Shown here piece after piece: positions 1 to 64,000 of a stretch of 64,000 bases of DNA. The stretch is from Corallococcus coralloides (GTDB lineage Bacteria; Myxococcota; Myxococcia; Myxococcales; Myxococcaceae), in NCBI RefSeq assembly GCF_044792175.1, contig NZ_CP172866.1; one strand, written 5' to 3'. Positions within the stretch are counted from its first letter, which is position 1. Each line of letters opens with the position of its first letter. The position numbers were made by a program, and so were the translations under genes. Below the pieces are notes generated by a model. It was not told the DNA's origin. It did no database searches and saw only the letters and a list, made by a program, of their open reading frames with translations.

Positions 1-830
1 ATCATCATCAGCACCAGCACCCCGGACAGGACGGTTTGAGAGCCGCCCACCGGGAAGTCGTAGAAGTACGCGAACAGGTATCCGCCCGCGCCCGCGATGC
101 CGCCCAGCACGGTCGCCGTGAAGAAGGTCCACGGCAGCCGCAGGTCCAGCACCAGCGCGGCGATGGCCGACAGCGTGGAGAACGCGAAGACGGGCAGGGC
201 GCCCAGGGCCCGCGCGCACACGCCCACCATGATGCCGATGGACACCATCAACACCGTGTCCAGCAGCTTCACCGGCAGCCCCTGCACGGTGGCGCCGATG
301 CGGTCGAAGCTGACGAAGGCGATGCCCCGGAACCACCACAGGTGCAGCACCATCAGCACCGCGCCGGCCACCGCCACCGCCTGGAGTTGATCCGGCGTCA
401 CCAGCACCGCGGTGCCGAAGAGGATGCCCTGGATGTCGTGCGCCTCCTGCGCGATGCGGTCGCCCACCAGGATGGCCGCGCCGCCCGCGAAGGCGAACGC
501 GCACCCCAGCAGGCTCTCCCGCGACAGCCGCAGCCGCGCGGGCTCGATCATCAGCAGCAGCGTGGCCGCGACGGACAGCACCACCGCGCCCACCAGCGGA
601 TCCACGTGCACGCCCAGGTGGATCTCCGCGAAGAAGGCCAGCGCCACGCCCAGGCCCGCGGTGTTCGTCACCGCCGCGCTGACGAACACCATGCGCCGCA
701 GCACCACGTAGACGCTGAGGAAGCCCAGCACGCACCCGGCGATGAGCGCGCAGAGGATGGGGTCGCGGAACAGCTCCCAGCCCGCCTGGAACTGTTCCCA
801 CTTCGAGGGCTCAAGCAGGGTTGTTTCCAC
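1..830 (-). CDS. ABC-3 family metal (Zn/Mn) ABC transporter permease, ZnuB/TroC-like; 3' end beyond the window
   Basis: I translated the reverse strand by hand: GTG start, then VETTLLEPSKWEQFQAGWELFRDPILCALIAGCVLGFLSVYVVLRR..., a hydrophobic polytopic ABC-3 permease. It overlaps the upstream ATPase gene by 20 nt. It is absent from the ORF track because no stop falls inside the window. Confidence 0.75.
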   Translation of the reverse strand, partial: METTLLEPSKWEQFQAGWELFRDPILCALIAGCVLGFLSVYVVLRRMVFVSAAVTNTAGLGVALAFFAEIHLGVHVDPLVGAVVLSVAATLLLMIEPARLRLSRESLLGCAFAFAGGAAILVGDRIAQEAHDIQGILFGTAVLVTPDQLQAVAVAGAVLMVLHLWWFRGIAFVSFDRIGATVQGLPVKLLDTVLMVSIGIMVGVCARALGALPVFAFSTLSAIAALVLDLRLPWTFFTATVLGGIAGAGGYLFAYFYDFPVGGSQTVLSGVLVLMM

Positions 831-1629
831 GGTGGGGTCCCTGGGGCGCGCTGTGGCAGTAATCGTCGCCGTACTGGCGGCGGAAGGCGGGGTGACAGAA
901 CACGGTGCGCGCATCGCCCATGACGAAGCAGCGGTGCTCGCGGTCCACGAAGAGGATGACGTCGGCGTGCTCGGCGGCGACGGACAGGTCGTGGCTCACC
1001 ACCACCACGCCCAGGCCCCGGTCATGCGCGAGCGCGCACAGCCGCAGCATCGTCTGCTTCTCCGCCACCGCGTCCATCGCGGCGGTGGGCTCATCCAGCA
1101 GCACCACGTCCGCCTCGGTGGCGATGACCCGCGCCAGCAGCGCGCGCTGCTTCTCGCCGCCGGACAGGTCTCGGAAGGGCCGCTTCGCGATGCCGCGCGC
1201 GCCCGCGGTGTCGAGCGCCGCCTCCACCTTCTGCCGGTCCGTCTTGCTGGGGAAGGGCCGCAGGAAGTTCCACCCGGACAGCCGTCCCCAACTGGTGAGC
1301 TCCCGCGTGTGCACGGGCAGCAGCGAGTCGATGGCGGACATCTGCGGCACGTACGCGCTGCGGATGTGCGGCGCGCCCAGGGTGATGCGGCCGGACACGG
1401 GGGGAATCAGCCCCAGGAGCGTCTTGAACCAGGTGCTCTTGCCGGAGCCGTTGCGGCCCACCACCGCCACGAACTGGTGGCGGCGCACCACCAGGTCCAT
1501 GGGCGGCAGGATGTCCTTGCCCCCGTAGCCGATGACCAACTGCTCGCACTTGAGCAGCGGCTCGCCAGGCTCCGGCACCGCGGCGCGGTGGCCCCGGTCC
1601 AGCTCCGTCTCGTGTTCACCGTGAGCCAC
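811..1629 (-). CDS. metal ABC transporter ATP-binding protein (ZnuC-like)
   Basis: 272 aa with Walker A GRNGSGKST, ABC signature LSGGEKQR and Walker B VVLLDEPTAAMD. Confidence 0.85.
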   Translation of the reverse strand: MAHGEHETELDRGHRAAVPEPGEPLLKCEQLVIGYGGKDILPPMDLVVRRHQFVAVVGRNGSGKSTWFKTLLGLIPPVSGRITLGAPHIRSAYVPQMSAIDSLLPVHTRELTSWGRLSGWNFLRPFPSKTDRQKVEAALDTAGARGIAKRPFRDLSGGEKQRALLARVIATEADVVLLDEPTAAMDAVAEKQTMLRLCALAHDRGLGVVVVSHDLSVAAEHADVILFVDREHRCFVMGDARTVFCHPAFRRQYGDDYCHSAPQGPHRGNNPA

Positions 1630-2476
1630 GGCTCACCTCCGCGGTGGGGCTCAGCGCCGCCACCTTCTCCAGGAGCGCGGCGCGCACCGCCGCGTTCTCA
1701 GGCGCGTCCAGGTCCACCACGCCGTCGGTGCCCGGCTTCGCGGCGGACCAGTCCACCGCGTCGAAGAGGGCCGGCGTCACCTCCAGCTTCAGGCCCAGCT
1801 CGACGCGCGGCGCGTTCTCCCGGTCGGACGGCACGTCCAGGTCGCCGGTGAGCACCGCCACCGGCGTGGCCTCCGCGCCCGTCACCGTCGCGGTGAAGCG
1901 GAAGGGCAGGGCGCCCGCGAAGCGCGCCGGCACGCGGCCATCCCGCACGCTGCCCGTCATCTGCAGGCCCGTGACGGCCCAGCGCCCCCGGGACAGCGTC
2001 GTCTTGCCCAGCGCGCACGCGGGCTCGCAGGTGAGGCCGCGGGTCGCGGGCGCCAGCAGGTCCAGCTCCGCGTCCACCGGCAGGTTGGCCACGGTGACGG
2101 TGGTGCTGCCACCGCCGCCCAGCTCCGCCTGGATGTCCTCGTAGTCCACGAGCGCCCCGGAGTCGCTGTGGCAGTGCCCGTTGTGGCACAGCGAGTAGCC
2201 CGGCGGCGGAGAGGACGGGTCGAACGTCGTGCTGCCTCCGCCCCCGGAGCTGGCCAGCAGGTCGATGCTGCCCAGGCTCACCGCGCCGGTGTCCATGCGC
2301 AACTGGAAGTCGGACGCGAGCGCCTGGTAGCCGTCGCCCGCGTCGCGGCCGGACACCGGCGTGTACGCGGCCTGGACGGAGGGCTCCAGCACCGCGAAGC
2401 CCTCGCCCGCGTCGAACGCGCACCCGGACACGAGCGCGACGGGAAGCAACCACGCCTTGATGGGAAAGCGCTTCAT
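1616..2476 (-). CDS. lipoprotein with Cys/His cluster flanked by Gly-rich linkers, embedded in the metal-uptake operon
   Basis: Signal peptide with lipobox LVSGC. Motif SLCHNGHCHSDSG sits between two SSGGGGSTT / GGGGSTT segments. It lies between the ZnuA-like and ZnuC-like genes on the same strand with overlapping ends. Confidence 0.6.
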   Translation of the reverse strand: MKRFPIKAWLLPVALVSGCAFDAGEGFAVLEPSVQAAYTPVSGRDAGDGYQALASDFQLRMDTGAVSLGSIDLLASSGGGGSTTFDPSSPPPGYSLCHNGHCHSDSGALVDYEDIQAELGGGGSTTVTVANLPVDAELDLLAPATRGLTCEPACALGKTTLSRGRWAVTGLQMTGSVRDGRVPARFAGALPFRFTATVTGAEATPVAVLTGDLDVPSDRENAPRVELGLKLEVTPALFDAVDWSAAKPGTDGVVDLDAPENAAVRAALLEKVAALSPTAEVSRGSR

Positions 2477-2480
2477 GGCG

Positions 2481-3404
2481 TCATTCCCCCTTCCCGGCGA
2501 GGCCCTGCTCCAGCCGGCCCACCATCAGCTCCAGGCGCTGCACGTACGTCTGGCCGGAGCGGAAGTCGGTGCCGCCCGGCAGCGTGACGAGCGCGGCGGG
2601 GATCTTCGACGCCACGAGCTTCGCGATGTTGTCCGGGTAGTAGTCCTCCTTGAGCACCAGCTTCACCTTGTTGGCCTTGCCCTGCCCCAGCACCTGCGCG
2701 ACGTGGGACGGGTTCGGCGGGATGCCCGGCTTGGGCTCCAGGAAGGCGATGGTCTTGAAGCCCAGCCAGTCCTGCAGGTACGCCGTCGTGCGGTGGTACG
2801 CGATGACGGGCACGCCCTTGAACCCCGCGAGCCGCTTCTCCCAGCCCGCCTGCGCCGCCTGCAGCTCCTGCGTGAACTTCGCGAGGTTGGCCTTGTAGGC
2901 CGCGGCGTTCTTCGCATCCAACTGCGACATGCGCGCTTCGATGGCCGCCGCGACCTTCAGGGCCTGCCGCGGGTCATAGAGGTAGTGCGGGTTGCCGCCG
3001 GGGTGCACGTCGCCCTGGCTGCGGTCCACCTGCCCGGCGGGGACCTCCTGGAGGCTCACGAACCGCGACGCGTCCAGGTAGCCCGGGTTGCCGGACTGGA
3101 TGCGGCTGTTGCGCGCGCCCAACTGGAGCGTGGGCAGCCAGCCGATCTCCAGGTCCAGTCCCGCGGCGATGAGCAGGTCCGCGCGGTTGAGCGCGAGCGC
3201 CAGGTTCGGCTTGGCGTCCACGAAGTGCGGGTCCTGCGTGGGCAGCGCGAGCGCGGTGACGTCCACCTTGTCCCCGCCCACGGTCCTGGCCAGCGCGGCC
3301 AGGTCCGGGAGGGTGGCGACGACCTTCAGGTCCGCGCGAGCGGGGACGGCGGTGAGGCTGACGACGGCGGCGCACAGGGCCGCGAACAGGCGAAGGGAAC
3401 GCAT
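2481..3404 (-). CDS. periplasmic metal-binding protein, ZnuA/TroA (cluster 9 SBP) family
   Basis: Signal peptide MRSLRLFAALCAAVVSLTAVPARA. Conserved HPGGNPHYLYDP metal-site motif and typical SBP length. The start is taken at the second Met of the ORF. Confidence 0.8.
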   Translation of the reverse strand: MRSLRLFAALCAAVVSLTAVPARADLKVVATLPDLAALARTVGGDKVDVTALALPTQDPHFVDAKPNLALALNRADLLIAAGLDLEIGWLPTLQLGARNSRIQSGNPGYLDASRFVSLQEVPAGQVDRSQGDVHPGGNPHYLYDPRQALKVAAAIEARMSQLDAKNAAAYKANLAKFTQELQAAQAGWEKRLAGFKGVPVIAYHRTTAYLQDWLGFKTIAFLEPKPGIPPNPSHVAQVLGQGKANKVKLVLKEDYYPDNIAKLVASKIPAALVTLPGGTDFRSGQTYVQRLELMVGRLEQGLAGKGE

Positions 3405-3426
3405 GGGAGGGCTCCGGAAGAAGGGG

Positions 3427-4764
3427 TCAGAACGCATGGGCACCGTGGGCGCCGGTCACGACTTCAAGGGCGAGGAAGGCCGAGTAGTCCGGCGACTCGC
3501 GCCAGCCCACGCGGTCCGTGGCGGCCTGCAGGCGCAGGCGGGAGAACTCCGTGGGCCAGAACGTCACCGACGCGGTGATGCGCTGGCGGTCGGAGATCCA
3601 CTCGGGGTCGAGCGGATCATTCGCCACGCGGCCCTCCAGCGTCTTCGCGGCCGAGCCGAACTCGTAGCGCAGGCCCGTGGCCCAGCGGTTGGAGAAGCGC
3701 CACACCGTCTGCGCGTAGCCACCCCAGTCGGACAGCACGTCCTCCGGCACCTGCCTGCGGCGGTAGAGCACCTCCGCCTGGAGCACCAGTTGCTGCGAAC
3801 TCTGGGACGTGATGGGCCGGAACTTCAGGTACACGTCCGTGCCGTAGATGCTGGTGTGGTTGCGGTAGCCCGTGGCGTTGGGACCCGTGGCGGCGGACAG
3901 GCCCCAGAGCAGCGACAGGTCGTCCGACAGCGGGAAGAACTGCTTCACCGCGCCGGTGAGCTGGAAGTCCAGCGGGGACAGCACGCGCTCGGCGGCGGCG
4001 CCGAAGAAGCTGCGCGCGGTGGCCTCGCCCGTCGCGTCGGTGGCGCTGCCAATCACCTCCACGTACCAGGGCAGCGGCGTGAGCCACGAGCCCTCCACGC
4101 CCAGGCCCCGGTTTCCCTCCGCGCCGAAGTAGCGGCTCATGATGAAGGGCTGATCCACGAAGTCCCACGCGTGCGGGTGCGTGGCGTTGATCCGCCCGAA
4201 GCGGGTGAGGAACTGGCCCGCGCGCACCTGGAGGTTGGCGGGCAGGTCCAACGTGGTGACGTACGCCTCTTCAATCTCCACGCCGAACTGGCTGAAGACG
4301 AGGTTGCTGTCGAAGCGGAAGTACGGGTCCACCACGGAGCCGATGGACAGCTCCAACTGCTGGAGGTTGAAGCCGTTCTTCGTCGGGTCGTGCGCGCCGC
4401 CCTGCAGGGGCTCCTTGTTGGAGAAGGCCGCCAGGGCCATGTCCAGGATGAAGCTCAGGTTGAGGAAGTTGGTGCCGCCGGAGATGGCGTTGGGCAGCTT
4501 CAGCGGCGTCACGCCGGAGTCGTTCGTCGCGGTGGGCGACGCCGGGGACGTGTCGCCGGAGGGACGCGCGCGCGTGCTCGTGTCCGTGCCCAGCGCCTTT
4601 TCAATCTCCTCCATCTCCTCCGGGCTCAGCGCCGGAGTGTCCTCCGAGGCGGGCGGGGACTCGGTTGCGGGTGGGGTCTGCTGGGCCCACGCGGCGCTCG
4701 CGGACAACTGCGCGGCGAGCACGACGGCGAGGGCGCGGGGATTCCTGCGCGGAAGGGGGGACAC
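3427..4764 (-). CDS. outer-membrane beta-barrel protein (porin O/P-like), probably metal-regulated
   Basis: GTG start with a GGAGGAG RBS. Signal peptide ...ALAVVLAAQLSASAAWAQQ, alternating amphipathic beta-strand pattern, C-terminal GAHGAHAF ending in Phe. It sits directly upstream of the ZnuA-like gene on the same strand. Confidence 0.6.
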   Translation of the reverse strand: MSPLPRRNPRALAVVLAAQLSASAAWAQQTPPATESPPASEDTPALSPEEMEEIEKALGTDTSTRARPSGDTSPASPTATNDSGVTPLKLPNAISGGTNFLNLSFILDMALAAFSNKEPLQGGAHDPTKNGFNLQQLELSIGSVVDPYFRFDSNLVFSQFGVEIEEAYVTTLDLPANLQVRAGQFLTRFGRINATHPHAWDFVDQPFIMSRYFGAEGNRGLGVEGSWLTPLPWYVEVIGSATDATGEATARSFFGAAAERVLSPLDFQLTGAVKQFFPLSDDLSLLWGLSAATGPNATGYRNHTSIYGTDVYLKFRPITSQSSQQLVLQAEVLYRRRQVPEDVLSDWGGYAQTVWRFSNRWATGLRYEFGSAAKTLEGRVANDPLDPEWISDRQRITASVTFWPTEFSRLRLQAATDRVGWRESPDYSAFLALEVVTGAHGAHAF

Positions 4765-4867
4765 GGATGTTTGCTCCTCGGAACCGGCCGGCCGTGGAGC
4801 ACGCGCGTGCGCGCCCCACGACGAGCTGTCGACCTGATGACCTGCTTCACGGACACGACACGCGGGA

Positions 4868-5287
4868 CTACGCGTGCGTCGGAGGCGAGGCCTTGGGCGC
4901 GGTGTCGAGGACGGCGAGCGGCGCGAAGGAGCGGGGCGGCGCGGTGGCCGGGTGGTTGCTCTCCACGCACGCCGAAGCGGCGGGGACGTCCGAGCCCGGG
5001 AGGGCCCCCACCTGCGGGGCGGCCGTGAGCAGCGGGCACGTCTCGTGGTTGAGGCCCGTCGCGTCCGCCACGGCGGGCGGGACGGAGGCGACGACGGGGG
5101 CGCGCTCGGAGAAGCGGGACAGCGCGGGGTTCGCGCGCCGCGCGTCCTCCTCGAACGTCTGGTGCTGCGGACAGAACCGGTGCGCGTGCTGCTCCACGTG
5201 CAGCGCCAGACCCAGCGGCTGGGCACCCCAGAGCGCGACGAGCAGCATCGCGGTGAGGCGGGCAAGGGTGTGGGCGCGCGAGAGCAT
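4868..5287 (-). CDS. small secreted His-rich protein (hypothetical, possible periplasmic metal-binding)
   Basis: Signal peptide MLSRAHTLARLTAMLLVALWGAQP followed by HVEQHAHRFCPQHQ. It is the first gene of the leftward operon. Confidence 0.4.
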   Translation of the reverse strand: MLSRAHTLARLTAMLLVALWGAQPLGLALHVEQHAHRFCPQHQTFEEDARRANPALSRFSERAPVVASVPPAVADATGLNHETCPLLTAAPQVGALPGSDVPAASACVESNHPATAPPRSFAPLAVLDTAPKASPPTHA

Positions 5288-5613
5288 CTGAGGGTCCAGG
5301 CTGGCTTACTGTCGGCCCCCGGGAGTGTCAAGGCAGGCAGAGCATCCATCCGTCTCCCGGTGCTCCCGGGCACGGACGGATGGAGCGGTGCGGCGATTCA
5401 ACGCCGCGGGCGAGCCCCGCCACGACACGATGACCAGGGAACGTTGTTTTCATTCCGGACGTCCCTCCTGGCCGCATCGGTTAGGTTGGGTGGACCACCG
5501 CCACGCCCCACCGCGCCAGGAGTCGCGCCGCCCGTGCCTTCCTCCCGTTCCCGTCGCCGCGCCCCCGCCGCCAAGGCCCCGGCCCCTCGCGCCGTGCGCC
5601 CCGACCCCGCCGC

Positions 5614-6184
5614 CATGGCCCGGGCGGTCCGCGACTTCCTCACCGCCGCGGGGCTCGACCTCCAGGACGTGAACCTGGTGGACACGCCCACGCGCGTGGC
5701 CGACGTGTGGGCGAACGGCTTTCTCGACGGCTACGGCCGCACCCCGGAAGAGGCGCTCGGGAAGACCTACCCCGCGCCCGCGGACTCGTCCGGCGAGCTG
5801 GTCGTGGTGACGGACCTGCGCTTCCACTCCATGTGCCCGCACCACCTCCTGCCCTTCACCGGCCGCGCCCACGTGGCCTACGTGCCGGGTTCGCGCGTGG
5901 TGGGCTTCGGGCGCATCGGCGCGCTGGTGGACCTCTTCGCCCACCGGCTCATCCTCCAGGAGGACCTGGCTCGGCAGGTGGCGCGCTCGCTCGCCCGCGT
6001 GCTCGGCAGCCCCGCCACCGCCTGCATCTTGGAGGCGGAGCAGGCGTGCCTGCGGCTGAGGGCCGACCACCAGCGCGACGCCGTCACCCACGCGGAGGCC
6101 TATGAAGGGCGCCTGCGCCGCGACGGCCCCCTGCGCCGCGAGCTGTGGGCCCGCCTGGGCGCCCGTCCGGGGACAGGCCGATGA
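5614..6184 (+). CDS. folE: GTP cyclohydrolase I (type I FolE)
   Basis: FolE core motifs including SMCPHHLLPF (equivalent to CEHH) and VTDLRFHS. ATG at 5614; an upstream in-frame GTG is possible. The stop overlaps the next gene's start (ATGA). Confidence 0.8.
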
Positions 6185-7608
6185 ACCCCGCCGCCCAGAC
6201 CTTCGAGCGGGTGGCGCCCGAGCGCGTGGCGAAGGTGCTGGCGGCCCTGGCGGACGTGCTCTCCCAGGGCCAGGTGAAGCGCGACGAGGCCACGCTCGAC
6301 GCCTACGCGCGCGACGAGTCCGACAGCGGCGTCTACCGGCCGGACGCCGTCCTCCTGCCGGAGTCCACCGCGCAGGTGTCCGCCATCTTCAAGGCGTGCC
6401 AGGCGCACGGCGTGCCCTTCACCCCCTGCGGCGCGCGCAGCGGCAAGAGCGGCGGCTCGCTGCCCCTCAAGGGCGGCATGGCGGTGAGCCTGGAGCGCAT
6501 GAACCGCATCCGCTCCATCTCCCGCGAGGACCTCACCGCGGTGGTGGAACCCGGCGTGGTGACGGGCGACCTGATGAAGGCGGTGGAGGCGCAAGGGCTC
6601 TTCTACCCGCCGGATCCGAACTCCTGGGAGTTCTGCACGCTGGGCGGCAACGTGGCGGAGAACGCCGGCGGCCCGCGCGCCCTGAAGTACGGCGTCACGC
6701 GCGACTACGTCATCGGTCTGGAGTGGGTGATGCCGGACGGCGAGGTGCTGCGCGTGGGCCGGCGCACCATCAAGGGCGTGGCCGGCTACGACCTGGTGGG
6801 CCTCTTCGTGGGCTCCGAGGGCACGCTCGGCGTGGCCACCGAAGTCACGGTGCAACTCATTCCCTTGCCGCGTCAGGTGATGACCGCGCTGGTGGTGTTC
6901 CCGTCCGTGCTGGACGCGGCGAAGGGCGTCTCCGCGGTGCTCGCCGCGGGCCTGCTGCCGCGCTGCCTGGAGCTCATCGACGAGGTCGCCGTCCAGGCCA
7001 TCGTGCACCGGGGCAGCTTCCAGTTCCCCCCGGGCGCGGGCGCCGCCCTCATCGCCGAGGTCGACGGCAACACCTCCGAGGGCGTGCTCGCGGAGCTCCA
7101 ACTGTTGGGGGACCTCTGCGAGCGCCACGGGGCCACCCAGACCCTGGTGGCCCAGGACGACAGCCAGCGCGAGAAGCTGTGGGCGGCGCGGCGGGTGATC
7201 TCGCCGGCGCTGCGCGCGCTCAAGCCGGCGAAGATCTCCGAGGACATCGTGGTCCCCCGCTCGAAAATTCCCGAGATCATCGAGCGGCTGAAGAAGATGG
7301 GCGAGGAGCTGGGGCTCACCGTGGCCACCTACGGCCACGCGGGCGACGGCAACCTGCACGCCAACATCCTGTACGAAGGTCCCAGCCAGCGCCCCCTCGT
7401 CGATGAGGCGCTGCGCCGCATGTTGATGCTCACCGTGGAGCTGGGCGGCACCATCACCGGCGAGCACGGCGTGGGGCACGCGAAGCGGGAATATCTGGCG
7501 CTGGAGCAGGCGCCCGCGCTGCTGGAGCTGCAGCGGCGCTTGAAGGCCTTTTTCGATCCATCAGGCCTGCTCAACCCCGAGAAAATCTTCCCCGCGCTCA
7601 AGCGTTGA
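6181..7608 (+). CDS. FAD-linked oxidase (GlcD / D-lactate dehydrogenase family)
   Basis: 476 aa with an FAD-binding PCMH domain (GGNVAENAGGPRALKYG) and a C-terminal oxidase domain (GEHGVGHAKREYL). Confidence 0.8.
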   Translation: MNPAAQTFERVAPERVAKVLAALADVLSQGQVKRDEATLDAYARDESDSGVYRPDAVLLPESTAQVSAIFKACQAHGVPFTPCGARSGKSGGSLPLKGGMAVSLERMNRIRSISREDLTAVVEPGVVTGDLMKAVEAQGLFYPPDPNSWEFCTLGGNVAENAGGPRALKYGVTRDYVIGLEWVMPDGEVLRVGRRTIKGVAGYDLVGLFVGSEGTLGVATEVTVQLIPLPRQVMTALVVFPSVLDAAKGVSAVLAAGLLPRCLELIDEVAVQAIVHRGSFQFPPGAGAALIAEVDGNTSEGVLAELQLLGDLCERHGATQTLVAQDDSQREKLWAARRVISPALRALKPAKISEDIVVPRSKIPEIIERLKKMGEELGLTVATYGHAGDGNLHANILYEGPSQRPLVDEALRRMLMLTVELGGTITGEHGVGHAKREYLALEQAPALLELQRRLKAFFDPSGLLNPEKIFPALKR

Positions 7609-7838
7609 AGACTTCGTGACCGGAAACGTAGGTGCTGTCCCACCCGTCGCGTCGCGCGCCTCCAAGGGCCCGGAAGTGCGAGCGCGTGATGGGCTTTTGA
7701 CAAGGGTAAGAGGGGGAAATGCCCTTCTTGGAAGGAATGAGAAACCCTTTCCGCCGTTGCGCGTCCTAGTGACAGGTGGACGCGGTTCGTCGGGGGATTC
7801 ATCGCGTCCGGCAGTTACGAACGGAAGGACGGGAAATC

Positions 7839-8579
7839 ATGGCCAACTCGACGAAGTACGCGGCAGAGGGCCTTTCGCATTACCTGCGTCACCTGGGCGG
7901 GCACCAGCAGCTCACGCGTGAGCAGGAGTACGAGCTGGCCCGCCAGGCCCGCAAGGGTGACGAGAGCGCCCGACAGACGCTCGCCAGCTCCAACCTCGCT
8001 TTCGTGGTCGCCGTGGCGAAGAAGTTCGCCAACCGCGGGGCCCGCCTGGACGACCTCATCCAGGAAGGCAACGTCGGCCTCATGAAGGCCATCGAGCACT
8101 TCGACCCGAAGAAGAACGTGCGCTTCGCCACCTATGCCGTGTGGTGGATCCGCGCCTACATCACCCGCTACCTGAAGGACAACCGCAGCCAGGTGCGCGG
8201 CGGCGAGGCGGAGCGCGGCAGCATGGTGGACTTCTCGCTGGACGCCACCATCGACGAGGAGGGCGAGACGACCTTCCTCGACCGGCTGGAGGACGGCGGT
8301 CCCTCCCCGCAGGAGTCGTTCCTCTCCCGCGAGCAGGACACCGAAATCCAGGACGCGCTGGCCAAGGTGCGCAAGCGCATTGGCGACCTGGGCTGGGACA
8401 TCCTCCAGGAGCGCCTCACGCAGGACAAGCCGCTGACGCTGGAGGAGCTGGGCCAGCGCTGGGGCGTGTCGCGCGAGCGCGTGCGCCAGGTGGAGCTGAA
8501 GACGAAGAACTTCCTGGAGCGCTACCTCATCGCCTTCAACGAGAACGAGGAGCACACCGCCACGGCCGACGCGGCCTGA
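7839..8579 (+). CDS. RNA polymerase sigma-70 family factor, RpoH-like (group 3)
   Basis: Region 2 (FATYAVWWIRAYITRY) and region 4 (LEELGQRWGVSRERVRQVE). ATG at 7839 is preceded by GGAAGGACGGGAAATC. Confidence 0.8.
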   Translation: MANSTKYAAEGLSHYLRHLGGHQQLTREQEYELARQARKGDESARQTLASSNLAFVVAVAKKFANRGARLDDLIQEGNVGLMKAIEHFDPKKNVRFATYAVWWIRAYITRYLKDNRSQVRGGEAERGSMVDFSLDATIDEEGETTFLDRLEDGGPSPQESFLSREQDTEIQDALAKVRKRIGDLGWDILQERLTQDKPLTLEELGQRWGVSRERVRQVELKTKNFLERYLIAFNENEEHTATADAA

Positions 8580-8614
8580 AGCGGACGGGCGCAAGCAGCT
8601 TCTGTCGCATCGCT

Positions 8615-8666
8615 GACGGGACCTGGCGGGGTGTTCGCACCTTGCCGGTCCCGTCTTCTTTTTTGC
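8615..8666 (+). terminator. rho-independent terminator after the sigma factor gene
   Basis: Hairpin GACGGGACC...GGTCCCGTC followed by TTCTTTTTTG. Confidence 0.7.
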
Positions 8667-8725
8667 CGCGCTGCGTCTGGCGCGTTCGGTTGATGGTAGG
8701 CGAGCGTGCGTGCTAAGGCTTTTCG

Positions 8726-9466
8726 ATGCGCTTGAAATTGCTTGCCCTTTGGGTGCTTTGGGCCGTCCCGGCACACGCCGCGGATCCCGCGCTGCTCGAC
8801 CAACTCGACGCGTTGTACGCGAAGCGCGGTGACGCCGAGTCCGTGAAGGCGCTGGACACGCAGGTGTCCGAGGCGCTCAAGGCCGCGCCGGACGACTTCG
8901 ACCTGGCGTGGCGCAAGGCCCGCATCCTCCAGTGGCAGGCGGACGGCGCCACGGAGAAGAAGCTGAAGATGGTCCTGGGCAAGCAGACCTGGGAGGCCGG
9001 CGACAAGGCGGCGAAGCTCCAGCCGGCGCGCGTGGAGGGGTACTACTTCGCCGCTTGTGGCATCGGCTCCTACTCGCAGGCCGTGGGCATCATGAAGGCG
9101 CTGGGCGACGGGCTGGAGGGCAAGTTCAACGAGCGCCTGGACACCGCGCTGAAGCTCGACGCCACGTACGAGTACGGCGGTCCCTGGGTCGTGAAGGGGC
9201 GTTATTTCTATGAGTTGCCCTGGCCCAAGCGGGACCTGGGCAAGTCCGCCGAGTACTACCAGAAGGCCATCGCCAAGTTTCCGCAGTCGCTGCGCGCGCA
9301 CTACTACCTGGCCGAGACGTTGCTGAAGGACGGCAAGGCGAAGGAGGCGAGCGCGGCCATCGAGAAGGTCAAGCAGGGAAGCACCGCGTACAACCCCGCG
9401 GAGGGGCAGCGCGTGCAGCAGTGGGCCAAGAAGGTGGATGCCGACATCCAGGAGGAGCTCAAGTGA
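8726..9466 (+). CDS. secreted TPR-like repeat protein (hypothetical)
   Basis: Signal peptide MRLKLLALWVLWAVPAHA and helical repeat character. Confidence 0.65.
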   Translation: MRLKLLALWVLWAVPAHAADPALLDQLDALYAKRGDAESVKALDTQVSEALKAAPDDFDLAWRKARILQWQADGATEKKLKMVLGKQTWEAGDKAAKLQPARVEGYYFAACGIGSYSQAVGIMKALGDGLEGKFNERLDTALKLDATYEYGGPWVVKGRYFYELPWPKRDLGKSAEYYQKAIAKFPQSLRAHYYLAETLLKDGKAKEASAAIEKVKQGSTAYNPAEGQRVQQWAKKVDADIQEELK

Positions 9467-11331
9467 GGGCAGAGAGTCAGGTCACGACGGCTCCCGCGGC
9501 GGGCGGGACGCAGGAGCAGAACCTCGTCCAGTTGCTCGTTCAGCGGGCCCAGAACGCCTCCAAGGTAGGCGTGACGCACAAGAAGGACGGGCGCTGGCAG
9601 GACGTCACGTTCGCGCAGGTGCTGGAGGACGTGAAGGCGCAGGCGGCGGGCCTCATCGCCCAGGGCGTCCAGCCCGGGGACCGGGTCGCCATCTTCGCCA
9701 ACACCAGCTTGCAGTGGATCATCGCGGACCTGGCCATCAGCGCGGCCCAGGCCATCACGGTGCCCATCTATGGCTCCAACACGCCGGATGAGTGCCGCTA
9801 CGTCCTGAACCACTCGGAGACGAAGCTGCTGCTCGTCGACAACGACGAGAAGGACGCCAAGCAGGCGGGCCGCCTGTCGCGCGTGCGCTCCAAGCTGGCG
9901 GACATCCCCTCGCTGCAGAAGATCATCGTCTTCGAGGGCCCGGTCTCCGGCGACAAGGAGATGTCGCTCGCGGACATGGTGGCCTCCGGCAAGGGGCAGC
10001 CCCAGGCCGCCGAGTCCGCGTTCGCCGAGCGCGTGGCGCAGGTGAAGTCGGACGACACCAACCTGCTCGTCTACACCTCCGGCACCACGGGCGACCCCAA
10101 GGGCGTCATCCTCACCCACGGCAACTGGGCCTATGAAGCGAAGGCCACCCAGGCCATGGGCATGATGAAGCCGGAGGACTCCGTCATGCTGTTCCTGCCC
10201 CTGGCGCACGTGTTCGCCCAGGTGGTGAAGGCCGCGTGGCTGTCCATGGGCTTCCGGCTGATCATCGCGGAGTCGGTGGACAAGCTGCTCGCGAACCTGG
10301 CGGAGACGCGCCCCACGGTGCTGCCGTCCGTGCCGCGCGTGTTCGAGAAGGTCTACAACAACGTCGTGGCCAACGGCTCCGCCGCGCCCGGCGTGAAGGG
10401 CAAGCTCTTCAAGTGGGCCTTCGGCCTCTTCGACGAGTACGCCGAGGCCAAGGGCCAGGGGCGCGAGTACGACACGCTGATGTTCAGCCTGGCGAAGAAG
10501 CTCGTGTTCTCCAAGGTGCGCAAGACGCTCGACGAGAAGCTTGGCGGCAACATGCGCATCTTCATCTCCGGTGGCGCGCCGCTGTCCCGGAAGATCGCCT
10601 ACTTCTTCGACCTGCTGGAGCTCAAGGTCCTGGAGGGCTACGGCCTCACGGAGACGAGCGCTCCGTGCAACGCCAACCGGGTGGAGAAGATCAAGATCGG
10701 CACCGTGGGCCCGCCGGTCCCGGGCACGGAGATCAAGATCGCCGCGGATGGTGAGATCCTCGTGCGTGGCCCCTGCGTGATGAAGGGCTACTACAAGAAC
10801 CCCGCCGCCACCGCGGAGGTGCTGGAGCCGGACGGCTGGTTCCACACCGGCGACATCGGCGAGGTGGACTCCGACAACTACCTGCGCATCACCGACCGCA
10901 AGAAGGACATCATCGTCACCGCGGGCGGCAAGAACGTGGCGCCGCAGAACATCGAGAACACGCTCAAGACCTTCCCGCTCATCAGCCAGGCCATGGTGTA
11001 CGGCGACAAGCGCCCGTTCCTCGTGGCGCTGATCACCGTCTCCGAGGAGCCGGCGCGCAAGCTGCTGGAGGAGAAGGGCATCGCGGTGGGCACCTACGCG
11101 CAGAACTCCCAGCGGCCGGAGATCAAGGCGGCCGTCGAGGAGATCATCAAGAAGGTGAACGCGGAGATCCCCCCGTACTCCAGCATCAAGAAGATCGCGG
11201 TGATGGACGCGGACTTCACGCAGGAGACCGGTGAGCTCACGCCCACCCTCAAGGTGAAGCGCAAGGTCGCCAGCCAGAAGTACATCAAGACCATCGACGC
11301 CATGTACGAAGGCGCCAAGGTCATGGACTGA
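9463..11331 (+). CDS. fadD: long-chain fatty acid--CoA ligase (AMP-binding, FadD type)
   Basis: AMP-binding motif YTSGTTGDPKGV and GYGLTETS. GTG start at 9463 behind GGAGGAG, overlapping the previous stop. Confidence 0.8.
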   Translation: MRAESQVTTAPAAGGTQEQNLVQLLVQRAQNASKVGVTHKKDGRWQDVTFAQVLEDVKAQAAGLIAQGVQPGDRVAIFANTSLQWIIADLAISAAQAITVPIYGSNTPDECRYVLNHSETKLLLVDNDEKDAKQAGRLSRVRSKLADIPSLQKIIVFEGPVSGDKEMSLADMVASGKGQPQAAESAFAERVAQVKSDDTNLLVYTSGTTGDPKGVILTHGNWAYEAKATQAMGMMKPEDSVMLFLPLAHVFAQVVKAAWLSMGFRLIIAESVDKLLANLAETRPTVLPSVPRVFEKVYNNVVANGSAAPGVKGKLFKWAFGLFDEYAEAKGQGREYDTLMFSLAKKLVFSKVRKTLDEKLGGNMRIFISGGAPLSRKIAYFFDLLELKVLEGYGLTETSAPCNANRVEKIKIGTVGPPVPGTEIKIAADGEILVRGPCVMKGYYKNPAATAEVLEPDGWFHTGDIGEVDSDNYLRITDRKKDIIVTAGGKNVAPQNIENTLKTFPLISQAMVYGDKRPFLVALITVSEEPARKLLEEKGIAVGTYAQNSQRPEIKAAVEEIIKKVNAEIPPYSSIKKIAVMDADFTQETGELTPTLKVKRKVASQKYIKTIDAMYEGAKVMD

Positions 11332-11461
11332 CGCACCAAAGCCCGACGCCCGTCCCTGGCCGCTTGAGAGCGAGCAGGGTACGGGCGTCACGGGTGAACG
11401 TTCAGGGATGTTGTGACGTCAGGGGCGGGGCCTTCCCGGGCCCACCCGGACGGACCCGCAC

Positions 11462-11698
11462 TCAGGCGTGGGAGCTGGGCGACTTCGCGGCGACGTCCTT
11501 GTCCACGGTGGTGGACGCGGACAGCGTGCCGGGCTTCTTCTCGGAAGCGTCGTCCTTGTCCTCGTCGCTGGAGAAGCCGCGCTTGAAGTTGCGGAGCGCG
11601 CTGCCCAGGGACGAGCCGAGCTGCGGCAACCGCGAGCCGCCGAACAGCAGCAGCAGCGCCGCGAAAATCAGAAGAATCTCAGGAAGCTTCAATCCCAT
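11462..11698 (-). CDS. tatA: twin-arginine translocase subunit TatA/E
   Basis: MGLKLPEILLIFAALLLLFGGSRLPQLGSSLGSALRNFKRG followed by an acidic tail. The start is taken at the second Met. Confidence 0.8.
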   Translation of the reverse strand: MGLKLPEILLIFAALLLLFGGSRLPQLGSSLGSALRNFKRGFSSDEDKDDASEKKPGTLSASTTVDKDVAAKSPSSHA

Positions 11699-11776
11699 GG
11701 CTTCGCTCCTCACGAAATGCGTGGGGGAGCATACCGGTGGGAGGTGGGTCGCGCTAGCAACTCCAGCGGCCGGGGC

Positions 11777-12826
11777 TCATGCCTGCCAGCCCGCTGGCTG
11801 CCCGAGTTCCTCTGGCAGCGATAAGGGCAGCGTAAGGAAGAGGGTGGTGCCGCCCGCGTCCACCCGGCCACCCACCTGGCCGCCATGGGCCTCCACCTCC
11901 TGCCGGGCCAGGAAGACGCGCAGCGGATCCTCCAGCTTTCGCTCGCGGAAGGCCCGCGCCTCGCACTGGAAGACAGCGTCGATGTCCTCTTCCGGAACGG
12001 CCGCGCCCTCGCGGCGCACCTCCACCCGCACCTGGGGCCCCAGGCGCTCGGCGCGCACGTGGAGCGCCTCGCCCGGCTGCGCGCGCGCCAGCAGGTGGTG
12101 CACGAAGGCCTCCACCGCGTGCTGGATGCGGCCCGCGTCCACCGTCACGTCGGGCAGCTCCGGCAGCGCGTCCAGCACCAGCCCCACGTTGGCGGCGGAC
12201 GCCGCGGCGCGCGTGCGCTCCACCGCGGCATCCAGGATGGGCAGCAGCGGCTGCCGCTCCCGCTCACACGCGAGCGCGCCCAGGTCCGCGCGGCTGGAGT
12301 CGAAGAAGTCCTGGGCGAAGGAGAGCGCCCGGTCCGCGTTGCGCAGGATGGTCTCCAGCCCGCGCTGCGCCTTGGGCTCCAGCGGGATGCGCCCGTTGAG
12401 CAGCAGGGCCGCGTACGAGCGGATGTTGGCCAGCGACCCGCGCAGGTCGTGCGACGCGAGCGACAGGAAGCGCACGCGGTCCGCCACGCGCTCGCCCGGC
12501 GGTGAAGCCTGGGACACCTGGGGTGAACCCTGCTCCAGACTCCAGGGCACCGGCAGCGCCCAGACCAGGCGTCCGCCGTCCTCCAGCGGCTCCTCGCCCA
12601 CCAGCAGGACGCGCTCCTGGCGCTCCCACAGGTTGCGCTCGCCGTCCTTGCGGCGGAAGCCCGCGGCGGCCATCAGCCCGTCGATGCCCGTCGCGGTGGG
12701 CGCGGGGGGCAGGGCCTCCAGCCCCAGGTAGTCCAGGAGCAGGGGGCCGAGCAGGCGGGGTGTCCCCTGCCGCGGCAGCAGCGCGAGCCCCGGCGCGGCT
12801 TCGTTGCCTCCAGGCGTCTCCCCCAT
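11777..12826 (-). CDS. sensor histidine kinase (cytoplasmic, N-terminal sensory domain)
   Basis: H-box LSLASHDLRGSL and a C-terminal HATPase_c domain. The start is set at the internal Met (MGETPGG...) because the upstream part of the ORF overlaps the divergent response-regulator gene. Confidence 0.7.
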   Translation of the reverse strand: MGETPGGNEAAPGLALLPRQGTPRLLGPLLLDYLGLEALPPAPTATGIDGLMAAAGFRRKDGERNLWERQERVLLVGEEPLEDGGRLVWALPVPWSLEQGSPQVSQASPPGERVADRVRFLSLASHDLRGSLANIRSYAALLLNGRIPLEPKAQRGLETILRNADRALSFAQDFFDSSRADLGALACERERQPLLPILDAAVERTRAAASAANVGLVLDALPELPDVTVDAGRIQHAVEAFVHHLLARAQPGEALHVRAERLGPQVRVEVRREGAAVPEEDIDAVFQCEARAFRERKLEDPLRVFLARQEVEAHGGQVGGRVDAGGTTLFLTLPLSLPEELGQPAGWQA

Positions 12827-13033
12827 CCACGTCACGCGGGCCTCCCTGGCCGTGCCTCGAATCAACGGAAGGGTGGGCAGTGACTGTCGGTTTTGCAACG
12901 GGCTCCGGCTCCGTCCGCGGGCCCCTTGATTTCTTGCACCCGGGGGGCCAGTGATGGTGGAAGATCGACCTCCGGTAGCGGCATCGAGGAGACACCTCTG
13001 ACCTCGCTCAACGCACAGCATGCTGATGCACCC

Positions 13034-13408
13034 GTGGTGCTCGTCGTGGACGACGATCCCGACATCCTTGAAGCGCTCTCGGAGATCCTGGAGGCCGAGG
13101 GCTTCGAGATCCGCCGTGCCCGCAACGGCAAGGAGGCCCTGGAGCGCCTGGAACCGGACCCTCCGCACCTCATCCTCCTGGACCTGATGATGCCGGTGAT
13201 GGACGGCTGGGAGTTCGCCCAGCGCATGCGCCAGAAGCCGGCCTTCGCGGGCATCCCCATCATCGTCCTCAGCGCGGATCGCAACGTCGGCAGCAAGGCG
13301 AAGGACATCGGCGCCATGGGCCACCTGGCCAAGCCCTTCGAGCTCAACGACCTGCTGTCGATGGTGCGACAGTCCCTCGGCCCCTCGGCGGACACGTCGC
13401 GCGTCTGA
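13034..13408 (+). CDS. single-domain response regulator (CheY-like receiver)
   Basis: VLVVDDDPDILEAL...LILLDLMMPVMDGWEF...KPF. The start is uncertain: the in-frame start could lie anywhere from the TTG at 12893 to the GTG at 13034. Confidence 0.7.
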   Translation: MVLVVDDDPDILEALSEILEAEGFEIRRARNGKEALERLEPDPPHLILLDLMMPVMDGWEFAQRMRQKPAFAGIPIIVLSADRNVGSKAKDIGAMGHLAKPFELNDLLSMVRQSLGPSADTSRV

Positions 13409-13504
13409 GCACGCCCCCCGTGGCCGTGCTTGACCGGGGCCGTGGCGCGCCACTACGGTCCGCGCAGGCTTGATTCACCAATCAACGCTAAAAAGGAGCG
13501 AGTC

Positions 13505-13834
13505 ATGGCGAGCGCGAAGGACATCATCGAGACGCAGATTCCCGAGAAGCTTCAGGCGAAGCCGGAGCTGGCGAAGGACATCAACGCCATCATCCACTTC
13601 GACGTCTCCGGTGAGGGCGGCGGCAAGTGGACGCTGGACACCACCAAGCCGGACGGCTGGGTGTCCGAGGGTCTCAACGGCGCGTCGAAGATGACGGTCA
13701 CCGTCAGCAACGACGACTTCGTGAAGATCCGCGAGGGCAAGCTGAACCCGCAGATGGCCGCCATGCAGGGCAAGCTCAAGTTCAAGCCGATGGACATGGG
13801 CCTCGCCATGAAGCTGGCGAAGCTGCTGGCCTGA
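13505..13834 (+). CDS. SCP-2 sterol/lipid-transfer domain protein
   Basis: 109 aa with the SCP2 pattern ...IHFDVSGEGGGKWTLD...KLKFKPMDMGLAMKL. ATG at 13505. A GC hairpin (13858-13891) follows. Confidence 0.7.
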   Translation: MASAKDIIETQIPEKLQAKPELAKDINAIIHFDVSGEGGGKWTLDTTKPDGWVSEGLNGASKMTVTVSNDDFVKIREGKLNPQMAAMQGKLKFKPMDMGLAMKLAKLLA

Positions 13835-13926
13835 GCCTCTGAGTCTCGTGTCGTACCGACGGCGCGTCACCCCTGGCGGGGACGCGCCGTCTGCATGTCT
13901 CCACCTCCCCCCTGGAGCCCCGTTTC

Positions 13927-15105
13927 ATGCCTGAGCCGTCTGCCCCCCTCGCGGGCCTGCGGGTGTTGGACCTGTCACGCCTGCTGCCCGGCCCGTACGC
14001 GACGCTGGTGCTCGCGGACCTGGGCGCCACCGTGGACACGGTGGAGGACCCGGACGTGGGGGACGCCACCCGCCACATGCCGCCGCACCGTGACGGAGAG
14101 GGCGCGCTCTACTACGGGCTGCACCGCAACAAGCGCTCGCTCGCGCTGAACCTCAAGACGCCCGAGGGGCGTGACGCGCTCCTGCGCCTCGTGGCCCGCT
14201 ACGACGTGCTGGTGGAGAGCTTCCGCCCCGGCGTCATGGACAAGCTGGGCGTGGGCGAGGCGGTGCTGCGCCAGAAGAACCCGCGGCTCATCTACTGCGC
14301 CATCTCAGGCTACGGCCAGACGGGGCCGGACCGGCTCAAGGCGGGGCACGACCTCAACTACGTGGCCCGCGCGGGCCTGCTGGGCTACGGCGGCGAAGCC
14401 GGCGGCGCGCCCGCGTTCCCGGGCGTGCAGATGGCGGACATCGGCGGGGGCAGCCTCTTCGCGCTGGTGGGCATCCTGGCCGCGCTGCACGAGCGCCAGC
14501 GCACCGGCGTGGGCCGCTTCGTGGACGTGTCCATGACGGACGGCGCGCTCGCCTTCCTCCACCTGCACCTGGCCTCGCGCCTGTTCATGGGGCAGGAGGG
14601 CACGCCGCTCCAGCGAGGGAGCGAGCCGCTCAACGGCGGCTACCCCAGCTATGGCCTGTACCGCACCGCGGACGACCGCTGGCTCGCGGTGGGCGCGCTG
14701 GAGCCCAAGTTCTTCGGCGCACTCTGCGCGAAGCTGAGCCGCCCGGAGCTGCTGGATGACGCGTACTCAGGGGGCGAGGACGGCGCGCGCGTGAAGGCGG
14801 AGCTCGCCCGCATCCTCGCGAGCCAGCCCCTTGCGCACTGGCGCGAGCAGCTCTCCGGCCCGGAGTTCTGCGTGGAGCCGGTGGCGGAGGGCGACGAGGT
14901 GCTCGCGGATCCGCAACTGCGCGCGCGCGGCCTCTTCGTGGACGCGGACGATGCGCAGCGCGGCATCCGCGTGACACACCTGCTCACGCCGCTGCGCATG
15001 GGCGACGTCGCACTGCGTCCACCGCCCACGCTGGGACAGCACTCACGCGTCATCCTGGAAGACGCGGGTTTCACGGCCGAGGAAATCTCGCGCCTGCTTG
15101 CATGA
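13927..15105 (+). CDS. family III CoA-transferase (CaiB/BaiF; alpha-methylacyl-CoA racemase-like)
   Basis: LRVLDLSRLLPGPYATLVLADLGA N-terminus, a conserved Asp region, and about 392 aa in length. Confidence 0.8.
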   Translation: MPEPSAPLAGLRVLDLSRLLPGPYATLVLADLGATVDTVEDPDVGDATRHMPPHRDGEGALYYGLHRNKRSLALNLKTPEGRDALLRLVARYDVLVESFRPGVMDKLGVGEAVLRQKNPRLIYCAISGYGQTGPDRLKAGHDLNYVARAGLLGYGGEAGGAPAFPGVQMADIGGGSLFALVGILAALHERQRTGVGRFVDVSMTDGALAFLHLHLASRLFMGQEGTPLQRGSEPLNGGYPSYGLYRTADDRWLAVGALEPKFFGALCAKLSRPELLDDAYSGGEDGARVKAELARILASQPLAHWREQLSGPEFCVEPVAEGDEVLADPQLRARGLFVDADDAQRGIRVTHLLTPLRMGDVALRPPPTLGQHSRVILEDAGFTAEEISRLLA

Positions 15106-15169
15106 ACAACGCGTGAAACGAACCCAGGAGGGCGGGTTCGCACGCGGATCCAAAGTGACCCGTTGCTGA

Positions 15170-15232
15170 TTGACAGCTCCGGGGCCACAGTTAGATCTTT
15201 CCTGTTTTCTGACTGGAAAATCGACTTTCAAG
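15170..15232 (+). promoter_or_regulatory. candidate sigma-70-like promoter plus imperfect palindromic operator upstream of the ACP operon
   Basis: TTGACA (15170-15175), a 17-nt spacer, then TAGATC (15193-15198). Imperfect inverted repeat CTGGAAAATCGACTTTCAAG (15213-15232). The intergenic region is AT-richer than its surroundings. Confidence 0.35.
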
Positions 15233-15253
15233 CCCTGGGAAGGAAGGTCCCCC

Positions 15254-15550
15254 GTGCCCGACGCGCAGGAGCTCGAGTCATACATCCGCCGGAAGTTCGC
15301 AGAAAACGTGGGTCTCACGGAGGAGGAGTTGTTCGCCGAGGATCTCTCGCTCGCGGCGCTGATCACGCGCTCCGAGCGCATGACCAACAGCGTGGACCTG
15401 ATGGAGGCCTTTGCCCGCACGTCCAACGGGCTGCGCAAGGATTTTGGACTGCGGGTCCGCCTGCCGGCACTGTCCCTGGATACACCGGTGTCGCAGGTCC
15501 TGGCGGTCTTCATGGGTGAAGTCACGAACCCGGAGCGGAAGTCGGCATGA
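15254..15550 (+). CDS. stand-alone acyl carrier protein-like (ACP/PCP fold)
   Basis: 98 aa. GTG start behind GGAAGGAAGG. Carrier-protein core LSLAALITRSERMTNSVDLMEAF, with a Ser in an ADSLD-like context. Overlaps the next gene (ATGA). Confidence 0.6.
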   Translation: MPDAQELESYIRRKFAENVGLTEEELFAEDLSLAALITRSERMTNSVDLMEAFARTSNGLRKDFGLRVRLPALSLDTPVSQVLAVFMGEVTNPERKSA

Positions 15551-16506
15551 GCGTCCTGGCGCGCAGCCTCGAACACGAAGAAGCGACCGGCGTCCCCTCC
15601 AAGGCTCCTCCGGGCGAAGGCCGCCCGGCCATCCTGGCGGAGCTGTACGAAGCGCTCACCCAGCGGGGCATGTCGCTGGTGGACGTCACCTGGGAGCAGC
15701 AGCGCCTGCACGAGTCGCGGCGCTGGAGCGTGGTGGAGATGCTCTCCCACGTGGACTCCACACAGGTGGGTGAAGCCGACCGGCACCTGGTGTGGAACGC
15801 GGGGCGGGCGGAGCTGACGACGAAGCCGGGCGCGGACCGGCTGGAGCGGCTGGCGGACGGAGAGTGCCGCCGGTGGCAGGAGAAGAACCCCACCGTCGCC
15901 GCCATCATGCAGGCGTGCGGCACGTGGAGCCGCTACTGGAACGAGGAGGAGGCGCACCACGAGACGGCGTTCAACCGCCTGTCCTCGGTGCTGAAGCTGG
16001 AGCCCGTCAGCGACGCCACCTTCATCGAGTTCCGCAAGGTCTTCCCCGACGACGACATGCTGCGCACGCTCACGCTGCTGGCCATCTCCGAGGTGGTGGC
16101 GGCGGTGGACTACGGCCAGTGCTCGCAGAGGGTCCAGGACCCGGGCCTGCGCGCGCTGTTCAAGCAGGTGGCCGCGGACGAAGTGCAGCACATGAACTAC
16201 TTCATCGCCTTCGCCAAGGCGCTGGTGGACAGCGGCGCCTACAAGGCCAAGGAGGCGTTCGCGGTGGCGCACCTGTTCCTGCGCGACGGCGGCGAGGTGC
16301 ACGGCAGCAAGCGCGAGCGCGTGGAGAGCCGCGACACCCACGTCAACTGGTGGGATCAGTTGGAGCACCGCGAGGGCTTCTACGCGCCGGACGCGCTGCG
16401 CAAGAAGGAGCAGCTCATCTTCCACGCCCTCAAGCGCATCACCGGCATCACGGTGGCGTCGCGCGAGGAGGTGGAGGACACCTGGATGGACCTCGTCGGG
16501 TGCTGA
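15547..16506 (+). CDS. ferritin-like di-iron carboxylate enzyme (acyl-ACP desaturase / AurF-like oxygenase superfamily)
   Basis: 319 aa with two E-x-x-H motifs, WNEEEAHHETAF and ADEVQHMNYFIAF, plus additional conserved Glu (ISEVVAAVDYG). Soluble, no TM segments. Confidence 0.55.
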   Translation: MSVLARSLEHEEATGVPSKAPPGEGRPAILAELYEALTQRGMSLVDVTWEQQRLHESRRWSVVEMLSHVDSTQVGEADRHLVWNAGRAELTTKPGADRLERLADGECRRWQEKNPTVAAIMQACGTWSRYWNEEEAHHETAFNRLSSVLKLEPVSDATFIEFRKVFPDDDMLRTLTLLAISEVVAAVDYGQCSQRVQDPGLRALFKQVAADEVQHMNYFIAFAKALVDSGAYKAKEAFAVAHLFLRDGGEVHGSKRERVESRDTHVNWWDQLEHREGFYAPDALRKKEQLIFHALKRITGITVASREEVEDTWMDLVGC

Positions 16507-16871
16507 TGGGCCTGGGCCACGACCTCCAGGCCATCTCGGAGCTGGAGGCCGCGCGGGCCCTGCGGGAGCCGGACGTCTTCTTCACCGCCGCGGAGCTCGC
16601 CCACTTCGAGCGCGCGGCGGATCCGCTGCAGAGCCTGGCGGCGGGCTTCAGCGCGAAGGAGGCCCTCTTCAAGGCGCTGCCCGCGGTCGCCGGCTGGTTC
16701 TGGACGGACGCGGAGCTCGTCCACGACGCCCGGCACGCGCCGCGCTTCCGGTTTCACGGCACGCTCGCGGCGCACCTGGCGCGCGAGGCCCTGCAGGTCG
16801 CTGTCTCGCTGTCACATAGCGGAGGGTTCGTCTCGACGGTGGTCATCGTGACGCGCGCTCCGTCTCCCTGA
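16506..16871 (+). CDS. holo-ACP synthase (AcpS-type 4'-phosphopantetheinyl transferase), operon-dedicated copy
   Basis: 121 aa with MGLGHDLQAISE... and FSAKEALFKAL motifs. The ATG overlaps the previous stop by 1 nt. Confidence 0.7.
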   Translation: MGLGHDLQAISELEAARALREPDVFFTAAELAHFERAADPLQSLAAGFSAKEALFKALPAVAGWFWTDAELVHDARHAPRFRFHGTLAAHLAREALQVAVSLSHSGGFVSTVVIVTRAPSP

Positions 16872-16910
16872 AGTCGCTGTCCCCCCCGGCAGCCAGAAGG
16901 ACATCCCCCC

Positions 16911-17357
16911 GTGCACTTCGAAGAGTCGTCCCTGACGCTGCGCGTGCGCCCCAACGACCTGGACACCCTGGGGCACGTGAACAACGCCACCACGCTGGAG
17001 TACCTGGAGGCCGGCCGTTGGGCCTGGCTGGAGCGGCAGGGGCTGACGCGCGGGGGGACGGTGGTGGCCGTGGTGTCGCGCGTGGAGGTGGACTACCGCC
17101 GCGAGATTCCCCCGGGCGACGTGGTGGTGCACACGGAGCTGGAGTCACCCGCGGCGGACGAGCTGGAGGAGGACGGCCTCAACTACCGCGCGCGCTTCCG
17201 GCAGCGCGTGTTCCTGGCGGCGGACGGGCCGGTGGCGGTGGAGGCGCTGGTGAGCGTGGCCTTCCTGAACGCGCGGGAGCGGTCGCTCGCGTCGCTGCAG
17301 CAGTTCCTGGCCGCCGCGCGCGCCCCGGCGGCCCCCGTGGAGGATCCGCGCCCATGA
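16911..17357 (+). CDS. hotdog-fold acyl-CoA/ACP thioesterase (4HBT/YbgC-like)
   Basis: 148 aa containing LDTLGHVNNATTLEYLEAGRWAWL. GTG start. Confidence 0.7.
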   Translation: MHFEESSLTLRVRPNDLDTLGHVNNATTLEYLEAGRWAWLERQGLTRGGTVVAVVSRVEVDYRREIPPGDVVVHTELESPAADELEEDGLNYRARFRQRVFLAADGPVAVEALVSVAFLNARERSLASLQQFLAAARAPAAPVEDPRP

Positions 17358-18271
17358 GCACGAACGCGAAGCCGGAGCTCGCGTCCCTGGAGTTCTGGGT
17401 GCCCACGTCCCAGGAGCACGCGCTGCACGTCGTGGAGGCGCGCCTGTCCGGGACACGGGACTCCGCGCCCGGCGTGCTCTTCGTGCCGGGGCTGTTCTCC
17501 GACGGCCGCTTCTTCCTGGGCGCGCAGGGTGACGGGGCCGCGCGCACGTTCGTGGACGCGGGCTGCGTGGCCTACGTCGCGTCCCTGCGCGGGCACGGCA
17601 AGAGCCGCTGGCCCGCGAAGCGCGCGTACGACTGGAGCTTCGACACGTACGTGCGCCACGACATCCCGGACCTGGTGCGGGCCGTGCGCGCGCGGCACAC
17701 CGGGCCGCTGTTCCTGCTGGCCCACAGCATGGCGGGCTACGCGGCGCTGGCGGCCCTGGGGGTGGACCCCTCGCTCCAGGCCGCGGTGTCTGGCGTGTGC
17801 ACGCTGTCCTCGGCGGTGAACGACTACAGCGACGGCGGGTTCAAGAAGCGCTTCCAACTGGGCTTCTCGGCCGCGCTGGCGGGGCTGCTGGGGCGCTTCC
17901 CGGCGAAGGCGCTGAAGCAGGGGCCCTGGGACGAACCGGCGGGCGTGATGCGGCAGTTCACGGACTGGGCGCCCACGGGCGCGTTCCGCAGCGCGGACGG
18001 CGCGACGAACTACTGGAGCGCGCTGCGCGACGTGACGCTGCCGGTGTTCGCGGGCGTGGGCGCGGCGGACCTGTTCCATGCGTCACCGATGCGCGTGGAG
18101 AAGCTGGTGGCCCACCTGGGCGGCACCCGCAAGGAGCTGGCCGTGCTGGGGCGCGCGCAGGGGCTGAGCTGGGACGCGGGCCACTTCGACGTGGTGCGCG
18201 GAGAGCGCGCCCGCGCGGAGGTGCTGCCCCGTGTGCTCGCGTGGATGCGCCAGGTGGCGCCCGCGCACTGA
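17354..18271 (+). CDS. alpha/beta-fold hydrolase
   Basis: 305 aa with nucleophile elbow AHSMAGY (GxSxG) and a GHGKS motif. The start overlaps the previous stop (ATGA). Confidence 0.7.
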   Translation: MSTNAKPELASLEFWVPTSQEHALHVVEARLSGTRDSAPGVLFVPGLFSDGRFFLGAQGDGAARTFVDAGCVAYVASLRGHGKSRWPAKRAYDWSFDTYVRHDIPDLVRAVRARHTGPLFLLAHSMAGYAALAALGVDPSLQAAVSGVCTLSSAVNDYSDGGFKKRFQLGFSAALAGLLGRFPAKALKQGPWDEPAGVMRQFTDWAPTGAFRSADGATNYWSALRDVTLPVFAGVGAADLFHASPMRVEKLVAHLGGTRKELAVLGRAQGLSWDAGHFDVVRGERARAEVLPRVLAWMRQVAPAH

Positions 18272-18296
18272 AGAACCCGGAGGGGAGGCTTTTCAC

Positions 18297-20048
18297 ATGC
18301 TCGACATCATCCAGCGGTTGGAGGCGGTGGACCCGCGGCGCGGCCTGTTTCTCTACGACGACTTCGTCGGGCCGCCGGAGTTCGTGCCCTACCGGGAGTT
18401 CGCCTCCCGGGTGGCCGGGGCGGCGGAGCACTTCCGCGCGCGCGGCGTGGCGCCGGGCACGCGCGTGGTGCTGCCCTTCGAGACCTCCTCGTCCGTCATC
18501 TTCGCCTTCCTGGCGCTGATGGAGCTGGGCGCGGTGCCCCTGTCCGTGAAGCCGTACATCCTGAGCACGCCGAAGGGGCCCTACCGGGAGTTCCTCGGGC
18601 GCATCCGCGAGCGCTACGGCGCGCAGCTCGTGCTGGACGTGTCCAGCCTGGCCGGCCTGGAGCTGCCCCTGGAGCGCCTGCCGCCGCCGCCCGCGGGCGC
18701 GAAGCGTCCGGGAGCGAAGCTGCGCGAGGTGGCGCCGGAGGAGCTGGCGTTCGTGCAGTTCTCGTCGGGGTCCACGTCGTTCCCCAAGGGCGTGCCCATC
18801 ACCCACGAGAACCTGGCCGCGAACCTGCGGATGATCATCCGGCACGACGGCCGCACGGCCGAGGACCGGGTGACGAGCTGGCTGCCGCTCTACCACGACA
18901 TGGGGCTCATCGGCGGGCTGCTCACCTGCATCACGGTGGGCAATGACCTGCTGCTGTCCCAGCCCGCGTCGTTCCTGATGGACCCGCTGGGCTGGCTGGA
19001 GCTCATCTCCTCCGAGAAGGTGATGGGCTCCGTCATCCCCAACTTCGCCATCGACTACGCGCTCAAGTCGCTCAAGTCGGCGGACGCGGAAGATTTGAAG
19101 CGGCTGGACCTGTCGCGCGTGCAGAGCATCTACCTGGGCAGCGAGCCCATCAACATCCCCAACCTGGAGCAGTTCCTGGAGATCCTCGCCCCGTGCGGCC
19201 TGCGGCGCGACGTGTTCATGCCCTGCTACGGCATGGCGGAGACGGTGCTGATGGTCGCGAGCGTGCCGCCGCGCCAGACGGTGCGCGTCATCACCGCGCC
19301 CAACGGCCAGCCGGCCATCTCCGTGGGCCGCCCGCTGACGGAGTTCGAGGTGCGGCTGCGCGCCGAGGACGGCCGGCCGTGCGGCGAGGGCGAGATGGGG
19401 GAAATCGAGCTGCGCGGCGGCAGCCTGGCGCCGTCGTACTTCCTGGATGACCGGCCCCTGCGCGGCGAGGACGGCTTCTACGCCACGGGCGACCTGGGCT
19501 TCCTGAAGGAGGGCGAGCTCTTCATCACCGGGCGCATCAACGACCGCATCAAGGTGAACGGCCAGAGCTTCTTCTCCGCGGACTTCGAGCAGGCCGTGGA
19601 GCGGCTGGCCTTCATCCGCCCGGGGCGCACCGCCGTCATCCAGGTGAAGGGGCGCCTCGTGGTGCTGGCGGAGGTGAACCACCCGTCCGCGCTGGAGCGC
19701 CTGGAGGCCAGCCGCAAGCAGGTCTGTCAGTCGGTGCTGGAGACGGTGGGCGTGACGCTCGCGCAGGAGGACGTCCTCTTCATCCGCTACGGCCAGCTCC
19801 AGAAGACGAGCAGCGGCAAGCTCCAGCGCCGCGCCATCACGGAGGCCTACGAGCAGGGCCGCATCCGCACCGTGACGCCCATGGAGCTGAGGGCGGACCT
19901 GCTCCAGATGCGCGCGCAGCGGCTCGTGCTGGGCTCCGTGATGGTCGCGCGGCAGCGGGGCCGGCGGTGGATGGCCTCCGGGAAGGCGGCGCTCACCGCG
20001 GGCCTCCAGCGGCTCAAGCCTGGGGGCCGGCGTCAGGACGGGCCCTGA
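18297..20048 (+). CDS. fatty acyl-AMP ligase (FAAL) / acyl-ACP synthetase-like adenylating enzyme
   Basis: 583 aa with AMP-binding motifs FSSGSTSFPKGV and YGMAETVL. ATG behind GGAGGGGAGG. The FAAL assignment (rather than CoA ligase) is inferred from the co-operonic ACP and PPTase. Confidence 0.65.
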   Translation: MLDIIQRLEAVDPRRGLFLYDDFVGPPEFVPYREFASRVAGAAEHFRARGVAPGTRVVLPFETSSSVIFAFLALMELGAVPLSVKPYILSTPKGPYREFLGRIRERYGAQLVLDVSSLAGLELPLERLPPPPAGAKRPGAKLREVAPEELAFVQFSSGSTSFPKGVPITHENLAANLRMIIRHDGRTAEDRVTSWLPLYHDMGLIGGLLTCITVGNDLLLSQPASFLMDPLGWLELISSEKVMGSVIPNFAIDYALKSLKSADAEDLKRLDLSRVQSIYLGSEPINIPNLEQFLEILAPCGLRRDVFMPCYGMAETVLMVASVPPRQTVRVITAPNGQPAISVGRPLTEFEVRLRAEDGRPCGEGEMGEIELRGGSLAPSYFLDDRPLRGEDGFYATGDLGFLKEGELFITGRINDRIKVNGQSFFSADFEQAVERLAFIRPGRTAVIQVKGRLVVLAEVNHPSALERLEASRKQVCQSVLETVGVTLAQEDVLFIRYGQLQKTSSGKLQRRAITEAYEQGRIRTVTPMELRADLLQMRAQRLVLGSVMVARQRGRRWMASGKAALTAGLQRLKPGGRRQDGP

Positions 20049-20057
20049 GCCCGGGGC

Positions 20058-21161
20058 TCAACGGGCCTTCGTGGAGGCCCACAGGTCCCACCCGCGCGCC
20101 GCGTGGCACGCATCGCCCACCAGGTCCAGGGCGAGCTGGGGCTGCGTCCTGGCCAGCGCCTCCGTGTCGCGGAAGGCGCCCGTGGCCTCCAGCCTCAGCG
20201 TGGCGTGCTCCAGCGCGGCCTTCGCCTCCGCCACCGCCCGGGCCTGCGCGGGCGTGGGCTTCCAGCCCGTCTCGTCCCGGTAGCGCCCCAGCGCCTCCAG
20301 GAAGTGGCCGTGGAACTTCACCATCTGCACCAGCACCGGGACGCGGTACGCGGGCGCGGCGGTGAGGGCGGCCTCGTACTGCTTCGCCTCCGAGCCCTGC
20401 CGGTACACCAGCACGTCCACCTGCGCGTCCAGCCGCGCGCCCCAGGCCTTGCGCACGGCGGGGAAGCGCGCCCAGCCCGCGACGGCCTGGAAGAAGTGGA
20501 GCCCTCCACACGGGTGCGCGTAGATGCCCTGCCTGTTCTTGGGCACCTGGGGGAGGCCCGCCTTCATGCCCCGCATCAGCTCCGCGTTCGCGGACTCCAG
20601 CGTGGCGAGCGCGGCGTCCATCACCGCGTCCATGCGCACCGTCTCACCCGCGCCGTTGACGAACGCGCCCCCGGGCTCCAGCACGTGGGACAGCGCGTCC
20701 AGCGCCCACGCTCCGTCCGGCGAGGTGGCGAGCGCGGGGCGGAAGTCGTGCTGGAGCGACGCCACCAGCTCCCGCAGCGTCACCTTTCCCCACGCGGTGG
20801 GGAACGCCTGCGAGCGCGGGTAGCCCGCGAGCAGGAACGTCTTCACCTGGAGCGCCGGGTGGGGCTCCACGGGCGTGCCGTCCGGGGTGAAGGCGTCGAA
20901 GAAGTAGCGGGCCGCGCCCCCCGCGTCGGGGGCGTCCCGGCGCAGGAACCCCGCGACGATGGCGTCCGAGGCCGGGCGGCCGTCCCGCGCGCGGAACGCC
21001 TTCCCGTCCAGGTCCATGCCGTGCGCGAGCGCCCAGGGCCTGGAGGGATCCGCCGCGTGCGCGCGGCACTGCGTATGGAGCACCGCGGGCGCGGAAGGAG
21101 GGGAGGGCGGGGGCGCGGCGCTCAGGCCGAGCCCGAGCAGGGCCACGAAGGAGGGGAGCAT
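20058..21161 (-). CDS. secreted hypothetical protein
   Basis: Signal peptide MLPSFVALLGLGLSAAPPPS; no motif I recognised. Convergent with the FAAL gene. Confidence 0.5.
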   Translation of the reverse strand: MLPSFVALLGLGLSAAPPPSPPSAPAVLHTQCRAHAADPSRPWALAHGMDLDGKAFRARDGRPASDAIVAGFLRRDAPDAGGAARYFFDAFTPDGTPVEPHPALQVKTFLLAGYPRSQAFPTAWGKVTLRELVASLQHDFRPALATSPDGAWALDALSHVLEPGGAFVNGAGETVRMDAVMDAALATLESANAELMRGMKAGLPQVPKNRQGIYAHPCGGLHFFQAVAGWARFPAVRKAWGARLDAQVDVLVYRQGSEAKQYEAALTAAPAYRVPVLVQMVKFHGHFLEALGRYRDETGWKPTPAQARAVAEAKAALEHATLRLEATGAFRDTEALARTQPQLALDLVGDACHAARGWDLWASTKAR

Positions 21162-21213
21162 GGGCGCGGGCAGTGTCGCAGCCCGCGCCCGTCCACGCAC
21201 CTGGGAGCCGTCC

Positions 21214-21756
21214 TCAGCGCGGCGGGGCGCTGGCCTTCATGCGGGCGAGCATCCGCTCGATGATGCCGAACAGCGCCTCGCGGTCCTCCTCGGGAAGCAG
21301 GCCCATCAACCGGCGGATGCCCGCGTCCGTCATCAACTGGATGACCTTGTAGATTTCACAGCCCCGGTCGGTGAGCTTCGCGGTGACGGCGCGGCGGTCC
21401 TCCGCGTCCCGGCCGCGCTCCACCATGCCCATGTCCTCCAGGCGGTCCACCACGCCGGTGATGGTCTTCTTGGTGATGCCGATGCGCTGGGCCAGCACCC
21501 CGACCTGGGTGGGGCCGTCCATGCCCAGCCACCCCAGCGCGTGCACCTGGGTGGGGGTCAGCCGCATGTCGTCGCAGAGGCTCGCCAGCGGGTCCCTCAG
21601 GGAGCGGAAGTGGGCCAGCTCCCGGATGAGCCCCATGAAGCGGCGCGAGTCCGGCGTGGACTGGTCCCCCTCCTGGAGCAGGCGCTCCATCATGGCCTTC
21701 TCGTCGGCGGCTTCGTCCTTCCCCTCGGAGCGCGCGTCCGGCTCCGAGGGCGGCAT
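21214..21756 (-). CDS. MarR family transcriptional regulator
   Basis: Winged-helix region LTPTQVHALGWLGMDGPTQVGVLAQRIGITKKTITGVVDRLE. It is the last gene of the efflux operon. Confidence 0.75.
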   Translation of the reverse strand: MPPSEPDARSEGKDEAADEKAMMERLLQEGDQSTPDSRRFMGLIRELAHFRSLRDPLASLCDDMRLTPTQVHALGWLGMDGPTQVGVLAQRIGITKKTITGVVDRLEDMGMVERGRDAEDRRAVTAKLTDRGCEIYKVIQLMTDAGIRRLMGLLPEEDREALFGIIERMLARMKASAPPR

Positions 21757-21776
21757 GATGGAGGTGGGGCGGCGCA

Positions 21777-24926
<3,150 letters not shown>

Positions 24927-24964
24927 TCAGGTACCCAGGAAAGAAGAGGGGAGGGCAGGGACCG

Positions 24965-26065
24965 CTACTGCGCGACGCGCACGGCGGTCCCCTCCTTGAC
25001 GTCCAGCGAGGCGTCGGCGAGCACGCGCTCCTCCGCCGTCAGGCCCTGCAGCACCTTCACGTAGCCCGGCAGCACGCGCTGCACGCGCACGTCGCGCTTG
25101 CGCACGGTGCCGTCCTGCACCACCCACACGAAGCCGTCCTGGCCCTTGCTGCTGACGGCCTGCGCCGGCAGGAACAGGCCGTTGCCCGCGTCACCCGCGG
25201 CCTTGGAGAAGTCCATCTCCACCAGCGCGCCGGGGCGCAGCGGGTGGTCCGTCTTGCCCGTCACGTCCGCCAGCACCTCCACGGTGCGGCTCTGCGCGTC
25301 GATGACGGCGCCCACGTTGGCCACCTTCGCCTCGAAGCGCATGCCGCTGGGGTTCACGGTGCCCGGCGTCACCGTGCCCGGCGTCACGTTGTCGATGACG
25401 GACTCCGGCACCATCATCCGGATCTCCAGCCCGTCCGTGTCCACGATGGAGAACACCGGCGTGGAGGGCGTCATCGCCACGGAGTCACCCACGTTCTTGT
25501 TGCGCGCGGTGATGATGCCGTTGAAGGGCGCCACGATGTTGTGGTCGCGCAGGTTCTCCAGCGCCAGCCGGTAGGCCGCGCCCGCCTGGGCCGCCTGGGC
25601 CGCGGCCTGCTTCTGGCCAATCTCCACCTGCTCCAGCGCGTTGGCCGCGACACCGCCGGACTCGGCGACCTTGCGGGTGCGCTCCAGGTTGCTGGTGGCC
25701 AACTGCAGCGCGGCCTCCGCCATGTCCTTGGCCGCCTTCGCCTGGTCCACCGCGATGGCCACGTTGGACGTGTCCAACTGCGCCAGCACGTCGCCCTTCT
25801 TCACCTTGTCGCCCACCCGGACGTTCACCTTCGCGAGCGTGCCCGTCGCCTGGGGACCCAGGACGGCCTCCTGCTTGGAGCGGACCTGCCCCGTCACGCG
25901 CGTCACGTTCTGCTCCAGCTCCGTGGCCGGGGTGATGGCCTTGACGCCCAGCGCGTTGGAGCCTTCCTGCTGCGCCGGAAGCTGCGCCTTCTCCGCGCCC
26001 GCCTTCGAGCACCCCGCCGTCGACACCGCCACGGCCACCACGGCAGCCAAGATTCGCTGATTCAC
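24965..26065 (-). CDS. RND efflux membrane-fusion protein (HlyD family), lipoprotein
   Basis: Lipobox STAGC. Coiled-coil and beta-barrel MFP pattern. Contains a tandem TPGTVTPGTV. Confidence 0.85.
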   Translation of the reverse strand: MNQRILAAVVAVAVSTAGCSKAGAEKAQLPAQQEGSNALGVKAITPATELEQNVTRVTGQVRSKQEAVLGPQATGTLAKVNVRVGDKVKKGDVLAQLDTSNVAIAVDQAKAAKDMAEAALQLATSNLERTRKVAESGGVAANALEQVEIGQKQAAAQAAQAGAAYRLALENLRDHNIVAPFNGIITARNKNVGDSVAMTPSTPVFSIVDTDGLEIRMMVPESVIDNVTPGTVTPGTVNPSGMRFEAKVANVGAVIDAQSRTVEVLADVTGKTDHPLRPGALVEMDFSKAAGDAGNGLFLPAQAVSSKGQDGFVWVVQDGTVRKRDVRVQRVLPGYVKVLQGLTAEERVLADASLDVKEGTAVRVAQ

Positions 26066-26397
26066 GCGTCCGAACTCCTGCCGGGTCGCCGGCGGGACAC
26101 CCGCCCTGGCACCTGCTCCGGCTAATTCTTTGTGGGCTAGAAATTACCGACGCTCGATTATCTGTCAAGAGGATACTCCGGAGTGCGGACTATCCACTCC
26201 CCAGTCATCCTGCGGGGTTGGCTGCTTGCCCTGCCGAGCTTCAGACTTCTTCACAACACCGGTGCCGGCGCGCTGCGTCACCAGGAAGGCGGGCGCCGGG
26301 CGGGGTGGGGACGGGGCGCGTCGCTTGTGGCTGACGCCGGGGGCCTGTTATTGACTCGCGAATCAACCCACAGCGGGACAACCCCCGAGGACTCGCG

Positions 26398-27537
26398 ATG
26401 CTCAACCCGTTCACCGAGGACCACGAAGCGTTTCGCAGGTCGGTGCGCGCCTTCGTGGAGAAGGAGATGGCGCCCTACGGTCTGGAGTGGGACCGGGCGG
26501 GCATCTTCCCGAAGGAGCTGTTCAAGAAGTGCGGCGAGCTGGGCTTTTTGGGCATCAACCACGACCCGAAGTTCGGCGGCAGCGGCCTGGACTACTGGTA
26601 CGTGACGGCGTTCGCGGAGGAGCTGTCGCGCAGCCGCAACGCGGGCGTGAACATGGCGCTGCTGGTGCAGAGCCAGATGGCCACGCCCATCATCAACGAA
26701 ATCGGCACGGACGAGCAGAAGCGCGAGTTCCTGGAGCCCGCGCTCAAGGGCGAGCGCATCGCGGCGCTGGGCGTGAGCGAGCCGGGGTGCGGCTCCGACG
26801 TGGCGAGCATCAAGACGACGGCGCGCCGGGACGGCGACGACTACGTCATCAACGGCTCCAAGATGTGGATCACCAACGGCACGCGCGCGGACTTCATCAC
26901 GCTGGCGGTGCGCACGGGGGAGCAGGGCTACGGCGGCATCTCGCTGGTGACGTTCCCCACGGACGTGAAGGGGTTCGGCGTCTCCAAGAAGCTGGACAAG
27001 ATTGGAAACCTGTCCTCGGACACGGCCATCCTCTACTTCGAGGACTGCCGCATCCCCGCGCGCTACGTGCTGGGCGAGGAGAACGCGGGCTTCTACCACA
27101 TCATGACCAACTTCCAGGGTGAGCGCCTGGTGGGCGCCATCACCACGGTGGGCGGCATGGACCGGATGCTGGAGGACGCGCTCCAGTACGGCAACGAGCG
27201 CGAGGCGTTCGGCCGGCCGCTCATCAAGTTCCAGGTGTGGCGCCACAAGTTCGTGGAGCACCTGACGGCGGTGGAGGCGGCGCGGCGGCTCAACTACTAC
27301 GCGGTGGACCTCTACGACCGGAAGGAGAACCCGGTGAAGGAGATCTCCATGGCGAAGCTGTTCGCCGGAGACCTGGCCCAGCGCGTGGCCTACGACTGCC
27401 AGCAGTTCTTCGGCGGCATGGGCTACATCGAGGAGACGCCCATCGCGCGCATGTGGCGCGACGTGCGGCTCATCACCATCGGTGGCGGCACGTCCGAGGT
27501 GATGAAGGAGATCATCTCCAAGCTGTACGGCTTCTAG
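26398..27537 (+). CDS. acyl-CoA dehydrogenase
   Basis: ACAD motifs [18 protein letters not shown] and [11 protein letters not shown]; 379 aa. Confidence 0.9.
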
Positions 27538-27825
27538 CTACTTCCTGCCGAAGAGGGCCTCCGCGGCGCTGAGCATCGCGTCGCGGGAGTCCTTCTGGTG
27601 CAGGCCGCCTTCGCCCAACTGGAAGAGTTCGCAGAAGTTGGCCTCGTCCTTGTCTCGGGGCACCTCCGCGAAGGGCTCCTTGCAGGCCTTGGCCACGGAC
27701 TCGTCGAAGTGCCGGCAGTTGCGGCACGAGCGCAGGTCCTCCTCGCAGCCGGGACACGTGTCGCGGCGGCCCACCTGGTTGGCGATGATGTCGAGCGTGC
27801 GTCCGCAGTGCGCGCAGCCGGGCAT
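27538..27825 (-). CDS. small Cys-rich zinc-ribbon-like protein (hypothetical)
   Basis: 95 aa carrying CAHC, CPGC and CRNC pairs. Convergent with and abutting the acyl-CoA dehydrogenase stop. Confidence 0.45.
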   Translation of the reverse strand: MPGCAHCGRTLDIIANQVGRRDTCPGCEEDLRSCRNCRHFDESVAKACKEPFAEVPRDKDEANFCELFQLGEGGLHQKDSRDAMLSAAEALFGRK

Positions 27826-27876
27826 GGCGGTCCTCCCCGTCAGACGGTGACGGAGGGCATCCTGCCAGAGTCCCGG

Positions 27877-28284
27877 CTAACGCTGGACGCTGGGCGCGAA
27901 CGCCGGGGCGGGCAGGGAGGAGGCCTCCTGGGGCCGGCGCAGCTCGCCGGTGGCGTCCAGGAGCTGATCATCCAGCCGCTTGAGGAGGAAGAGGACGTAG
28001 GCGGACAGGGCGGACAGGACGGCGGCCATGATGCCCAGCAGCATGCCGCGCTGCCAGCGGTGGGCCTGCTCCATCACCCCACGGCGCTCCTTGAAGGTCT
28101 TCAACTGGGCGTCCACGGAGCTGCCGTCCAGCTTCTGGGCGAAGTCGGAGGCCTGGGCGCTGCCCCGGGCCATCAGCCAGCGCCCCTCCGCCTGCAGGGC
28201 CTCGGCGCGTGCGTAGCAGAACGCCGCCCCACCCGCGAAGAGCAGGGAGATGCACAAGGCCGCTGTCACGCTCCGGGTGCCCAT
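27877..28284 (-). CDS. small membrane protein (hypothetical, 2 TM)
   Basis: N-terminal and internal hydrophobic helices; no motif I recognised. Confidence 0.4.
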   Translation of the reverse strand: MGTRSVTAALCISLLFAGGAAFCYARAEALQAEGRWLMARGSAQASDFAQKLDGSSVDAQLKTFKERRGVMEQAHRWQRGMLLGIMAAVLSALSAYVLFLLKRLDDQLLDATGELRRPQEASSLPAPAFAPSVQR

Positions 28285-28386
28285 GCCACCAACCCTCCGG
28301 CGAAGTCCGTGGGCGCGGCCAGCCGACAGGCCGCGACTGCTCCGGCTTTCCGAAGACAGTAGCGGATGCTAGGGACGGCTTCTGAC

Positions 28387-29007
28387 ATGGGCAAGCCCTA
28401 CCGTCCTAAAGACCACTATTTCCAGAAAGCCAAGCAAGAGGGACTGCGAGCGCGTTCCGCGTTCAAGGTCGATGAGATCCTCAAGCGCTTCCCCGGGTCC
28501 GTGAAGAAGGGCGCGGCGGTGCTGGATCTGGGCGCGGCGCCGGGCGGGTTCCTCCAGATATTGGCGGACGCGGTGGGGATGAATGGGCGCGTCATCGGCG
28601 TGGACATCGTCGCCATCCGGCCGTTCACCCAGAAGTGGGTGACGACGGCGGTGCTGGACGTGCTCGCGGACGACTTCGACGCGAAGCTGGCCGCGATGTA
28701 CGACGGTCCCTTCGACGCGGTCATCTCCGACATGGCGCCCAAGACGTCCGGCATCAAGGGCACGGACGAGGCGCGCAGCCTGCGGCTCGCGGGCAAGGCG
28801 CTGGAGGTGGCCGCCACGCGCGGCAGGCCCGGCGGCACGTTCGTGGCCAAGGTCTTCATGGGCGGCGACTTCGAGGCCTTCCGTGACGAGGTGCGCCAGC
28901 ACTTCGAGGAGGTGAAGATCGTCCGTCCGGAGGCCACGCGCGGCGCCAGCATGGAGGTCTACGTGGTGGGGCTGCGGCGCCGGGCTCCGGCGCCAGCGGC
29001 GTCCTGA
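28387..29007 (+). CDS. rlmE: 23S rRNA (uridine2552-2'-O)-methyltransferase RlmE/FtsJ
   Basis: SAM-binding LDLGAAPGGF and the FtsJ core. The start is taken at MGKPYRP. Confidence 0.85.
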   Translation: MGKPYRPKDHYFQKAKQEGLRARSAFKVDEILKRFPGSVKKGAAVLDLGAAPGGFLQILADAVGMNGRVIGVDIVAIRPFTQKWVTTAVLDVLADDFDAKLAAMYDGPFDAVISDMAPKTSGIKGTDEARSLRLAGKALEVAATRGRPGGTFVAKVFMGGDFEAFRDEVRQHFEEVKIVRPEATRGASMEVYVVGLRRRAPAPAAS

Positions 29008-29058
29008 AACAGCGAAGGGAACGCCAGGGACGCGGGCGGCGTCTAGAGTGCCGCCCCT

Positions 29059-32000
29059 ATGGCTTCTCCACCACGCTCGCGTCCCGCCGCCGTCGTCCTG
29101 TGTCTGCTGTCCCTCGCGCTGTCCTCCGTGTCCGTGGCCGCCCCCGCGAAGGGGCCCCCGACGTGGAAGGCCATCGACGCGCTCGTCGAGGACGACAAGG
29201 TGGAGTCCGCCGCGCAGGGGGCCGAGGCCCGGCTCGCCGCGGCGAAGGCCCAGGGTGACGCCGACGAGTGGACGCGCGCGCTGGTGCGCACGGTGCAACT
29301 GCGCACGCGGCTGCATGGCTATGAGACGACGGTGCGCTTCCTGCGTGAACAGCCCTGGCCGGAGGGGCTGCGGCAGCAGGCCACGCTCCACCTGTTCTAC
29401 GCGGCGGTGCTCGCGAACTACCAGCAGTCGTACAGCTATGAGATTGGCCAGCGCGAGCAGGTGGTGTCCTCCGGGCCGGTGGACCTGAAGGCGTGGACGA
29501 AGGATCAGATTTCAGCGGAGATCCAGCGCACCTACGCCGCCGTCTGGGAGTCGCGGCAGAAGTTCGGCACGGAGCCCGTGAAGGGGCTGTCCGAGTACAT
29601 CCAGCCCAACACCTATCCGGACGGCATCCGGTCCACGGTGCGCGACGCGGTGACGTACCTGTGGGTGGACTCGCTGGACGACACGGACCTGTGGCGCCCG
29701 GAGCAGGAGCAGGGCGTGTACCGGCTGGACCTGGGCGCGCTGCTGGAGGGCACGCCGAAGGTGGAGCTGAAGGACCCGTCCGTGCATCCGCTGCTGAAGG
29801 TGGCGGCGGTGCTGGGGGACCTGGAGGCGTGGCACCTGGCGGCGGGCCGGCGCGAGGCGGCGCTGGAGGCGCGGCTGCGGCGCTACGCGGCGATGGAGGC
29901 GTCGTTCACCGAGGCCGCGGACAAGCGGCGCATCCGTGAGCACCTGGCCGCGCACCTGAAGGGCTTCCGGGACGTGCCGTGGTGGTCCAAGGGGCAGTTC
30001 GAGCTGGCGGCGCTGGAGCAGCAGGCGGGCCGCGCCATCACCGCGCATGCCCTGGCGAAGGCGGGCGCGGAGGCGTGGCCGAAGTCGGTGGGCGGCATGC
30101 AGTGCGCGGCGCTGGTGGGGAGCCTGGAGGCGCCGGAGCTGTACGCGACCGGGATGCAGGTGGACGGGCCGGGCAAGCGCTCCATCCTGGTGGGCCACCG
30201 CAACGTGGGCGCGGTGTACTTCCGGGCGTACGCGCTGGACGTGGAGGCGCGGCTCGCGAAGCCCGACGAGGACCTGTCGCTGTTCCCCTCCACCGCGGAG
30301 ATGCTGCGCATGGTGGCGTCTCGCAAGCCGGACGCCGCGTGGAGCACGGCGCTGCCGCCCACGCCGGACTTCCAGCGGCACCAGACGTTCGTGACCCCGC
30401 CCGCGCTCAAGCCGGGCGCATACGTCATCGCCCTGTCCACGCGCGAGGACTTCGCGAAGAAGAACAGCCGGATCCTCTCCCTGCCGATGTCCGTGTCGCC
30501 CTGGGCGGTGACGGTGCGCAAGGCGAACCCCAACCAGGCGGAGGTCCACGTGGTGGACGGGGCCACGGGGGCGGGCGCCGCGAACGTGGAGGTGCGGCTG
30601 GTGACGTCGGACTACCGCACCCGCCGCTTCGGGGTCACCAGCCGCCGCACGGACGCGAACGGCGACCTGCTGGTCACGGGCTCGGACGCCAACCGCTACG
30701 AGGACATGCAGTTGGTGGTGGGCCGGGGCAAGGGCGTGATGGTGGTCCCGGGGTCGATGTACCTGTCCTCCGCCCATGAGCCGTCCCTGGATGACCAGAC
30801 GCTCATCTACACGGACCGCGCCGTCTACCGTCCCATGCAGAAGCTGCTGTGGAAGGTGGTGGCCTACCGTCCGGAGGTGGCGTCCAAGCGCTACCGCGTC
30901 CTGCCGGACTCGCCGGTGACGGTGACGCTCGTGGACCCCAACGGCCAGGAGGTGTCCAAGCGCGAGGCCCGCACCAACACGTTCGGGTCGGTGGCGGGTG
31001 AGTTCGACATCCCCTCGGGGCGGCCGCTGGGCCAGTGGACGGTGCGCACCCGCCCCAACGGCTACGCGAACGTGCGAGTGGAGGAGTACAAGCGGCCCAC
31101 CTTCGAGGTGACGCTGAAGGACGCGCCGGAGGCCCTGCGGCTCAACCGGCGCGCGACGTTCAAGGGCGAGGCCCGCTACTACTTCGGCCTGCCGGTGACG
31201 CGCGGCGCGGTGAAGTGGCGCGTGTCGCGCGAGCCGGTGCTGCCGCGCTGGTGGTTCTGGGAGCGCATCCCGGCCACCACGGACCTGGTGGCCTCCGGGA
31301 CGGCCACGGTGGGGGAGGACGGCGGCTTCACCGTGGCGTTCACCCCGGAAGCGGACGAGCGGCTCGCGAAGGCGCAGGGCATGTCGTGGCGCTACCGCGT
31401 GGAGGCGGACCTGACGGACGAGGGCGGTGAGACGCGCTCCGCGAGCCGCGCCTTCCGCCTGGGCTTCGTGTCGGTGGAGGGCCGCGTGGACTCCGACGTG
31501 GGCTTCGTCCGCGAGGACTTCCCGTCGGAGGTGCGGCTCGTCCGCTCGAACCTGGATGGCGCGCCGCAGGCCGGACCGGGCCGCTGGCGGCTCATCGCCC
31601 TGAAGGCTCCGGGCCGTCCGCTGATGCCGTCGGAGGTCCCGGTGGACAGGCCCAAGCCCCTGGACGCGGACGCGCAGTCGCTCAAGGAGACCTCCCCCAC
31701 GCCGGGGGATTCGCTCAAGGCGCGCTGGGACACGAGCTACGACGTGGAGCAGACGCTGCAGCGCTGGGACGACGGCGCGGAGGTGGCGCAGGCTGCGGTG
31801 ACGCATGGCGCGGACGGGGTGGCCACCGTGAAGCTGCCGGCGCTGCGCGCGGGGGCGTACCGCCTGCGCTACGAGACGACGGATCCGTTCGGTCAGAAGG
31901 CCACCGCGCAGCGGGACTTCGTGGTGGCGGGAGCCCGGGCTCCGGCGGGGCTGCCCGCGGTGCTGGCGGCGGAGCGCGCCTCCGTGCGCGTGGGCGAGGT

Positions 32001-35000
32001 GGCCCGGCTGATGGTGGCCTCCGGCTTCGAGGGCCAGCCGCTGATGCTGGACGTGTACCAGGGGCGCCAGCGCGTCGAGCACCGTCAGTTGACGGCGGGG
32101 CAGGGGCGCGCGGTGGTGGAGCTGCCGGTGACGGAGTCCCTGCGCGGCGGCTTCACGGTGGTGCTCACGATGGTGCGCGACTGGCAGTCGCTGAGCTTCC
32201 AGCAGACGGTGGCCGTGCCCTTCGACGACAAGGAGCTGAGCCTGGAGTTCGCCACGTTCCGGGACACGCTGCGGCCCGGCGCGAAGGAGACCTTCCGCGT
32301 GACGGTGAAGGGGCCCCAGGGCGCGAAGCTGGAGGCGGGGGCCGCGGAGCTGCTCGCGTACATGTACGATCAGTCGCTGAACGTCTTCGGCCCGCACACG
32401 CCGCCGCAGGTGGCGCAGTTGTATCCGCAGCAGACCGTCTACGTGGACATCCGGGCGTCCGGTGGCGTCTTCGGCGCGGACTGGCTCTTCGACGAGCTGG
32501 TCCGGGACGGACCCGACGCGCCGGACCTCAGCGCCGACACGCTCAGGTTCGGGGAGGGCTACGGGCTGGGCGGTCCGGGCTACCGCAACTACTACGGCGG
32601 AGTGGGCCGCCGCATGCGCGCCACGGCCGCGAAGCCCGGGGGCATCCAGCCGGAGGCGGACGCCGCGCCGCCGCCTCCTCCGCCCGCGCCCGCGCCGTCC
32701 ATGGCCTCCGCGCCGAAGGAGGGCCGGGTGCTGGAGCAGAAGCGGCGTGAGATCATCCAGATCATCAAGGGGGCGCCCGGCGCACCGGAGCCGGGGGAAG
32801 GGTCGGAGGAGCCGCTGCGCTCGAACTTCGCGGAGACGGCGTTCTGGATTCCGCAAATGCTCACCGGGCCGGACGGGGCCGCGGTGCTGGAGTTCACGGT
32901 GCCGGACTCGGTGACGGCGTGGGACGTCTGGGTGCACGCGCTCACGCGGGATCTGCGCGGGGGCTCCACGCAGCGCGCCACCCGCAGCGTGAAGGAGCTG
33001 ATGGTGCGCCCCTACCTGCCGCGCTTCCTGCGCGAGGGTGACCGGGCGGAGCTGGAGGTCGTGGTGAACAACGCGGGGACCCAGCCGCAGCAGGGCCAGC
33101 TCACGCTCGACATCGTGGATCCGGACACGCAGAAGAGCCTGCTCGCGGACTTCGGCGTGAAGACGGCCTCTCAGGCCTTCACGGTGGCGGCGGGGAAGGG
33201 CACGCACCTGCGCTTCCCCATCACCACGCCCGCGCGGGTGGGGCCGGTGGCCTTCCGCGTGGTCGCGAAGACGGGCGCGTTCAGCGACGGCGAGCTGCGG
33301 CCCCTGCCGGTGCTGCCCGGCCGCATGCACCTGTCGCAGTCGCGCTTCGCCATGCTGAACAACCAGGACCGCCGGACGCTGACGTTCGAGGACCTGAAGA
33401 AGTCGGACGACCCCACCCGCGTGAACGAGCAGCTCGTCGTGACGGTGGACGCGCAGCTCTTCTACTCCGTGCTCCAGGCGCTGCCGTACCTGGTGGACTA
33501 CCCCTATGAGTGCACGGAGCAGACCCTCAACCGCTTCGTGTCCACGGGCATCGTCTCCAGCCTCTTCGACAAGTATCCGGCCGTGGCGAAGGTGGCCAAG
33601 GACCTGAGCCAGCGGACCACGCGCTTCGAGACCTTCGACGACGCGGACCCCAACCGGAAGATGGCGCTGGAGGAGACGCCCTGGCTCAACGAGGCGAAGG
33701 GCGGGACGGGCAACGACGAGGCGCTCCTGCGCGTGCTGGATCCGAAGGTGGCCCAGGCCCAGCGCATGTCGTCGCAGCAGAAGCTGCGCAAGGCGCAGAA
33801 CGCGGACGGCGGCTTCCCCTGGTGGCCGGGCGGCCCGTCGTCGCCGTACATGACGCTCTACATCCTGCACGGCCTGTCGCGCGCCATGGAGCACGGCGTG
33901 GAGGTGTCGCCCTCCATGACGGAGCCCGCGTGGGGCTACCTGGCGAAGCACTTCCGGGACGACTACGCGAACCGGCTGATGAAGAAGGACCTGGGCTGGG
34001 AGTTCCTCACGTTCCTCAACTTCGTGGCGTCGGCGTACCCGGACGCGCGCTACACGGGCGAGGCGCTCACGGCGGCCGAGCGGCAGCGGATGCTCGAGTT
34101 CTCCTTCAAGCACTGGAAGCAGCACTCGCCGTACCTCAAGGGGTACCTGGCGCTCACGCTGAACCGGTCGAAGCGCACGAAGGACGCGCAGAAGGTCTGG
34201 GACAGCGTGATGGACTCCGCGAAGACGTCACAGGACCTGGGCACGTACTGGGCGCCGGAGGACCGCGGCTGGCTCTGGTACAACGACTCCACGGAGACGC
34301 ACGCCTTCGCGCTGCGCACGCTGTCGGAGCTGCGCCCGAAGGACCCCCGCCGCGCGGGCCTGGTGCAGTACCTGCTGCTCGACAAGAAGGTGAACCACTG
34401 GAAGTCCACCCGCGCCACGGCGGAGGCGCTCTACGCGATGGTGAACTACATGGAGGCGGAGGGCTCGCTGGCCGCGCGCGAGGAGCTGAAGGTGACGGTG
34501 GGCTCCAAGGCGGTGGCCCTGAGCTTCTCGCCGGACGTGTACACGGGGAAGAAGAACCAGATCGTCGTCCCCGGTCCGGAGGTGAACGCGAGCACGGCGA
34601 CCACGGTGGTGGAGAAGACGACGCCGGGCTTCGCCATCGCGTCCGCCACGTGGCACTTCTCCACGGAGCAGCTCCCCAAGGAGGAGCGCGGCGACTTCTT
34701 CCAGGTGTCGCGCCGCTACTTCGTGCGCCTCCGCGAAGGCAACCAGACGCTGCTGCGCCCCCTGTCGGACGGCGCGAGGCTGCGGCCCGGCGACGAGGTG
34801 GAGGTGCAGTTGTCGCTGCGCACGAAGCACGCCGCGGAGTACGTGCACCTGAGGGACCCCCGCGCCGCGGGCCTGGAGCCGGAGAACGCGCAGTCCCGCC
34901 ACAAGTGGGACCTGGGCATCGTCTGGTACGAGGAGACGCGCGACTCGGGGACGAACTTCTTCTTCGAGTCGCTGCCGGCCGGTGAGTACACCTTCAAGTA

Positions 35001-35124
35001 CCGGCTGCGCGCGAACATGGCGGGGACGTTCCGCGTGGGCCCGGCGACGGTGCAGTCCGTGTACGCGCCGGAGTTCACCGCCTACTCCACGGGCGCGGTG
35101 CTCACCGTGGACAAGGCACAGTAG
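29059..35124 (+). CDS. bacterial alpha-2-macroglobulin family protein with thioester motif
   Basis: 2021 aa. Signal peptide. CTEQ thioester motif (VDYPYECTEQTLNRF). Multiple MG/Ig-like domains. Confidence 0.85.
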   Translation: MASPPRSRPAAVVLCLLSLALSSVSVAAPAKGPPTWKAIDALVEDDKVESAAQGAEARLAAAKAQGDADEWTRALVRTVQLRTRLHGYETTVRFLREQPWPEGLRQQATLHLFYAAVLANYQQSYSYEIGQREQVVSSGPVDLKAWTKDQISAEIQRTYAAVWESRQKFGTEPVKGLSEYIQPNTYPDGIRSTVRDAVTYLWVDSLDDTDLWRPEQEQGVYRLDLGALLEGTPKVELKDPSVHPLLKVAAVLGDLEAWHLAAGRREAALEARLRRYAAMEASFTEAADKRRIREHLAAHLKGFRDVPWWSKGQFELAALEQQAGRAITAHALAKAGAEAWPKSVGGMQCAALVGSLEAPELYATGMQVDGPGKRSILVGHRNVGAVYFRAYALDVEARLAKPDEDLSLFPSTAEMLRMVASRKPDAAWSTALPPTPDFQRHQTFVTPPALKPGAYVIALSTREDFAKKNSRILSLPMSVSPWAVTVRKANPNQAEVHVVDGATGAGAANVEVRLVTSDYRTRRFGVTSRRTDANGDLLVTGSDANRYEDMQLVVGRGKGVMVVPGSMYLSSAHEPSLDDQTLIYTDRAVYRPMQKLLWKVVAYRPEVASKRYRVLPDSPVTVTLVDPNGQEVSKREARTNTFGSVAGEFDIPSGRPLGQWTVRTRPNGYANVRVEEYKRPTFEVTLKDAPEALRLNRRATFKGEARYYFGLPVTRGAVKWRVSREPVLPRWWFWERIPATTDLVASGTATVGEDGGFTVAFTPEADERLAKAQGMSWRYRVEADLTDEGGETRSASRAFRLGFVSVEGRVDSDVGFVREDFPSEVRLVRSNLDGAPQAGPGRWRLIALKAPGRPLMPSEVPVDRPKPLDADAQSLKETSPTPGDSLKARWDTSYDVEQTLQRWDDGAEVAQAAVTHGADGVATVKLPALRAGAYRLRYETTDPFGQKATAQRDFVVAGARAPAGLPAVLAAERASVRVGEVARLMVASGFEGQPLMLDVYQGRQRVEHRQLTAGQGRAVVELPVTESLRGGFTVVLTMVRDWQSLSFQQTVAVPFDDKELSLEFATFRDTLRPGAKETFRVTVKGPQGAKLEAGAAELLAYMYDQSLNVFGPHTPPQVAQLYPQQTVYVDIRASGGVFGADWLFDELVRDGPDAPDLSADTLRFGEGYGLGGPGYRNYYGGVGRRMRATAAKPGGIQPEADAAPPPPPPAPAPSMASAPKEGRVLEQKRREIIQIIKGAPGAPEPGEGSEEPLRSNFAETAFWIPQMLTGPDGAAVLEFTVPDSVTAWDVWVHALTRDLRGGSTQRATRSVKELMVRPYLPRFLREGDRAELEVVVNNAGTQPQQGQLTLDIVDPDTQKSLLADFGVKTASQAFTVAAGKGTHLRFPITTPARVGPVAFRVVAKTGAFSDGELRPLPVLPGRMHLSQSRFAMLNNQDRRTLTFEDLKKSDDPTRVNEQLVVTVDAQLFYSVLQALPYLVDYPYECTEQTLNRFVSTGIVSSLFDKYPAVAKVAKDLSQRTTRFETFDDADPNRKMALEETPWLNEAKGGTGNDEALLRVLDPKVAQAQRMSSQQKLRKAQNADGGFPWWPGGPSSPYMTLYILHGLSRAMEHGVEVSPSMTEPAWGYLAKHFRDDYANRLMKKDLGWEFLTFLNFVASAYPDARYTGEALTAAERQRMLEFSFKHWKQHSPYLKGYLALTLNRSKRTKDAQKVWDSVMDSAKTSQDLGTYWAPEDRGWLWYNDSTETHAFALRTLSELRPKDPRRAGLVQYLLLDKKVNHWKSTRATAEALYAMVNYMEAEGSLAAREELKVTVGSKAVALSFSPDVYTGKKNQIVVPGPEVNASTATTVVEKTTPGFAIASATWHFSTEQLPKEERGDFFQVSRRYFVRLREGNQTLLRPLSDGARLRPGDEVEVQLSLRTKHAAEYVHLRDPRAAGLEPENAQSRHKWDLGIVWYEETRDSGTNFFFESLPAGEYTFKYRLRANMAGTFRVGPATVQSVYAPEFTAYSTGAVLTVDKAQ

Positions 35125-35172
35125 GCCCCGGCGGGGCAGGGGGCCGGCGTCCTTCGTGGCGCCGGTCCGCAG

Positions 35173-36339
35173 CTACTCCGCGCAGGTGGCGGCTTCGTCG
35201 GTGGGGTGCAGCGTGGCGATGCCGTAGGTGCCGTTGCGCGTGCCGCACCAGATGCGCCAGTTGCCGCCGCCCACGTCCGGCGCCGAGTACACGCCGCCCT
35301 CCTTCTTCGCCCCGCCGCGCGCACAGCAGCGCGCGAACGCCCGGGTCCCGATGGCGGCGATGGAGACCGCGTCCTGCGACGTGGAGAAGCCGCCCGTGCG
35401 CTTCACGCCGCAGGACCACGGGGACAGCCCCTTGAAGCGGATGAGGTACTGCTCGCCGCGCACGGCGTCCTCGCCCCGGGCCGGGCCCTGGTAGCAGACC
35501 TTGCCTTCCGCCTCGAGCTGCGCGTAGCGGGGCAGGAAGTGCAGGCCGCCAATCGGGCCGCGCTGCCAGTCATCCCCGCAGAAGACATGCGTGAACGCGT
35601 TGCGCGGGCCGGTGCTCACCCACAGGCTCGTGAGCCATTCGATGTTCGCCTGCCGCGAGCCGGGACGCCCCGCCGCGGACAGCGCGCGCTGCACCCGCGC
35701 GTCGTCGTAGTGCTTCGCGAAGAAGCGCTGCACGTCCCCGGCGCTCACGCTCGCGTCGGGGCGCGCGGGGCACAGGTCCAGCACCTCGCGGTCCAGCGCG
35801 GACAGCGCCGGGGCCTTGGCGAAGAGGGGCGGTTGATCACACGTGCTCGCGCAGGCCGCCATGTCGCCCGGAGCCGCGGCGCGACTCGCCGGTGCGCGCA
35901 CCGCCACGGTGACCTCTTCCGTGTCGTCCGGCTCCGCAGGGGGCGCACCCGCACCGGCTCCGCTCCCGATGGGCTTCGCCTCCGCGAGGGCCCCGCCGCC
36001 GCCGCGCGACACCTGCTGCTGGCGCGTGTTCGCATGGTCCGCGCGCACGAGCGCGTCCGTGTCCGGCGCCTTCTGGACGGCCTCCGTGGGCGTGCCATCG
36101 CAGAGCACCCAGCCCTCGGCCCCGGGCCCCTGGAGCTTGCACCACGCGCGGTCGGGGCCGCCCTTCTTCACGAGCGGATAGGACACGCCCGGCTGCACGG
36201 AGAAGACGACCTTGGAGGACTGGGGCTGGTCCACCGCGTCCACGGCCTCTTCGGTGACGAAGACGCCGCTCCCCGCGAAGGCGACGGGGGCGGTGGAGAG
36301 GGCCAGGAAGAAGCAGGCGAGCGACCCGGAGAGGCGCAT
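35173..36339 (-). CDS. secreted protein with N-terminal SH3b-like region and C-terminal EndoU-like (XendoU/PP11 family) ribonuclease domain
   Basis: Signal peptide MRLSGSLACFFLALSTAPVAFAG. The C-terminal NAFTHVFCGDDWQRGPIGGLHFLPRY aligns with the EndoU signature GFEHVFxGE...G(F)HNWxxF. Downstream Lys-containing segments are present. Confidence 0.5.
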   Translation of the reverse strand: MRLSGSLACFFLALSTAPVAFAGSGVFVTEEAVDAVDQPQSSKVVFSVQPGVSYPLVKKGGPDRAWCKLQGPGAEGWVLCDGTPTEAVQKAPDTDALVRADHANTRQQQVSRGGGGALAEAKPIGSGAGAGAPPAEPDDTEEVTVAVRAPASRAAAPGDMAACASTCDQPPLFAKAPALSALDREVLDLCPARPDASVSAGDVQRFFAKHYDDARVQRALSAAGRPGSRQANIEWLTSLWVSTGPRNAFTHVFCGDDWQRGPIGGLHFLPRYAQLEAEGKVCYQGPARGEDAVRGEQYLIRFKGLSPWSCGVKRTGGFSTSQDAVSIAAIGTRAFARCCARGGAKKEGGVYSAPDVGGGNWRIWCGTRNGTYGIATLHPTDEAATCAE

Positions 36340-36425
36340 GGTGGGCCGGACTCTAACAGGGGCGCCCCAAGCCCGCTGTTCCCCGGTTGCGCCCGGCGCC
36401 GCGCCGCGAAATAAACGCGCCCGAT

Positions 36426-37250
36426 ATGAAACCGATGAATTTCCGAGGCCGCTGGGTGCTCATTACCGGCGCGTCGTCCGGCCTGGGGCTGGAGATGGCC
36501 CGCCTGCTCGCGAAGGAGCACGGCGCCCACATCATCGCCGTGGCCCGCCGCGAGGACCGGCTCGCCGCGCTGAAGGCGGAGCTGGAGTCCGCGCACGGCG
36601 TGCAGGTGCTGCCCCTCTCCGCGGACCTCACGAAGCCCGGCGACGCCGAGCGCGTCTTCGAGACCGCCACGTCCGGCCGCACCGTCGACGGCGTCATCCT
36701 CAACGCGGGCGTCACCTACTTCGGCCACGCGCTGGAGCAGCAGCCCGAGTCCTTCGACGCGCTGCTCGCCACCAACATCACCAGCGTGGTGCGCATGTCC
36801 CAGCTCTTCGGCGCGCACTTCGCGAAGCGGGGCGGGGGCGGGGCGCTGATGCTCGTCGCCAGCACCGCGGGCTTCGCGCCGCTGCCGTACCAGACGGCCT
36901 ACGCCGCGTCGAAGTCGTTCGTCATCAGCTACGGGCGGGGCCTGGCCTACGAGCTGCGCAAGGCGGGCGTGTCCGTCACCGTTTTCGCGCCCGGCGGCAT
37001 CGCCACGGAGATGCTGTCGGTGTCCGGCCTGGACCGGAAGTTCAAGGCGGGCGACGTGGGCATCATGTCCGCGGAGGCCTGCGCGCGCATTGCCGTGGAG
37101 GCGTTCGTGCACCGCCGCGAGCTCTGCGTGCCCGGCGTCCTCAACCGCTTCCTCGCGGCGATGATGAAGCTGCTGCCCCACGGCTTCATGATGGGGCGCT
37201 CGGCCGCGCTGTACGAAGGCGCGCTGCCGAAGGAGCCGCCCGCGCCCTGA
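36426..37250 (+). CDS. SDR family oxidoreductase
   Basis: Rossmann fold TGASSGLG and catalytic YxxxK (YAASK). Confidence 0.85.
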   Translation: MKPMNFRGRWVLITGASSGLGLEMARLLAKEHGAHIIAVARREDRLAALKAELESAHGVQVLPLSADLTKPGDAERVFETATSGRTVDGVILNAGVTYFGHALEQQPESFDALLATNITSVVRMSQLFGAHFAKRGGGGALMLVASTAGFAPLPYQTAYAASKSFVISYGRGLAYELRKAGVSVTVFAPGGIATEMLSVSGLDRKFKAGDVGIMSAEACARIAVEAFVHRRELCVPGVLNRFLAAMMKLLPHGFMMGRSAALYEGALPKEPPAP

Positions 37251-37281
37251 AACAGGCCCGGGCGGCGTCCGTCACGTCACG

Positions 37282-38544
37282 TCAGGACAGCTTCACCCGC
37301 GTGACCTTCAGCTTGCCCACCTGCACGGTGTACTCGCCGGCCCCCAGCTCCGCCTTGGGGTCGGTGACCTTCTCACCGTTCACCTTCACGCCGCCCTGGC
37401 CCATCATCTTTCGCGCCTCGGTGGCGGAGGCGACGAACTTCGTCTCCGGCAGCAGCTTGGTGACGAGCAGCTTCTCCGCGCCGCCAAGCGACACCTCCAC
37501 GAGCGGCAGGTCCTCCGTGGACAGCTCCTTCTTGGCGAAGCGCTTCTCGAAGTCCTCCGCCGCCTTGCGGCCGGCCTCCTCCCCCTGGAAGCGCGCGGCC
37601 ATCTCCTGCGCGAAGGCGACCTTCGCGGCCTTGGGGTGCGCCGCGCCGGACTTCGTCTGCTCCTCCAGCTCCAGCACCTGCTTGAGCGGCATGGCGGAGA
37701 GCAGCTTGTAGTACCGCCACATCAGGTCGTCCGTGATGCTCATCAACTTGCCGAAGATGCTGTCCGCCGGCTCGTCGATGCCCACGTAGTTGTCCAGGCT
37801 CTTGGACATCTTGTTGCCGGTGATGACGCCGTCCACCAGCTTCGCGTCCAGGCCCTCCAGGATGGGGCCGGTCATGATGACCTGCGGCTCCATGCCCTCT
37901 TCCTTCATCAACTGGCGGCCGACGAGCAGGTTGAAGAGCTGATCCGTCGCGCCCAGCTCCACGTCCGCCTTCAGCGCCACGGAGTCGTAGCCCTGCAGGA
38001 GCGGGTAGAGGAACTCGTGGATGGCGATGGAGGTGTTCTCCCGGTAGCGCTTCTTGAAGTCGTCGCGCTCCAGCATGCGCTGCACGGAGTAGCGCGCGGC
38101 CAGGCGGATCATCCCCTCGGTGCCCAGCGCGTCGAGCCACTCCGAGTTGAACTTCACCACCGTCTTGTCCGGGTCCAGGACCTTGAAGACCTGCTGCTTG
38201 TACGTCTCCGAGTTGACCTTCACCTGCTCGCGCGTGAGCGGAGGCCGGGCGGCGTTCTTGCCGGACGGGTCCCCGATGAGCGCGGTGAAGTCACCGATGA
38301 GGAAGACCACCGTGTGGCCGAACTCCTGGAAGCGCCGCATGCGCGTGAGCAGCAGCGTGTGGCCCAGGTGCAGGTCGGGACGGCTGGGGTCGAAGCCCGC
38401 CTTGATGATGAGGGGCTTGCCCTTGTCATACGAGCGCTGGAGCTTCTTCTTCAGGTCCTCCGGCACGTGGAGGTCCACGGTGCCGCGAGTGACTTCTTCG
38501 AACTGCTCTTCGGGGGTTGCCTTGCGCAGTGCGTCCGGGTTCAT
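37282..38544 (-). CDS. tyrS: tyrosine--tRNA ligase
   Basis: HIGH motif (LHLGH), KMSKS motif, and a C-terminal S4 domain. Confidence 0.9.
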
Positions 38545-38562
38545 GGCGCCGCGGACACTAGC

Positions 38563-38612
38563 CCAAAAAAGGCGACGGGCAGGGCGGGACTTCCGTGTCC
38601 GCCCCACCCGTG
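38563..38612 (-). terminator. rho-independent terminator (minus strand) downstream of the MTHFS gene
   Basis: Extended GC hairpin GGGCGGGAC...GTCCGCCCC, followed on the minus strand by TTTTTT (forward AAAAAA at 38565-38570). It sits between the MTHFS stop and the tyrS start. Confidence 0.6.
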
Positions 38613-38660
38613 GCTGTCACCCTGACTGTCGTCCTACGGCTCGGGGGCCGTCAGGTGTCT

Positions 38661-39290
38661 TCAGGTGTCCAGGAAGTCGAAGCTGCGGTAGAGGCCGCGC
38701 AGCGTCTGGCTCTCCGTGACGATCTGGTCCATGTCCACGTCGTCGCTCGTGGTGGGCAGCGCCTGGACGATCTGGTCGTTGAACGCGAGCCCCACGCGGC
38801 GGCTGCGCGGGCTGGCCGCCTTGAGGGTGGCGTCGTAGTAGCCACCGCCGCGCCCCAGCCGCTTGCCGTCCGGGCTGAAGCCCAGTCCGGGCACCACGAA
38901 CAGGTCGATCTGATCCACCGGAATCAGGTCCGAGGAGTTCGTGGGCTCACGGACGCCCAGGCGCCCCGGCTCCAGCTCGCTCTCCGACTTGATGGCCCGG
39001 AAGGCCAGGATGCGCCCGTGCACGTGGGACAGCGGGTAGCAGACGATCTTCTCGTCCTGCAACGCCGCGATGAGGATGTCCCGGGTGGGCACTTCGCCCC
39101 GGATGGGGGCGTAGAGCGCCACCGTCCGCGCCTTGTCGTAATAGGGCGATGCCAGGAATCGAGACTGGACCTTGAGGCCCCGCTCGTCGATGAGGTCGTT
39201 GGTCATCGCCTTGCGGCGCGCCGTCAGTTCCTCACGAAGCGTTACCTTCTTCTCCGCCGCCGCCGCCGTATCCACCGCCGTCTCGCTCAC
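38661..39290 (-). CDS. 5-formyltetrahydrofolate cyclo-ligase (MTHFS, YgfA-like)
   Basis: 209 aa with GLGFSPDGKRLGRGGGYYD. GTG start with GGAG 9 nt upstream. Confidence 0.8.
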   Translation of the reverse strand: MSETAVDTAAAAEKKVTLREELTARRKAMTNDLIDERGLKVQSRFLASPYYDKARTVALYAPIRGEVPTRDILIAALQDEKIVCYPLSHVHGRILAFRAIKSESELEPGRLGVREPTNSSDLIPVDQIDLFVVPGLGFSPDGKRLGRGGGYYDATLKAASPRSRRVGLAFNDQIVQALPTTSDDVDMDQIVTESQTLRGLYRSFDFLDT

Positions 39291-39309
39291 CGCCGCCGCT
39301 CCAAAGAAA

Positions 39310-39500
39310 GAGTCCCCCGCCGAGCCGTGTGTCCAGCGTCCATTGAACCCTTAGAAGCCAGGTGGGGACCGAAATCATGTCACCGCAGGCTTCCCTCATC
39401 CCCGGTGAAGGGGGAGGGCTTGCACATGGCGACCGAAACGGACCCCGGAATGGACGTATCGGTTCGAATTTCTGCTGGGCATCACGCACCCCGCAGGGAA
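39310..39500 (-). ncRNA. candidate 6S RNA (ssrS) upstream of the ygfA-like gene
   Basis: 190-nt non-coding stretch with lower GC and several hairpins (for example CCCTCATCCCC-GGTGAA-GGGGGAGGG), directly upstream on the same strand as the MTHFS gene. The 5' and 3' ends are partly complementary. The ssrS-ygfA linkage is a known synteny. No coding ORF here is plausible. Confidence 0.3.
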
Positions 39501-39661
39501 CAGACCTTTTACCACTCAAATCGTGCTGCAAGTCCTTAGAATTACTGGGAAAATCCCAGGGCGTTCTGGGAAAATGATAAGGATGGAGAAGCGTGCGGTC
39601 AAGCCGTCCTCGCGCGTTTACAAGCCGCCCCGTGGACTTCTATGATGCCCGGGTCCCCGAC

Positions 39662-40657
39662 ATGTCGCTCCCGACCCCAACATTGGCTCTCGCGGCGGTA
39701 GCCTGCCTCGCCTCCGGATTCGCCTGGGCGGGTCCGCAGCTCAACAGTACCTATCAGGCAGATGCCTTCGGCCCCATCGAGTTGCGCTCGGACGGGGAGC
39801 ACCTGGTCGGCACGGCGCCGGCCGGGGGGCCCTGCCAGCGCCCGGCCGCCGAGCCGATATTGACGGGGGACTTCCAGGGAAACGTCTTCCTGGGGGAGCT
39901 CACGCTCTGTCAGACGGGGGACACCTGCACCCCGTCCCGCAGCTTCCCGGTGATGCTCGTCTACAACGTGGAGGAGCGGGCGCTGGGCGGCGTGGTGAAG
40001 CTGGAGGACGACTGCGAGTCCCCGGCGCTGCCCAAGAACCGGATGCTGGTGCTCCGCGCGACGGAGCAGGGCGCGGCGCTGACGCCGGCGACGGCGCAGG
40101 CCCCCGAGCAGCGCCAGGTGCAGGCGCCCGTGCCTCCTCCGCCGTCCGGTGGGGCCGCGCAGGTGGCGGCGCAGCGCCGGCTGGAGCCCCTGGACGTGGC
40201 GGCCACCCTGAAGCTGGGGCAGTCGCTGCTGCCCAACAACCCCTTCGGGGCGTCGCAGCAGTTCCAGTTGGTGCTGTCCCAGGAGAAGGAGAAGAACAAC
40301 GCCTGGGCGCTGACGGGCATGGGCGTGGCGTACCACCTGCGCAAGCAGCAGCCGGAGGCGCTCAAGTACCTGGATCAGGCGCGCAGCGTGGGCAGCGGCG
40401 CGGCGCGGGCGGAGGCCTTCTTCTGGACCGCGTGCGTGAAGCGGGCCGCGCAGGAGTCCGCGTTCGCCCAGGCCGCGCTGAAGCGGGCGCTGCAGGAAGG
40501 CTGGTCTCCTCCGGAGGGCAACGCGCTGGTGGAGCGCGAGCTCCAGCAGTTCGCCAATGAGGGAACGTTGTACGAGGCGCTGGTGAAGCAGGCCCGCGGT
40601 CGCAAGCAGCGGGTCCAGGGCCGTGATCCACAAGGAGCTGGAAGCTCCAGCCCGTGA
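39662..40657 (+). CDS. secreted protein with C-terminal TPR-like helical region (hypothetical)
   Basis: Signal peptide MSLPTPTLALAAVACLASGFAWAG. The stop overlaps the kinase gene's start. Confidence 0.6.
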   Translation: MSLPTPTLALAAVACLASGFAWAGPQLNSTYQADAFGPIELRSDGEHLVGTAPAGGPCQRPAAEPILTGDFQGNVFLGELTLCQTGDTCTPSRSFPVMLVYNVEERALGGVVKLEDDCESPALPKNRMLVLRATEQGAALTPATAQAPEQRQVQAPVPPPPSGGAAQVAAQRRLEPLDVAATLKLGQSLLPNNPFGASQQFQLVLSQEKEKNNAWALTGMGVAYHLRKQQPEALKYLDQARSVGSGAARAEAFFWTACVKRAAQESAFAQAALKRALQEGWSPPEGNALVERELQQFANEGTLYEALVKQARGRKQRVQGRDPQGAGSSSP

Positions 40658-41646
40658 ACGCGCCGACTCCCGTGTCGAAGCCCATCCGCGTCTTCGGCAA
40701 CTACGAAATCCAATCGCTCCTGGGCAAGGGCGGTATGGCCGAGGTGTACCGCGCGCGCGTGCGCTCCGGTCCCCATGAAGGCTGGACCGTGGCGCTCAAG
40801 CGGCTGTTGCCCGCGCTCACCCGCGACCCGGCGTCGGTGGACCTCTTCCGCCGCGAGGCGCAGTTGTCCCGCCAGTTGGACCACCCGAACATCGTGAAGG
40901 TGCTGGACGCCGGGATGCTGGACGACGTGTCCTTCCTGGTGATGGACCTGGTGGACGGGCGCGACCTGGGCCACATCCTGCGCCGCTGCAAGGCGCGCGG
41001 GATTCCGCTCCCCGTCGACTTCGCGGTGTACCTGGCGAAGGTGCTGCTGGAGGCGCTCGCGTACGCGCACACCGCCACCGGCCCGGACGGCAAGCCGCTG
41101 GGCATCGTCCACTGCGACGTGTCCCCGTCCAACCTGTTCATCTCCCGCGTGGGGGAGATCAAGCTGGGCGACTTCGGCGTGTCGCGCGTGCTGGTGGACG
41201 GCAAGCTCCAGGGCGGCGAGGTGCTGGGCAAGCCGTACTACCTGTCCCCGGAGTCGCTGCAGGGCGCCGTGACGCCGGAGGCGGACCTGTGGGCCGCGAG
41301 CGTGGTGCTCTACGAGCTGCTCACGCTGGGCCGGCCCTTCGTGGGCACGACGCCGGAGGAGGTCTTCGCGGGCATCCTGTCGCGCAAGTACCGGCTCCTG
41401 CGCTCGGTGCGTCCGGACATCCCGCAGGCGCTGGACGACGTGCTGGCGCGCGCGTTCGCGGAGAACCCCGAGGACCGCTTCCCGTCCGCGGAGGAGTACG
41501 CGAAGGCGCTGTCGCCGCACTTCGACGAGCGCGTGGGGACGCCGCTGGCCATCGCGGCGGTGGTGCGCGGCCTGTTCGGCACCACGGACGAGATGCCCGC
41601 GTACCGCAGCTCGCCGTCCAACGGCCCCTCCGACGACAACGGGTAG
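40654..41646 (+). CDS. Hanks-type serine/threonine protein kinase
   Basis: Kinase subdomains GKGGMAEVYRA, HCDVSPSN, DFG and SPE. Confidence 0.85.
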   Translation: MNAPTPVSKPIRVFGNYEIQSLLGKGGMAEVYRARVRSGPHEGWTVALKRLLPALTRDPASVDLFRREAQLSRQLDHPNIVKVLDAGMLDDVSFLVMDLVDGRDLGHILRRCKARGIPLPVDFAVYLAKVLLEALAYAHTATGPDGKPLGIVHCDVSPSNLFISRVGEIKLGDFGVSRVLVDGKLQGGEVLGKPYYLSPESLQGAVTPEADLWAASVVLYELLTLGRPFVGTTPEEVFAGILSRKYRLLRSVRPDIPQALDDVLARAFAENPEDRFPSAEEYAKALSPHFDERVGTPLAIAAVVRGLFGTTDEMPAYRSSPSNGPSDDNG

Positions 41647-41754
41647 CCGGGCAGTCAGGGCCCTGGCGTGTGGGCCCCCAGCCGGTGGGGCCCGCTGCGG
41701 CGCCTGCCCCGGATGATGACCTTTCCTCCCGCGAACACGCACCGGGAGGAATTC

Positions 41755-41931
41755 ATGGCGACCGAGCGAAAGCAGCAGCAGCAGCCCGAGCAGCAGCAGC
41801 CCACCCGCGAGACGCGGCACGGCGACGAGCGGCTTCCGCCCAAGCCCGACGAGGCCAAGGAGGGGATGCCCGGCTACGGACAGCCCGACCCGGAGGTCCG
41901 CGAGAAGAACCTGCCCGACCAGAAGTGGTGA
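41755..41931 (+). CDS. small hydrophilic Gln/Glu-rich protein (hypothetical, 58 aa)
   Basis: ATG behind GGGAGGAA. Low-complexity sequence MATERKQQQQPEQQQPTRE... Confidence 0.3.
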   Translation: MATERKQQQQPEQQQPTRETRHGDERLPPKPDEAKEGMPGYGQPDPEVREKNLPDQKW

Positions 41932-41953
41932 GCGGCCCCGCGCGGCGCGGGCC

Positions 41954-43099
41954 TCAGCCTCCGAGCGCGCGCACCCGGGGCACGTGCGTGCACAGCGCGT
42001 CCACGACGCGAGCGACCTCCGTGCCGGTGGTGCCGGGGCCCAGGCTGAAGCGCAGGCTCGCGCGCGCGTCGGCGGGGGAGAGGCCCATGGCGCGCAGCAC
42101 GTGGGACGGGGACAGCGTGCCGGACGCGCAGGCCGCTCCCGACGAGACGCGGATGTCCTCCAGGTCCAGCGCCATCAGCAGCGCTTCCCCCTCCACGCCG
42201 TCGAAGCGCAGGTTGCTGGTGTTGGGCACCCGGGGCGCGCCCGCGCCGTTCACCGTGACGCCGGGCAGCCGCTGGAGCACCTGCTCCTCGAAGGTGTCGC
42301 GCAGGGCGGCGACCCTCGCGGCGGTGCCGGGCTGCTCCTCGGTGGCCAGCTCCAGGGCCAGGGCCAGGGCCTCGGCGTAGGGCACGTTCTGCGTGCCTCC
42401 GCGCCGGCCTCCCTCCTGGTGCCCGGGCGTCAGCGCCCGCACGTCCACGCCCTTGCGCACCACCAGCACGCCCACGCCCTGGGGGCCTCCGAACTTGTGC
42501 GCGGAGAGGGAGAGGAGGTCCGCGTCCACTTCGCGCAAGGTGAGCGGCACCTTGCCCGCGGCCTGCACGGCGTCCGTGTGGAAGAGGATGCCTCGTTGAC
42601 GGCACGCGCGCGCGGCCTCCGCCACCGGCTGCAGCACGCCCGTCTCGTTGTTGGCCCACATCAGCGAACACAGCGCGGTGTCCGGCGTGAGCGCCTCCAG
42701 CACGGCCTCCAGCGGGACACGGCCGTTGGCGTCGGGGGACAGCCGCACCACCTGGGCGCCGTCCTTCTCCAACTGCGTGAGCCCGCCCAGCGCGGACGGG
42801 TGCTCCACCGTGGTGGACACCACGCGGCGGCGGTCCTTCACCGGGCGGGCCGCGTACGCTCCCACCAGCGCGAGCGCGTCCGCCTCGCTGCCCGACGCGG
42901 TGAAGGTGATCTCCTTCGGCTCGCAGCCCAGGACGCGCGCCACCTTCGCTCGCGCCGCGTCCAGCCGGGCCCGGGCTTCGCGCCCGCCGCCGTGCACGCT
43001 GGACGCGTTGCCGAAGCCTCCTTGTGTGAAGGCGCGGGCGAGCAGGGCGCCCACCTCCGCGCGCACCGGCGCGGCGGCGTTGTGGTCCCAGTAGATCAC
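41954..43099 (-). CDS. cysteine desulfurase (IscS/NifS family, PLP-dependent)
   Basis: GTG start giving VIYWDHNAAAP. PLP-lysine region SLSAHKFGGPQGVGVL and C-terminal SSGAACASG. Confidence 0.85.
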   Translation of the reverse strand: MIYWDHNAAAPVRAEVGALLARAFTQGGFGNASSVHGGGREARARLDAARAKVARVLGCEPKEITFTASGSEADALALVGAYAARPVKDRRRVVSTTVEHPSALGGLTQLEKDGAQVVRLSPDANGRVPLEAVLEALTPDTALCSLMWANNETGVLQPVAEAARACRQRGILFHTDAVQAAGKVPLTLREVDADLLSLSAHKFGGPQGVGVLVVRKGVDVRALTPGHQEGGRRGGTQNVPYAEALALALELATEEQPGTAARVAALRDTFEEQVLQRLPGVTVNGAGAPRVPNTSNLRFDGVEGEALLMALDLEDIRVSSGAACASGTLSPSHVLRAMGLSPADARASLRFSLGPGTTGTEVARVVDALCTHVPRVRALGG

Positions 43100-44217
43100 G
43101 TGTCCTGCGCGGACAGCAGCGACACCGGCCGCTCCTCGGAGACACCAAAGGCTTCGAGGAAGCGCGACACCACCTCGCGCTTGAGCGCCTTGCGCTTGTT
43201 CGCGCTGCCGGACAGGGGCAGCCGCGCGCCGGCCATGCTGCCGTGGCCGCCGGACGAGCCGCCCAGGTCCTCGCACAGCTCACGGATGAGGCGGCCCGCG
43301 TTCATGCGCCGGTCCTTCACCCGCAGGCTCAGGAAGAGCTGGTTGCGGAACGTCCCGTACGCCAGGGACCACTTCATCCCCTCCAGGTACATCATCCGCT
43401 CGGCGACCTCCGCCACCAGGTCCGGGGAGTAGACCTCCTCCAGGTCGGTGATGATGGCGGTGCCGTAGACCTTCGCCTTCTCGATGGACGTGTGGAAGAG
43501 CTGGAAGAAGCGCGCCGGCAGCTCCGGGTGTTCAATCTGTCCCAGGAGCTGCTTGTCACAGCGGGGGAACAGCCACAGGTAGCTGTCCACGTCCGTCTGG
43601 GTCGTCTCACGGCCCAGGTCCCGCGTGTCCGCCTTGATGCCGTAGAAGAGCGCGGTGGCGATCTCCACGGACGGCTCCAGCCGGGCGGCCCGCAGGTACT
43701 CCACCAGCATGGTGGAGGTGGCGCCGAAGTCGCCGCCCACGTCCGCGAAGGGGGCCAGCAGGCTCTCCTCGCGCAGCGGGTGGTGGTCCACCACCAGGTC
43801 CGCGCGGTAGCGCGCCGGCAGCGAGTGGTTCCTCACCGGCGGCTGCGTGTCCACCAGACCGAAGAGGTCGTACTGGCTGAAGTCGATCTGCGACACGTGC
43901 GACACCGGCAGCCGCAGCACGCGCACGAAGGCGACGTTCTCCGCCCGGCCGATGATGCCGCCGTAGCCCACGTGGGCCTCGATGCCGGCCTTGCGCTCCA
44001 GCAGGTGGGCGAGCGACACCGCCGCCGCCATGGAGTCCGGGTCCGGGTTGTCGTGCGTGAGGATGAGCGCCCGGCGGTGCCCCTTGGCCACCTGGAGCAG
44101 GCGGGCCAGCTTGTCGGTGGCGGGCAGCTTGGCCAACCGCGCTGGCGGAGGCTCCGTGAGCTCGCTCCCGGCAGGCAACTGGGCGCGGCGGCTTTGGAGG
44201 GATGGGGTGACAGGCAT
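43096..44217 (-). CDS. DHH/DHHA1 family phosphoesterase (NrnA-like)
   Basis: DHH motif (VVDHHP), a C-terminal GGGH motif, and a 4-nt overlap with the cysteine desulfurase start. Confidence 0.8.
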   Translation of the reverse strand: MPVTPSLQSRRAQLPAGSELTEPPPARLAKLPATDKLARLLQVAKGHRRALILTHDNPDPDSMAAAVSLAHLLERKAGIEAHVGYGGIIGRAENVAFVRVLRLPVSHVSQIDFSQYDLFGLVDTQPPVRNHSLPARYRADLVVDHHPLREESLLAPFADVGGDFGATSTMLVEYLRAARLEPSVEIATALFYGIKADTRDLGRETTQTDVDSYLWLFPRCDKQLLGQIEHPELPARFFQLFHTSIEKAKVYGTAIITDLEEVYSPDLVAEVAERMMYLEGMKWSLAYGTFRNQLFLSLRVKDRRMNAGRLIRELCEDLGGSSGGHGSMAGARLPLSGSANKRKALKREVVSRFLEAFGVSEERPVSLLSAQDT

Positions 44218-44409
44218 GGGGACTCTTCTTTTACTTCCTCCGGCACAGGGATTCGAGAAGTCGGATGTTCTCCCCGTAACGTTCCGGAAAGGGTGTTTCC
44301 AACACCCCAATGGTGTCGACGTGCCGCGCGTTCTTCACGCCGCGGCGGAGGACGGGCGGGACGCCTGCCTTCTCGCCAGTCCTCCGGGAGCACGCCGCCC
44401 CGGACCGCG

Positions 44410-45249
44410 CTACTCCACCGTCTTGTACTTGCGGCCGAGGTCGCGGAAGTACTTCACGCCGTTGTCCAGCGAGTTCTCCATCGCGTCCATCAGCACCGTG
44501 CGGAACGTGGCCACGGGCGCGCGGAAGGACTCGTAGTAGCGCTGCCGGTCGATGGAGTGGATGACCGCGGGCATGTAGCCGTTGCGCAGCAGGATGAGGT
44601 TGCTGCACATGCGCCCCACCTTCCCGCTGTGCTCGGTGAAGGGGAAGATCTGCAGGAACTCGTGCTGCACCACCGCCGCCTGCTTGATGGGGTGGAACTC
44701 GCGGAACTCCGCGCTGGCGGTGTGGTCCACGAGCTTCTCCAGCCGGGCCTGGATCTTCGCGGGCTGGGTGATGTCGTGGAAGTAGGTGCGGTGCAGGGGC
44801 ATGTCCTTGCGCAGCCCCGCGCGGTCGCGCTCCTTGGCCAGCTCCTTCTCCGTGCGCTCGCGGCGCTCCATGCGCGCACGCTCGGCCAGCGCTTCCGGCG
44901 TGTTGCCCAGGAAGAGGTCGTGCATCCGCTTGATGGTGGTGAGCGTGAGCGCGGACTGCTTCTTCGCGCCCGCCGCCTCCTCGCGGATGTAGTCCGCCAC
45001 GGCCTTGTGGTTGCGGATCTCCAGCACCACCGGGATCATGGAGGCTTCGGCCGCGGTGCGCTCCGGGAAGAGCGCGGCCATCAGCTCCTGGTGCGTGTAC
45101 ACGACGCCTTCGAGCGCGGCGTCGTGGTAGATCCACGACATCTCGAAGCGGTCGAGGTACTCACGCGCAGGCGGCTTGCCCTTGTAGATCTCAAGGTACT
45201 CGCGCAACTGCTCGTTCTTCTCGTCGATGTCCTGGTAGCGTTCCTTCAC
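44410..45249 (-). CDS. Fic/Fido-fold protein with degenerate active-site motif
   Basis: 279 aa. Fic core region ...QHEFLQIFPFTEHSGKVGRMCSNLILL lines up with HPFx[DE]GNGRxxR, but the catalytic His is replaced by Phe and GNGR by HSGK. N-terminal DAALEG helix. Confidence 0.6.
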   Translation of the reverse strand: MKERYQDIDEKNEQLREYLEIYKGKPPAREYLDRFEMSWIYHDAALEGVVYTHQELMAALFPERTAAEASMIPVVLEIRNHKAVADYIREEAAGAKKQSALTLTTIKRMHDLFLGNTPEALAERARMERRERTEKELAKERDRAGLRKDMPLHRTYFHDITQPAKIQARLEKLVDHTASAEFREFHPIKQAAVVQHEFLQIFPFTEHSGKVGRMCSNLILLRNGYMPAVIHSIDRQRYYESFRAPVATFRTVLMDAMENSLDNGVKYFRDLGRKYKTVE

Positions 45250-45369
45250 GGACTGCGGCTCCTTCTCGCCCCGGCCCGCCCCGGGCGCTGGTTCCCAGAG
45301 GCTGCGCCGGGAGGTACAACGGCACGGAGAGTCTAGAAATTCCGCGCGGTTGGAACAAATAAAACCTGA

Positions 45370-46707
45370 CTACAGATTCACCAGGAACACCTCGCAGGCC
45401 TGGTCCAGCAGATCTTTTGAAAGGGCTGGCGGGATTTGCCGGTATCGGGCGGCGTCCCGGATGAGCGACACGAGGTCGCGGGGGTGGCAGGAGCGCATCT
45501 CCATGCTGCGCGGCTTGTAGTAGTGCTCCACCAGGTAGGTGATGGCCTGGTCCACGTAGGGGATGCCCGCCGCTTCGCACACCCGGCGGAAGATCTCCCG
45601 GTAGGACTCCTCATCCGGGTTGCCCACTTCGATCTTGTACTTGATGCGCCGCAGGAAGGCCTCGTCCACCAGCTCCTTGGGGTCCAGGTTGGTGGAGAAG
45701 ACGAGGAGCTGATCGAAGGGAATCTCGAACTTCTTGCCGGTGTGCAGGGTGAGGAAGTCCACCCGCTTCTCCAGGGGGACGATCCACCGGTTGAGCAGGT
45801 CCGTGGGGTGGACCTTCTGGCGGCCGAAGTCGTCGATGAGGAGCATGCCGCCGTTGGCCTTCACCTGGAACGGCGCCTCGTAGAAGCGGGTGCTCTCCGA
45901 GTAGATGAGGTCCAGGGTCTCCAGCGTCAGCTCACCGCCCACCACCACCGCGGGGCGCCGGCAGAGCGACCAGCGCTTGTCCATTTCGAAGGTCTGCCGG
46001 CGGCCGTTGGCGTCGCGGCCCACCTCCAGCGACACGGGCGTGTGGATGATGCGGTCGAAGACCTTGATGATCTGGTTGTCGATTTCCAGGCAGTGCGGGA
46101 CGAAGACCTCGCCGCCGAACATGTGGGAGATCGCCTCCGCCAGGCTCGTCTTGCCGTTGCCCGGCGGGCCGTAGAGGAAGAGGGAGCGGCCGGAGTTCAC
46201 CGCCGGGCCCAGCTTGTCCATCAGCTCCGCGGAGACGGTGAGGTGCCCCAGGGCGGCGACCAGGTCCTCCTGGCCCACGACGGGCGTCTCCTCCGTCTGG
46301 CTGCTGATGAGCGCGTTGTACTGCTCGATGGGCACGGGGGCCGGGCCCACGTAGGTGGAGCGGGTGAGGGCGTCGCGCGCGTACTCGCGGCCCTTCTCCG
46401 TGAGGGCGAACTCCACGGACGCGCGGCCAAAGCCCTTGCCGCCGCGCAGGTCCACGAGCTTCTCCGCGGCGAGGAAGTCCACCACGTGCTCCACCACGCC
46501 GGACCAGGGCAGGCACATGCTTTCGGCGATGGCCACGCCCGTGCCGGTGCCGGCGTAGTAGAGGAACTTGAGGCCCAGGTCCGCGAGCAGACCCATCCTC
46601 AATCCCGTGTCCTCCAGCGACTTCGGCTCACCCGGAGCGATGTCGAGGACGGACGGGTTCTCCAGCTTGAAGGGATTGTCTTCGTACGCGTAGCCGGCGG
46701 GAGGCAT
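45370..46707 (-). CDS. classic-clade AAA family ATPase with N-terminal winged-helix-like domain
   Basis: Walker A GPPGNGKTS, Walker B LLIDDFG, sensor-1/second-region-of-homology STNLDPKELVDEAFLRRIKYKIEV. Confidence 0.75.
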   Translation of the reverse strand: MPPAGYAYEDNPFKLENPSVLDIAPGEPKSLEDTGLRMGLLADLGLKFLYYAGTGTGVAIAESMCLPWSGVVEHVVDFLAAEKLVDLRGGKGFGRASVEFALTEKGREYARDALTRSTYVGPAPVPIEQYNALISSQTEETPVVGQEDLVAALGHLTVSAELMDKLGPAVNSGRSLFLYGPPGNGKTSLAEAISHMFGGEVFVPHCLEIDNQIIKVFDRIIHTPVSLEVGRDANGRRQTFEMDKRWSLCRRPAVVVGGELTLETLDLIYSESTRFYEAPFQVKANGGMLLIDDFGRQKVHPTDLLNRWIVPLEKRVDFLTLHTGKKFEIPFDQLLVFSTNLDPKELVDEAFLRRIKYKIEVGNPDEESYREIFRRVCEAAGIPYVDQAITYLVEHYYKPRSMEMRSCHPRDLVSLIRDAARYRQIPPALSKDLLDQACEVFLVNL

Positions 46708-46766
46708 CGGGTACGGGTTCTACCCGATTCCCCCGGCCGCCGGGACTTCGCGTCCGCGGACTGTCC

Positions 46767-47717
46767 TCAAACGTAGGTCAGCCAGTCCGCATAGCGGGCT
46801 TCCTGGCCCCGCACGACGCGGAAGTACATGTCCTGGACGAACTTGCTGATGGGGCCGGGCTTGCCGTCGCCAATCTGCCGGTTGTCCACCTCGCGCACGG
46901 GGGTGATCTCCGCGGCGGTGCCGGTGAAGAAGACCTCGTTGGCGATGTAGAGGGCGTCACGGGTGACGGTGACCTCCTCGATGGTGGTGTGGCCGGCGTC
47001 GCGCAGCAGCTTGAGCACCGTGTCGCGGGTGATGCCGTCCAGGACGGGGGAGGAGAGGGGCGGCGTCTTGATGACGCCCTTCTTGTTCACCATGAAGATG
47101 TTCTCGCCGGAGGCCTCCGCGACGAAGCCGCTGATGTCCAGGAGGATGGCCTCGTCGTAGCCGGCCATCACCGCCTCGCGCTTGGCGAGGATGGAGTTCA
47201 CGTACTGGCCGGTGATCTTCCCGCGCACCATGTTCACGTTCACGTGGTTGCGCGTGAAGGAGCTGACCTTGGCGCGGATGCCTTCCTTGATGCCCTTGTC
47301 GCCCAGGTACGCGCCCCAGTCCCAGGCGGTGATGCCCACGCGGGTGGGGTTCACCGCGCCCAGGCCCATGGCGCCGTCGCCCATGAAGGCGACCGGGCGC
47401 AGGTAGGCCCCGTTGGCGAACTGCGCCTTCTGCTTGCGCAGCAGGTCCAGCGTGGCCTCCACCAGCTCGTCCTCGGTGTAGGGCATCTGCAGCATGATGA
47501 TGTGCGCGGAGTCGAGCAGGCGGCGGATGTGCTCGCGCAGGCGGAAGACGGCGAGCCGGCCATCGTGGGTCTTGTAGGCGCGGATGCCCTCGAAGACGCC
47601 GAGGCCGTAGTGGAGGGCGTGCGTCATCACGTGCACGTTGCCCTCGTCCCATTTCATCAGCTTCCCATCGAGCCAGATGTGTTCGGCGCGCAGCACGGTG
47701 GATGAGGTCGAGCTCAT
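46767..47717 (-). CDS. ilvE: branched-chain amino acid aminotransferase
   Basis: Fold-type IV PLP enzyme; EGIRAY and other IlvE hallmarks. Confidence 0.9.
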   Translation of the reverse strand: MSSTSSTVLRAEHIWLDGKLMKWDEGNVHVMTHALHYGLGVFEGIRAYKTHDGRLAVFRLREHIRRLLDSAHIIMLQMPYTEDELVEATLDLLRKQKAQFANGAYLRPVAFMGDGAMGLGAVNPTRVGITAWDWGAYLGDKGIKEGIRAKVSSFTRNHVNVNMVRGKITGQYVNSILAKREAVMAGYDEAILLDISGFVAEASGENIFMVNKKGVIKTPPLSSPVLDGITRDTVLKLLRDAGHTTIEEVTVTRDALYIANEVFFTGTAAEITPVREVDNRQIGDGKPGPISKFVQDMYFRVVRGQEARYADWLTYV

Positions 47718-47839
47718 CGGGAAGTTCCTCTCGGGCTAGGGTGGGACGGCTTGGGCCTTGTACCCAGGCACCCTGGGGACGCAAAGCGTGAAACGCCAAC
47801 GATCGGCGTTCCACGGTCCTTCCCTCGCAGCGCCCTGCG

Positions 47840-48814
47840 TCAGGCCTGGGCGATGGTGGGCAGGTTGGCGCGGGCCTTCTCGATGTCGCCCTCGTATTTG
47901 AGGACGAGGTTGAGCGTGGCGGCGACGACGTCCGCGCTGAGCGCTTCCGCGTTGAGCAGCGCCAGGCTCTGCGCCCAGTCCAGCGTCTCGCTGATGGACG
48001 GGGCCTTCTTCAAGTCCAGCGCGCGGATGGCGGCGATGGCCTCCACCACCTGCTCGGCCAGCACCTGGGGGAGCTCCGGGAGGCGCGCCCGGACGATTCG
48101 CAGCTCGCGCTCGCGGTCCGGGAAGTCGATGTGCAGGTGCAGGCAGCGGCGCTTGAGCGCGTCCGACAGCTCGCGGGCGTTGTTGCTGGTGAGGATGACG
48201 CGCGGGATGTGCTTCGCCCGGATGGTGCCCAGCTCCGGCACCGTGACGGCGTTGTCAGACAGGACCTCCAGCAGGAAGGCCTCGAACTCCGGATCCGCCT
48301 TGTCGATTTCGTCCACCAGCAGCAGGGCGGGCGTGTCCGAGAGCTGGGCCTGGAGGATGGGGCGGGGGAGCAGGAAGCGTTCGGAGAAGAACACCGCGTC
48401 CCCGGACGCGAGCCGGTCCGCGGCCTCCGCCAGCGTGGACGTGCCCTGGGTCAGCTCGCCAATCTTGTCCTTGAGCAACTGCGTGTAGAGCAGTTGCTTG
48501 GCGTACTCCCACTCGTAGAGGGCCTTGGCCTCGTCCAGGCCCTCGTAGCACTGGAGCCGGAGGAAGGTCCGGTCCAGCGCCTGGGCCAGGGCCTTGGCCA
48601 GCTCCGTCTTGCCCACGCCGGCCGGGCCCTCCACCAGGATGGGCTTGCCCATCCGGTCCGCCAGGAACACGGCGGTGGCGATTTCAGGGGACGACAGGTA
48701 GCCCACCGCCTCCAGGCGACGCGCCGCGTCCTCCACGCTGGTGAACGAGCGGATCTCCGAGGTCAGTTGAGGGGGGCTCACGCGCGTCAACTTAACCGAC
48801 GGTTCCGTCCCCAC
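47840..48814 (-). CDS. MoxR-family AAA+ ATPase
   Basis: ILVEGPAGVGKTELAKALA Walker A, LLLVDEIDKADPE Walker B, and the MoxR sensor region. Confidence 0.8.
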   Translation of the reverse strand: MGTEPSVKLTRVSPPQLTSEIRSFTSVEDAARRLEAVGYLSSPEIATAVFLADRMGKPILVEGPAGVGKTELAKALAQALDRTFLRLQCYEGLDEAKALYEWEYAKQLLYTQLLKDKIGELTQGTSTLAEAADRLASGDAVFFSERFLLPRPILQAQLSDTPALLLVDEIDKADPEFEAFLLEVLSDNAVTVPELGTIRAKHIPRVILTSNNARELSDALKRRCLHLHIDFPDRERELRIVRARLPELPQVLAEQVVEAIAAIRALDLKKAPSISETLDWAQSLALLNAEALSADVVAATLNLVLKYEGDIEKARANLPTIAQA

Positions 48815-48971
48815 TGCGGCAAAAATGCCAGGGTTGTGGGGGCGCCGTCCGCACTCTTGAGGGCCGTGGGAGCCGTAACCCTGCGGAATCAGGGTGCGTA
48901 ATTATTTTCGCACCCTGGGCACGCACCGTGCATCCAAGTGGGCGTATCTCAGGACGACGAGGTCGCGGGTC

Positions 48972-49199
48972 ATGTGGGCGTGGCTGAAGCTGGCGATGGC
49001 GGTGCTGGTGGTGGTGATGCCGGGGGGCTTCCCCCTCGTGCTGGCGTACATCGCGACGCGGACGTTGTTGGAGCGCTGGCGGGTGGCGCAGGCGCAGGCC
49101 CGGGAAGAGGGCCGTCCGGTGTCAGTGGTGCGGGACGTGGTGGGCGCGCTGCACTTCCGGGACCTCATCCGTGAGGCGAAGGCGGCCACGGCGCTGTAA
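48972..49199 (+). CDS. small membrane protein (hypothetical)
   Basis: MWAWLKLAMAVLVVVMPGGFPLVLAYIA TM helix followed by a charged tail. Weak call. Confidence 0.3.
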   Translation: MWAWLKLAMAVLVVVMPGGFPLVLAYIATRTLLERWRVAQAQAREEGRPVSVVRDVVGALHFRDLIREAKAATAL

Positions 49200-49290
49200 C
49201 CGCTCGGCGCGGGGACGGTCTTGAGATGGACGAAGGGCCCGGCACTCCAGGGAGTGCGCGGGCCCTTGTCGTTTCCAGCGGAGGGGAAGG

Positions 49291-52200
49291 CTACTTGTCG
49301 AGCTCGTCGACGAGCGCCGTCCAGTCGTCCTCACCGGCTTCGGGGGCGGTGGGCAACTGCATCACCATGGTGCGCTCCGGGGCCTCCTCGTCCACGGGGA
49401 CGGGGGTGGGCGCCGCCTTCTTCGCGGCCGGCTTTGCGGCGGCCTTGGCCGGAGGCTTGGCGGCTGCCGGGATGACCGGGTTGGCCTGGACGGTGGCGGC
49501 CAGGTGCTCGTCCTCGGGGGCCTTGGCGCCGGCCTTCGCGGCGGGGGCGGCGGCCGCGGCGGGGGCCTTGGTCTTGTAGCGGGCCAGCTCCAGCTCGGCG
49601 ACCTTGAGCGCCTTGCTCTTCTCCTGGACGGACGTCTGGAGGCGGGCGACCTCCTGGGCCTTGATGGCCTCGCGGCGCTCGAGCTCCGCCTTCTGCTTGG
49701 CGTTGAGGTCCTCCAGCTCCTTGGCCTGACGGGCCTCCAGGTCCTTGCGCTCCTTCTGCGCCGTGGCGAGCCTGGCGGCCGCCTCGTTGGCCTTGGTCTC
49801 CGCCGCGGCGACGCGGGCGTTGAGGTCCTTCTCCGCGCGGGCGCGGGTGCTCTGGGCGTTCTCCAGCGCCAGCTCCAGGTCCTGGGCCTTCTTGGTGCGG
49901 GCCTGCAACTGGGCCTGGGCGTCCTTGAGCTTCGCCTCCGTGTCGGCGGCGAACTTCTGGGCCTCCTGGGCGAGCTGGGCGATGCGCTGCTCGGCCTTGG
50001 CGAGCTTCGCGGCCAGGTCGTCCGACTGCTTCTTCGCCTCGGCGGCGGCGGCCTGCGCCTGCTGGGCCTGCTGTTGGGCCTGGGCCTGGGCCTGCTGGAG
50101 CTGTCCGGCCAGCCCGTCGCGCTCGCTGGTGAGCTTCTTCTGCTGGTTCGCGGCCTGCTGGAGCTGTCCGTCGCGGTCCGCGATGGCCTTGCGCGCGCCG
50201 TCCAGCTCGCCGGAGACGTTGGAGAGCTGCTGGTGGAGCGCGTCCGCCTGCTTCTTCGCCTCGGCGGCCTGGTGCTCCAACTGGCCTTCCAGTTGCTTCA
50301 CCTGCTCCGTGCGGGTGGAGACCTCGCGGTTGAGCACCTCCGCCTGACGCATCTTCTCCTGCGTCACGTGCGTGAGCTTGCGGAGCGTGTCCGACAGCTC
50401 CTTGCCCTTGGTGTCGACCTCGTTCTGGAGGAGCTCCTCACGGCGCTGCGACTCGTGGGTGAGCGTCTGGAGGCGGTCCTCCAGGTGGTGCCGCGCGTCC
50501 TCCGTCTGCGCGAGCGTGGAGGACAGTTGCGTGACTTCCGACACGCGCGTGCCCAGCTCGTGCTTGGTGACGATGAGCTGCTCGGCCAGGTCCTCGCCGT
50601 TGGCCTGGGCCTCGGTGAGCTGGCGCGTGAGCTCCGCCTGGGCGCTGGCGGCGGCCTCGCGGGACTGCGCGTGGGCCTGCTCCTCGCGGGCGAGCGCGTC
50701 CTGGGTGCTGGCGAGCTGGCCCTGCGTGTCGGCCAACTGCCGCGAGGTGGCGTTCAGCTCCGCGAACAGGTTGTCGCGCTCGCCGGTGAGGGCGTTGATG
50801 CGCGCGGTGGTCTCCTCCGCGAGCGCCGCGTGGGCGGTGCGCTCCGCGTCGTAGAGCCCCTGCGTCTCGGACAGGTCCGCGCGCAACTGGCCAATCTGGC
50901 CGGTGAGGTCCTGCTCCAGCGCGTCCTTCGCCGTGTTGAGCGCCGCCAGCTCCGCGATGCGCGCGTCGCGCTCCTCGGTGGTGCGGGCGAGGAGGCCGTT
51001 GGTCTCCTGGAGGATGTCGCGCGTCTCGTTGAGCTCCGCGTCCAACTCGTCGCGGTGCGAGGTGACCTTCGCCAGGTCGGCGCGCGTCGACTCCAGGGTC
51101 TCCTGGGTCTGCGTCAGCGTCTGGCTGGTGGCCTCCAGCTCGCCGCGCGTCTCCGCGAGCGTGCCCTCGGTGCTGGAGAGCGTCGCCTGCGTCTCGGAGA
51201 GCGTGGCCTCCGTGCGCGCCAGCGTGTCCTGCGTCTGCGCGAGGGTGGATTCGGTGGTGGCCAGCGTCTGGCTGGTGGCCTCCAGCTCGCCCTGGGTGGA
51301 CGCGAGCGTCCCTTCCGTCTGCGCGAGCCTGGCCTGCGTGTCCGTCAGCGTCTGGCTGGTGGCCTCCAGCTCGCCGCGCGTCTCCGCGAGCGTGCCCTCC
51401 GTGCTGGTGAGCGTGGCCTGCGTGTCGGAGAGGCTCTGGCTGGTGGCCTCCAGCTCACCGCGCGTGGTGGAGAGCGTCTCCTCCGTCTGCGCGAGCTTGG
51501 ACTGGGTGTCCGCCAGGGTCTGGCTGGTGGCCTCCAGCTCGCCGCGCGTCTCCGCGAGCGTGCCCTCGGTGCTGGAGAGCGTCGCCTGCGTCTCGGAGAG
51601 CGTGGCCTCCGTGCGCGCCAGCGTGTCCTGCGTCTGGGCGAGCGTGGACTCGGTGGTGGCCAGCGTCTGGCTGGTGGCCTCCAGCTCGCCGCGCGTGGTG
51701 GAGAGCGTCTCCTCCGTCTGCGCCAGGCGCGTCTGCGTCTCGGAGAGCTGCTGGCTGGTGGCCTCCAGCTCGCCGCGCGTCTCGGAGAGGGTGGCCTCCG
51801 TGTTGGAGAGCGTGCCCTGCGTCTCGGAGAGCTGCTGGCTCGTCGCCTCCAGCTCGCCGCGCGTCTCCGCGAGCGTGGCCTCCGTGCCGGAGAGCGTGTT
51901 CTGCGTCTCGGAGAGCTGCTGGCTCGTGGCCTCCAGGTTGCCGGTCAGCTCGGCGATGCGGGCGTCGCGGTCGGAGACGTCGGTCTGCAGGCCCTCGATG
52001 GTGCCGTCGCGCTGGGTGACGGTGTCCTCGAGCGAGGCCACGCGCGCGGAGAGCTGCTCGCCCTGGCGCTGGGACGCGTCGAGCTGCTCGGTGAGCGCTT
52101 GAATCTGGCCGTTGAGGTCCGCCTCCAGGGCGTCCTTCGCCGCGCGCAGGTCCTCCAACTGGCTGGTGAGGTCCTGCTCCAGCGCGTCCTTGGCCTGCTG

Positions 52201-53895
52201 CAGCGCCTGGAGCTCCGCGGTCAGCTCGTTCTCGCGGTCCTCCAGGTGCGTCTTGACGGCCTCGACTTCGCCTTCCAGCTCACCGATGCGCTCGCGGTGC
52301 TGCTGGATGGTGGCGTTGAGCTCCGCCTCGCTGTTCTCGTTGCGGGCGATGGTCTCCTGCAGCTCGCGGTCGAGCGCGGAGATCTTCGCGTCCCGCTCCT
52401 CCAGGCGCTGCGTGAGGTCCGCCTCCAGGGCGTCCTTGTCCAGCCGGAGCTGGTCGCGCTCGCCGGTGACGCGCGCGATGTCGGACTCCAGGTCCGCCAC
52501 CTGCTGCGTGAGGCGCTGCTCCAGGGCGGCGCGCTCGGCGTTGAGGCGCTCAATCTCCGCGTCCGAGCGGCTGGCGTGCTCCTCCGCCGTGGTGGCCCGG
52601 GCCTCCAGGCCGCGCACGGTGGCGTCGCGCTCCTGCTCCGTCTGGGTCAGCCGCTCCTGGAGGGCCTGCAGCTCGCCGTCCAGCTCGGCGTAGCGCTGGT
52701 CGCGCTCGCTGACGGTGCGGGCCAGCTCGGACTCGAACTGATCGCCGCGCTCGCGCAACTGGAGGATGTCCGCCTCGTTGGCGCGGACGGTGTCCTGGAG
52801 CTTCTGCTCCTTGACCTCGAACTCCAGCGTGACGACGCCGAGGTGCTTCTCCAGCTTGTCGAACTCGTTGCGCCAGCTCTCCAGGTCCGCGCCGCGCCGG
52901 GCCAGCTCCTCGTCGCGGAGGTTGACCTCCTTGCGCAGGACGTTGATGTCCTTCTCCTTGGAGGCGACGACCTCGATGAGGTCCTTCTCCGAGGAGAACT
53001 TCTGGAGGAGCAGGTCGTCGACGGTGGCGCCGTGCTCGCGCTCCTTCTGGACGATGGACTGCTGCGCGTCGTTGAAGCGGCGCAGCAGGTCGTCCACCTG
53101 CATCTTCAGGCCCTGCAGCTCCACGTCCTTCTCGTGGAGGCGGTCCTCGACGGAGAGCAGCTCGCGCTCGCGGACGCTCCAGATCTCCGACAGGCGCGCG
53201 AGCTGGGCTTCGCGCGTCTTCAGCTCGTCCCGGAGGATTTGAATCTTGCCCTCGGGCGTGCCCATCAGCTCGCGGCGCGGGGGCGGGCGCTTGAGCTGAC
53301 GCGACTCCGCCAGCAGCTCCGCCTTGCGGTCCGCGATGGACGAGAAGGCCCGGTCCATGAAGGCCTTGTCCTCGTCCGTCATGGCGCTGCGGCGCTCGCG
53401 CTTGGGCAGCTTGGGCGGGGCGCCCGTGCGCACGCCGGGCATGGGCGGCGGGGCTTCACGCGGCTGGCCGGAGAGCGCGGCGTCCAGGTCCGCGTCGGAC
53501 TCGTCGGAGCCGGGCGGCACGATGCCCGCGCTCATGGAGGCCAGCTCGCCCATCTCGAACGGGATGACGAGGTAGCCGTCCGCGGCGGCCGGCGTCTCAC
53601 GGTGTTTGTTCAGACCCTCCACACCGGAGTCGGAGGAGAGCAGGAGGACCTTCAGGTTCTGGCCCCACTTGCCCTTCTTGATCTGCCCACAGAGGGCGAA
53701 GCCGGACTGGTCCGGCAGCTCCGCGCGCACGACGACGAGGTCGGGTCGGCGCTTCTCCAGCTCCCGCTGCGCGTCTGACGCAGTGGTGGCCATGGCCGTG
53801 TTGTAGCCCGCGCTCTTGAGCACGGAGGCCATGCTGAGTGCGAAGTCGTTCTGGCTTTCGACGATGAGGACGCGACGCTCCATGAAGCCCTTCAC
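49291..53895 (-). CDS. response-regulator receiver domain fused to a very long coiled-coil (AglZ/FrzS-like architecture)
   Basis: N-terminal CheY-like receiver (VLIVESQNDFALSMASVLKSAGY...) followed by about 1300 aa of heptad-repeat coiled coil and an Ala/Pro/Lys-rich tail; 1534 aa. Confidence 0.8.
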   Translation of the reverse strand: MKGFMERRVLIVESQNDFALSMASVLKSAGYNTAMATTASDAQRELEKRRPDLVVVRAELPDQSGFALCGQIKKGKWGQNLKVLLLSSDSGVEGLNKHRETPAAADGYLVIPFEMGELASMSAGIVPPGSDESDADLDAALSGQPREAPPPMPGVRTGAPPKLPKRERRSAMTDEDKAFMDRAFSSIADRKAELLAESRQLKRPPPRRELMGTPEGKIQILRDELKTREAQLARLSEIWSVRERELLSVEDRLHEKDVELQGLKMQVDDLLRRFNDAQQSIVQKEREHGATVDDLLLQKFSSEKDLIEVVASKEKDINVLRKEVNLRDEELARRGADLESWRNEFDKLEKHLGVVTLEFEVKEQKLQDTVRANEADILQLRERGDQFESELARTVSERDQRYAELDGELQALQERLTQTEQERDATVRGLEARATTAEEHASRSDAEIERLNAERAALEQRLTQQVADLESDIARVTGERDQLRLDKDALEADLTQRLEERDAKISALDRELQETIARNENSEAELNATIQQHRERIGELEGEVEAVKTHLEDRENELTAELQALQQAKDALEQDLTSQLEDLRAAKDALEADLNGQIQALTEQLDASQRQGEQLSARVASLEDTVTQRDGTIEGLQTDVSDRDARIAELTGNLEATSQQLSETQNTLSGTEATLAETRGELEATSQQLSETQGTLSNTEATLSETRGELEATSQQLSETQTRLAQTEETLSTTRGELEATSQTLATTESTLAQTQDTLARTEATLSETQATLSSTEGTLAETRGELEATSQTLADTQSKLAQTEETLSTTRGELEATSQSLSDTQATLTSTEGTLAETRGELEATSQTLTDTQARLAQTEGTLASTQGELEATSQTLATTESTLAQTQDTLARTEATLSETQATLSSTEGTLAETRGELEATSQTLTQTQETLESTRADLAKVTSHRDELDAELNETRDILQETNGLLARTTEERDARIAELAALNTAKDALEQDLTGQIGQLRADLSETQGLYDAERTAHAALAEETTARINALTGERDNLFAELNATSRQLADTQGQLASTQDALAREEQAHAQSREAAASAQAELTRQLTEAQANGEDLAEQLIVTKHELGTRVSEVTQLSSTLAQTEDARHHLEDRLQTLTHESQRREELLQNEVDTKGKELSDTLRKLTHVTQEKMRQAEVLNREVSTRTEQVKQLEGQLEHQAAEAKKQADALHQQLSNVSGELDGARKAIADRDGQLQQAANQQKKLTSERDGLAGQLQQAQAQAQQQAQQAQAAAAEAKKQSDDLAAKLAKAEQRIAQLAQEAQKFAADTEAKLKDAQAQLQARTKKAQDLELALENAQSTRARAEKDLNARVAAAETKANEAAARLATAQKERKDLEARQAKELEDLNAKQKAELERREAIKAQEVARLQTSVQEKSKALKVAELELARYKTKAPAAAAAPAAKAGAKAPEDEHLAATVQANPVIPAAAKPPAKAAAKPAAKKAAPTPVPVDEEAPERTMVMQLPTAPEAGEDDWTALVDELDK
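51090..51945 (-). repeat. intragenic tandem repeats (84-bp / 28-aa units RGELEATSQxLxxTQxxLxxTExTLxxT) with a 180-bp exact segment duplicated about 400 bp apart
   Basis: About ten 28-aa units. A 60-aa segment (RGELEATSQTLATTESTLAQTQDTLARTEATLSETQATLSSTEGTLAETRGELEATSQTL) occurs twice verbatim at nt 51513-51693 and 51114-51294. Confidence 0.8.
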
Positions 53896-53982
53896 CCAGC
53901 AAAAAGTGCAGTGAAAACCGCCACATCCTATCGGGCGGGCGCAAGGCTTGGGAAGTTTCCGAGCAGCGCTCGGTCGGCTGCC

Positions 53983-56787
53983 TCACGAGTTCTTGCCGCG
54001 AACCGCTCCCTGGCCGACAGGCGGGACCGACCCGGGGGACTCGCCTGCTTCCGGATCCCGCCCGGGGAAGTTGGTGGGCGGGGTGTGCCGGGCGAAGCGG
54101 GCGCCCTCGGGGGGACAGTACCCGTGCGCGAGCTGGGCGAACCACGGGTTGAGGGTGGAGTCGGGGGGCGCGGGCGGGGGCCCCGGGTCCTCGGCGTCCG
54201 CGGACTCCACGTCGAGCGAGTCCGCGTCCTGGACCTCGTCGGCGGCGATCTCCTCCGCCTCTTCCAGCGCCGCGCTGGCGGTGGAGGGCGTGTTCCCGGC
54301 GTCGTCGTCCAGGGACAGGGCCTCGTCGGCGGCGATCTCCTCCGGCTCATCGTCCGGGTGCGCGGCCGAGGGCTTCAGCACGGGGGGCGTGGGGATCAGC
54401 CGGGGCGGCGGTCCCTGGCGCGGAACGGGCGGCGGCGCGGCGGCGCGGGGCGGTAGCTGCGGCGGGCGGTCCGCGTCGGAGACGGAGCCACCGCGGATGG
54501 GCGGCTTGTCGGACTCCGTGAGCACGGGGGGGCGGGCGGCGGGCCGGCCTGGATCCGCGGCGAGGCCGCCACGGATGGGCGGTTTGTCCGCGTCGGCCAT
54601 GGGAGAGGGAGTGGGGAAGAGACGCGGAGGTTCAGAGGGGACCGGATCCGCTGGCCGCTGCGCACGGCCGGCGCCCGTGCTTCGCGCCCCGTTCTGCAGC
54701 GAGCGCATGGGCACGATGGGCGTGGGCGCGGGAGGCTCCTCTTCCTCACGCATGACCCCGGTCCGGCGCACGACCGGGGTGGGGGCCCGCTCCTCGTCCT
54801 CCGAGAGGGAGGGGGGACGGCGCACGATGGGCGTGGGCGCGGGAGGCTCTTCCTCGGAGGCCGGCCTGCGCACGATGGGCGTGGGCGCGGGAGGTTCTTC
54901 CTCGGAGGCGGGCCTGCGCACGACGGGCGTGGGCGCGGGAGGCTCTTCCTCGGAGGGCGGCCTGCGCACGACGGGGGTGGGGGCCGGCGTGCTCGTGTCG
55001 TCCTCCGCCACCGGCCGGCGCACCACGGCCGTCGCTCCGGCGGAGACATCCTCGGAGTCCCCGGCGTCGTCCCCACCGGCATCCTTCAAGCCGAGCGCCT
55101 TCACCAGGGGGCTCGTCACCATCTCCGTGGGGGGAGACGGCTCCGCGCCACGGCCTCCCAGTGGTTCCGGCTCCTCGGCCTTCGCGGGGGCGGAGGGCAG
55201 CGCCGTCTTCGCGGTGTCGTCGGTCGTCCTGGAGGCGGAGGCGGCCCCGGGCTCCGGCGGGGGCGTGGCTTCCCGGCTCGCGGGGGCCGGATCGGACTTG
55301 CCTGACTCGCGCAGCGGCAGGCCCATGACCATGGGCACTTCGTCCGGCCGCATGTCCGGCTCGGTCTTGACGAGCCGGGTGTCCATCCCGTCGTCCAGGG
55401 CCATGCCCATCACCACGGGCGGGTCCTCCGCCGGGACCTCCTTCGCGGGCGGCGGGGCGGCTTCGTCGGCCCCGGCCTGAGGCGCCGGCTTCGAGGGCGG
55501 CCTGGGCGCCGCGGGCTGGGACGCCTCCGGCATGCCCAGGCTCGCGAGCCGGTTCGTGGGCGTGCCCGTCATCGTGACGTCGGGCGGCTCGCTGGCGGCT
55601 TCGACCGGGACGTGGCCGCGCTTCTCCAGCAGCGAGTCATACAGGTCCAGCAACTGGCCCCGGATGAGGCCCGCGTCCAGCACCTTCTCCGCGAACGCGC
55701 GCCCGGCCTTGCCCAGCGCCACGCGGCGGGGCACGTCGCGCGCCAGGTCCAGGATGCGCTCGGAGAGGGCGCGGCTGTCGCCCGGGGGGAAGAAGACGGC
55801 CGCGTCCTTTGGAAGCAGCTCGCGGGTGACGGGCAGGTCCGCTGCGATGACCGGCCGGCCGGCGGCCAGGTACTCGGAGACCTTGGCCAGCGGTCCGCCC
55901 TGGAGCCGGTTGCGCTCCGAGTCGTCCAGCGGCAGCACGCCCACGTCCGCCAGCGCCAGCACCTTGACCAGGTCGTCGTGCGCGACGGGCGGCTGGAAGT
56001 CGACCTTCTCCTTGATGCCCAGGTCGTTGACCAGGTCCTCCAGGTGGGGCTTCCAGTCCGGATGGTGCGCGCCCACCAGCGTCAGGCGCACGTCCACCTG
56101 CTGGGACGCGAGCGCGGTGGCGCGCAGGAGGGTGGGCAGGCCCTGCCAGCCCACGTGGCTGCCCAGGTACATCATGCGCAGGGGCGAGCCGTCCGGGGCG
56201 CCGAGCACCTCCGGGTCGTACGGCTTCAGGTCCACGGGCGCGCGGATCGTGCGCAGTTGGTCCTCCGCCGCGCCCAGCCCCTGGATGTACGCGCGCGTCG
56301 TCTGCGAGCCGGTGACGACGAGGTCCGCGTTCATCAGGCAGAACAGCTCCTGGCGGCGGATCTTCGACAGGAAGCGGCGGTCCCCGTCCGTCTGCGGGTG
56401 GGTGTAGCGCAGCTCCTGGGAGGGGAAGGTCTGCGCCTCATAGATGAGGCGGTAGCCGTAGTCCGCCTTCAGCTCGCAGAGCGCGTAGCCCCCGAAGGGG
56501 TCCGTGAAGTGGGCGAGCGCGTAGTCCTCGCTCTCCAACTGGCGGCGCACGGCCCGCTCAAAGGACTGGATGCGCGACGCCAGGTCCCCGGAGCCTACCG
56601 GGACGCGGAGCAGCCGGGCGCCCTGGTACTTCTCGATATGGGAGTGGTCGGGCGTCTTCGCCGACAGCACCACCACGGAGAAGCGATCAGGCAACGCCTT
56701 CAGATACTCGGTCAGTCGGCGTGAGGAGCCAGACGGGCCGGGGATGACGTCGAAGCTGCACAGGAGAAGTCTGGGCAGGTCACTCAA
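53983..56787 (-). CDS. GT4-family glycosyltransferase with about 540-aa Pro-rich low-complexity C-terminal extension
   Basis: N-terminal about 390 aa GT-B/GT4 with the EX7E-type region GGPLAKVSEYLAAGRPVIAA. The C-terminus is disordered and Pro/Glu/Ala-rich with repeats. Confidence 0.8.
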   Translation of the reverse strand: MSDLPRLLLCSFDVIPGPSGSSRRLTEYLKALPDRFSVVVLSAKTPDHSHIEKYQGARLLRVPVGSGDLASRIQSFERAVRRQLESEDYALAHFTDPFGGYALCELKADYGYRLIYEAQTFPSQELRYTHPQTDGDRRFLSKIRRQELFCLMNADLVVTGSQTTRAYIQGLGAAEDQLRTIRAPVDLKPYDPEVLGAPDGSPLRMMYLGSHVGWQGLPTLLRATALASQQVDVRLTLVGAHHPDWKPHLEDLVNDLGIKEKVDFQPPVAHDDLVKVLALADVGVLPLDDSERNRLQGGPLAKVSEYLAAGRPVIAADLPVTRELLPKDAAVFFPPGDSRALSERILDLARDVPRRVALGKAGRAFAEKVLDAGLIRGQLLDLYDSLLEKRGHVPVEAASEPPDVTMTGTPTNRLASLGMPEASQPAAPRPPSKPAPQAGADEAAPPPAKEVPAEDPPVVMGMALDDGMDTRLVKTEPDMRPDEVPMVMGLPLRESGKSDPAPASREATPPPEPGAASASRTTDDTAKTALPSAPAKAEEPEPLGGRGAEPSPPTEMVTSPLVKALGLKDAGGDDAGDSEDVSAGATAVVRRPVAEDDTSTPAPTPVVRRPPSEEEPPAPTPVVRRPASEEEPPAPTPIVRRPASEEEPPAPTPIVRRPPSLSEDEERAPTPVVRRTGVMREEEEPPAPTPIVPMRSLQNGARSTGAGRAQRPADPVPSEPPRLFPTPSPMADADKPPIRGGLAADPGRPAARPPVLTESDKPPIRGGSVSDADRPPQLPPRAAAPPPVPRQGPPPRLIPTPPVLKPSAAHPDDEPEEIAADEALSLDDDAGNTPSTASAALEEAEEIAADEVQDADSLDVESADAEDPGPPPAPPDSTLNPWFAQLAHGYCPPEGARFARHTPPTNFPGRDPEAGESPGSVPPVGQGAVRGKNS
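54700..55030 (-). repeat. tandem repeats encoding EEPPAPTP(V/I)VRRP(A/P)SEE, about 5 copies (about 57-bp unit)
   Basis: Read from the translated GT4 tail. Two DKPPIRGG repeats lie further downstream. Confidence 0.7.
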
Positions 56788-56916
56788 GCGGTCGCAGGAT
56801 ACTTGGACAGGGGTGAGGTGTCATCGGGCGTGACGGATGAAGTAGGGGGTCGGCGGAACAACACATCCCGTGACGGATGCGTTGACCCCCTGTATGCCGC
56901 GTCATAACGAGGCGAG

Positions 56917-59406
56917 GTGTCCATGGATGAGCGGAAGGGCGTCACCGTGAGCTACCTGCGGCAGCTAGCCCGGAAATTTCTCCGGGAGGGAGCTGGCGCG
57001 TCCCGCGGGCGGGAGCTGGTCTCCACGCTGGCCGAGCGCATTCCCGCCCTGGGGCGGCTCGCGCGCATGGCCGGGCTGGCGACGTCCCGGCGCGGCTCCG
57101 GTGCCGTGCCCGGCGAGGAGCGCTCGCTGGACTCCGGCCGGGCGGACTCCCGCTCCGCGAGGAGCCCGACGCCCGAGTCCGTGCCCCTGCCTCCGTCCGA
57201 GGGTGCCGCCGCGCCGCAGGCACGAGAACTTTCCGAGGAGCCCATCACGGAGCCCAGCGGTGGCCCCAGGACGCGGCCCGCGCGCGTGGTGACGTTCCCC
57301 GCCCGCGCGAAGACGCGCCGCGACCCGGACGACGAGGACACGCAGTCCCTGGGGCCGGAGACGGCGACGCCGCGCCCGTCAGGTTCGCCCAAGGGCGAGG
57401 TGCCCGCCGCCGCGCCGCCCGCGCCCGTGAGCGAGCCGCCGCATGCCGCCGAGCCCCTGGTGGAGGGGTTCTTCGTGACGAAGATGGCGGGGGAGAAGGA
57501 GGCGCGCCGCCATCACCTCCTGGAGGAGCAGGCGCCGCGCCTTCCTCCGGCGGACGTGTCGCCCGAGCGCAACGAGCACCTGGCCATGCTTCCCCTGGAC
57601 TACCAGGACGACGCGATGGTGCTGCTCGCGAGGGATCCGCACACGCTCTTCGTCTTCTGGGACTTCAGCGCCGCGAGCCGGAGCCGGGCGCTGGACGGCC
57701 TGCCGGTGCCGCGCGCGGTGCTGAAGGTGTTCGACGGCGAGGGCGTGTCGCGCGAGGTGGACTTCGCGCTGGAGTCGCGCAGCTTCTATCTGCAGGGCAT
57801 GACGCCCGGGCGCACGTACCGGGTGGAGGCGCACTTCGTCGGTTCGGATGGCCGGTCGCGCCGCATCGGACATTCGTCCAATCGGGCCACGCTGCCGCCC
57901 GCGGGGCCGTCCGCGGACACGTCCATCCGGTTCCTGCGCATGCCGCCTCCGCCGGTGGTGGACCGCCTGCGCGAGGCCATCCCCGCGGCGGCGTCCGCGC
58001 GAGTTCCCCGGGTGGAGGAGCGCGAATACGTCACCTGGCGCCGGGTGCGGTTGCCGGGGAGCGCCGGGGTGGTGGACGAGCCGGAGGTCCACCGCGAGCG
58101 CATCGAGGACTATGTCGATGCGCCGCGCGTCCCCGGGGCCTCGGACCAGCGCTATGTGGAGGAGGAGTATCTGGAGAGCGCGCCGCGAGCGCCCGGGGCG
58201 TCGGACCAGCAGTACGCGCGCGTGGGGGAGGCGACGCTCGGTGAGGGCGCGGTGCTGGCCCCGTCTCGCGCACCCGGGGCGTCGGATCAGCGCTACCTGG
58301 CCGTGGAGCTGGCTCCGGGGGCTTCGGACCAGCGCTACGGTGGAGAGGTTGCGGGGGCCCCGTATCTGGAGGTGCCGCGCGCGCCGGGGGCTTCGGACCA
58401 GCGCTACGGTGGAGAGGTCGCGGGAGCCCCGTATCTGGAGGTGCCGCGCACGCCGGGTGCTTCGGATCAGCGGTACGGACAGTCGCTGCTGCCGGGCGGC
58501 GTTTCGGAGTACCGCTATCTGGAGGTGCCGCGTGCCCCGGGCGCTTCGGACCAGCGGTACGTGGCGGGAGGGCAGGGGACCCTGGAGGCGCCACGCGCGC
58601 CGGGGACTTCGGACCAGCGCTACCTGAGCGTGCCCCGTGCCGCGGGCGCATCGGATCAGCGGTACCTCACCGTGCCTCGCGCAGCGGGGGCGTCGGACCA
58701 GCAGTACCTCACGGTGCCGCGTGCGCCGGGCGCTTCGGACCAGCAGTACCTGAGCATGCCTCGCGCCGAGGGCGCTTCGGACCAGCAGTACCTCACCGTG
58801 CCGCGCGCGGCGGGCGCTTCGGATCAACGCTACCTGTCCGTGGATCGCGCCACGGGTGCGTCGGATCAGCAGTACATGACGGCGCCTCGGGCGGCGGGCG
58901 CTTGGGATCAGCGCTCCCCGTCCGCGGATCGTGCCGCGGGTGTGCCGGATCAAGCCGAGGCGTCACTTGCGGCCGGGTGCTCGGATGCCTGGTCTCCGGA
59001 GGGGCCGCGCTCACGGGGTGACGTGCTCGAAGCGCGTGAACTCTCGTCGTCTCGTCCCGCCGCGACCTCGGCTCCGGCGGGATCCGGTCCATCAACGCAG
59101 GGCGCGGCCTCCACGGATTCGTGGCGGCCCACGGAGCCCGAGCCTCCCAGGGACCCATGGGCCTTGAGCGTGGCGCGCGGCCCCTCCGCGTCCGAACAGC
59201 GTGCCCTCGACAAGGCCCGCGAGGCCGCCGAGGCCACGCGACGTGCCGCACCGGCCGCCGCGCCCACGAGCCCCGAGCCCGCGAAAACGGACACCGTGAC
59301 GTCCCCGCCCGCCGCGCCCACGAAGGCGGCCCAGAACCCACCGGAGCCCAAGCCCTCGGGCTCCAAGTCCTCCAAGTCCCGGCCCTCGCGCCGTGGACGG
59401 AAGTGA
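56917..59406 (+). CDS. DUF4912 domain protein with long tandem-repeat extension
   Basis: DUF4912-like core LPLDYQDDAMVLLARDPHTLFVFWDF. About 15 copies of PRAPGASDQRYL and a Pro/Ala-rich basic tail. GTG at 56917 (ATG at 56923). Confidence 0.7.
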   Translation: MSMDERKGVTVSYLRQLARKFLREGAGASRGRELVSTLAERIPALGRLARMAGLATSRRGSGAVPGEERSLDSGRADSRSARSPTPESVPLPPSEGAAAPQARELSEEPITEPSGGPRTRPARVVTFPARAKTRRDPDDEDTQSLGPETATPRPSGSPKGEVPAAAPPAPVSEPPHAAEPLVEGFFVTKMAGEKEARRHHLLEEQAPRLPPADVSPERNEHLAMLPLDYQDDAMVLLARDPHTLFVFWDFSAASRSRALDGLPVPRAVLKVFDGEGVSREVDFALESRSFYLQGMTPGRTYRVEAHFVGSDGRSRRIGHSSNRATLPPAGPSADTSIRFLRMPPPPVVDRLREAIPAAASARVPRVEEREYVTWRRVRLPGSAGVVDEPEVHRERIEDYVDAPRVPGASDQRYVEEEYLESAPRAPGASDQQYARVGEATLGEGAVLAPSRAPGASDQRYLAVELAPGASDQRYGGEVAGAPYLEVPRAPGASDQRYGGEVAGAPYLEVPRTPGASDQRYGQSLLPGGVSEYRYLEVPRAPGASDQRYVAGGQGTLEAPRAPGTSDQRYLSVPRAAGASDQRYLTVPRAAGASDQQYLTVPRAPGASDQQYLSMPRAEGASDQQYLTVPRAAGASDQRYLSVDRATGASDQQYMTAPRAAGAWDQRSPSADRAAGVPDQAEASLAAGCSDAWSPEGPRSRGDVLEARELSSSRPAATSAPAGSGPSTQGAASTDSWRPTEPEPPRDPWALSVARGPSASEQRALDKAREAAEATRRAAPAAAPTSPEPAKTDTVTSPPAAPTKAAQNPPEPKPSGSKSSKSRPSRRGRK
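58120..58945 (+). repeat. about 15 tandem 42-45-bp repeats encoding (V)PRAPGASDQ(R/Q)YL(T/S)
   Basis: Direct reading of the nucleotide and protein sequence; variable spacers between copies. Confidence 0.8.
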
Positions 59407-59432
59407 ACCCGCACGGCCTCTCCGACCGACCT

Positions 59433-61022
59433 ATGAGCCTGGGCTCCCTCGCGCTGGTCCTTCACGCGCACCTGCCGTTCGTCCGCCACCCCGAGTACGA
59501 AGACTTCCTCGAGGAGGACTGGCTCTACGAAGCCATCTCCGAGACGTACCTGCCGCTCCTGCGCGTGTTCGACAAGCTGGTCGAGGACCGCGTCCCCTTC
59601 CGGGTGACGATGACGCTCTCGCCCACGCTCGTGTCGATGCTCAACGACGACCTGCTGCGCGAGCGCTACGCCCGGCGGCTGGATTCGCTCTGCGAGCTGG
59701 GCGCCCGCGAGGTGCACCGCACCCGGGACGACCCCACCTTCCACCCGCTGGCCGTCTTCCACCGCGACCACTTCGAATCGCTGCGGCTCGCGTACCACAA
59801 CCACTACCGGCGCGACCTGGTGGCCGCGTTCCGCAGGCTCCAGGACTCCGGCCACCTGGACATCCTCACCTGCAACGCGACCCACGGCTTCCTGCCGCTC
59901 ATGCAGCAGACGCCGGAGGCCGTGCGCGCCCAGGTGACGGTCGCGGCGAACCACTACCGTCAGAACTTCGGCCGCGACCCCGCCGGCATCTGGCTGGCCG
60001 AGTGCGGCTACTACCCGGGCCTGGAGCGCATCCTCTCCGCCGAGCGCATCCGCTACTTCTTCGTGGACACGCACGCGCTCACGGACGCCACGCCCCGCCC
60101 GCTGCACGGCCCCTACGCGCCCATCTTCACGGAGCCCGGCGTGGCCGCCTTCGCTCGCGACCCGGAGAGCAGCCAGCAGGTCTGGAGCACCGAGCACGGC
60201 TACCCCGGCGACCCCGTCTACCGCGAGTTCTACCGGGACATCGGCTGGGACCTGGACCTGGACTACATCCGGCCCTTCATCCAGCCCACCGGCGACCGCA
60301 AGAACACCGGCTTCAAGTACTTCCGCATCACCGGCAAGACGAACGACAAGCAGCCCTACGACCCGGCCGCCGCCCGCGAGCGCGCCTGGGTCCACGCGGG
60401 CAACTTCCTCTTCAACCGCGAGCGCCAGTTCGAATACCTCGCGTCCCGCATGGGCGGCCGCAAGCCCGTGGTCGTCGCGCCCTATGACGCGGAGCTCTTC
60501 GGCCACTGGTGGTTCGAGGGCCCCCACTTCATCGACGCGCTCATCCGCCAGGCCGCGCGCAACCCCAGCCGCTTCACGCTCATCAGCCCGCTGGACGACC
60601 TGCGCGAGCACCCGGAGAACCAGGTGGCGACGCCGCCCCTGTCCTCGTGGGGCGCGGGCGGCTACGCGAACATGTGGCTGGATGGCACCAACGACTGGAT
60701 CTACCGGCACCTCACCCACGCGGCGCGGCAGATGGTGGAGCTGGCCCGGGACTTCCCGGACGCGCCGTCCCTCAAGCGCCGGGCGCTGAACCAGGCCGCG
60801 CGCGAGCTGCTGCTGGCGCAGGCCTCCGATTGGGCCTTCATCATGAAGACCGGCACCATGGTGGACTACGCCGTGCGCCGCACGAAGGAGCACCTGCAGC
60901 GCTTCCTGCGCCTGCACGACCAGGTGCGCGCCGGCACCGTCGACGAGTCCTGGCTGTCCCACGTCGAAGACCGCGACAACCTGTTCCCCGAGCTGGACTA
61001 CCGCGTCTACCGGCCCGGTTGA
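59433..61022 (+). CDS. glycoside hydrolase family 57 (alpha-glucan branching enzyme / amylase type)
   Basis: GH57 N-terminal motif LVLHAHLPFVRHPEYE and downstream conserved Glu/Asp regions; 529 aa. Confidence 0.8.
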   Translation: MSLGSLALVLHAHLPFVRHPEYEDFLEEDWLYEAISETYLPLLRVFDKLVEDRVPFRVTMTLSPTLVSMLNDDLLRERYARRLDSLCELGAREVHRTRDDPTFHPLAVFHRDHFESLRLAYHNHYRRDLVAAFRRLQDSGHLDILTCNATHGFLPLMQQTPEAVRAQVTVAANHYRQNFGRDPAGIWLAECGYYPGLERILSAERIRYFFVDTHALTDATPRPLHGPYAPIFTEPGVAAFARDPESSQQVWSTEHGYPGDPVYREFYRDIGWDLDLDYIRPFIQPTGDRKNTGFKYFRITGKTNDKQPYDPAAARERAWVHAGNFLFNRERQFEYLASRMGGRKPVVVAPYDAELFGHWWFEGPHFIDALIRQAARNPSRFTLISPLDDLREHPENQVATPPLSSWGAGGYANMWLDGTNDWIYRHLTHAARQMVELARDFPDAPSLKRRALNQAARELLLAQASDWAFIMKTGTMVDYAVRRTKEHLQRFLRLHDQVRAGTVDESWLSHVEDRDNLFPELDYRVYRPG

Positions 61023-61112
61023 GCGGTCCGGGAACAGGCGGCCGGGCCGGGGGTTCACCTTCCGTCACCGGCCCCTGTCGTTCCGGTTGCGGGGCTTCGT
61101 TTCCGCTTTAGG

Positions 61113-62621
61113 TTGAGGAAATCCATGACCCACACGCTCCCTCCGTTCCGTCGCAAGCTCGTGGCCGCCGTGCTGGTGCTGGCGTCGCCCACGCTCGCCC
61201 TCGCGCAGGCGCCCGCTCCCAAGCCGCCCGCGCCCCAGACGCAGCAGGCGGTCTCCGGTCAGGCCGGCAACCTCCAGCCCGCCACGCGCGAGGCCCAGTC
61301 GCTGGCCTCGCTGGCGCCCCTGGTGGAGTCGGTGAAGTCCGCGGTGGTGAACGTGGACGTGCAGGCCCGTCCCGAGATGCCGGAGGGCATGGAGGACAAC
61401 CCGCTCTTCGACCGGTTCTTCGGCGGCAACGGGCGGGACCGCCGCCGCAGCGAGCGCGAGCAGATCCGCCAGGGCGCCGGGTCCGGCTTCATCATCGACC
61501 CCAAGGGCCTGGTGCTCACCAACAACCACGTCATCGAGGACGCGGTCACCATCACCATCCGCCTGGATGACGGCCGTTCGTTCACGGGCGAGGTGGTGGG
61601 CCGCGACCCGCTCACCGACGTGGCCGTGGTGAAGATCAAGGAGAAGGTGGATCAGCTCCCCTCCGTGAAGCTGGGCGACTCCGACGCCGTGCGCGTGGGG
61701 GACTGGGTGCTGGCCATTGGCAACCCGTTCGGCCTGGCCTCCAGCGTGAGCGTGGGCATCCTGTCCGCGCGCGCCCGGGAGATTGGCGCCAGCGTGTACG
61801 ACGACTTCCTGCAGACGGACGCGGCCATCAACCCCGGCAACTCCGGAGGCCCGCTCTTCAACATGAAGGGCGAGGTGGTGGGCATCAACACCGCCATCGT
61901 CGGCGGCGGCACGGGCATCGGCTTCTCCGTGCCCAGCAACCTCATCAAGGCGCTGCTGCCGCAGTTGGAGAAGGAGGGCGCCGTCACGCGCGGCTGGCTG
62001 GGCGTGGGCATCCAGCCCCTCACGCGCGAGCTGGGCCAGGCGCTGAAGCTGTCGGTGAGCGAGGGCGCCATCCTCACGCAGATCACCCCCGACTCCCCGG
62101 CGGCGAAGGCCGGGCTCAAGCCGGACGACGTGGTGGTGGCCGTGGACGGCAAGCCGGTGCGCTCCGACAGCGAGCTCACCCGCACCGTGGCGCTCAAGAA
62201 GCCCAACAGCGTCGCCACGCTGACCCTCTACCGCGACGGCAAGAAGCAGGACGTCAAGGTGACCATGGGCACCCGGCCGGACCTGGAGGGCCTGTCCAAG
62301 AAGAAGCCGTCGGCCAACGACGAGCAGGACAGCTCGCGCCGCGTGGGCGTGTCCCTGCAGGACCTGGACGCCCGCACGGCGTCCCAGGCCGGCTTCACCG
62401 AGCGCGCCGGAGCGCTGATCACCGACATCGTCCCGGGCTCGCCCGCGGACCGCGCGCAGTTGACGCCGGGCATGCTGGTGGTGGAGGCGAATAAGAAGCC
62501 CATCGCGAGCGCGAAGGAGCTGGCCTCGGCCATCCGCGCCGCGCCCAAGGGCAGCACGCTGCTGTTGCGCGTGGCCGGCCCCGGCGGCGGGCGCCTGCTG
62601 CGCGCGCTGACCGTGCCCTGA
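61113..62621 (+). CDS. periplasmic serine endoprotease HtrA/DegP family (trypsin-like plus 2 PDZ)
   Basis: Signal peptide; catalytic triad context HVIED / D..VVKI / GNSGGPL; two PDZ domains. Confidence 0.9.
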   Translation: MRKSMTHTLPPFRRKLVAAVLVLASPTLALAQAPAPKPPAPQTQQAVSGQAGNLQPATREAQSLASLAPLVESVKSAVVNVDVQARPEMPEGMEDNPLFDRFFGGNGRDRRRSEREQIRQGAGSGFIIDPKGLVLTNNHVIEDAVTITIRLDDGRSFTGEVVGRDPLTDVAVVKIKEKVDQLPSVKLGDSDAVRVGDWVLAIGNPFGLASSVSVGILSARAREIGASVYDDFLQTDAAINPGNSGGPLFNMKGEVVGINTAIVGGGTGIGFSVPSNLIKALLPQLEKEGAVTRGWLGVGIQPLTRELGQALKLSVSEGAILTQITPDSPAAKAGLKPDDVVVAVDGKPVRSDSELTRTVALKKPNSVATLTLYRDGKKQDVKVTMGTRPDLEGLSKKKPSANDEQDSSRRVGVSLQDLDARTASQAGFTERAGALITDIVPGSPADRAQLTPGMLVVEANKKPIASAKELASAIRAAPKGSTLLLRVAGPGGGRLLRALTVP

Positions 62622-62684
62622 GCCGGCGCGGCGGGGCCCGGGGATTCACGTCAACGGCTTGCACACGGGGGTGGACGAACGTCG

Positions 62685-63278
62685 ATGAGCGTCAACTACG
62701 TCTCGTTGGGTGACAGCACGGCGGTGGGGGTGGGGGCGTCGCAGGGCGGGGGCTATCCCGACCGGCTCGCCTCCCGCCTCCGGAAGGACGGCCTCCCCGT
62801 GGGCCATACCAACCTGGGGCAGAGCGGCGCGCGCGTGCGCGACGTCGTCAACAACGCCCTCAAGCGCGTCATCGCGTCGCAGCCCACGCTCATCACCCTG
62901 GGCGTGGGCACCAACGACATCTGGCGCGGCACCGAGGTGACGGAGTTCCAGGACGACCTGGACCGCATCGCCCGGCGGCTGAAGCAGACCGGCGCGTCCA
63001 TGGTGGTGGTGAACATCGCGGACATGGCGCTCGCGCCCGTCGCGAAGATGGTGCCCAGCGCGCTGTACGAAGGGCGCATCGAGCCGTTCAACGACGCCAT
63101 CGCCTCCGTGGCCCGCGCGCACGGGCTCCATCTGGTGGACCTGTTCACCGCCAGCCGGGAGATGATCCCCCGGCGTCCGGACTTCTTCTGCGGCGATGGC
63201 TTCCACCCGTCCGCGGAGGGCTACGAGGAGTGGGCGGACCTGATGCTCCCCGTGGTCCGCACGCTCGTGCGGCGGTAG
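62685..63278 (+). CDS. SGNH/GDSL hydrolase family protein
   Basis: Block I SLGDSTAVG, a GxND block (GVGTNDIW), and DGFHP catalytic His. Confidence 0.8.
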   Translation: MSVNYVSLGDSTAVGVGASQGGGYPDRLASRLRKDGLPVGHTNLGQSGARVRDVVNNALKRVIASQPTLITLGVGTNDIWRGTEVTEFQDDLDRIARRLKQTGASMVVVNIADMALAPVAKMVPSALYEGRIEPFNDAIASVARAHGLHLVDLFTASREMIPRRPDFFCGDGFHPSAEGYEEWADLMLPVVRTLVRR

Positions 63279-63316
63279 GCCCCGGCCCGGAAGGCGCGGG
63301 GCAGGGCGCCCCGCGC

Positions 63317-64000
63317 TCAGGCCTTCGCGATGCCCGAGGGTGGGGGCGGGGTGGAGGGGGCGTCCGCGGGCGGCGCGCCGATGCTGCGCTCGCGGCCCGG
63401 GTGGACCTCCATGCCGGGCTCGAACGCCGTCACGCGGTTGCGGCCCGTGCGCTTGCTGCAATAGAGCGCCGAGTCCGCGCAGTCCACCAGCGTGTCCTGC
63501 GACGTCGCGTCCGTGGGGAAGTGCGCGACGCCGATGGACACCGTGACGTGGCCCCCGGGCAGCCCCGGACGGCTGAGCGTGACGGCGTCCGCCACCGCGC
63601 GGCGCAGCGTCTCCGCCACCTCCACCGCCGTGGCCTTGGACACCTGCGGCAGGAGCAGCACGAACTCCTCGCCGCCGTAGCGCCCCAGCGTGTCCACCTT
63701 GCGCGCGCGGGTGCGCAACACGTCGGAGACCCGGCGCAGCGTCTCGTCCCCGGCGCGGTGTCCGGCCAGGTCGTTGAGCCGCTTGAAGTGGTCCACGTCC
63801 ACCATCAGCAGCGCCAACGGCACGCCGAAGCGCTGGGCCCGCGCCAGCTCCAGGTCCAACCGCTGGAAGAGGTGGCGGCGGTTGGGCACGCCCGTGAGCG
63901 CGTCCGTCAGCGTGAGCTTCACCGTCTCCGCGTGCAGGCGCGCGTTCGTCACCGCCGTCGCGGCCTGGTCCGCCACCGCGGTGAAGAGCTCGATCTCCTC
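63317..64000 (-). CDS. GGDEF-domain diguanylate cyclase (5' part outside the window; upstream sensory domain likely)
   Basis: RYGGEEFVLLLP active-site motif, plus the DVDHFKRLND and LTGVPNRR motifs. The ORF continues past the window end. Confidence 0.85.
   Translation of the reverse strand, partial: EEIELFTAVADQAATAVTNARLHAETVKLTLTDALTGVPNRRHLFQRLDLELARAQRFGVPLALLMVDVDHFKRLNDLAGHRAGDETLRRVSDVLRTRARKVDTLGRYGGEEFVLLLPQVSKATAVEVAETLRRAVADAVTLSRPGLPGGHVTVSIGVAHFPTDATSQDTLVDCADSALYCSKRTGRNRVTAFEPGMEVHPGRERSIGAPPADAPSTPPPPSGIAKA

Follow-up and report, generated by a model that had tools for sequence, protein, structure and literature searches.

Fic proteins have been studied almost entirely as AMPylating toxins, as effectors and, in metazoans, as the BiP regulator FICD. 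A locus of Corallococcus coralloides raises the question of what such a fold may be for once the catalytic histidine has gone. In the window, the 64,000-nucleotide stretch of DNA analyzed here, a histidine-less Fic-fold protein of 279 residues is encoded at 44410..45249 on the minus strand (as are all features given below), downstream of a AAA+ ATPase of 445 residues (45370..46707). The best explanation that we can offer, held with confidence and doubt in about equal measure, is that the protein represents a pseudo-Fic subfamily that binds or regulates without catalyzing, to which the ATPase is a facultative neighbor and whose gene context points weakly toward DNA or the nucleoid.

The Fic fold and its altered motif

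The ORF opens with a GTG codon 7 nt after the ribosome-binding sequence AAGGAG. It matches the Fic profile PF02661 over positions 2–93 of 93 (43.7 bits against a cut-off of 24, E 5.1e-11), and its closest named relative is a Fic family protein of Corallococcus exercitus with 99% identity. NCBIfam holds no specific model for it, the sole match being to mobile mystery protein B at 17.5 bits. By sequence as well as by fold, the closest known proteins are FICD/HYPE and other class II AMPylases (PDB 6i7k and 4u04; BT_2513, 3cuc), the sequence match reaching an E value of 2.5e-13. When the AlphaFold2 model of the protein (pLDDT 91.3) was searched with Foldseek, FICD/HYPE came first with a TM score of 0.75 and an rmsd of 3.1 Å, and the 47 PDB matches at E ≤ 1e-3 were Fic proteins without exception. 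Profile and predicted structure together establish the Fic/Fido fold, in a FICD-like and probably class II architecture. A helical insertion rich in Glu, Arg and Lys (residues ~117–143, 44821..44901; columns 160–195 of alignment A1), modeled as helices at 118–128 and 134–143, is present in the closest relatives and missing from most of the more distant members.

Where HPFx[DE]GNGRxxR is expected, the protein has FPFTEHSGKVGR (residues 202–213, 44611..44646). HMMER places iFPFTEHSGKVGR opposite the Fic motif of FICD, with His replaced by Phe, Gly by His, Asn by Ser and the first Arg by Lys, and the sequence departs from the defining pattern HxFx[D/E]GN[G/K]RxxR at its invariant general-base histidine. 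The original prediction of a Fic protein without the canonical motif is therefore borne out, as is its claim that the catalytic histidine is absent. It had also regarded the GNGR anion hole as absent, and this part does not hold: the second Gly (G209) and the second Arg (R213) are retained, and the anion hole, judged from the alignment, is degraded rather than wholly lost.

The loss of the histidine extends across the subfamily. Among the top 150 clusters at 50% identity, 132 representatives bear the motif, and they reach down to about 30% identity. In 130 of them His is missing from position 1, where the residue is Phe in 89, Tyr in 35 and Trp in 4 (one of the three in 128 of 132), and the two that carry His belong to other Fic families. 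The consensus reads [FYW]P[FWY]xxx[STN]G[KR]xxR; unforced alignments show no variation at P203, G209 and R213, residue 210 is basic (Lys or Arg) in 111 representatives, and position 5, where the Mg-binding acid would sit, varies (K 33, E 29, D 14, others). A relocated catalytic residue within the motif was considered and rejected, neither His206 (position 6) nor Glu205 (position 5) being conserved across the subfamily. All 96 Fic loci examined with their DNA (90 surveyed and six later) fit the same consensus and lack the histidine, and the canonical HPFxDGNGR is encountered only among matches at E ~1e-20 (P0377 and P0380). No canonical HPFxxGNGR was found among the orthologs, so that the degeneration of the motif stands and, on the sequences compared, is not an artifact of lineage or sequencing. 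With the catalytic histidine gone from the entire subfamily, canonical AMPylation by this protein, which had been thought unlikely from the outset, is almost certainly excluded. The literature yielded nothing specific on a His-less Fic family, on a link between Fic and endonuclease IV or on Fic in Myxococcus, and we regard this FICD/HYPE-like subfamily, centered on the Myxococcota, as previously undescribed.

The features held in common with FICD are an N-terminal segment resembling the inhibitory helix, IYHxxAxEG, Arg2, an Asn four residues after Arg2 and a C-terminal RxxYY helix. The inhibitory-helix-like motif IYHDAALEG (residues 40–48, 45106..45132) aligns with IYHTVAIEGN of FICD, which sets Glu47 opposite Glu234 and Gly48 opposite G235, and I40, Y41, H42, L46, E47 and G48 are invariant in alignment A4. 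Against the class II pattern (S/T)xxxE(G/N), the protein has DAALEG, with Asp at the Ser/Thr position and Glu47/Gly48 invariant (or Glu/Asp). In FICD, a Glu234-Arg374 salt bridge and the role of His363 as general base have been documented (PMC6826200). The present protein differs from FICD in that His363 has become Phe, Asn369 Ser and Arg371 Lys, Asp367 is not conserved, TPR and transmembrane regions are lacking, and the flap has been remodeled: a subfamily-specific segment, RKDMPLHRTYFH (residues 147–158, 44776..44811), with the motif PLHRxYFH, replaces the FICD flap (...RTTQVLVGHH..., containing Val316) that covers the α-phosphate (PMC6826200). Within this segment, R147, P151, H153, R154, Y156 and H158 are invariant in A4, and R147 and Y156 are so in A1; it is also the block of lowest pLDDT in the model (61). 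The flap motif, the Glu of the inhibitory helix and the second Arg of the motif are invariant or nearly so in the subfamily, the retained or new invariant residues comprising E47, G48, R147, P151, H153, R154, Y156, H158, P203, G209, R213, R235 and Y238.

The AAA+ ATPase and its linkage to Fic

The ATPase is highly conserved, its top 120 homologs being at least 76% identical. It matches PF00004 at 27.4 bits (cut-off 21.2), over profile positions 2–42 alone (41 positions). Its Walker A motif, GPPGNGKT (residues 180–187, 46147..46170), is invariant in alignment A5; the Walker B motif, LLIDD (residues 289–293, 45829..45843), in which Asp-Asp replaces Asp-Glu, is invariant in A5 and A6. The segment VFSTNLDPKELVDEAFLRRIKYKIEV resembles the second region of homology, and FLRRIKYKIEV aligns with spastin. 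With spastin, p97 and NSF as the best PDB matches, the earlier placement in the classic AAA clade is reasonable, with the qualification that the Walker B motif is not hhhhDE. Walker A and the segment resembling the second region of homology are shared with spastin, katanin, p97 and NSF; unlike these, the protein has ~100 extra residues inserted between the two Walker motifs, the LLIDD variant and, probably, a MarR-like N-terminal domain.

In agreement with the earlier description of an N-terminal domain of no evident family, the first 137 residues have no Pfam match at E ≤ 0.01, PGM1_C (E 0.056, 13.4 bits) being at chance level. AlphaFold2 and Foldseek tentatively assign residues ~38–115 (46363..46596) to a MarR-like fold: the predicted order of secondary structure is H-E-H-H-E-E-H (pLDDT ~70–87), there are weak matches to MarR, PadR and AspA winged-helix proteins, and a winged helix is probable. 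The model of the whole ATPase is poor (pLDDT 49.5), in that the ATPase core failed; its N-terminal and lid parts are usable.

The Fic gene lies on the same strand at exactly the distance first noted, the spacer running from 45250 to 45369 (45250..45369, 120 bp). It contains no consensus terminator and no σ70 promoter, and promoter and terminator scans of 41.8–49.3 kb of the window gave nothing above shuffled expectation. The two genes are probably co-expressed. Conservation of the pair was followed in a survey of at least 80 loci from Myxococcaceae and Archangiaceae (scanned with alignment A2), with distant contexts taken from 12 single loci. The ATPase gene adjoins Fic in 61 of 94 determinable loci and is missing from the locus in 33. 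Same-strand adjacency, with spacers of 120–320 bp, reaches from Corallococcus to lineages whose Fic proteins are 33–51% identical, and in one distant lineage (L092; Fic 33% and AAA 60% identical) the pair stands between entirely different flanks. The ATPase gene is missing at the locus in at least 4–5 separate clades of close relatives and nearby in all Polyangia-type members, and comparison of the loci indicates that it has been lost several times. More distant relatives of the ATPase (44–53% identity) sit in a recJ-GT2-AAA-GDPD context, with a Fic gene near none of 59 within up to 4 kb of flank on each side. Fusion of the two proteins was rejected, the 31 long Fic relatives (340–790 aa) having no similarity to the ATPase. 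The pairing originally proposed thus survives as a frequent adjacency, distant lineage included, and fails as a fixed association; the ATPase is an old, frequent and facultative neighbor of Fic, and not an obligate partner, toxin or antitoxin.

Gene neighborhood and inheritance

The other neighbors predicted on the same strand are present by Pfam. Downstream lie a DHH/DHHA1 phosphoesterase (43096..44217, the ATG at 44217 being the likely true start from orthologs) and a class-V, cysteine desulfurase-like aminotransferase (41954..43276 as the longest ORF; PF00266, 204 bits, and synteny), whose translation probably starts close to the DHH stop. Upstream of the ATPase are a branched-chain amino-acid aminotransferase of the ilvE type and class IV (46767..47717; PF01063, 149.7 bits) and a MoxR-like AAA_5 protein. 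The PDB contains no sequence relative of the DHH protein, whose gene is the most constant neighbor of Fic among close relatives, kept at ≤1.4 kb downstream in 79 of the 80 species loci listed. The array is of a housekeeping kind (tyrS, 6S RNA, ilvE) and syntenic across about 80 species, the identity of Fic falls at rates similar to those of neighboring core genes, and its dN/dS is 0.16–0.44. Plasmids and phages yielded no member of the subfamily, their generic Fic relatives being ≤28% identical over most of the protein, apart from one phage fragment of 106 residues at 35.5%. These comparisons identify Fic as a vertically inherited, non-mobile chromosomal core gene under purifying selection.

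Between Fic and DHH, blastn against locus L001 revealed a 3′ remnant of nfo (endonuclease IV) of about 35 codons (44234..44349). In L001 itself, an intact nfo encoding 277 residues (TIGR00587, 271 bits) follows Fic after 32 bp; nfo lies 7–48 bp after Fic (91–115 bp in L088–L090) in 34 loci, and remnants occur in 18 more. The ancestral gene directly 3′ of Fic would appear to have been endonuclease IV, deleted in the window with a 3′ scar left behind. In two Polyangia-type loci, one of them from Polyangium jinanense (L091), nth (endonuclease III) is found 10–63 bp after Fic. Long forms of Fic have N-terminal tails, with a pI of 10–12 in 22 of 24; the extensions of the 31 long relatives are of low complexity, polycationic and without Pfam domains. 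These histone-H1-like tails are confined to Polyangia-type members. One long relative also has YjeF domains, probably a read-through fusion.

Because nfo ancestrally, or nth in Polyangia, lies downstream, because the tails are polycationic and because DHH is a nuclease-family protein, a DNA-linked role is hinted at, and the gene context weakly suggests a part in DNA or nucleoid maintenance. Set against this, only two broad lineages display the gene order, deletion has repeatedly removed nfo (in the window too) while Fic was kept, and other Fic members adjoin argH-lysA or the dcw cluster. In its fullest and quite unlikely form, the idea would make the subfamily an accessory factor of base-excision repair or nucleoid maintenance in Myxococcota, non-catalytic or newly catalytic, that recognizes an intermediate (a DNA end or a protein, phosphorylated or adenylated) and passes it on to endonuclease IV, endonuclease III or the DHH nuclease, with the winged-helix AAA+ remodeler in many lineages. 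Fic proteins acting on DNA, or together with it, are known in Coxiella burnetii Fic2 (PDB 8cil) and the winged-helix proteins of the SO_4266 type, and 8cil and 3eqx are among our fold matches; activity induced by DNA binding has been reported (PMC10628234). Such proteins keep the canonical motif and have a DNA-binding domain of their own, whereas here the predicted winged helix is on the neighboring ATPase, the polycationic tails belong to Polyangia-type members only and DNA binding by the His-less subfamily is putative.

Function of the His-less subfamily

Because the histidine is missing, the protein would be incapable of His-dependent NMP transfer and of FICD-type deAMPylation, and its most likely role would be in binding or regulation without catalysis. 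A predicted Glu47-Arg213 inhibitory clamp would be kept, and the remodeled, invariant flap would provide a recognition surface. Alternative or residual catalysis could arise in a His-less Fic with His153 and His158 of the flap as a new active site; the His-to-Ala variant of IbpA keeps residual activity (PMC4454073). Carried further, the subfamily would be an active enzyme of altered chemistry, its catalytic center re-evolved from His153, Arg154, Tyr156 and His158 of the flap and the Ser, Gly, Lys and Arg of the motif, and its activity might be that of a hydrolase or phosphotransferase whose substrate contains a nucleotide or is phosphorylated. We consider this unlikely. The new invariant polar block lies exactly where the FICD flap with Val316 covers the α-phosphate, G209, the basic residue 210 and R213 are retained, and Fic-fold enzymes have diversified, Doc being a kinase (PMC4454073). 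However, the Mg-binding acid is not conserved and confidence in the model is lowest at the flap. The predicted Glu-Arg clamp, which in FICD blocks productive ATP binding, would also be retained, and we know of no precedent for a catalytic flap His.

Rather doubtful, too, is a dedicated two-component machine, in which Fic, dependent on the ATPase for its function, would be the substrate adaptor or regulator of the winged-helix AAA+ remodeler. The long reach of same-strand adjacency and the persistence of the pair amid unrelated flanks in L092 speak for it; the absence of the ATPase gene from 33 of 94 loci in several independent clades and from the vicinity of Fic in all Polyangia-type members speaks against it, as do the lack of a Fic gene near the 59 AAA relatives and the want of a fusion and of translational coupling between the genes. 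Many bacterial Fic proteins are FicTA toxins, and PADLOC returned domain-level matches of the Fic ORF to PDC-S04 (56.7 bits, comparable to the generic Pfam match for Fic) and SoFic (40.4 bits) and of the ATPase to IetA. A toxin/antitoxin-like or anti-phage defense module, as the original prediction had suggested, is nevertheless highly improbable and largely refuted. The subfamily as a whole lacks the histidine on which toxicity depends, there is no small antitoxin gene, the inhibitory helix being built in (class II), and the gene belongs to a syntenic housekeeping array, declines in identity much as its core neighbors do and has no counterpart in its subfamily on plasmids or phages. The IetA matches span 24–58 residues around the P-loop, and the partner genes of SoFic, PDC-S04 and IetAS are absent from the conserved array. 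As for known toxin classes, a class I FicTA arrangement is not what is found, the neighbors being the 445-residue ATPase and nfo/DHH, the inhibitory helix internal and the histidine absent; nor is that of the small, flapless Doc kinases (HxFx[D/N][A/G]NKR), the protein having neither His nor NKR, a length of 279 residues, a flap segment and a FICD-like N-terminal region.

A pseudo-Fic module would not be without parallel. AvrB, the Bartonella Beps with degenerate FIC motifs and Doc clade D2 (His to Gln) are cases in which, as here, the Fic/Fido fold has been selected after loss of catalytic residues (PMC4454073, PMC8401265). Those proteins are secreted effectors or small TA toxins of patchy, horizontally transferred occurrence, whereas the present gene is a vertical core gene with an invariant motif of its own; AvrB and the Beps are set apart by description. 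In Myxococcus xanthus, where the ilvE ortholog is MXAN_2987 (PMC11980068) and aglZ, MXAN_2991, provides a second anchor for the locus numbering, we infer from gene order and contiguous numbering that MXAN_2985 is the Fic ortholog. Transposon mutants of MXAN_2985 are reported to be viable and altered in sporulation (bioRxiv 10.64898/2026.08.28.747804), a phenotype that polarity on the DHH gene might explain.

A FICD-like subfamily has thus long been kept across a bacterial phylum with its predicted clamp retained and its catalytic base missing. It would be either a clean natural Fic pseudoenzyme or a re-invented chemistry on the Fic scaffold, and its probable ortholog MXAN_2985 lies in a genetically tractable model organism. 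A concrete, testable lead comes from the polycationic tails and from the recurrence, next to Fic, of two base-excision-repair nucleases unrelated to each other.

The Fic gene and its array

The Fic protein (279 aa; 44410-45249, minus strand) is encoded within a series of genes, all on the minus strand of a window with 70% G+C, that were assigned by ORF and domain searches. In order of transcription these are a MoxR-like AAA_5 ATPase (47840-48814), a class-IV aminotransferase of the ilvE type (46767-47717), a 445-aa AAA ATPase (45370-46707; hereafter the AAA), the Fic protein, a DHH/DHHA1 phosphoesterase (DHH; 43096-44217), and a class-V aminotransferase (from 41954). The Fic protein shares 99% identity with a "Fic family protein" from Corallococcus exercitus. 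Translation starts at a GTG codon with AAGGAG 7 nt before it, and a spacer of exactly 120 bp separates the gene from the AAA; the original prediction had described the sequence correctly. A scan of the spacer found no consensus promoter or terminator.

In Myxococcus species, a gene for a 481-aa patatin-like phospholipase separates ilvE from the MoxR-like gene (1646-3091 in the M. xanthus locus L015); the Corallococcus window has none at the corresponding place (47718-47839). The array is flanked on one side by a 1534-aa AglZ-like protein (49291-53895, minus strand), in which a response-regulator receiver domain at the N terminus is combined with a very long coiled coil. This coiled coil contains many near-identical repeats of ~30 residues (...ETRGELEATSQTL...), and these are reflected in strong AT skew between 50 and 52 kb. 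On the other side lies a full-length 6S RNA (39310-39502, minus strand; Rfam RF00013, 68.3 bits). Directly downstream of it is a 209-aa ORF (38661-39290, minus strand) that, identified by eye only, we take to be 5-formyltetrahydrofolate cyclo-ligase; if that is right, the arrangement is the same as the known ssrS-ygfA pair of E. coli.

The His-less Fic subfamily

The protein matches Pfam PF02661 with 43.7 bits (cut-off 24), and its nearest solved relatives in sequence are FICD/HYPE (E 2.5e-13). An AlphaFold2 model built from 47 homologs (pLDDT 91.3, pTM 0.89) finds ~20 FICD entries as its top fold matches in the PDB (TM ~0.75), with C. elegans Fic-1 and BT_2513 next in order. In FICD, the general base is His363, and a salt bridge joins Glu234 of the inhibitory helix to the second motif Arg, Arg374 (PMC6826200). 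HMMER alignment to FICD gives the motif region as iFPFTEHSGKVGRmcsNLILL and pairs the N-terminal IYHDAALEGV with IYHTVAIEGN of the inhibitory-helix segment. His363 is thereby replaced by Phe202, the Mg-binding Asp by Glu205 (at a position that is variable across the subfamily), Asn369 by Ser208, and Arg371 by Lys210, whereas Gly209, Arg213 (= Arg374), Asn217, and Glu47 (= Glu234) are kept.

These changes extend well beyond the window. When 1.84 billion cluster representatives were searched exhaustively with HMMER, 2232 passed E <= 1e-3 and 381 passed E <= 1e-10; a motif was recognisable in 132 of the best 150. Counting from HPFx[DE]GNGRxxR, position 1 in these 132 is Phe (89), Tyr (35), Trp (4), Ala (1), Met (1), or His (2), and both sequences with His belong to ordinary HPFxDGNGR proteins (E ~1e-20). 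Ser, Thr, or Asn occupies position 7 in 127/132, and Lys or Arg position 9 in 111/132; the search pattern itself fixed Pro at position 2, Gly at 8, and Arg at 12, and P203, G209, and R213 are invariant also in unforced alignments. The segment equivalent to the FICD flap holds an invariant block (R147, P151, H153, R154, Y156, and H158), and R235, Q236, Y238, and Y239 are invariant or nearly so.

The His-less motif was present in 90/90 related loci surveyed and in six loci read afterwards. Orthologs with a canonical motif, sought as a refutation of the predicted motif loss, were not found, so degeneration is a property of the whole subfamily and a selected state rather than an artefact. Values of dN/dS against orthologs are 0.16-0.44, and the gene is under purifying selection and behaves as part of the core genome. 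The protein has a FICD-like fold in which the general base is universally lost and the Mg and anion-hole residues are degraded, with the inhibitory Glu and second Arg retained and a new invariant flap. Motif variants, among them a Doc clade in which Gln replaces His, were recorded in a genome-wide Fic/Doc survey, which argued that variant-motif clades are retained for function; the [FYW]P[FW]xxxSGK family is not described there (PMC4454073). A literature search returned nothing specific on a His-less Fic family, on Fic proteins in Myxococcus, or on a link between Fic and endonuclease IV. The subfamily is an undescribed, phylum-scale, His-less, and FICD-like one.

Members of the Polyangia type are longer (370-790 aa), with N-terminal extensions that have a pI of 10-12 in 22/24 representatives and contain 17-38% K+R, 25-58% A/P/S/T, and AKKTAKK-like repeats. 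In high-GC DNA an ORF may be extended spuriously, but the abundance of lysine speaks against this here. The tails of P0275, P0296, P0298, P0305, P0314, and P0335 comprise 100-530 residues and are polycationic and histone-H1-like, or E/R/K-rich. A helical E/R/K-rich insertion (TPEALAERARMERRERTEKELAKERDRAG; 44821-44901, minus strand; residues ~117-143), similar in composition to charged segments of these tails, is shared by the window protein with its closest relatives and is missing in most of the more distant members.

Neighbouring genes

A genome scan with one genome per species yielded 423 Fic relatives, and context was read for the best 80, all from Myxococcaceae or Archangiaceae and allied MAGs. 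The AAA is immediately upstream of the Fic gene in 57 of these 80. In ~20, ilvE directly abuts the Fic gene (with a gap of 29 bp in L057), and the 8-kb flank contains no AAA; in a neighbour-joining tree built from the Fic proteins, the AAA-less loci are spread over at least 4 or 5 separate groups. The order ilvE-AAA-Fic-nfo-DHH (nfo encoding endonuclease IV) is kept in a deeper lineage, L088-L090 (Fic 45-51% and AAA 76% identical), which implies that the adjacency is ancestral and was repeatedly lost. A MAG labelled "Deltaproteobacteria bacterium" (L092) has a Fic of only 33% identity with a full-length AAA ortholog (60% identity) as its immediate upstream gene; the two lie between ABC transporter and peptidase M1 genes, so the pair has outlived complete turnover of its surroundings. 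Fic members at 35-38% identity, Polyangia-type included, have no AAA nearby; their neighbours are argH-lysA, the dcw cluster, nth (endonuclease III), or unrelated genes.

More than 8000 AAA homologs exist, the best 120 at least 76% identical. From the ATPase side, we examined 80 full-length metagenomic relatives (L094-L173) that are 44-53% identical to the L092 ortholog, and 0/59 of those with enough flank have a Fic gene within 4 kb. About 33 share a (recJ)-GT2-AAA-GDPD arrangement, with recJ in the flank of 21, and such Fic-less relatives in other lineages make the ATPase a widespread, very conserved, and uncharacterised family in its own right. The typical context is recJ, a divergent family-2 glycosyltransferase, the AAA, and a glycerophosphodiester phosphodiesterase; a DHH-family gene, either recJ or the DHH gene itself, is recurrent near the AAA. 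No AAA-Fic fusion was present among the long Fic relatives. The tight pairing originally predicted is thus upheld by adjacency in 61 loci, L092 among them, but not by the other 33 of the 94 scorable loci (3 others were left out) or by the AAA relatives. We read the association as old, probably co-transcribed, and facultative rather than as an obligate two-gene module.

In the AAA, Walker B reads LLIDD (45829-45843, minus strand) and is invariant in all orthologs examined. As the usual catalytic Glu is missing from this Asp-Asp motif, ATP hydrolysis may be slow or regulated. The N-terminal domain is modelled as H-E-H-H-E-E-H (pLDDT 70-87), with weak Foldseek matches to the winged-helix proteins MarR, PadR, and AspA, and is tentatively a winged helix; the remainder of the model is poor.

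Downstream, C. exercitus AB043A (L001) has an intact 277-aa gene 32 bp past the Fic stop that matches TIGR00587 (deoxyribonuclease IV, nfo) with 271 bits (cut-off 130). Comparison with this gene (L001 8869-9702) identifies an nfo 3' remnant of ~115 bp, or ~35 codons, between Fic and DHH in the window (44234-44349, minus strand), from which ~740 bp are gone. A survey of 83 such loci showed an intact nfo in 34, the outgroup L088-L090 among them, a fragment of the gene in 18 (almost without exception its 3' end), and no nfo in 30. Where intact it lies 7-48 bp downstream of Fic (91-115 bp in L088-L090). The survey points to repeated decay at one place with the 3' end usually spared; that end may carry signals for DHH. 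An imperfect direct repeat of 26 nt (44317-44342 and 44436-44461; 73% identity), whose copies have CGGCGTGAAG in common on the minus strand, connects the remnant with the Fic ORF at its 3' end; it may be due to chance or be a microhomology tied to the deletion.

In two loci, L091 of Polyangium jinanense and L093 of a related MAG, the place of nfo 10-63 bp past Fic is taken by a gene that matches TIGR01083 (endonuclease III) with 234 bits (cut-off 212); the pairs occupy 7001-8788 and 8851-9762 in L091 and 5001-6695 and 6706-7593 in L093. Both lie downstream of a giant Ser/Thr kinase-TPR gene.

Possible functions

Loss of the general base throughout the subfamily favours the pseudo-enzyme among the roles first proposed. 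That the protein binds rather than modifies a ligand or partner seems to us an even call. The flap and cleft would then form a recognition surface, and the protein would often be expressed together with the winged-helix AAA+ ATPase and, in the ancestral arrangement, with endonuclease IV. An obligate AAA-Fic machine, although compatible with such a binding role, is unlikely, and an active site re-invented on the flap histidines is slightly less likely still. The toxin-antitoxin or defence module of the original prediction is highly improbable and was not borne out. The array is collinear in ~80 species and sits among housekeeping genes (tyrS, the 6S RNA with its putative cyclo-ligase, ilvE, and aglZ), and Fic has diverged about as much as its neighbours (66% identity for the most distant loci of the set, against 65% for DHH and 78% for IlvE). 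Plasmid and phage collections hold generic Fic proteins only, at <= 28% identity over most of the query, with the exception of one 106-residue phage fragment at 35.5%. PADLOC matches are domain-level only, no small antitoxin gene is present at the locus, and the residue required for Fic toxicity is absent.

In M. xanthus, aglZ is MXAN_2991 (PMC4546325) and the BCAA transaminase MXAN_2987 (PMC11980068). Since ilvE, AAA, and Fic are consecutive in L015 with no space for other genes, the Fic ortholog is very probably MXAN_2985, an assignment made from locus numbering only. A BarSeq preprint of 2026 has MXAN_2985 among the uncharacterised genes and reports viable insertions, over-represented in spores formed on starvation and under-represented in those induced by glycerol, a pattern like that of ltgA mutants (bioRxiv 10.64898/2026.08.28.747804). 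The effect could possibly be polar on the DHH gene.

A connection of the subfamily with DNA or the nucleoid is a reasonable if tentative suggestion. Two unrelated repair nucleases follow Fic in two deep branches, and the polycationic tails, the adjacent probable winged helix, and the DHH-family protein point the same way; the repeated loss of nfo while Fic stays, and the contexts with argH-lysA, the dcw cluster, or unrelated genes, weaken the case. If a DNA-repair link or new chemistry were demonstrated, this Fic subfamily would be of greater interest.

Follow-up and report, generated by a model that had tools for sequence, protein, structure and literature searches.

A long gene on the minus strand of a 64,000-nucleotide stretch of Corallococcus coralloides DNA (the window) encodes a receiver-like domain followed by a coiled coil of more than 1000 residues, and it raises the question of which protein this is and what the long array of heptad repeats in its middle signifies. 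M. xanthus AglZ is required for A-motility, is located in fixed focal-adhesion clusters and forms filaments in vitro, and the Agl-Glt machinery of this species is known as 'bacterial focal adhesions'. Judged from domain architecture, relatedness and gene order, the gene is very probably that of the C. coralloides AglZ, a coiled-coil protein that serves as cytoplasmic scaffold for the Agl-Glt machinery of gliding (A-) motility. It is an ordinary ortholog of a known protein, to which modest new detail can be added.

The ORF list contains a single long minus-strand ORF at 49291..53895, for which a length of 1534 aa had been given in a sequence-only reading of the window. In the alignment, 40/40 orthologs have the N-terminus MERRV or MDRR, which corresponds to MERRVLIVES encoded from the ATG at 53883, the start seen across orthologs, and this ATG is conserved among orthologous spacers together with an AAGGG ribosome-binding site, while the GTG at 53895 is not. 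The protein therefore comprises 1530 aa, and on the strength of these comparisons the true start is ATG 53883 and GTG 53895 is an extension of the ORF only. The protein can be divided as follows.

49291..53883, minus strand: aglZ coding sequence, 1530 aa plus the stop codon TAG (49291-49293), with the ATG start at 53883-53881
53888-53892, minus strand: ribosome-binding site AAGGG, from the spacer alignment
53521..53883, minus strand: pseudo-receiver domain, aa 1-121, from Pfam PF00072, the FrzS/CheY/PhoB alignment and the AF2 model
53257..53520, minus strand: linker with proline-rich sequence, aa 122-209, from disorder prediction, invariant residues and identity to M. xanthus
51937..53256, minus strand: N-terminal part of the rod, aa 210-649, short heptad segments parted by +4 register shifts (stutters)
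51076..51936, minus strand: Leu-a/Thr-d heptad block, aa 650-936, 41 uninterrupted heptads [T/E]-L-x-x-T-x-x in two 133-aa (399-bp) units
49564..51075, minus strand: C-terminal part of the rod, aa 937-1440, with regular +4 stutters again in the register analysis
49294..49563, minus strand: Ala/Pro/Lys-rich tail, aa 1441-1530, from the translation, ending in DDWTALVDELDK

A 1424-aa antisense ORF (49504..53778, plus strand) was rejected, since GC-rich genes usually have an antisense frame free of stops, and the evidence from homology, domains and synonymous sites lies entirely on the minus strand. An exact look-up in the protein collection found no entry identical to AglZ, whether translated from the ATG or from the GTG.

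The N-terminus matches the Pfam Response_reg family (PF00072) with 46.5 bits against a cut-off of 30.2 (E=4.7e-12), which bears out the receiver that had been proposed there. The AF2 model of the domain is a (beta-alpha)5 fold with pLDDT >90, and the best match of the domain among solved structures is the FrzS receiver 2gkg (E=2.3e-13); superposed on FrzS receiver structures the model gives a target TM-score of 0.89-0.92 and an rmsd of 1.5 Å. Like canonical CheY-like response regulators the domain has this fold and a Response_reg match above the gathering score, but unlike them it has no equivalent of Asp57, of the second acidic-pocket Asp or of Lys109. In the alignment with CheY, PhoB and FrzS, D57 of CheY is replaced by R53, D12/D13 by E9/S10, T87 by S83 and K109 by I107, and R53 is invariant in 27 homologs. 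With R53, S10 and I107 at key positions the domain does not pass as a canonical phospho-accepting regulator: phosphorylation at the canonical Asp is impossible with Arg53 in that position, and since the second pocket Asp and the Lys109 equivalent are missing along with Asp57 the domain cannot act as a phospho-switch. H94 and Y104 align with H92 and Y102 of FrzS, a pair of residues adopted as a criterion from PMC1974792, and both are invariant among homologs. By its residues the domain is a FrzS-like pseudo-receiver in which the phospho-Asp is replaced by Arg53, in agreement with the finding that every AglZ and FrzS is devoid of a functional phosphorylation site (PMC4546325). The receiver is also fully conserved within the genus, with 0 amino-acid differences among 11 Corallococcus orthologs, so that the sequence-only reading is not undermined by a poorly conserved domain.

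The linker is predicted to be disordered (pLDDT <50 at aa 126-131 and 139-156 in AF2) and contains a proline-rich core, REAPPPMPGVRTGAPPKLPKRERRS, at about aa 137-169 (53377-53475). Its residues P145, P156, P157, P160, R164 and R165 are invariant among homologs and it is 79% identical to M. xanthus, where AglZ residues 123-213 bind the GYF domain of GltJ (PMC11135422). The rod that follows comprises ~1230 aa with a heptad register running from aa 204 to about 1440; AF2 predicts an unbroken helix from aa 210, with helix at aa 210-329 and 561-999. About 20 regular stutters punctuate the rod, and the Leu-a/Thr-d block at aa 650-936 is its sole long stutter-free stretch. The translation thus confirms both the very long helical heptad region and the Ala/Pro/Lys-rich tail that had been described behind the receiver. 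The tail is poorly conserved relative to M. xanthus (41% identity), and the C-terminal motif DDWTALVDELDK (49294-49329) is common to most orthologs, among them the Myxococcus orthologs of full length; the contig from M. xanthus stops short of it.

In the block the pattern holds in 41/41 heptads, Leu occupying position a and Thr position d. TRF reports periods of 21, 42, 84, 147, 168, 231 and 399 bp, the highest score being 1249, far above chance, and places the tandem array, first drawn at 51090-51945, at about 51076-51936. The array had been described as 84-bp units, and this is indeed the commonest spacing, but at its lowest level the array is built from heptads of 7 aa (21 bp). Successive copies of the motif ELEATSQ lie 28, 28, 28, 49, 28, 28, 28 and 49 aa apart, and the top-level unit is therefore 133 aa, or 399 bp, present in two copies. 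Each of these contains the same peptide.

51514..51690, minus strand: verbatim 59-aa peptide, copy 1, aa 732-790, with the exact DNA tract 51518-51636
51115..51291, minus strand: verbatim 59-aa peptide, copy 2, aa 865-923, with the exact DNA tract 51119-51237

The two 177-nt coding copies differ at 4 positions, all synonymous, and exact direct repetition extends over at most 119 bp (51119-51237 = 51518-51636). Of the 180-bp verbatim repeat that had been noted about 400 bp apart, the spacing (399 bp) and the identity of the peptide stand, while the DNA is exact over 119 bp only. Positions a and d show 0 nonsynonymous differences among the orthologs of 11 Corallococcus species, against synonymous codon differences of 0.18-0.22, a pattern which indicates that the core Leu and Thr residues are under strict purifying selection. 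Modelled alone by AF2, the block is all helix (pLDDT about 85) and the single chain folds as an antiparallel hairpin. Such hairpins are common in single-chain AF2 models of lone coiled-coil chains and are uninformative on oligomer state; the modelled hairpin is not taken as evidence for a real assembly.

The relatives of the protein were found by different routes. A full-length search for protein homologs returned only sequences of <=55% identity, mostly metagenomic, with no Corallococcus or Myxococcus entry, and the orthologs from these two genera came from a scan of genome contigs. At the DNA level aglZ shares 88-96% identity with its orthologs from other Corallococcus species, and the protein shares 74% identity over 1350 aa with a M. 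xanthus protein (AM003) of 151.8 kDa over 1379 aa, whose contig ends before the stop codon; this agrees with the 153 kDa published for M. xanthus AglZ (PMC11135422). This 4.3-kb contig is unannotated, and equating its gene with MXAN_2991, the locus of M. xanthus AglZ (Yang et al. 2004, J Bacteriol 186:6168, as cited in PMC11135422), rests on size (~153 kDa) and architecture. The gene order DUF4912, GT4, aglZ, AAA ATPase, aminotransferase IV, AAA recurs at about 60 loci, and one homolog (P0018) bears the NCBI name aglZ. The host belongs to the Cystobacterineae/Myxococcaceae, and AglZ and the Agl-Glt machinery are restricted to Cystobacterineae (PMC4546325). The features described for AglZ in the literature are all present, namely the atypical receiver with its His and Tyr equivalents, the Pro-rich sequence and a coiled coil of >1000 residues. 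Like M. xanthus AglZ, the protein combines a pseudo-receiver that has lost the phospho-Asp with a Pro-rich sequence, a rod of >1000 residues and a Leu-a/Thr-d block with the unit TLAETRG ELEATSQ, and the two genes agree in their neighbours and in the conserved spacer upstream. They differ in length (1530 aa here, about 1395 aa there) and in the higher-order repeat, which consists of 133-aa units here and has a 98-aa spacing in M. xanthus AglZ.

The same architecture could in principle belong to a regulator of the FrzS type, which would act in type IV pilus (S-) motility. The paralogs FrzS and AglZ have identical domain order (PMC4546325), the nearest solved structure is the FrzS receiver domain, and M. 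xanthus FrzS (MXAN_4149; receiver structures 2GKG and 2I6F) likewise has a receiver followed by a coiled coil, no phospho-acceptor (Ala53 in FrzS, Arg53 here) and the His92/Tyr102 equivalents. However, FrzS serves type IV pili and not the Agl-Glt machinery, its genomic context is different, and its coiled coil of 235 residues in a protein of ~550 aa is about five times shorter than the rod of ~1230 aa described here; the M. xanthus AglZ coiled coil has 1076 residues (PMC4546325). Comparison with both M. xanthus proteins, proposed along with the original AglZ/FrzS-type assignment, shows the receiver to be 82% identical to that of the AglZ-sized ortholog and only about 26-31% identical to that of FrzS, and in every genus it is the long-form gene with which the locus shares synteny. 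Assignment to FrzS is accordingly highly improbable, and the original assignment was right and is sharpened to AglZ by rod length, receiver identity and synteny. It is scarcely credible that the product is a coiled-coil protein of a generic structural or SMC-like kind, whose receiver has decayed and which has no role in motility. Such a protein would account for the partial matches to SMC, Rad50, crescentin and tropomyosin models, but the crescentin-rod and SMC-type matches on the rod are weak and all fall under their cut-offs (Rod_CreS at 36.6 bits against 100, SMC_prok_B at 113 against 567), they extend over coiled coil and nothing else, and an ATPase head is absent, so that neither a crescentin/intermediate-filament rod nor an SMC/Rad50 protein is recognised. 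A receiver that shows no amino-acid differences in the genus and 82% identity to M. xanthus has, moreover, not decayed by drift.

A further reading takes the AglZ identity for granted and concerns the block itself, which would be a recent, unstable duplication or an assembly artefact that makes rod length strain-variable. The 119-bp exact tract and the 59-aa verbatim peptide 399 bp apart are repeats of the kind that can recombine, and heptad number ranges from 23-33 among Myxococcus species. Yet the same 399-bp duplication lies at the identical place in 11/11 Corallococcus orthologs, with copies 82-91% identical, and is therefore old, as also follows from the two copies in C. exercitus, which differ at 24/173 sites. 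There are 0 indels within the block among 11 Corallococcus genomes, which include two C. exercitus strains and one complete genome, and the genome studied here was assembled into a 9.66-Mb contig. An unstable or artefactual block is thus very unlikely, and for the genus Corallococcus this reading is already largely refuted. Of the properties that had been proposed for the block, recent intragenic duplication is not supported, nor is strain-variable length within the genus; length does differ between Myxococcus species and between genera. The near-identity of the two copies here is better described as a local gene-conversion patch. Over 173 nt the copies within one genome differ at 3 sites here, at 8 and 1 in two of the other Corallococcus orthologs compared (L003 and L006, respectively) and at 12-24 in other species, and in these three lineages the two copies are each other's nearest neighbours, with 13-20 differences to orthologous copies. 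This pattern argues that gene conversion has locally homogenised the 399-bp units in three lineages, and in C. coralloides recently, over about 170 bp.

In the family at large, orthologs possess rather than lack the block. It contains 41 heptads here, 16 more than the 25 of M. xanthus AglZ, and about 5 to 46 across the family; pairwise alignment with M. xanthus opens a 136-aa gap at the block, about one 133-aa unit, and in every non-Corallococcus ortholog measured the anchors flanking the block are a whole number of heptads apart. By these comparisons the internal repeats are a conserved family trait that is length-stable within Corallococcus, and the block arose by tandem amplification of heptad units. 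L-x-x-T heptad arrays are found in 141 cluster representatives at E<=1e-10, many of them unrelated proteins, and the block is therefore not a family-specific signature. Proteins with such arrays, for example cyanobacterial HmpF-type coiled-coil motility proteins, share the long Leu-a/Thr-d heptad runs (NCBIfam HmpF matches partially, with 46 bits against a cut-off of 200) but differ outside the repeat, where they have an apextrin C-terminal domain, dynamin, laminin-G or OTU; the likeness is one of repeat type, not of descent.

The regions flanking the gene contain further elements.

53925..53954, minus strand: promoter-like element in the GT4-aglZ spacer, TTCCCA, 18 nt, TAGGAT, aligned in 17 spacers
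53901-53920, minus strand: conserved block CGGTTTTCACTGCACTTTTT downstream of the promoter-like element, from the spacer alignment
53983..56787, minus strand: GT4 glycosyltransferase gene, the upstream neighbour, from Pfam and NCBIfam, with the GT4 domain at aa 19-387
49229..49270, minus strand: GC-rich hairpin 21 nt past the stop codon, centroid fold -33.1 kcal/mol, minimum free energy -35.5, z = -3.9

When 17 orthologous spacers, drawn from at least 8 genera, are aligned, TAGGATG and the block that follows it show little or no variation. A consensus promoter scan of the spacer found nothing, the conserved element scoring 8/12, slightly under threshold. A sigma-54 promoter was rejected by eye, as the GG-GC distance is 11 nt here and 8 nt in Archangium whereas 10 is required. 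Since the promoter-like element is conserved across genera, aglZ probably has its own promoter; co-transcription with GT4 is possible because there is only a weak terminator-like site between the genes. The gap to the GT4 stop codon (53983-53985), previously given as 88 bp, measures 99 nt if the ATG is taken as the start and 87 nt if the GTG is. The GT4 gene lies directly upstream of aglZ in about 60 loci and encodes a protein with a Pro-rich tail of about 540 aa that is identical to WP_404371893.1 of C. coralloides. The literature searched contained no mention of MXAN_2990 or MXAN_2992, nor of the GT4 with Pro-rich tail or the promoter-like/5'UTR element. The GC-rich hairpin is likely to mark the transcript end; a small convergent ORF faces it. 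Rfam gave no match for the aglZ gene, the GT4-aglZ spacer or the 3' hairpin.

By analogy with M. xanthus AglZ, the pseudo-receiver and linker would act as a protein-interaction module in which the Pro-rich sequence docks the GltJ GYF domain and the same region contacts MglA-GTP. Binding of the GYF domain by the Pro-rich sequence and of MglA-GTP by the N-terminal region is described for M. xanthus AglZ only (PMC11135422). In C. coralloides these contacts would, as in M. xanthus, recruit the motor both to the leading cell pole and to the clusters at focal adhesions, and the rod, roughly 180 nm long if fully extended, would oligomerise into a filament or platform. The block, we suggest, may set rod length or oligomeric state. 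According to the rules drawn from GCN4 core variants, a core with Leu at a and a beta-branched residue at d is unfavourable to a simple parallel dimer. It is conceivable, if doubtful, that the block forms a functional module of AglZ in its own right instead of serving as filler within the coiled coil, because its core is strictly selected, its length varies between genera, its flanking anchors keep whole-heptad distances in the non-Corallococcus orthologs measured and it is stutter-free; such a module could determine how far the cytoplasmic platform reaches, or an oligomeric state that differs from a simple dimer. As a still more speculative idea, the block could offer a multivalent Thr platform that is phosphorylated and read by the FHA domain of GltG, or that is glycosylated by the GT4 enzyme encoded immediately upstream.

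The identification adds little in itself, AglZ being a textbook gliding component with orthologs already catalogued across the Cystobacterineae. The GT4 with its Pro-rich tail and the promoter-like/5'UTR element, both invariably linked to aglZ, are further by-products, and the block provides a clean example of concerted evolution that proceeds inside a coiled-coil gene while copy number stays the same. The residue-level map of the rod may help work on the cytoplasmic platform of the Agl-Glt machinery, the architecture of which is still described as unknown, and the natural variants in block length, from about 5 to 46 heptads, could be used to ask whether rod length or core chemistry matters.

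The aglZ ortholog of Corallococcus coralloides lies in a window of approximately 70% GC, within a single ORF of 1534 codons on the minus strand which runs from a GTG at 53895 to a TAG at 49291-49293. Across 17 aligned upstream regions of orthologs, conservation covers the ATG at 53883 and an AAGGG ribosome-binding site located 4 nt before it; it does not extend to the GTG, which is the product of mechanical ORF extension only. All 40 extracted orthologs, full or partial, start with MERRV or MDRR. The AglZ protein therefore has 1530 aa, with a mass of about 168 kDa; the sequence-only reading of a 1534-aa gene recognised the single long ORF correctly and is amended in its length. A stop-free antisense ORF of 1424 aa over aglZ (49504-53778, plus strand) is an artefact of the GC-rich repetitive coding sequence and no gene.

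Features of the aglZ locus (amino acid positions in ATG numbering)
53983-56787, minus strand: GT4 gene, glycosyltransferase aa 19-387, followed by a tail of some 540 aa rich in Pro, Glu and Ala
53884-53982, minus strand: spacer that holds the element TTCCCA or TTTCCA, 18 nt, TAGGAT, then CGGTTTTCACTGCACTTTTT and AAGGG, from a cross-genus alignment
49291-53883, minus strand: aglZ
aglZ, aa 5-116: receiver domain, Pfam match above the gathering score
aglZ, aa 1441-1518: Ala/Pro/Lys-rich tail
49229-49270: GC-rich hairpin without a U-tract, 21 nt after the aglZ stop codon

The gene codes for an ordinary ortholog of the known protein AglZ, and its earlier identification as an AglZ/FrzS-type gliding-motility scaffold was right. 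A scan with one genome per species returned 231 relatives, headed by Corallococcus orthologs of 88-96% identity which are all 1526-1532 aa long, and continuing with Myxococcus, Pyxidicoccus, Archangium, Cystobacter, Hyalangium and many MAGs. The ortholog of M. xanthus AM003 shares 74% identity over 1350 aligned residues, and the 1379 aa available before its contig ends amount to 151.8 kDa, which fits the published AglZ mass of 153 kDa (PMC11135422). The gene order, consisting of a DUF4912 protein on the opposite strand, GT4, aglZ, an AAA ATPase, an aminotransferase of class IV and an AAA protein, recurs in approximately 60 loci, and one metagenomic homolog carries the NCBI name aglZ. The SMC, Rad50, crescentin and tropomyosin models match the coiled coil only, far under their cut-offs. 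Two records seem to carry wrong labels: 'Comamonas sp. KCTC 72670' has a Myxococcus-type aglZ locus, and 'Corallococcus terminator BB12-2' encodes an AglZ of 1411 aa of the Myxococcus/Pyxidicoccus type, of which the best segment is only 66% identical to the window protein.

The nearest solved sequence to the AglZ receiver is that of FrzS (E=2.3e-13), and in an AF2 model built from 27 sequences the receiver (pLDDT >90) superimposes onto FrzS receiver structures with an rmsd of 1.5 Å. Alignment with CheY, PhoB and FrzS places Arg53 at the phospho-acceptor position, Glu9/Ser10 at the acidic pair, and Ser83 and Ile107 at the equivalents of Thr87 and Lys109. All 27 homologs compared keep Arg53, His94 and Tyr104, the latter two being the counterparts of FrzS His92 and Tyr102, whose retention in AglZ was noted with the FrzS structure (PMC1974792). 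Residues 126-131 and 139-156 are predicted to be disordered and lie inside a Pro-rich sequence (...REAPPPMPGVRTGAPPKLPKRERRS...) which is 79% identical to M. xanthus AglZ region 123-213, the region that binds the GYF domain of GltJ (PMC11135422). From aa 210 onward the AF2 model is a continuous single helix, and the final 12 residues of the protein, DDWTALVDELDK, are conserved across the family.

The spacer of 99 nt between the GT4 stop codon (53983-53985) and the aglZ ATG is conserved across genera, from Corallococcus to Cystobacter and Hyalangium. Its element is promoter-like and, together with a conserved 5' leader, can be read as a promoter of the sigma-70 type. At 8/12 consensus positions it falls just under the promoter-scan threshold; the CGGTTTTCACTGCACTTTTT block, which is invariant in the alignment, may be a 5' leader or an operator. 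The gap contains no more than a weak terminator-like site, and transcription may thus read through from GT4 into aglZ. The 3' hairpin (centroid -33.1 kcal/mol, minimum free energy -35.5, z = -3.9) is shared with a convergent ORF of 101 aa (48894-49199, plus strand) whose N-terminus is hydrophobic and which matches no family; Rfam gave no match anywhere in 48700-54100.

The GT4 protein is identical to WP_404371893.1 (C. coralloides), and in the approximately 60 loci, from Myxococcaceae and Archangiaceae, its gene directly precedes aglZ in the same orientation; no mention of this neighbour was found in the literature searched. Its tail includes a 48-bp tandem repeat in 3.4 copies (54820-54981, peptide PAPTP[VI]VRRP[AP]SEEEP), while the C-terminal end is conserved. 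Its 90%-identity cluster has members with lengths of 905, 934 and 966 aa; the length of GT4, unlike that of aglZ, therefore varies between Corallococcus strains. Seven short-read Corallococcus contigs stop 200-800 bp upstream of aglZ, in the 3' part of GT4, where Pro-rich coding sequence of 76% GC forms a recurrent assembly break point. The downstream AAA ATPase (47840-48814, minus strand), syntenic with aglZ in most loci, scores 348 bits against the NCBIfam MadB_ATPase cut-off of 475 and also matches the GvpN and AAA_5 models.

Along the rod, which spans aa 204 to approximately 1440, the register of the heptads, assigned with our own simple a/d core-propensity scan and not a published predictor, shifts about 20 times at intervals of roughly 25-60 aa, almost always by +4 (stutters), a pattern conserved in the orthologs of M. 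xanthus, Archangium, Cystobacter and Hyalangium. The exception is a constant register over the 389 residues of aa 587-975, which hold the sole long stutter-free segment of the rod (49564-53256, minus strand), the Thr block. Here 41 heptads in a row (aa 650-936) have Leu in position a and Thr in position d; when the frame is moved by one heptad, the counts are 41/41 for Leu at a, 40/41 for Thr at d and 25/41 for Thr at g. The block is predicted to be helical (AF2, pLDDT ~85). ELEATSQ occurs at aa 677, 705, 733, 782, 810, 838, 866 and 915, at spacings of 28, 28, 49, 28, 28, 28 and 49 aa. A closely related motif, NLEATSQ, stands a further 28 aa ahead of the first of these (aa 649), and the block thus resolves into two higher-order units of 133 aa. 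In Tandem Repeats Finder this DNA (about 51100-51980) shows periods of 21, 42, 84, 147, 168, 231 and 399 bp nested in one another, with scores to 1249, and the tandem repeat block described from sequence is therefore real.

Judged from the orthologs, the Thr block is shared across the family. It comprises 41 heptads in Corallococcus (45/46 if Ser is also accepted at d), 25 in M. xanthus, with the same TLAETRG ELEATSQ unit, 23-33 in other Myxococcus species, 30-36 in Archangium and Vitiosangium, 13 in Hyalangium and 5-20 in distant MAGs. Two conserved anchors flank the block; their distance in residues is divisible by 7 in 9/9 non-Corallococcus orthologs measured (252-434 aa) and is 472 aa (67x7+3) in all 11 Corallococcus, a net register offset (aa 533-1005 of the window's AglZ, 50869-52285). 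Among these 11 orthologs, positions a and d show no nonsynonymous differences against 0.18-0.22 synonymous codon differences, so the Leu/Thr core is under purifying selection; variation is free at positions b, c and f. L-x-x-T heptad arrays are no AglZ-specific feature: the block as query against 1.84 billion representatives found 141 proteins at E<=1e-10 with unrelated domains (apextrin C-terminal domain, dynamin, laminin-G, OTU, even a lectican, whose match is compositional). No discussion of the AglZ Thr block was found in the literature searched, and heptad repeats receive only a passing mention in a paper on AglZ.

The block had been taken to contain a verbatim 180-bp repeat, the mark of a recent intragenic duplication. 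Its peptide is exact over 59 aa (aa 732-790 = 865-923), but the two 177-nt copies encoding it have 4 differences, all synonymous, and the DNA is exact for only 119 bp (51119-51237 = 51518-51636, offset 399 bp). In 11/11 Corallococcus orthologs this 399-bp self-similarity recurs at one and the same place, with 82-91% identity over 300 bp, and their multiple alignment has zero gaps throughout the block. The duplication is therefore older than the genus and its copy number has not changed since, and neither its recent origin nor the proposed repeat instability with strain-variable rod length is borne out. Within a tract of 173 nt, the sites that distinguish the two copies number 24 in C. exercitus, 8 in C. 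llansteffanensis, 3 in the window and 1 in C. carmarthensis. In the latter three species the two copies are mutual nearest neighbours, differ from orthologous copies elsewhere at 13-20 sites on average, and have species-specific variants in common; read from the alignment, this similarity bears the mark of recent gene conversion that took place independently, and not of recent duplication.

By homology with M. xanthus, AglZ would be the part of the cytoplasmic platform through which MglA-GTP and GltJ are coupled to the Agl-Glt motor. The pseudo-receiver would serve localisation and interaction, with no phospho-signalling, the GYF domain of GltJ would dock on the Pro-rich sequence, and the rod would oligomerise. 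The block is 136 aa longer in the window protein than in M. xanthus AglZ by pairwise alignment, which corresponds to about 20 nm at 0.148 nm per residue. In the GCN4 variants of Harbury et al. from 1993, a core that combines Leu in position a with beta-branched residues in position d reportedly favours tetramers over dimers. This analogy suggests that the Thr block may specify a higher-order or antiparallel assembly of AglZ, or may simply tune the length of the rod.

What the first reader, a model, noticed from the sequence alone, without database searches (positions are those of the whole stretch)
53983..61022. GT4 - DUF4912 - GH57 alpha-glucan gene cluster in which two members carry lineage-specific repeat-rich disordered extensions
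A GH57 enzyme (59433-61022), a DUF4912 protein (56917-59406) and a GT4 glycosyltransferase (53983-56787, divergent) form the conserved trio associated with GH57-type alpha-glucan metabolism in other bacteria (established co-occurrence). Here the GT4 protein is 934 aa: about 390 aa of catalytic domain plus about 540 aa of Pro/Glu/Ala-rich tail with EEPPAPTPVVRRP repeats. The DUF4912 protein is 829 aa, with about 15 PRAPGASDQRYL repeats and a basic tail. Such extensions are absent from the typical 300-450 aa homologs. They suggest scaffolding or localisation, for example polar or condensate-like targeting. The AglZ-like coiled-coil protein encoded immediately downstream of GT4 could be such a scaffold.
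Basis: partly seen in the sequence, partly recalled or inferred. Interest (0 to 1): 0.55.

Follow-up and report, generated by a model that had tools for sequence, protein, structure and literature searches.

The report
Repeat-extended glucan genes beside aglZ
In this Corallococcus genome, a sugar-transferring enzyme and the unstudied partner protein of a glycogen-type enzyme both carry long, floppy, repeat-filled extensions whose copy number varies between relatives, but their function is still only a guess.

Summary
The three genes, their domains and both repeat arrays are real, in frame and coding. The window is a Corallococcus genome, and the locus is the ortholog of Myxococcus xanthus aglZ (MXAN_2991) to MXAN_2994.

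- The widely conserved unit is a pair, not a trio. A DUF4912 gene sits directly upstream of an AmyC-type GH57 gene in 24/24 Myxococcota loci and in 59/68 diverse metagenome loci (median gap 19 nt).
- A GT4 like this one lies next to the pair only in Myxococcaceae-type loci, always co-oriented just upstream of aglZ. It was absent from 76/80 metagenome loci.
- The extensions are not private to this genome. All listed GT4 orthologs have tails (full-length 712-1590 aa), and DUF4912 orthologs range from 289 to 939 aa, against a family median of about 340-360 aa.
- Copy number varies. Counts of the exact DUF4912 motif range from 3 to 16 in Corallococcus. The closest strain's GT4 differs by exactly two 16-aa units.
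- The DUF4912 repeat is an amplified ancestral motif (LGASE became PGASDQ[RQ]Y). Gly, Ser, Asp, Gln and Tyr are invariant despite synonymous codon change.
- The GT4 tail holds invariant islands and a roughly 30-aa terminal motif.

Scaffolding, condensates or a link to AglZ remain untested inference.

The parts
49291..53895 (-). AglZ ortholog (receiver-like N-terminal domain plus long coiled coil, 1534 aa), 87 nt downstream of GT4 on the same strand
   Evidence: Pfam Response_reg aa 9-120 plus coiled-coil hits. The first 330 aa are 83% identical to the M. xanthus DK1622 protein at the syntenic position. AglZ = MXAN_2991 (PMC4546325).
51103..51977 (-). Tandem repeats inside the AglZ coiled coil (periods 84, 147, 231 and 399 nt)
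   Evidence: TRF gives a 399-nt period at 89% matches, score 1249. AglZ is 1534 aa here against 1395 aa in M. xanthus.
55618..56787 (-). GT4 catalytic GT-B domain (aa 1-390), TTG start
   Evidence: Pfam Glyco_transf_4, Glycos_transf_1 and Glyco_trans_1_4. 64-98% column identity to orthologs. The best solved relative is only the Tll1590 protein, 6KIH, at E 7e-11.
53986..55617 (-). GT4 C-terminal extension (aa 391-934), acidic, Pro-rich and predicted disordered
   Evidence: 21% Pro, net charge -39, on the disordered side of the charge-hydropathy boundary. AF2 pLDDT is below 45 throughout, but the model is weak overall. No Pfam match. GC3 is 0.82-0.95.
54706..55029 (-). Array of 16-aa units (EEPPAPTP[VI]VRRPxS), six clear copies
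   Evidence: The closest strain (P0121, 96% identical) has exactly two more units. There are 0 units in the Archangium, Stigmatella and Melittangium orthologs and 1-12 in Myxococcus and Corallococcus.
55309..55575 (-). Invariant islands in the proximal tail: TGTPTNRL (aa 405-413), PPVVMGxxLDxGxDTRLxKTEPD (457-476), PxVMGLPLRE (485-493)
   Evidence: These columns are invariant in a 41-ortholog alignment. Window-wise identity is 0.55-0.68, against 0.13-0.24 in the flanking tail segments aa 501-600.
54055..54153 (-). Conserved C-terminal motif NPWFAQLAHGYCPPEGxxFARHTPPTxFPGRD (aa 879-911)
   Evidence: 0.91 identity across 28 orthologs. W882 to R910 are invariant. Found by tblastn in L001, L002, L022 and L023. 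AF2 predicts a short helix at aa 881-887.
56788..56922 (.). Divergent intergenic region between GT4 and DUF4912, with one sigma-70-like site reading towards GT4 (56824-56796)
   Evidence: one site found against 0.1 expected from shuffles. This is a consensus match only.
56917..59406 (+). DUF4912 protein gene (829 aa from the GTG; probably 827 aa from the ATG at 56923)
56938..57051 (+). N-terminal helix-hairpin-like segment (VTVSYLRQLARK...), homologous to the Rho_N-type N-terminus of other DUF4912 proteins
   Evidence: Conserved in nearly all homologs. PF07498 is recorded for homolog P0276. Pfam does not detect it in this protein itself.
57445..57516 (+). Conserved peptide EPLVEGFFVxxxxGExEARRHHL (aa 177-200) ahead of the fold
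   Evidence: E14, G15, F16, F17, A19, E26 and H30 of alignment A1 are nearly invariant. AF2 pLDDT is low (51-64), which suggests a linear motif.
57601..58122 (+). DUF4912 beta-sandwich (aa 229-339) followed by a long beta-hairpin (aa 362-401)
58123..59001 (+). Array of 14 intact and 2 degenerate [PR]xxGASDQ[RQ]Y units (spacing 14-28 aa)
   Evidence: G, S, D, Q and Y are invariant in 14/14 copies, with 199 synonymous against 58 non-synonymous pairwise codon differences in the core.
59332..59403 (+). Basic C-terminal tail ending ...SRPSRRGRK, the local form of the family's '(P)SGRG'-type end
59433..61022 (+). GH57 enzyme of the loop-less AmyC type (529 aa), 26 nt after the DUF4912 stop codon
   Evidence: Pfam GH57 plus BE_C. 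E 1e-169 to T. maritima AmyC (2B5D), with no insertion at the loop site and only short gaps elsewhere. HAHLP, ECGY and ELFGHW fingerprints are present (PMC9291813).
61113..62621 (+). HtrA/DegP-family serine protease. A syntenic neighbour, not argued to be part of the system.
   Evidence: NCBIfam TIGR02037 at 460 bits, above its cutoff. The same position is occupied in L001, L022 and L026.

Best explanation
The locus joins two units back to back.

Unit 1 is an ancient, tightly coupled two-gene operon, DUF4912 then GH57, for cytoplasmic alpha-glucan (glycogen-like) remodelling.
- The GH57 is a loop-less AmyC-type branching/hydrolysing enzyme.
- The DUF4912 protein is its non-catalytic partner. 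It consists of an N-terminal helix-hairpin, a conserved peptide, a fibronectin-III-like beta-sandwich and a disordered C-terminus carrying a short motif.

Unit 2 is a GT4-aglZ gene pair found beside unit 1 only in Myxococcaceae-type genomes.

Both extensions are intrinsically disordered regions that carry short linear motifs.
- In DUF4912, a single ancestral C-terminal motif (LGASE/GSSE) was amplified by in-frame tandem duplication to about 15 copies of PGASDQ[RQ]Y, and selection has kept the peptide.
- In GT4, a roughly 540-aa acidic proline-rich tail keeps four invariant islands and a terminal ~30-aa motif. A 16-aa unit within it is currently expanding and contracting.

The most likely role is multivalent docking. 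The motif array would raise the number of binding sites for a partner that is still unidentified (GH57, GT4 or the glucan particle), so that the enzymes are concentrated together.

Shown: the anatomy, the conservation, the operon coupling, the selection on the motif and the copy-number variation. Inferred: any binding, the effect of valency, any localisation and any link to AglZ.
For: Domains and anatomy.

Operon coupling:
- GH57 follows DUF4912 in 24/24 loci found through DUF4912.
- DUF4912 lies directly upstream of GH57 in 59/68 loci found through GH57, with GC content from 0.28 to 0.72.
- The gap has a median of 19 nt and is 30 nt or less in 48/77 loci.

The motif is ancestral and is single-copy in shorter homologs. 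A G-x-S-S-type motif also appears in non-myxobacterial homologs.

Purifying selection on the repeat peptide: G, S, D, Q and Y are invariant, with 199 synonymous against 58 non-synonymous codon differences.

Copy-number variation:
- 3-16 exact motif copies in Corallococcus orthologs.
- A difference of two units in GT4 between 96%-identical strains.

Conserved islands in the GT4 tail.

Disorder: composition and charge-hydropathy, AF2 pLDDT below 45 and no Pfam match.

GT4 co-occurs with aglZ in the window and in L001, L002, L022 and L023.
Against: - No interaction was tested, so the partner of either motif array is unknown.
- The AF2 model of full-length GT4 is poor even in part of the catalytic domain, so its low tail confidence is weak evidence of disorder.
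- The GT4 16-aa units are young (93% DNA identity) and show no sign of selection. They may be neutral spacer.
- The C-terminal module of DUF4912 differs between phyla. Many homologs carry an LRPDGTFTLRFALPDG-type domain instead, so the motif may serve a lineage-specific function unrelated to GH57.
- GT4 may have nothing to do with the glucan pair.
Confidence: 0.5

Rival explanations
1. The extensions are largely neutral low-complexity DNA. Replication slippage and unequal recombination in a 70% GC genome generate them, and they are tolerated because they sit in disordered linkers. The repeats have no function beyond acting as spacers.
For: - Tail length varies greatly among orthologs: full-length GT4 is 712-1590 aa and DUF4912 is 289-939 aa.
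- The GT4 units are 93% identical at DNA level and differ in number between near-identical strains.
- Column identity between the conserved islands is only 0.13-0.24.
- AglZ next door also carries young tandem repeats.
Against: - The DUF4912 units keep G, S, D, Q and Y in 14/14 copies while their codons have diverged synonymously.
- The same motif exists as a single conserved copy in distant homologs.
- The GT4 tail contains invariant islands and a terminal motif at 0.91 identity.
Confidence: 0.22
2. GT4 belongs functionally with AglZ and gliding motility, not with alpha-glucan metabolism. It might glycosylate a motility component or make a motility-associated glycan. On this view its position beside DUF4912-GH57 is a historical accident of insertion.
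For: - GT4 is co-oriented with aglZ and 87 nt upstream of it. Only a weak terminator-like site lies between them.
- A GT4 of this lineage is present in every locus where it could sit between aglZ and DUF4912 except L026.
- It is absent from the other Myxococcota DUF4912-GH57 loci and from 76/80 metagenome loci.
- In Anaeromyxobacter and Vulgatibacter, glnE lies where the aglZ-GT4 block sits in Myxococcaceae. This fits an inserted block.
Against: - L026 has aglZ directly beside DUF4912-GH57 with no GT4, so aglZ adjacency does not require GT4.
- No paper in the searched library links MXAN_2992 to motility.
- GT4-GH57 pairing is known elsewhere: the mycobacterial Rv3032/Rv3031 genes (my own knowledge; the GH57 side is mentioned in PMC9291813).
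Confidence: 0.2
3. The DUF4912 repeat array is a substrate, not a scaffold. Its invariant Ser or Tyr would be glucosylated by the GT4 or another enzyme, making DUF4912 a glycogenin-like protein primer with many start sites. GH57 would then branch the growing chains.
For: - Every unit has an invariant Ser and Tyr.
- A retaining-type GT4 and a branching-type GH57 flank the gene.
- Loop-less GH57 enzymes have puzzlingly low activity on free amylose in vitro (PMC9291813).
Against: - Tyr is missing from the motif in most lineages, for example GSSEQ in Archangium and Stigmatella and LGASE in Anaeromyxobacter-type proteins.
- The motif occurs where no GT4 is adjacent.
- There is no sequence similarity to glycogenin (GT8).
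- Nothing was tested.
Confidence: 0.08

Closest known systems
Myxococcus xanthus DK1622 locus aglZ (MXAN_2991) - MXAN_2992 - MXAN_2993 - MXAN_2994
   Same: Gene order and orientation are identical: aglZ and GT4 on one strand, then DUF4912, GH57 and htrA on the other. Identities are 83% (GT4 catalytic domain), 60% (DUF4912 core) and 84% (GH57). The M. xanthus proteins also carry extensions: GT4 is 1055 aa and DUF4912 is 784 aa with PGASD[QLM]RY units.
   Different: Repeat units, their number and total lengths differ. Of the three M. xanthus genes, only MXAN_2994 is mentioned in the searched library, as a proximity-labelling hit of EpsW with no assigned role (PMC12802240).
Thermotoga maritima AmyC (GH57, PDB 2B5D), a loop-less glycogen branching enzyme with high hydrolytic activity
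   Same: It matches the window GH57 along its whole length at E 1e-169, with no insertion at the flexible-loop site. The HxHLP, ECGY and ELFGHW fingerprints are shared.
   Different: The activity of the Corallococcus enzyme is untested. I could not check whether AmyC itself has a DUF4912 neighbour.
DUF4912 (PF16258), the 'Rho-like' Rho_N-only proteins noted in cyanobacteria
   Same: The beta-sandwich domain scores 67.6 bits against a cutoff of 29.4. The N-terminal helix-hairpin is homologous to that of relatives annotated as Rho_N (PMC13613805).
   Different: This protein is 827-829 aa against a family median of about 340-360 aa. It carries an amplified C-terminal motif array. It lacks the LRPDGTF...PDG C-terminal domain that is common in other phyla.
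Mycobacterial MGLP genes Rv3032 (GT4 alpha-1,4-glucosyltransferase) and Rv3031 (GH57)
   Same: A GT4 and a GH57 branching-type enzyme are encoded together for a cytoplasmic alpha-glucan. This rests on my own knowledge. PMC9291813 mentions the M. tuberculosis GH57 and its genomic context.
   Different: No DUF4912, no disordered tails and no aglZ. Similarity between this GT4 and Rv3032 was not tested.
Repeat-motif disordered scaffolds of enzyme bodies (CsoS2 and CcmM of carboxysomes, EPYC1 of pyrenoids)
   Same: This is an analogy of mechanism only. In each case a disordered protein carries a short motif repeated in tandem and is encoded beside the enzyme it could gather. This rests on my own knowledge.
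   Different: There is no sequence relationship, and binding or condensation has not been shown here. The ancestral DUF4912 state is a single motif.

Membership tests
GH57 glycogen-branching-enzyme-type (AmyC subgroup) | Pfam Glyco_hydro_57 catalytic domain plus the BE_C C-terminal domain | tested here: met
   111.9 and 143.2 bits, both above their cutoffs.
GH57 glycogen-branching-enzyme-type (AmyC subgroup) | GBE fingerprints: HxHLP in region I, Cys next to the nucleophile Glu (ECGY) in region III, ELFGHW in region IV (PMC9291813) | tested here: met
   LHAHLPF, WLAECGYY and AELFGHWWFEG are all present in the translation.
GH57 glycogen-branching-enzyme-type (AmyC subgroup) | Flexible loop with a tip tyrosine, which marks the more active Thermus/Thermococcus-type branching enzymes | tested here: not met
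   The protein aligns to loop-less AmyC across the loop site without an insertion. NCBIfam equivalog scores of 325 and 320 bits are far below the cutoffs of 1000 and 920.
GH57 glycogen-branching-enzyme-type (AmyC subgroup) | Branching or hydrolytic activity on alpha-1,4-glucan | not testable with these tools
   Needs an enzyme assay.
GT4 retaining glycosyltransferases | GT-B fold with Glyco_transf_4 N-domain and Glycos_transf_1 C-domain | tested here: met
   Five Pfam GT4/GT1 models score above their cutoffs.
GT4 retaining glycosyltransferases | Assignment to a characterised specificity (glucan synthase, sucrose-phosphate synthase, MshA, PimB and others) | tested here: inconclusive
   All NCBIfam hits are far below their cutoffs; the best is 54 bits against 442. 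The best PDB hit is only E 7e-11.
DUF4912 (PF16258) | Match to the family model above the gathering score | tested here: met
   67.6 bits against 29.4. The AF2 beta-sandwich has pLDDT of 95-99.
DUF4912 (PF16258) | Rho_N-type N-terminal domain seen in many members | tested here: inconclusive
   The N-terminus aligns with homologs that carry PF07498. Pfam finds no match in this protein even at E of 1 or less.
'GT4 - DUF4912 - GH57 conserved trio' | DUF4912 and GH57 adjacent and co-oriented | tested here: met
   24/24 and 59/68 loci, with a median gap of 19 nt.
'GT4 - DUF4912 - GH57 conserved trio' | A GT4 gene regularly adjacent to the pair across lineages | tested here: not met
   A GT4 is present only in the window and in L001, L002, L022 and L023. 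None was found in the other Myxococcota loci. A GT-B-like ORF occurs in 4/80 metagenome loci. Glycos_transf_1 occurs in 4 of 124 nearest-neighbour ORFs, with Glyco_transf_5 (GT5) matching 3.
AglZ (gliding-motility coiled-coil protein) | Receiver-like N-terminal domain, long coiled coil, conserved ...DDWTALVDELDK end, and orthology to MXAN_2991 | tested here: met
   with synteny to CP000113.

The most novel reading that the evidence does not exclude
DUF4912 proteins are the missing obligate partners of the loop-less (AmyC-type) GH57 'branching enzymes'. That subgroup makes up about 92% of the family and is almost inactive alone in vitro. In Myxococcaceae the partner's docking motif has been amplified into a multivalent array. 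Together with the long-tailed GT4, it would build a localised alpha-glucan-making assembly tied to the AglZ gliding-motility scaffold.
Probability: 0.12. Interest if true: 0.7.

Novelty: new variant of a known kind. Interest (0 to 1): 0.42.

Why it matters
GH57 'branching enzymes' are widespread, but their physiological role is unclear, and the loop-less majority shows only mU/mg activity in vitro (PMC9291813). This survey shows that such enzymes are almost always encoded immediately after a DUF4912 protein. No paper in the searched library assigns that protein a function.

That makes one question directly testable: does the partner activate, target or prime the enzyme? The myxobacterial versions add a natural series of motif copy numbers, from 1 to about 16, that could be used to test the effect of valency.

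The conserved adjacency to aglZ raises, but does not establish, a link between glucan metabolism and the gliding-motility scaffold.

If none of this holds, the finding is simply another case of repeat-rich disordered tails in a high-GC myxobacterial genome.

Tried and rejected
- PDB sequence search with the whole DUF4912 protein found no match at E of 1 or less.
- NCBIfam has no family for DUF4912.
- Pfam on the isolated tails, the repeat array and the N-terminal 60 aa gave nothing meaningful.
- The AF2 model of full-length GT4 had mean pLDDT 47. It showed no docking of the conserved tail motifs and was poor even in the N-terminal Rossmann half. I did not use it for fold search.
- The Foldseek afdb50 library was unavailable.
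The accepted scan returned almost only Myxococcota-labelled MAGs. Breadth across phyla therefore came from the metagenome scan, which gives no taxonomy, only GC content from 0.28 to 0.72.
- Literature searches for DUF4912, MXAN_2992/2993/2994, aglZ with glycosyltransferase or glycogen, and DUF1957 with gene neighbourhood found no functional study.
- I considered that the tails might be frameshift or annotation artefacts and rejected it. GC3 is high in frame and the termini are conserved in orthologs.
- The resemblance between the AglZ C-terminal 'RTMVMQLP' and the GT4 island 'PMVMGLPLRE' is too short to weigh.


Full report
**What is in the window.** The ORF list and translations confirm four co-linear genes.
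- An AglZ-like protein, 49291-53895 (-), 1534 aa.
- A GT4 glycosyltransferase, 53983-56787 (-), 934 aa.
- A DUF4912 protein, 56917-59406 (+), 829 aa.
- A GH57 enzyme, 59433-61022 (+), 529 aa, followed by an HtrA/DegP protease.

Pfam places the GT4/GT1 domains in aa 19-387, DUF4912 (PF16258) in aa 229-334, and Glyco_hydro_57 plus BE_C across the GH57 protein. The nearest database relatives are Corallococcus proteins. The DUF4912 protein is 98% identical to that of Corallococcus sp. AS-1-12, and the GT4 is 96% identical to that of strain AS-1-6.

**The repeats are real and coding.**
- TRF reports a 48-nt period (93% matches) in the GT4 tail and periods of 42, 69 and 84 nt across 58315-58952 in DUF4912.
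- At protein level, DUF4912 has 14 intact and 2 decayed copies of [PR]xxGASDQ[RQ]Y between aa 403 and 695.
- GT4 has six PTP[VI]V[RP] units of a 16-aa repeat.
- Third-position GC stays at 0.81-0.95 in the called frames through both extensions, as in the catalytic parts.
- Orthologs keep the same N- and C-termini. Frameshift or annotation artefact is therefore excluded.
- The likely DUF4912 start is the ATG at 56923.
- Both extensions fall on the disordered side of a charge-hydropathy plot and are poor in order-promoting residues.
- An AF2 model of full-length GT4 gives pLDDT below 45 for aa 391-934, with only a short helix at 881-887. The model is weak overall, so this counts for little.
- Pfam finds nothing in the tails.

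**The locus is the ortholog of M. xanthus aglZ to MXAN_2994.** In DUF4912-anchored loci from M. xanthus DK1622, a complete Myxococcaceae genome and two MAG/metagenome contigs, the order is the same: aglZ and GT4 on one strand, then DUF4912 and GH57 on the other (L001, L002, L022, L023). An htrA homolog follows directly in L001 and L022 and lies a few kb downstream in L002 and L023. AglZ is MXAN_2991 (PMC4546325), and the GH57 is named MXAN_2994 in PMC12802240. So the 'AglZ-like' neighbour is AglZ itself.

**The conserved unit is a pair, not a trio.**
- In every locus reached through DUF4912, a GH57 gene follows directly. That is 24/24, including loci labelled Anaeromyxobacter, Vulgatibacter and unclassified Proteobacteria.
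- I then started from GH57. A metagenome scan returned 80 loci with GC content of 0.28-0.72 and 52-69% GH57 identity. A DUF4912 ORF lies directly upstream on the same strand in 59 of the 68 loci with enough upstream sequence.
- The stop-to-start gap has a median of 19 nt and is 30 nt or less in 48 of 77 cases.
- A GT4 of the window's lineage is found only in the five loci that also have aglZ in line with it. It was not found in the other Myxococcota loci.
- Any GT-B-like ORF is detectable in only 4/80 metagenome loci.
- A Pfam census of the 124 nearest-neighbour ORFs in 31 loci shows Glycos_transf_1 in four, GlgA-type Glyco_transf_5 in three, GlgC-like NTP_transferase in two and a second GH57 in two.
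- This fits alpha-glucan metabolism in general, but not a fixed trio.
- In Anaeromyxobacter- and Vulgatibacter-type loci, glnE sits where Myxococcaceae have the aglZ-GT4 block. That suggests the block was inserted.
- One metagenome locus, L026, has aglZ directly beside DUF4912-GH57-htrA with no GT4.

**The GH57 enzyme.** It matches T. maritima AmyC (2B5D) along its whole length at E 1e-169, with no insertion at the flexible-loop site. It carries the HAHLP, ECGY and ELFGHW fingerprints of GH57 branching enzymes. It is far below the NCBIfam equivalog cutoffs for the Thermococcales and Thermus enzymes. PMC9291813 reports that the loop is absent from 92% of the family and that such enzymes have very low activity in vitro.

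**The DUF4912 protein.**
- An exhaustive phmmer search found 654 clusters at E of 0.001 or less. The 122 newly retrieved representatives among the 150 best hits have a median length of 361 aa. In 57 complete metagenome ORFs the median is 338 aa and the maximum 470 aa. The window protein is therefore about 2.4 times the normal size.
- Shorter Myxococcota homologs share four features: an N-terminal helix-hairpin (Rho_N-type in annotated relatives), a conserved EPLVEGFFVARVxGE peptide, the sandwich, and a C-terminus with one LGASE/GSSE motif and an RPWSG/PSGRG-type end.
- Archangium and Stigmatella carry several PGGSSEQ units. Myxococcus carries PGASD[LQM]RY units. Corallococcus has 3-16 exact copies.
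- Within the window's array, Gly, Ser, Asp, Gln and Tyr are invariant in all 14 copies while codons differ. There are 199 synonymous against 58 non-synonymous pairwise differences. Selection is acting on the peptide.

**The GT4 tail.**
- All 120 best orthologs come from Myxococcaceae and related genera (Archangium, Stigmatella, Hyalangium and others). All have tails, and full-length proteins are 712-1590 aa.
- A 41-sequence alignment shows invariant islands: TGTPTNRL, PPVVMGxxLDxGxDTRLxKTEPD, PxVMGLPLRE and a terminal NPWFAQLAHGYCPPEGxxFARHTPPTxFPGRD. The stretches between them are poorly conserved.
- The 16-aa unit is absent from the Archangium, Stigmatella and Melittangium orthologs and occurs 1-12 times in Myxococcus and Corallococcus. 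The closest strain differs from the window by exactly two units.
- The catalytic domain cannot be assigned a specificity.

**Interpretation.**
- The evidence supports disordered, motif-bearing extensions. The DUF4912 array is maintained by selection. The GT4 16-aa array may be partly neutral.
- Multivalent docking is the most economical reading, but no partner has been identified.
- GT4 may serve the glucan pair or AglZ. Gene order favours a tie to aglZ, while L026 shows that aglZ adjacency does not need GT4.
- The idea that DUF4912 is the missing partner of loop-less GH57 enzymes follows from the operon statistics and from the literature on their low activity. It is inference, but it is directly testable.
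- No paper in the searched library addresses DUF4912 function.

**Verdict.** This is a lineage-wide, copy-number-variable variant of known families with no demonstrated function. Interest is moderate.

Noticed in passing
window 51103-51977 (-): AglZ itself carries young tandem repeats (84, 147, 231 and 399 nt; the 399-nt period has 89% matches). They encode ...ETRGELEATSQxLxxTQ... coiled-coil units. The protein is 1534 aa here against 1395 aa in M. xanthus, so three adjacent genes all show repeat expansion.
   Followed up: partly
L026:3132-9572 (metagenome contig Ga0207684_10000047): An aglZ homolog lies directly divergent from DUF4912-GH57-htrA, with no GT4 between them. aglZ adjacency to the pair therefore does not depend on the GT4.
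   Followed up: partly
L004:16128-16526 and L019:4695-5111 (Vulgatibacter MAGs): A gene with an AglZ/FrzS-like receiver domain (40-46% identical to AglZ aa 1-139) lies 2.6-6 kb downstream of GH57. It is cut off by the locus end, so whether it is an AglZ-type coiled-coil protein is unknown.
   Followed up: no
window 49291-49400 (AglZ C-terminus) and 55309-55335 (GT4 island): The AglZ orthologs end with a conserved 'ERTMVMQLP...DDWTALVDELDK'. The GT4 tail islands read 'PPVVMGxxL' and 'PMVMGLPLRE'. This short resemblance could be chance.
   Followed up: partly
P0063 (Myxococcus sp. CA051A DUF4912, 939 aa); also P0033 and P0085, annotated 'AlgP': In some Myxococcus species a different part of the same protein has expanded. 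The linker between the N-terminal hairpin and the domain has become a long Lys/Ala/Pro/Ser-rich 'KAKPQVEPKVKVAASSS' repeat. This histone-H1/AlgP-like composition explains the misleading 'alginate regulatory protein AlgP' names.
   Followed up: no
L030, L044, L047, L061-L063, L065, L070, L083, L085, L103 and others (DUF4912 ORFs upstream of GH57): Many non-myxobacterial DUF4912 proteins end in a conserved '...ATEPDAKVTVQGKxIxLRPDGTFTLRFALPDGKQxIPV...TITPxVTKETK' module that the Myxococcota proteins lack. The C-terminal module of this family evidently varies between lineages.
   Followed up: no
Corallococcus draft assemblies behind P0123 and P0130-P0138 (contigs of ~8.2-8.7 kb): Many draft genomes carry this locus on a short contig that ends inside the GT4 tail, giving 'partial' GT4 proteins. 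The repeats evidently break short-read assemblies, so published copy numbers are uncertain.
   Followed up: no
M. xanthus MXAN_2994 (L001:12381-13970): The GH57 ortholog was one of eleven proteins enriched by proximity labelling with the single-domain response regulator EpsW (PMC12802240). No role was assigned. It shows that the protein is made in vegetative cells.
   Followed up: no
window 61113-62621 (+): An HtrA/DegP protease follows GH57 here and in L001, L022 and L026, and lies a few kb away in L002 and L023. This is conserved synteny of unknown significance.
   Followed up: no
L018 (contig labelled Fredinandcohnia sp., GC 0.71): A 71% GC contig with a Myxococcota-like DUF4912-GH57 pair is binned as a Bacillaceae MAG. 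This is probably a binning error.
   Followed up: no
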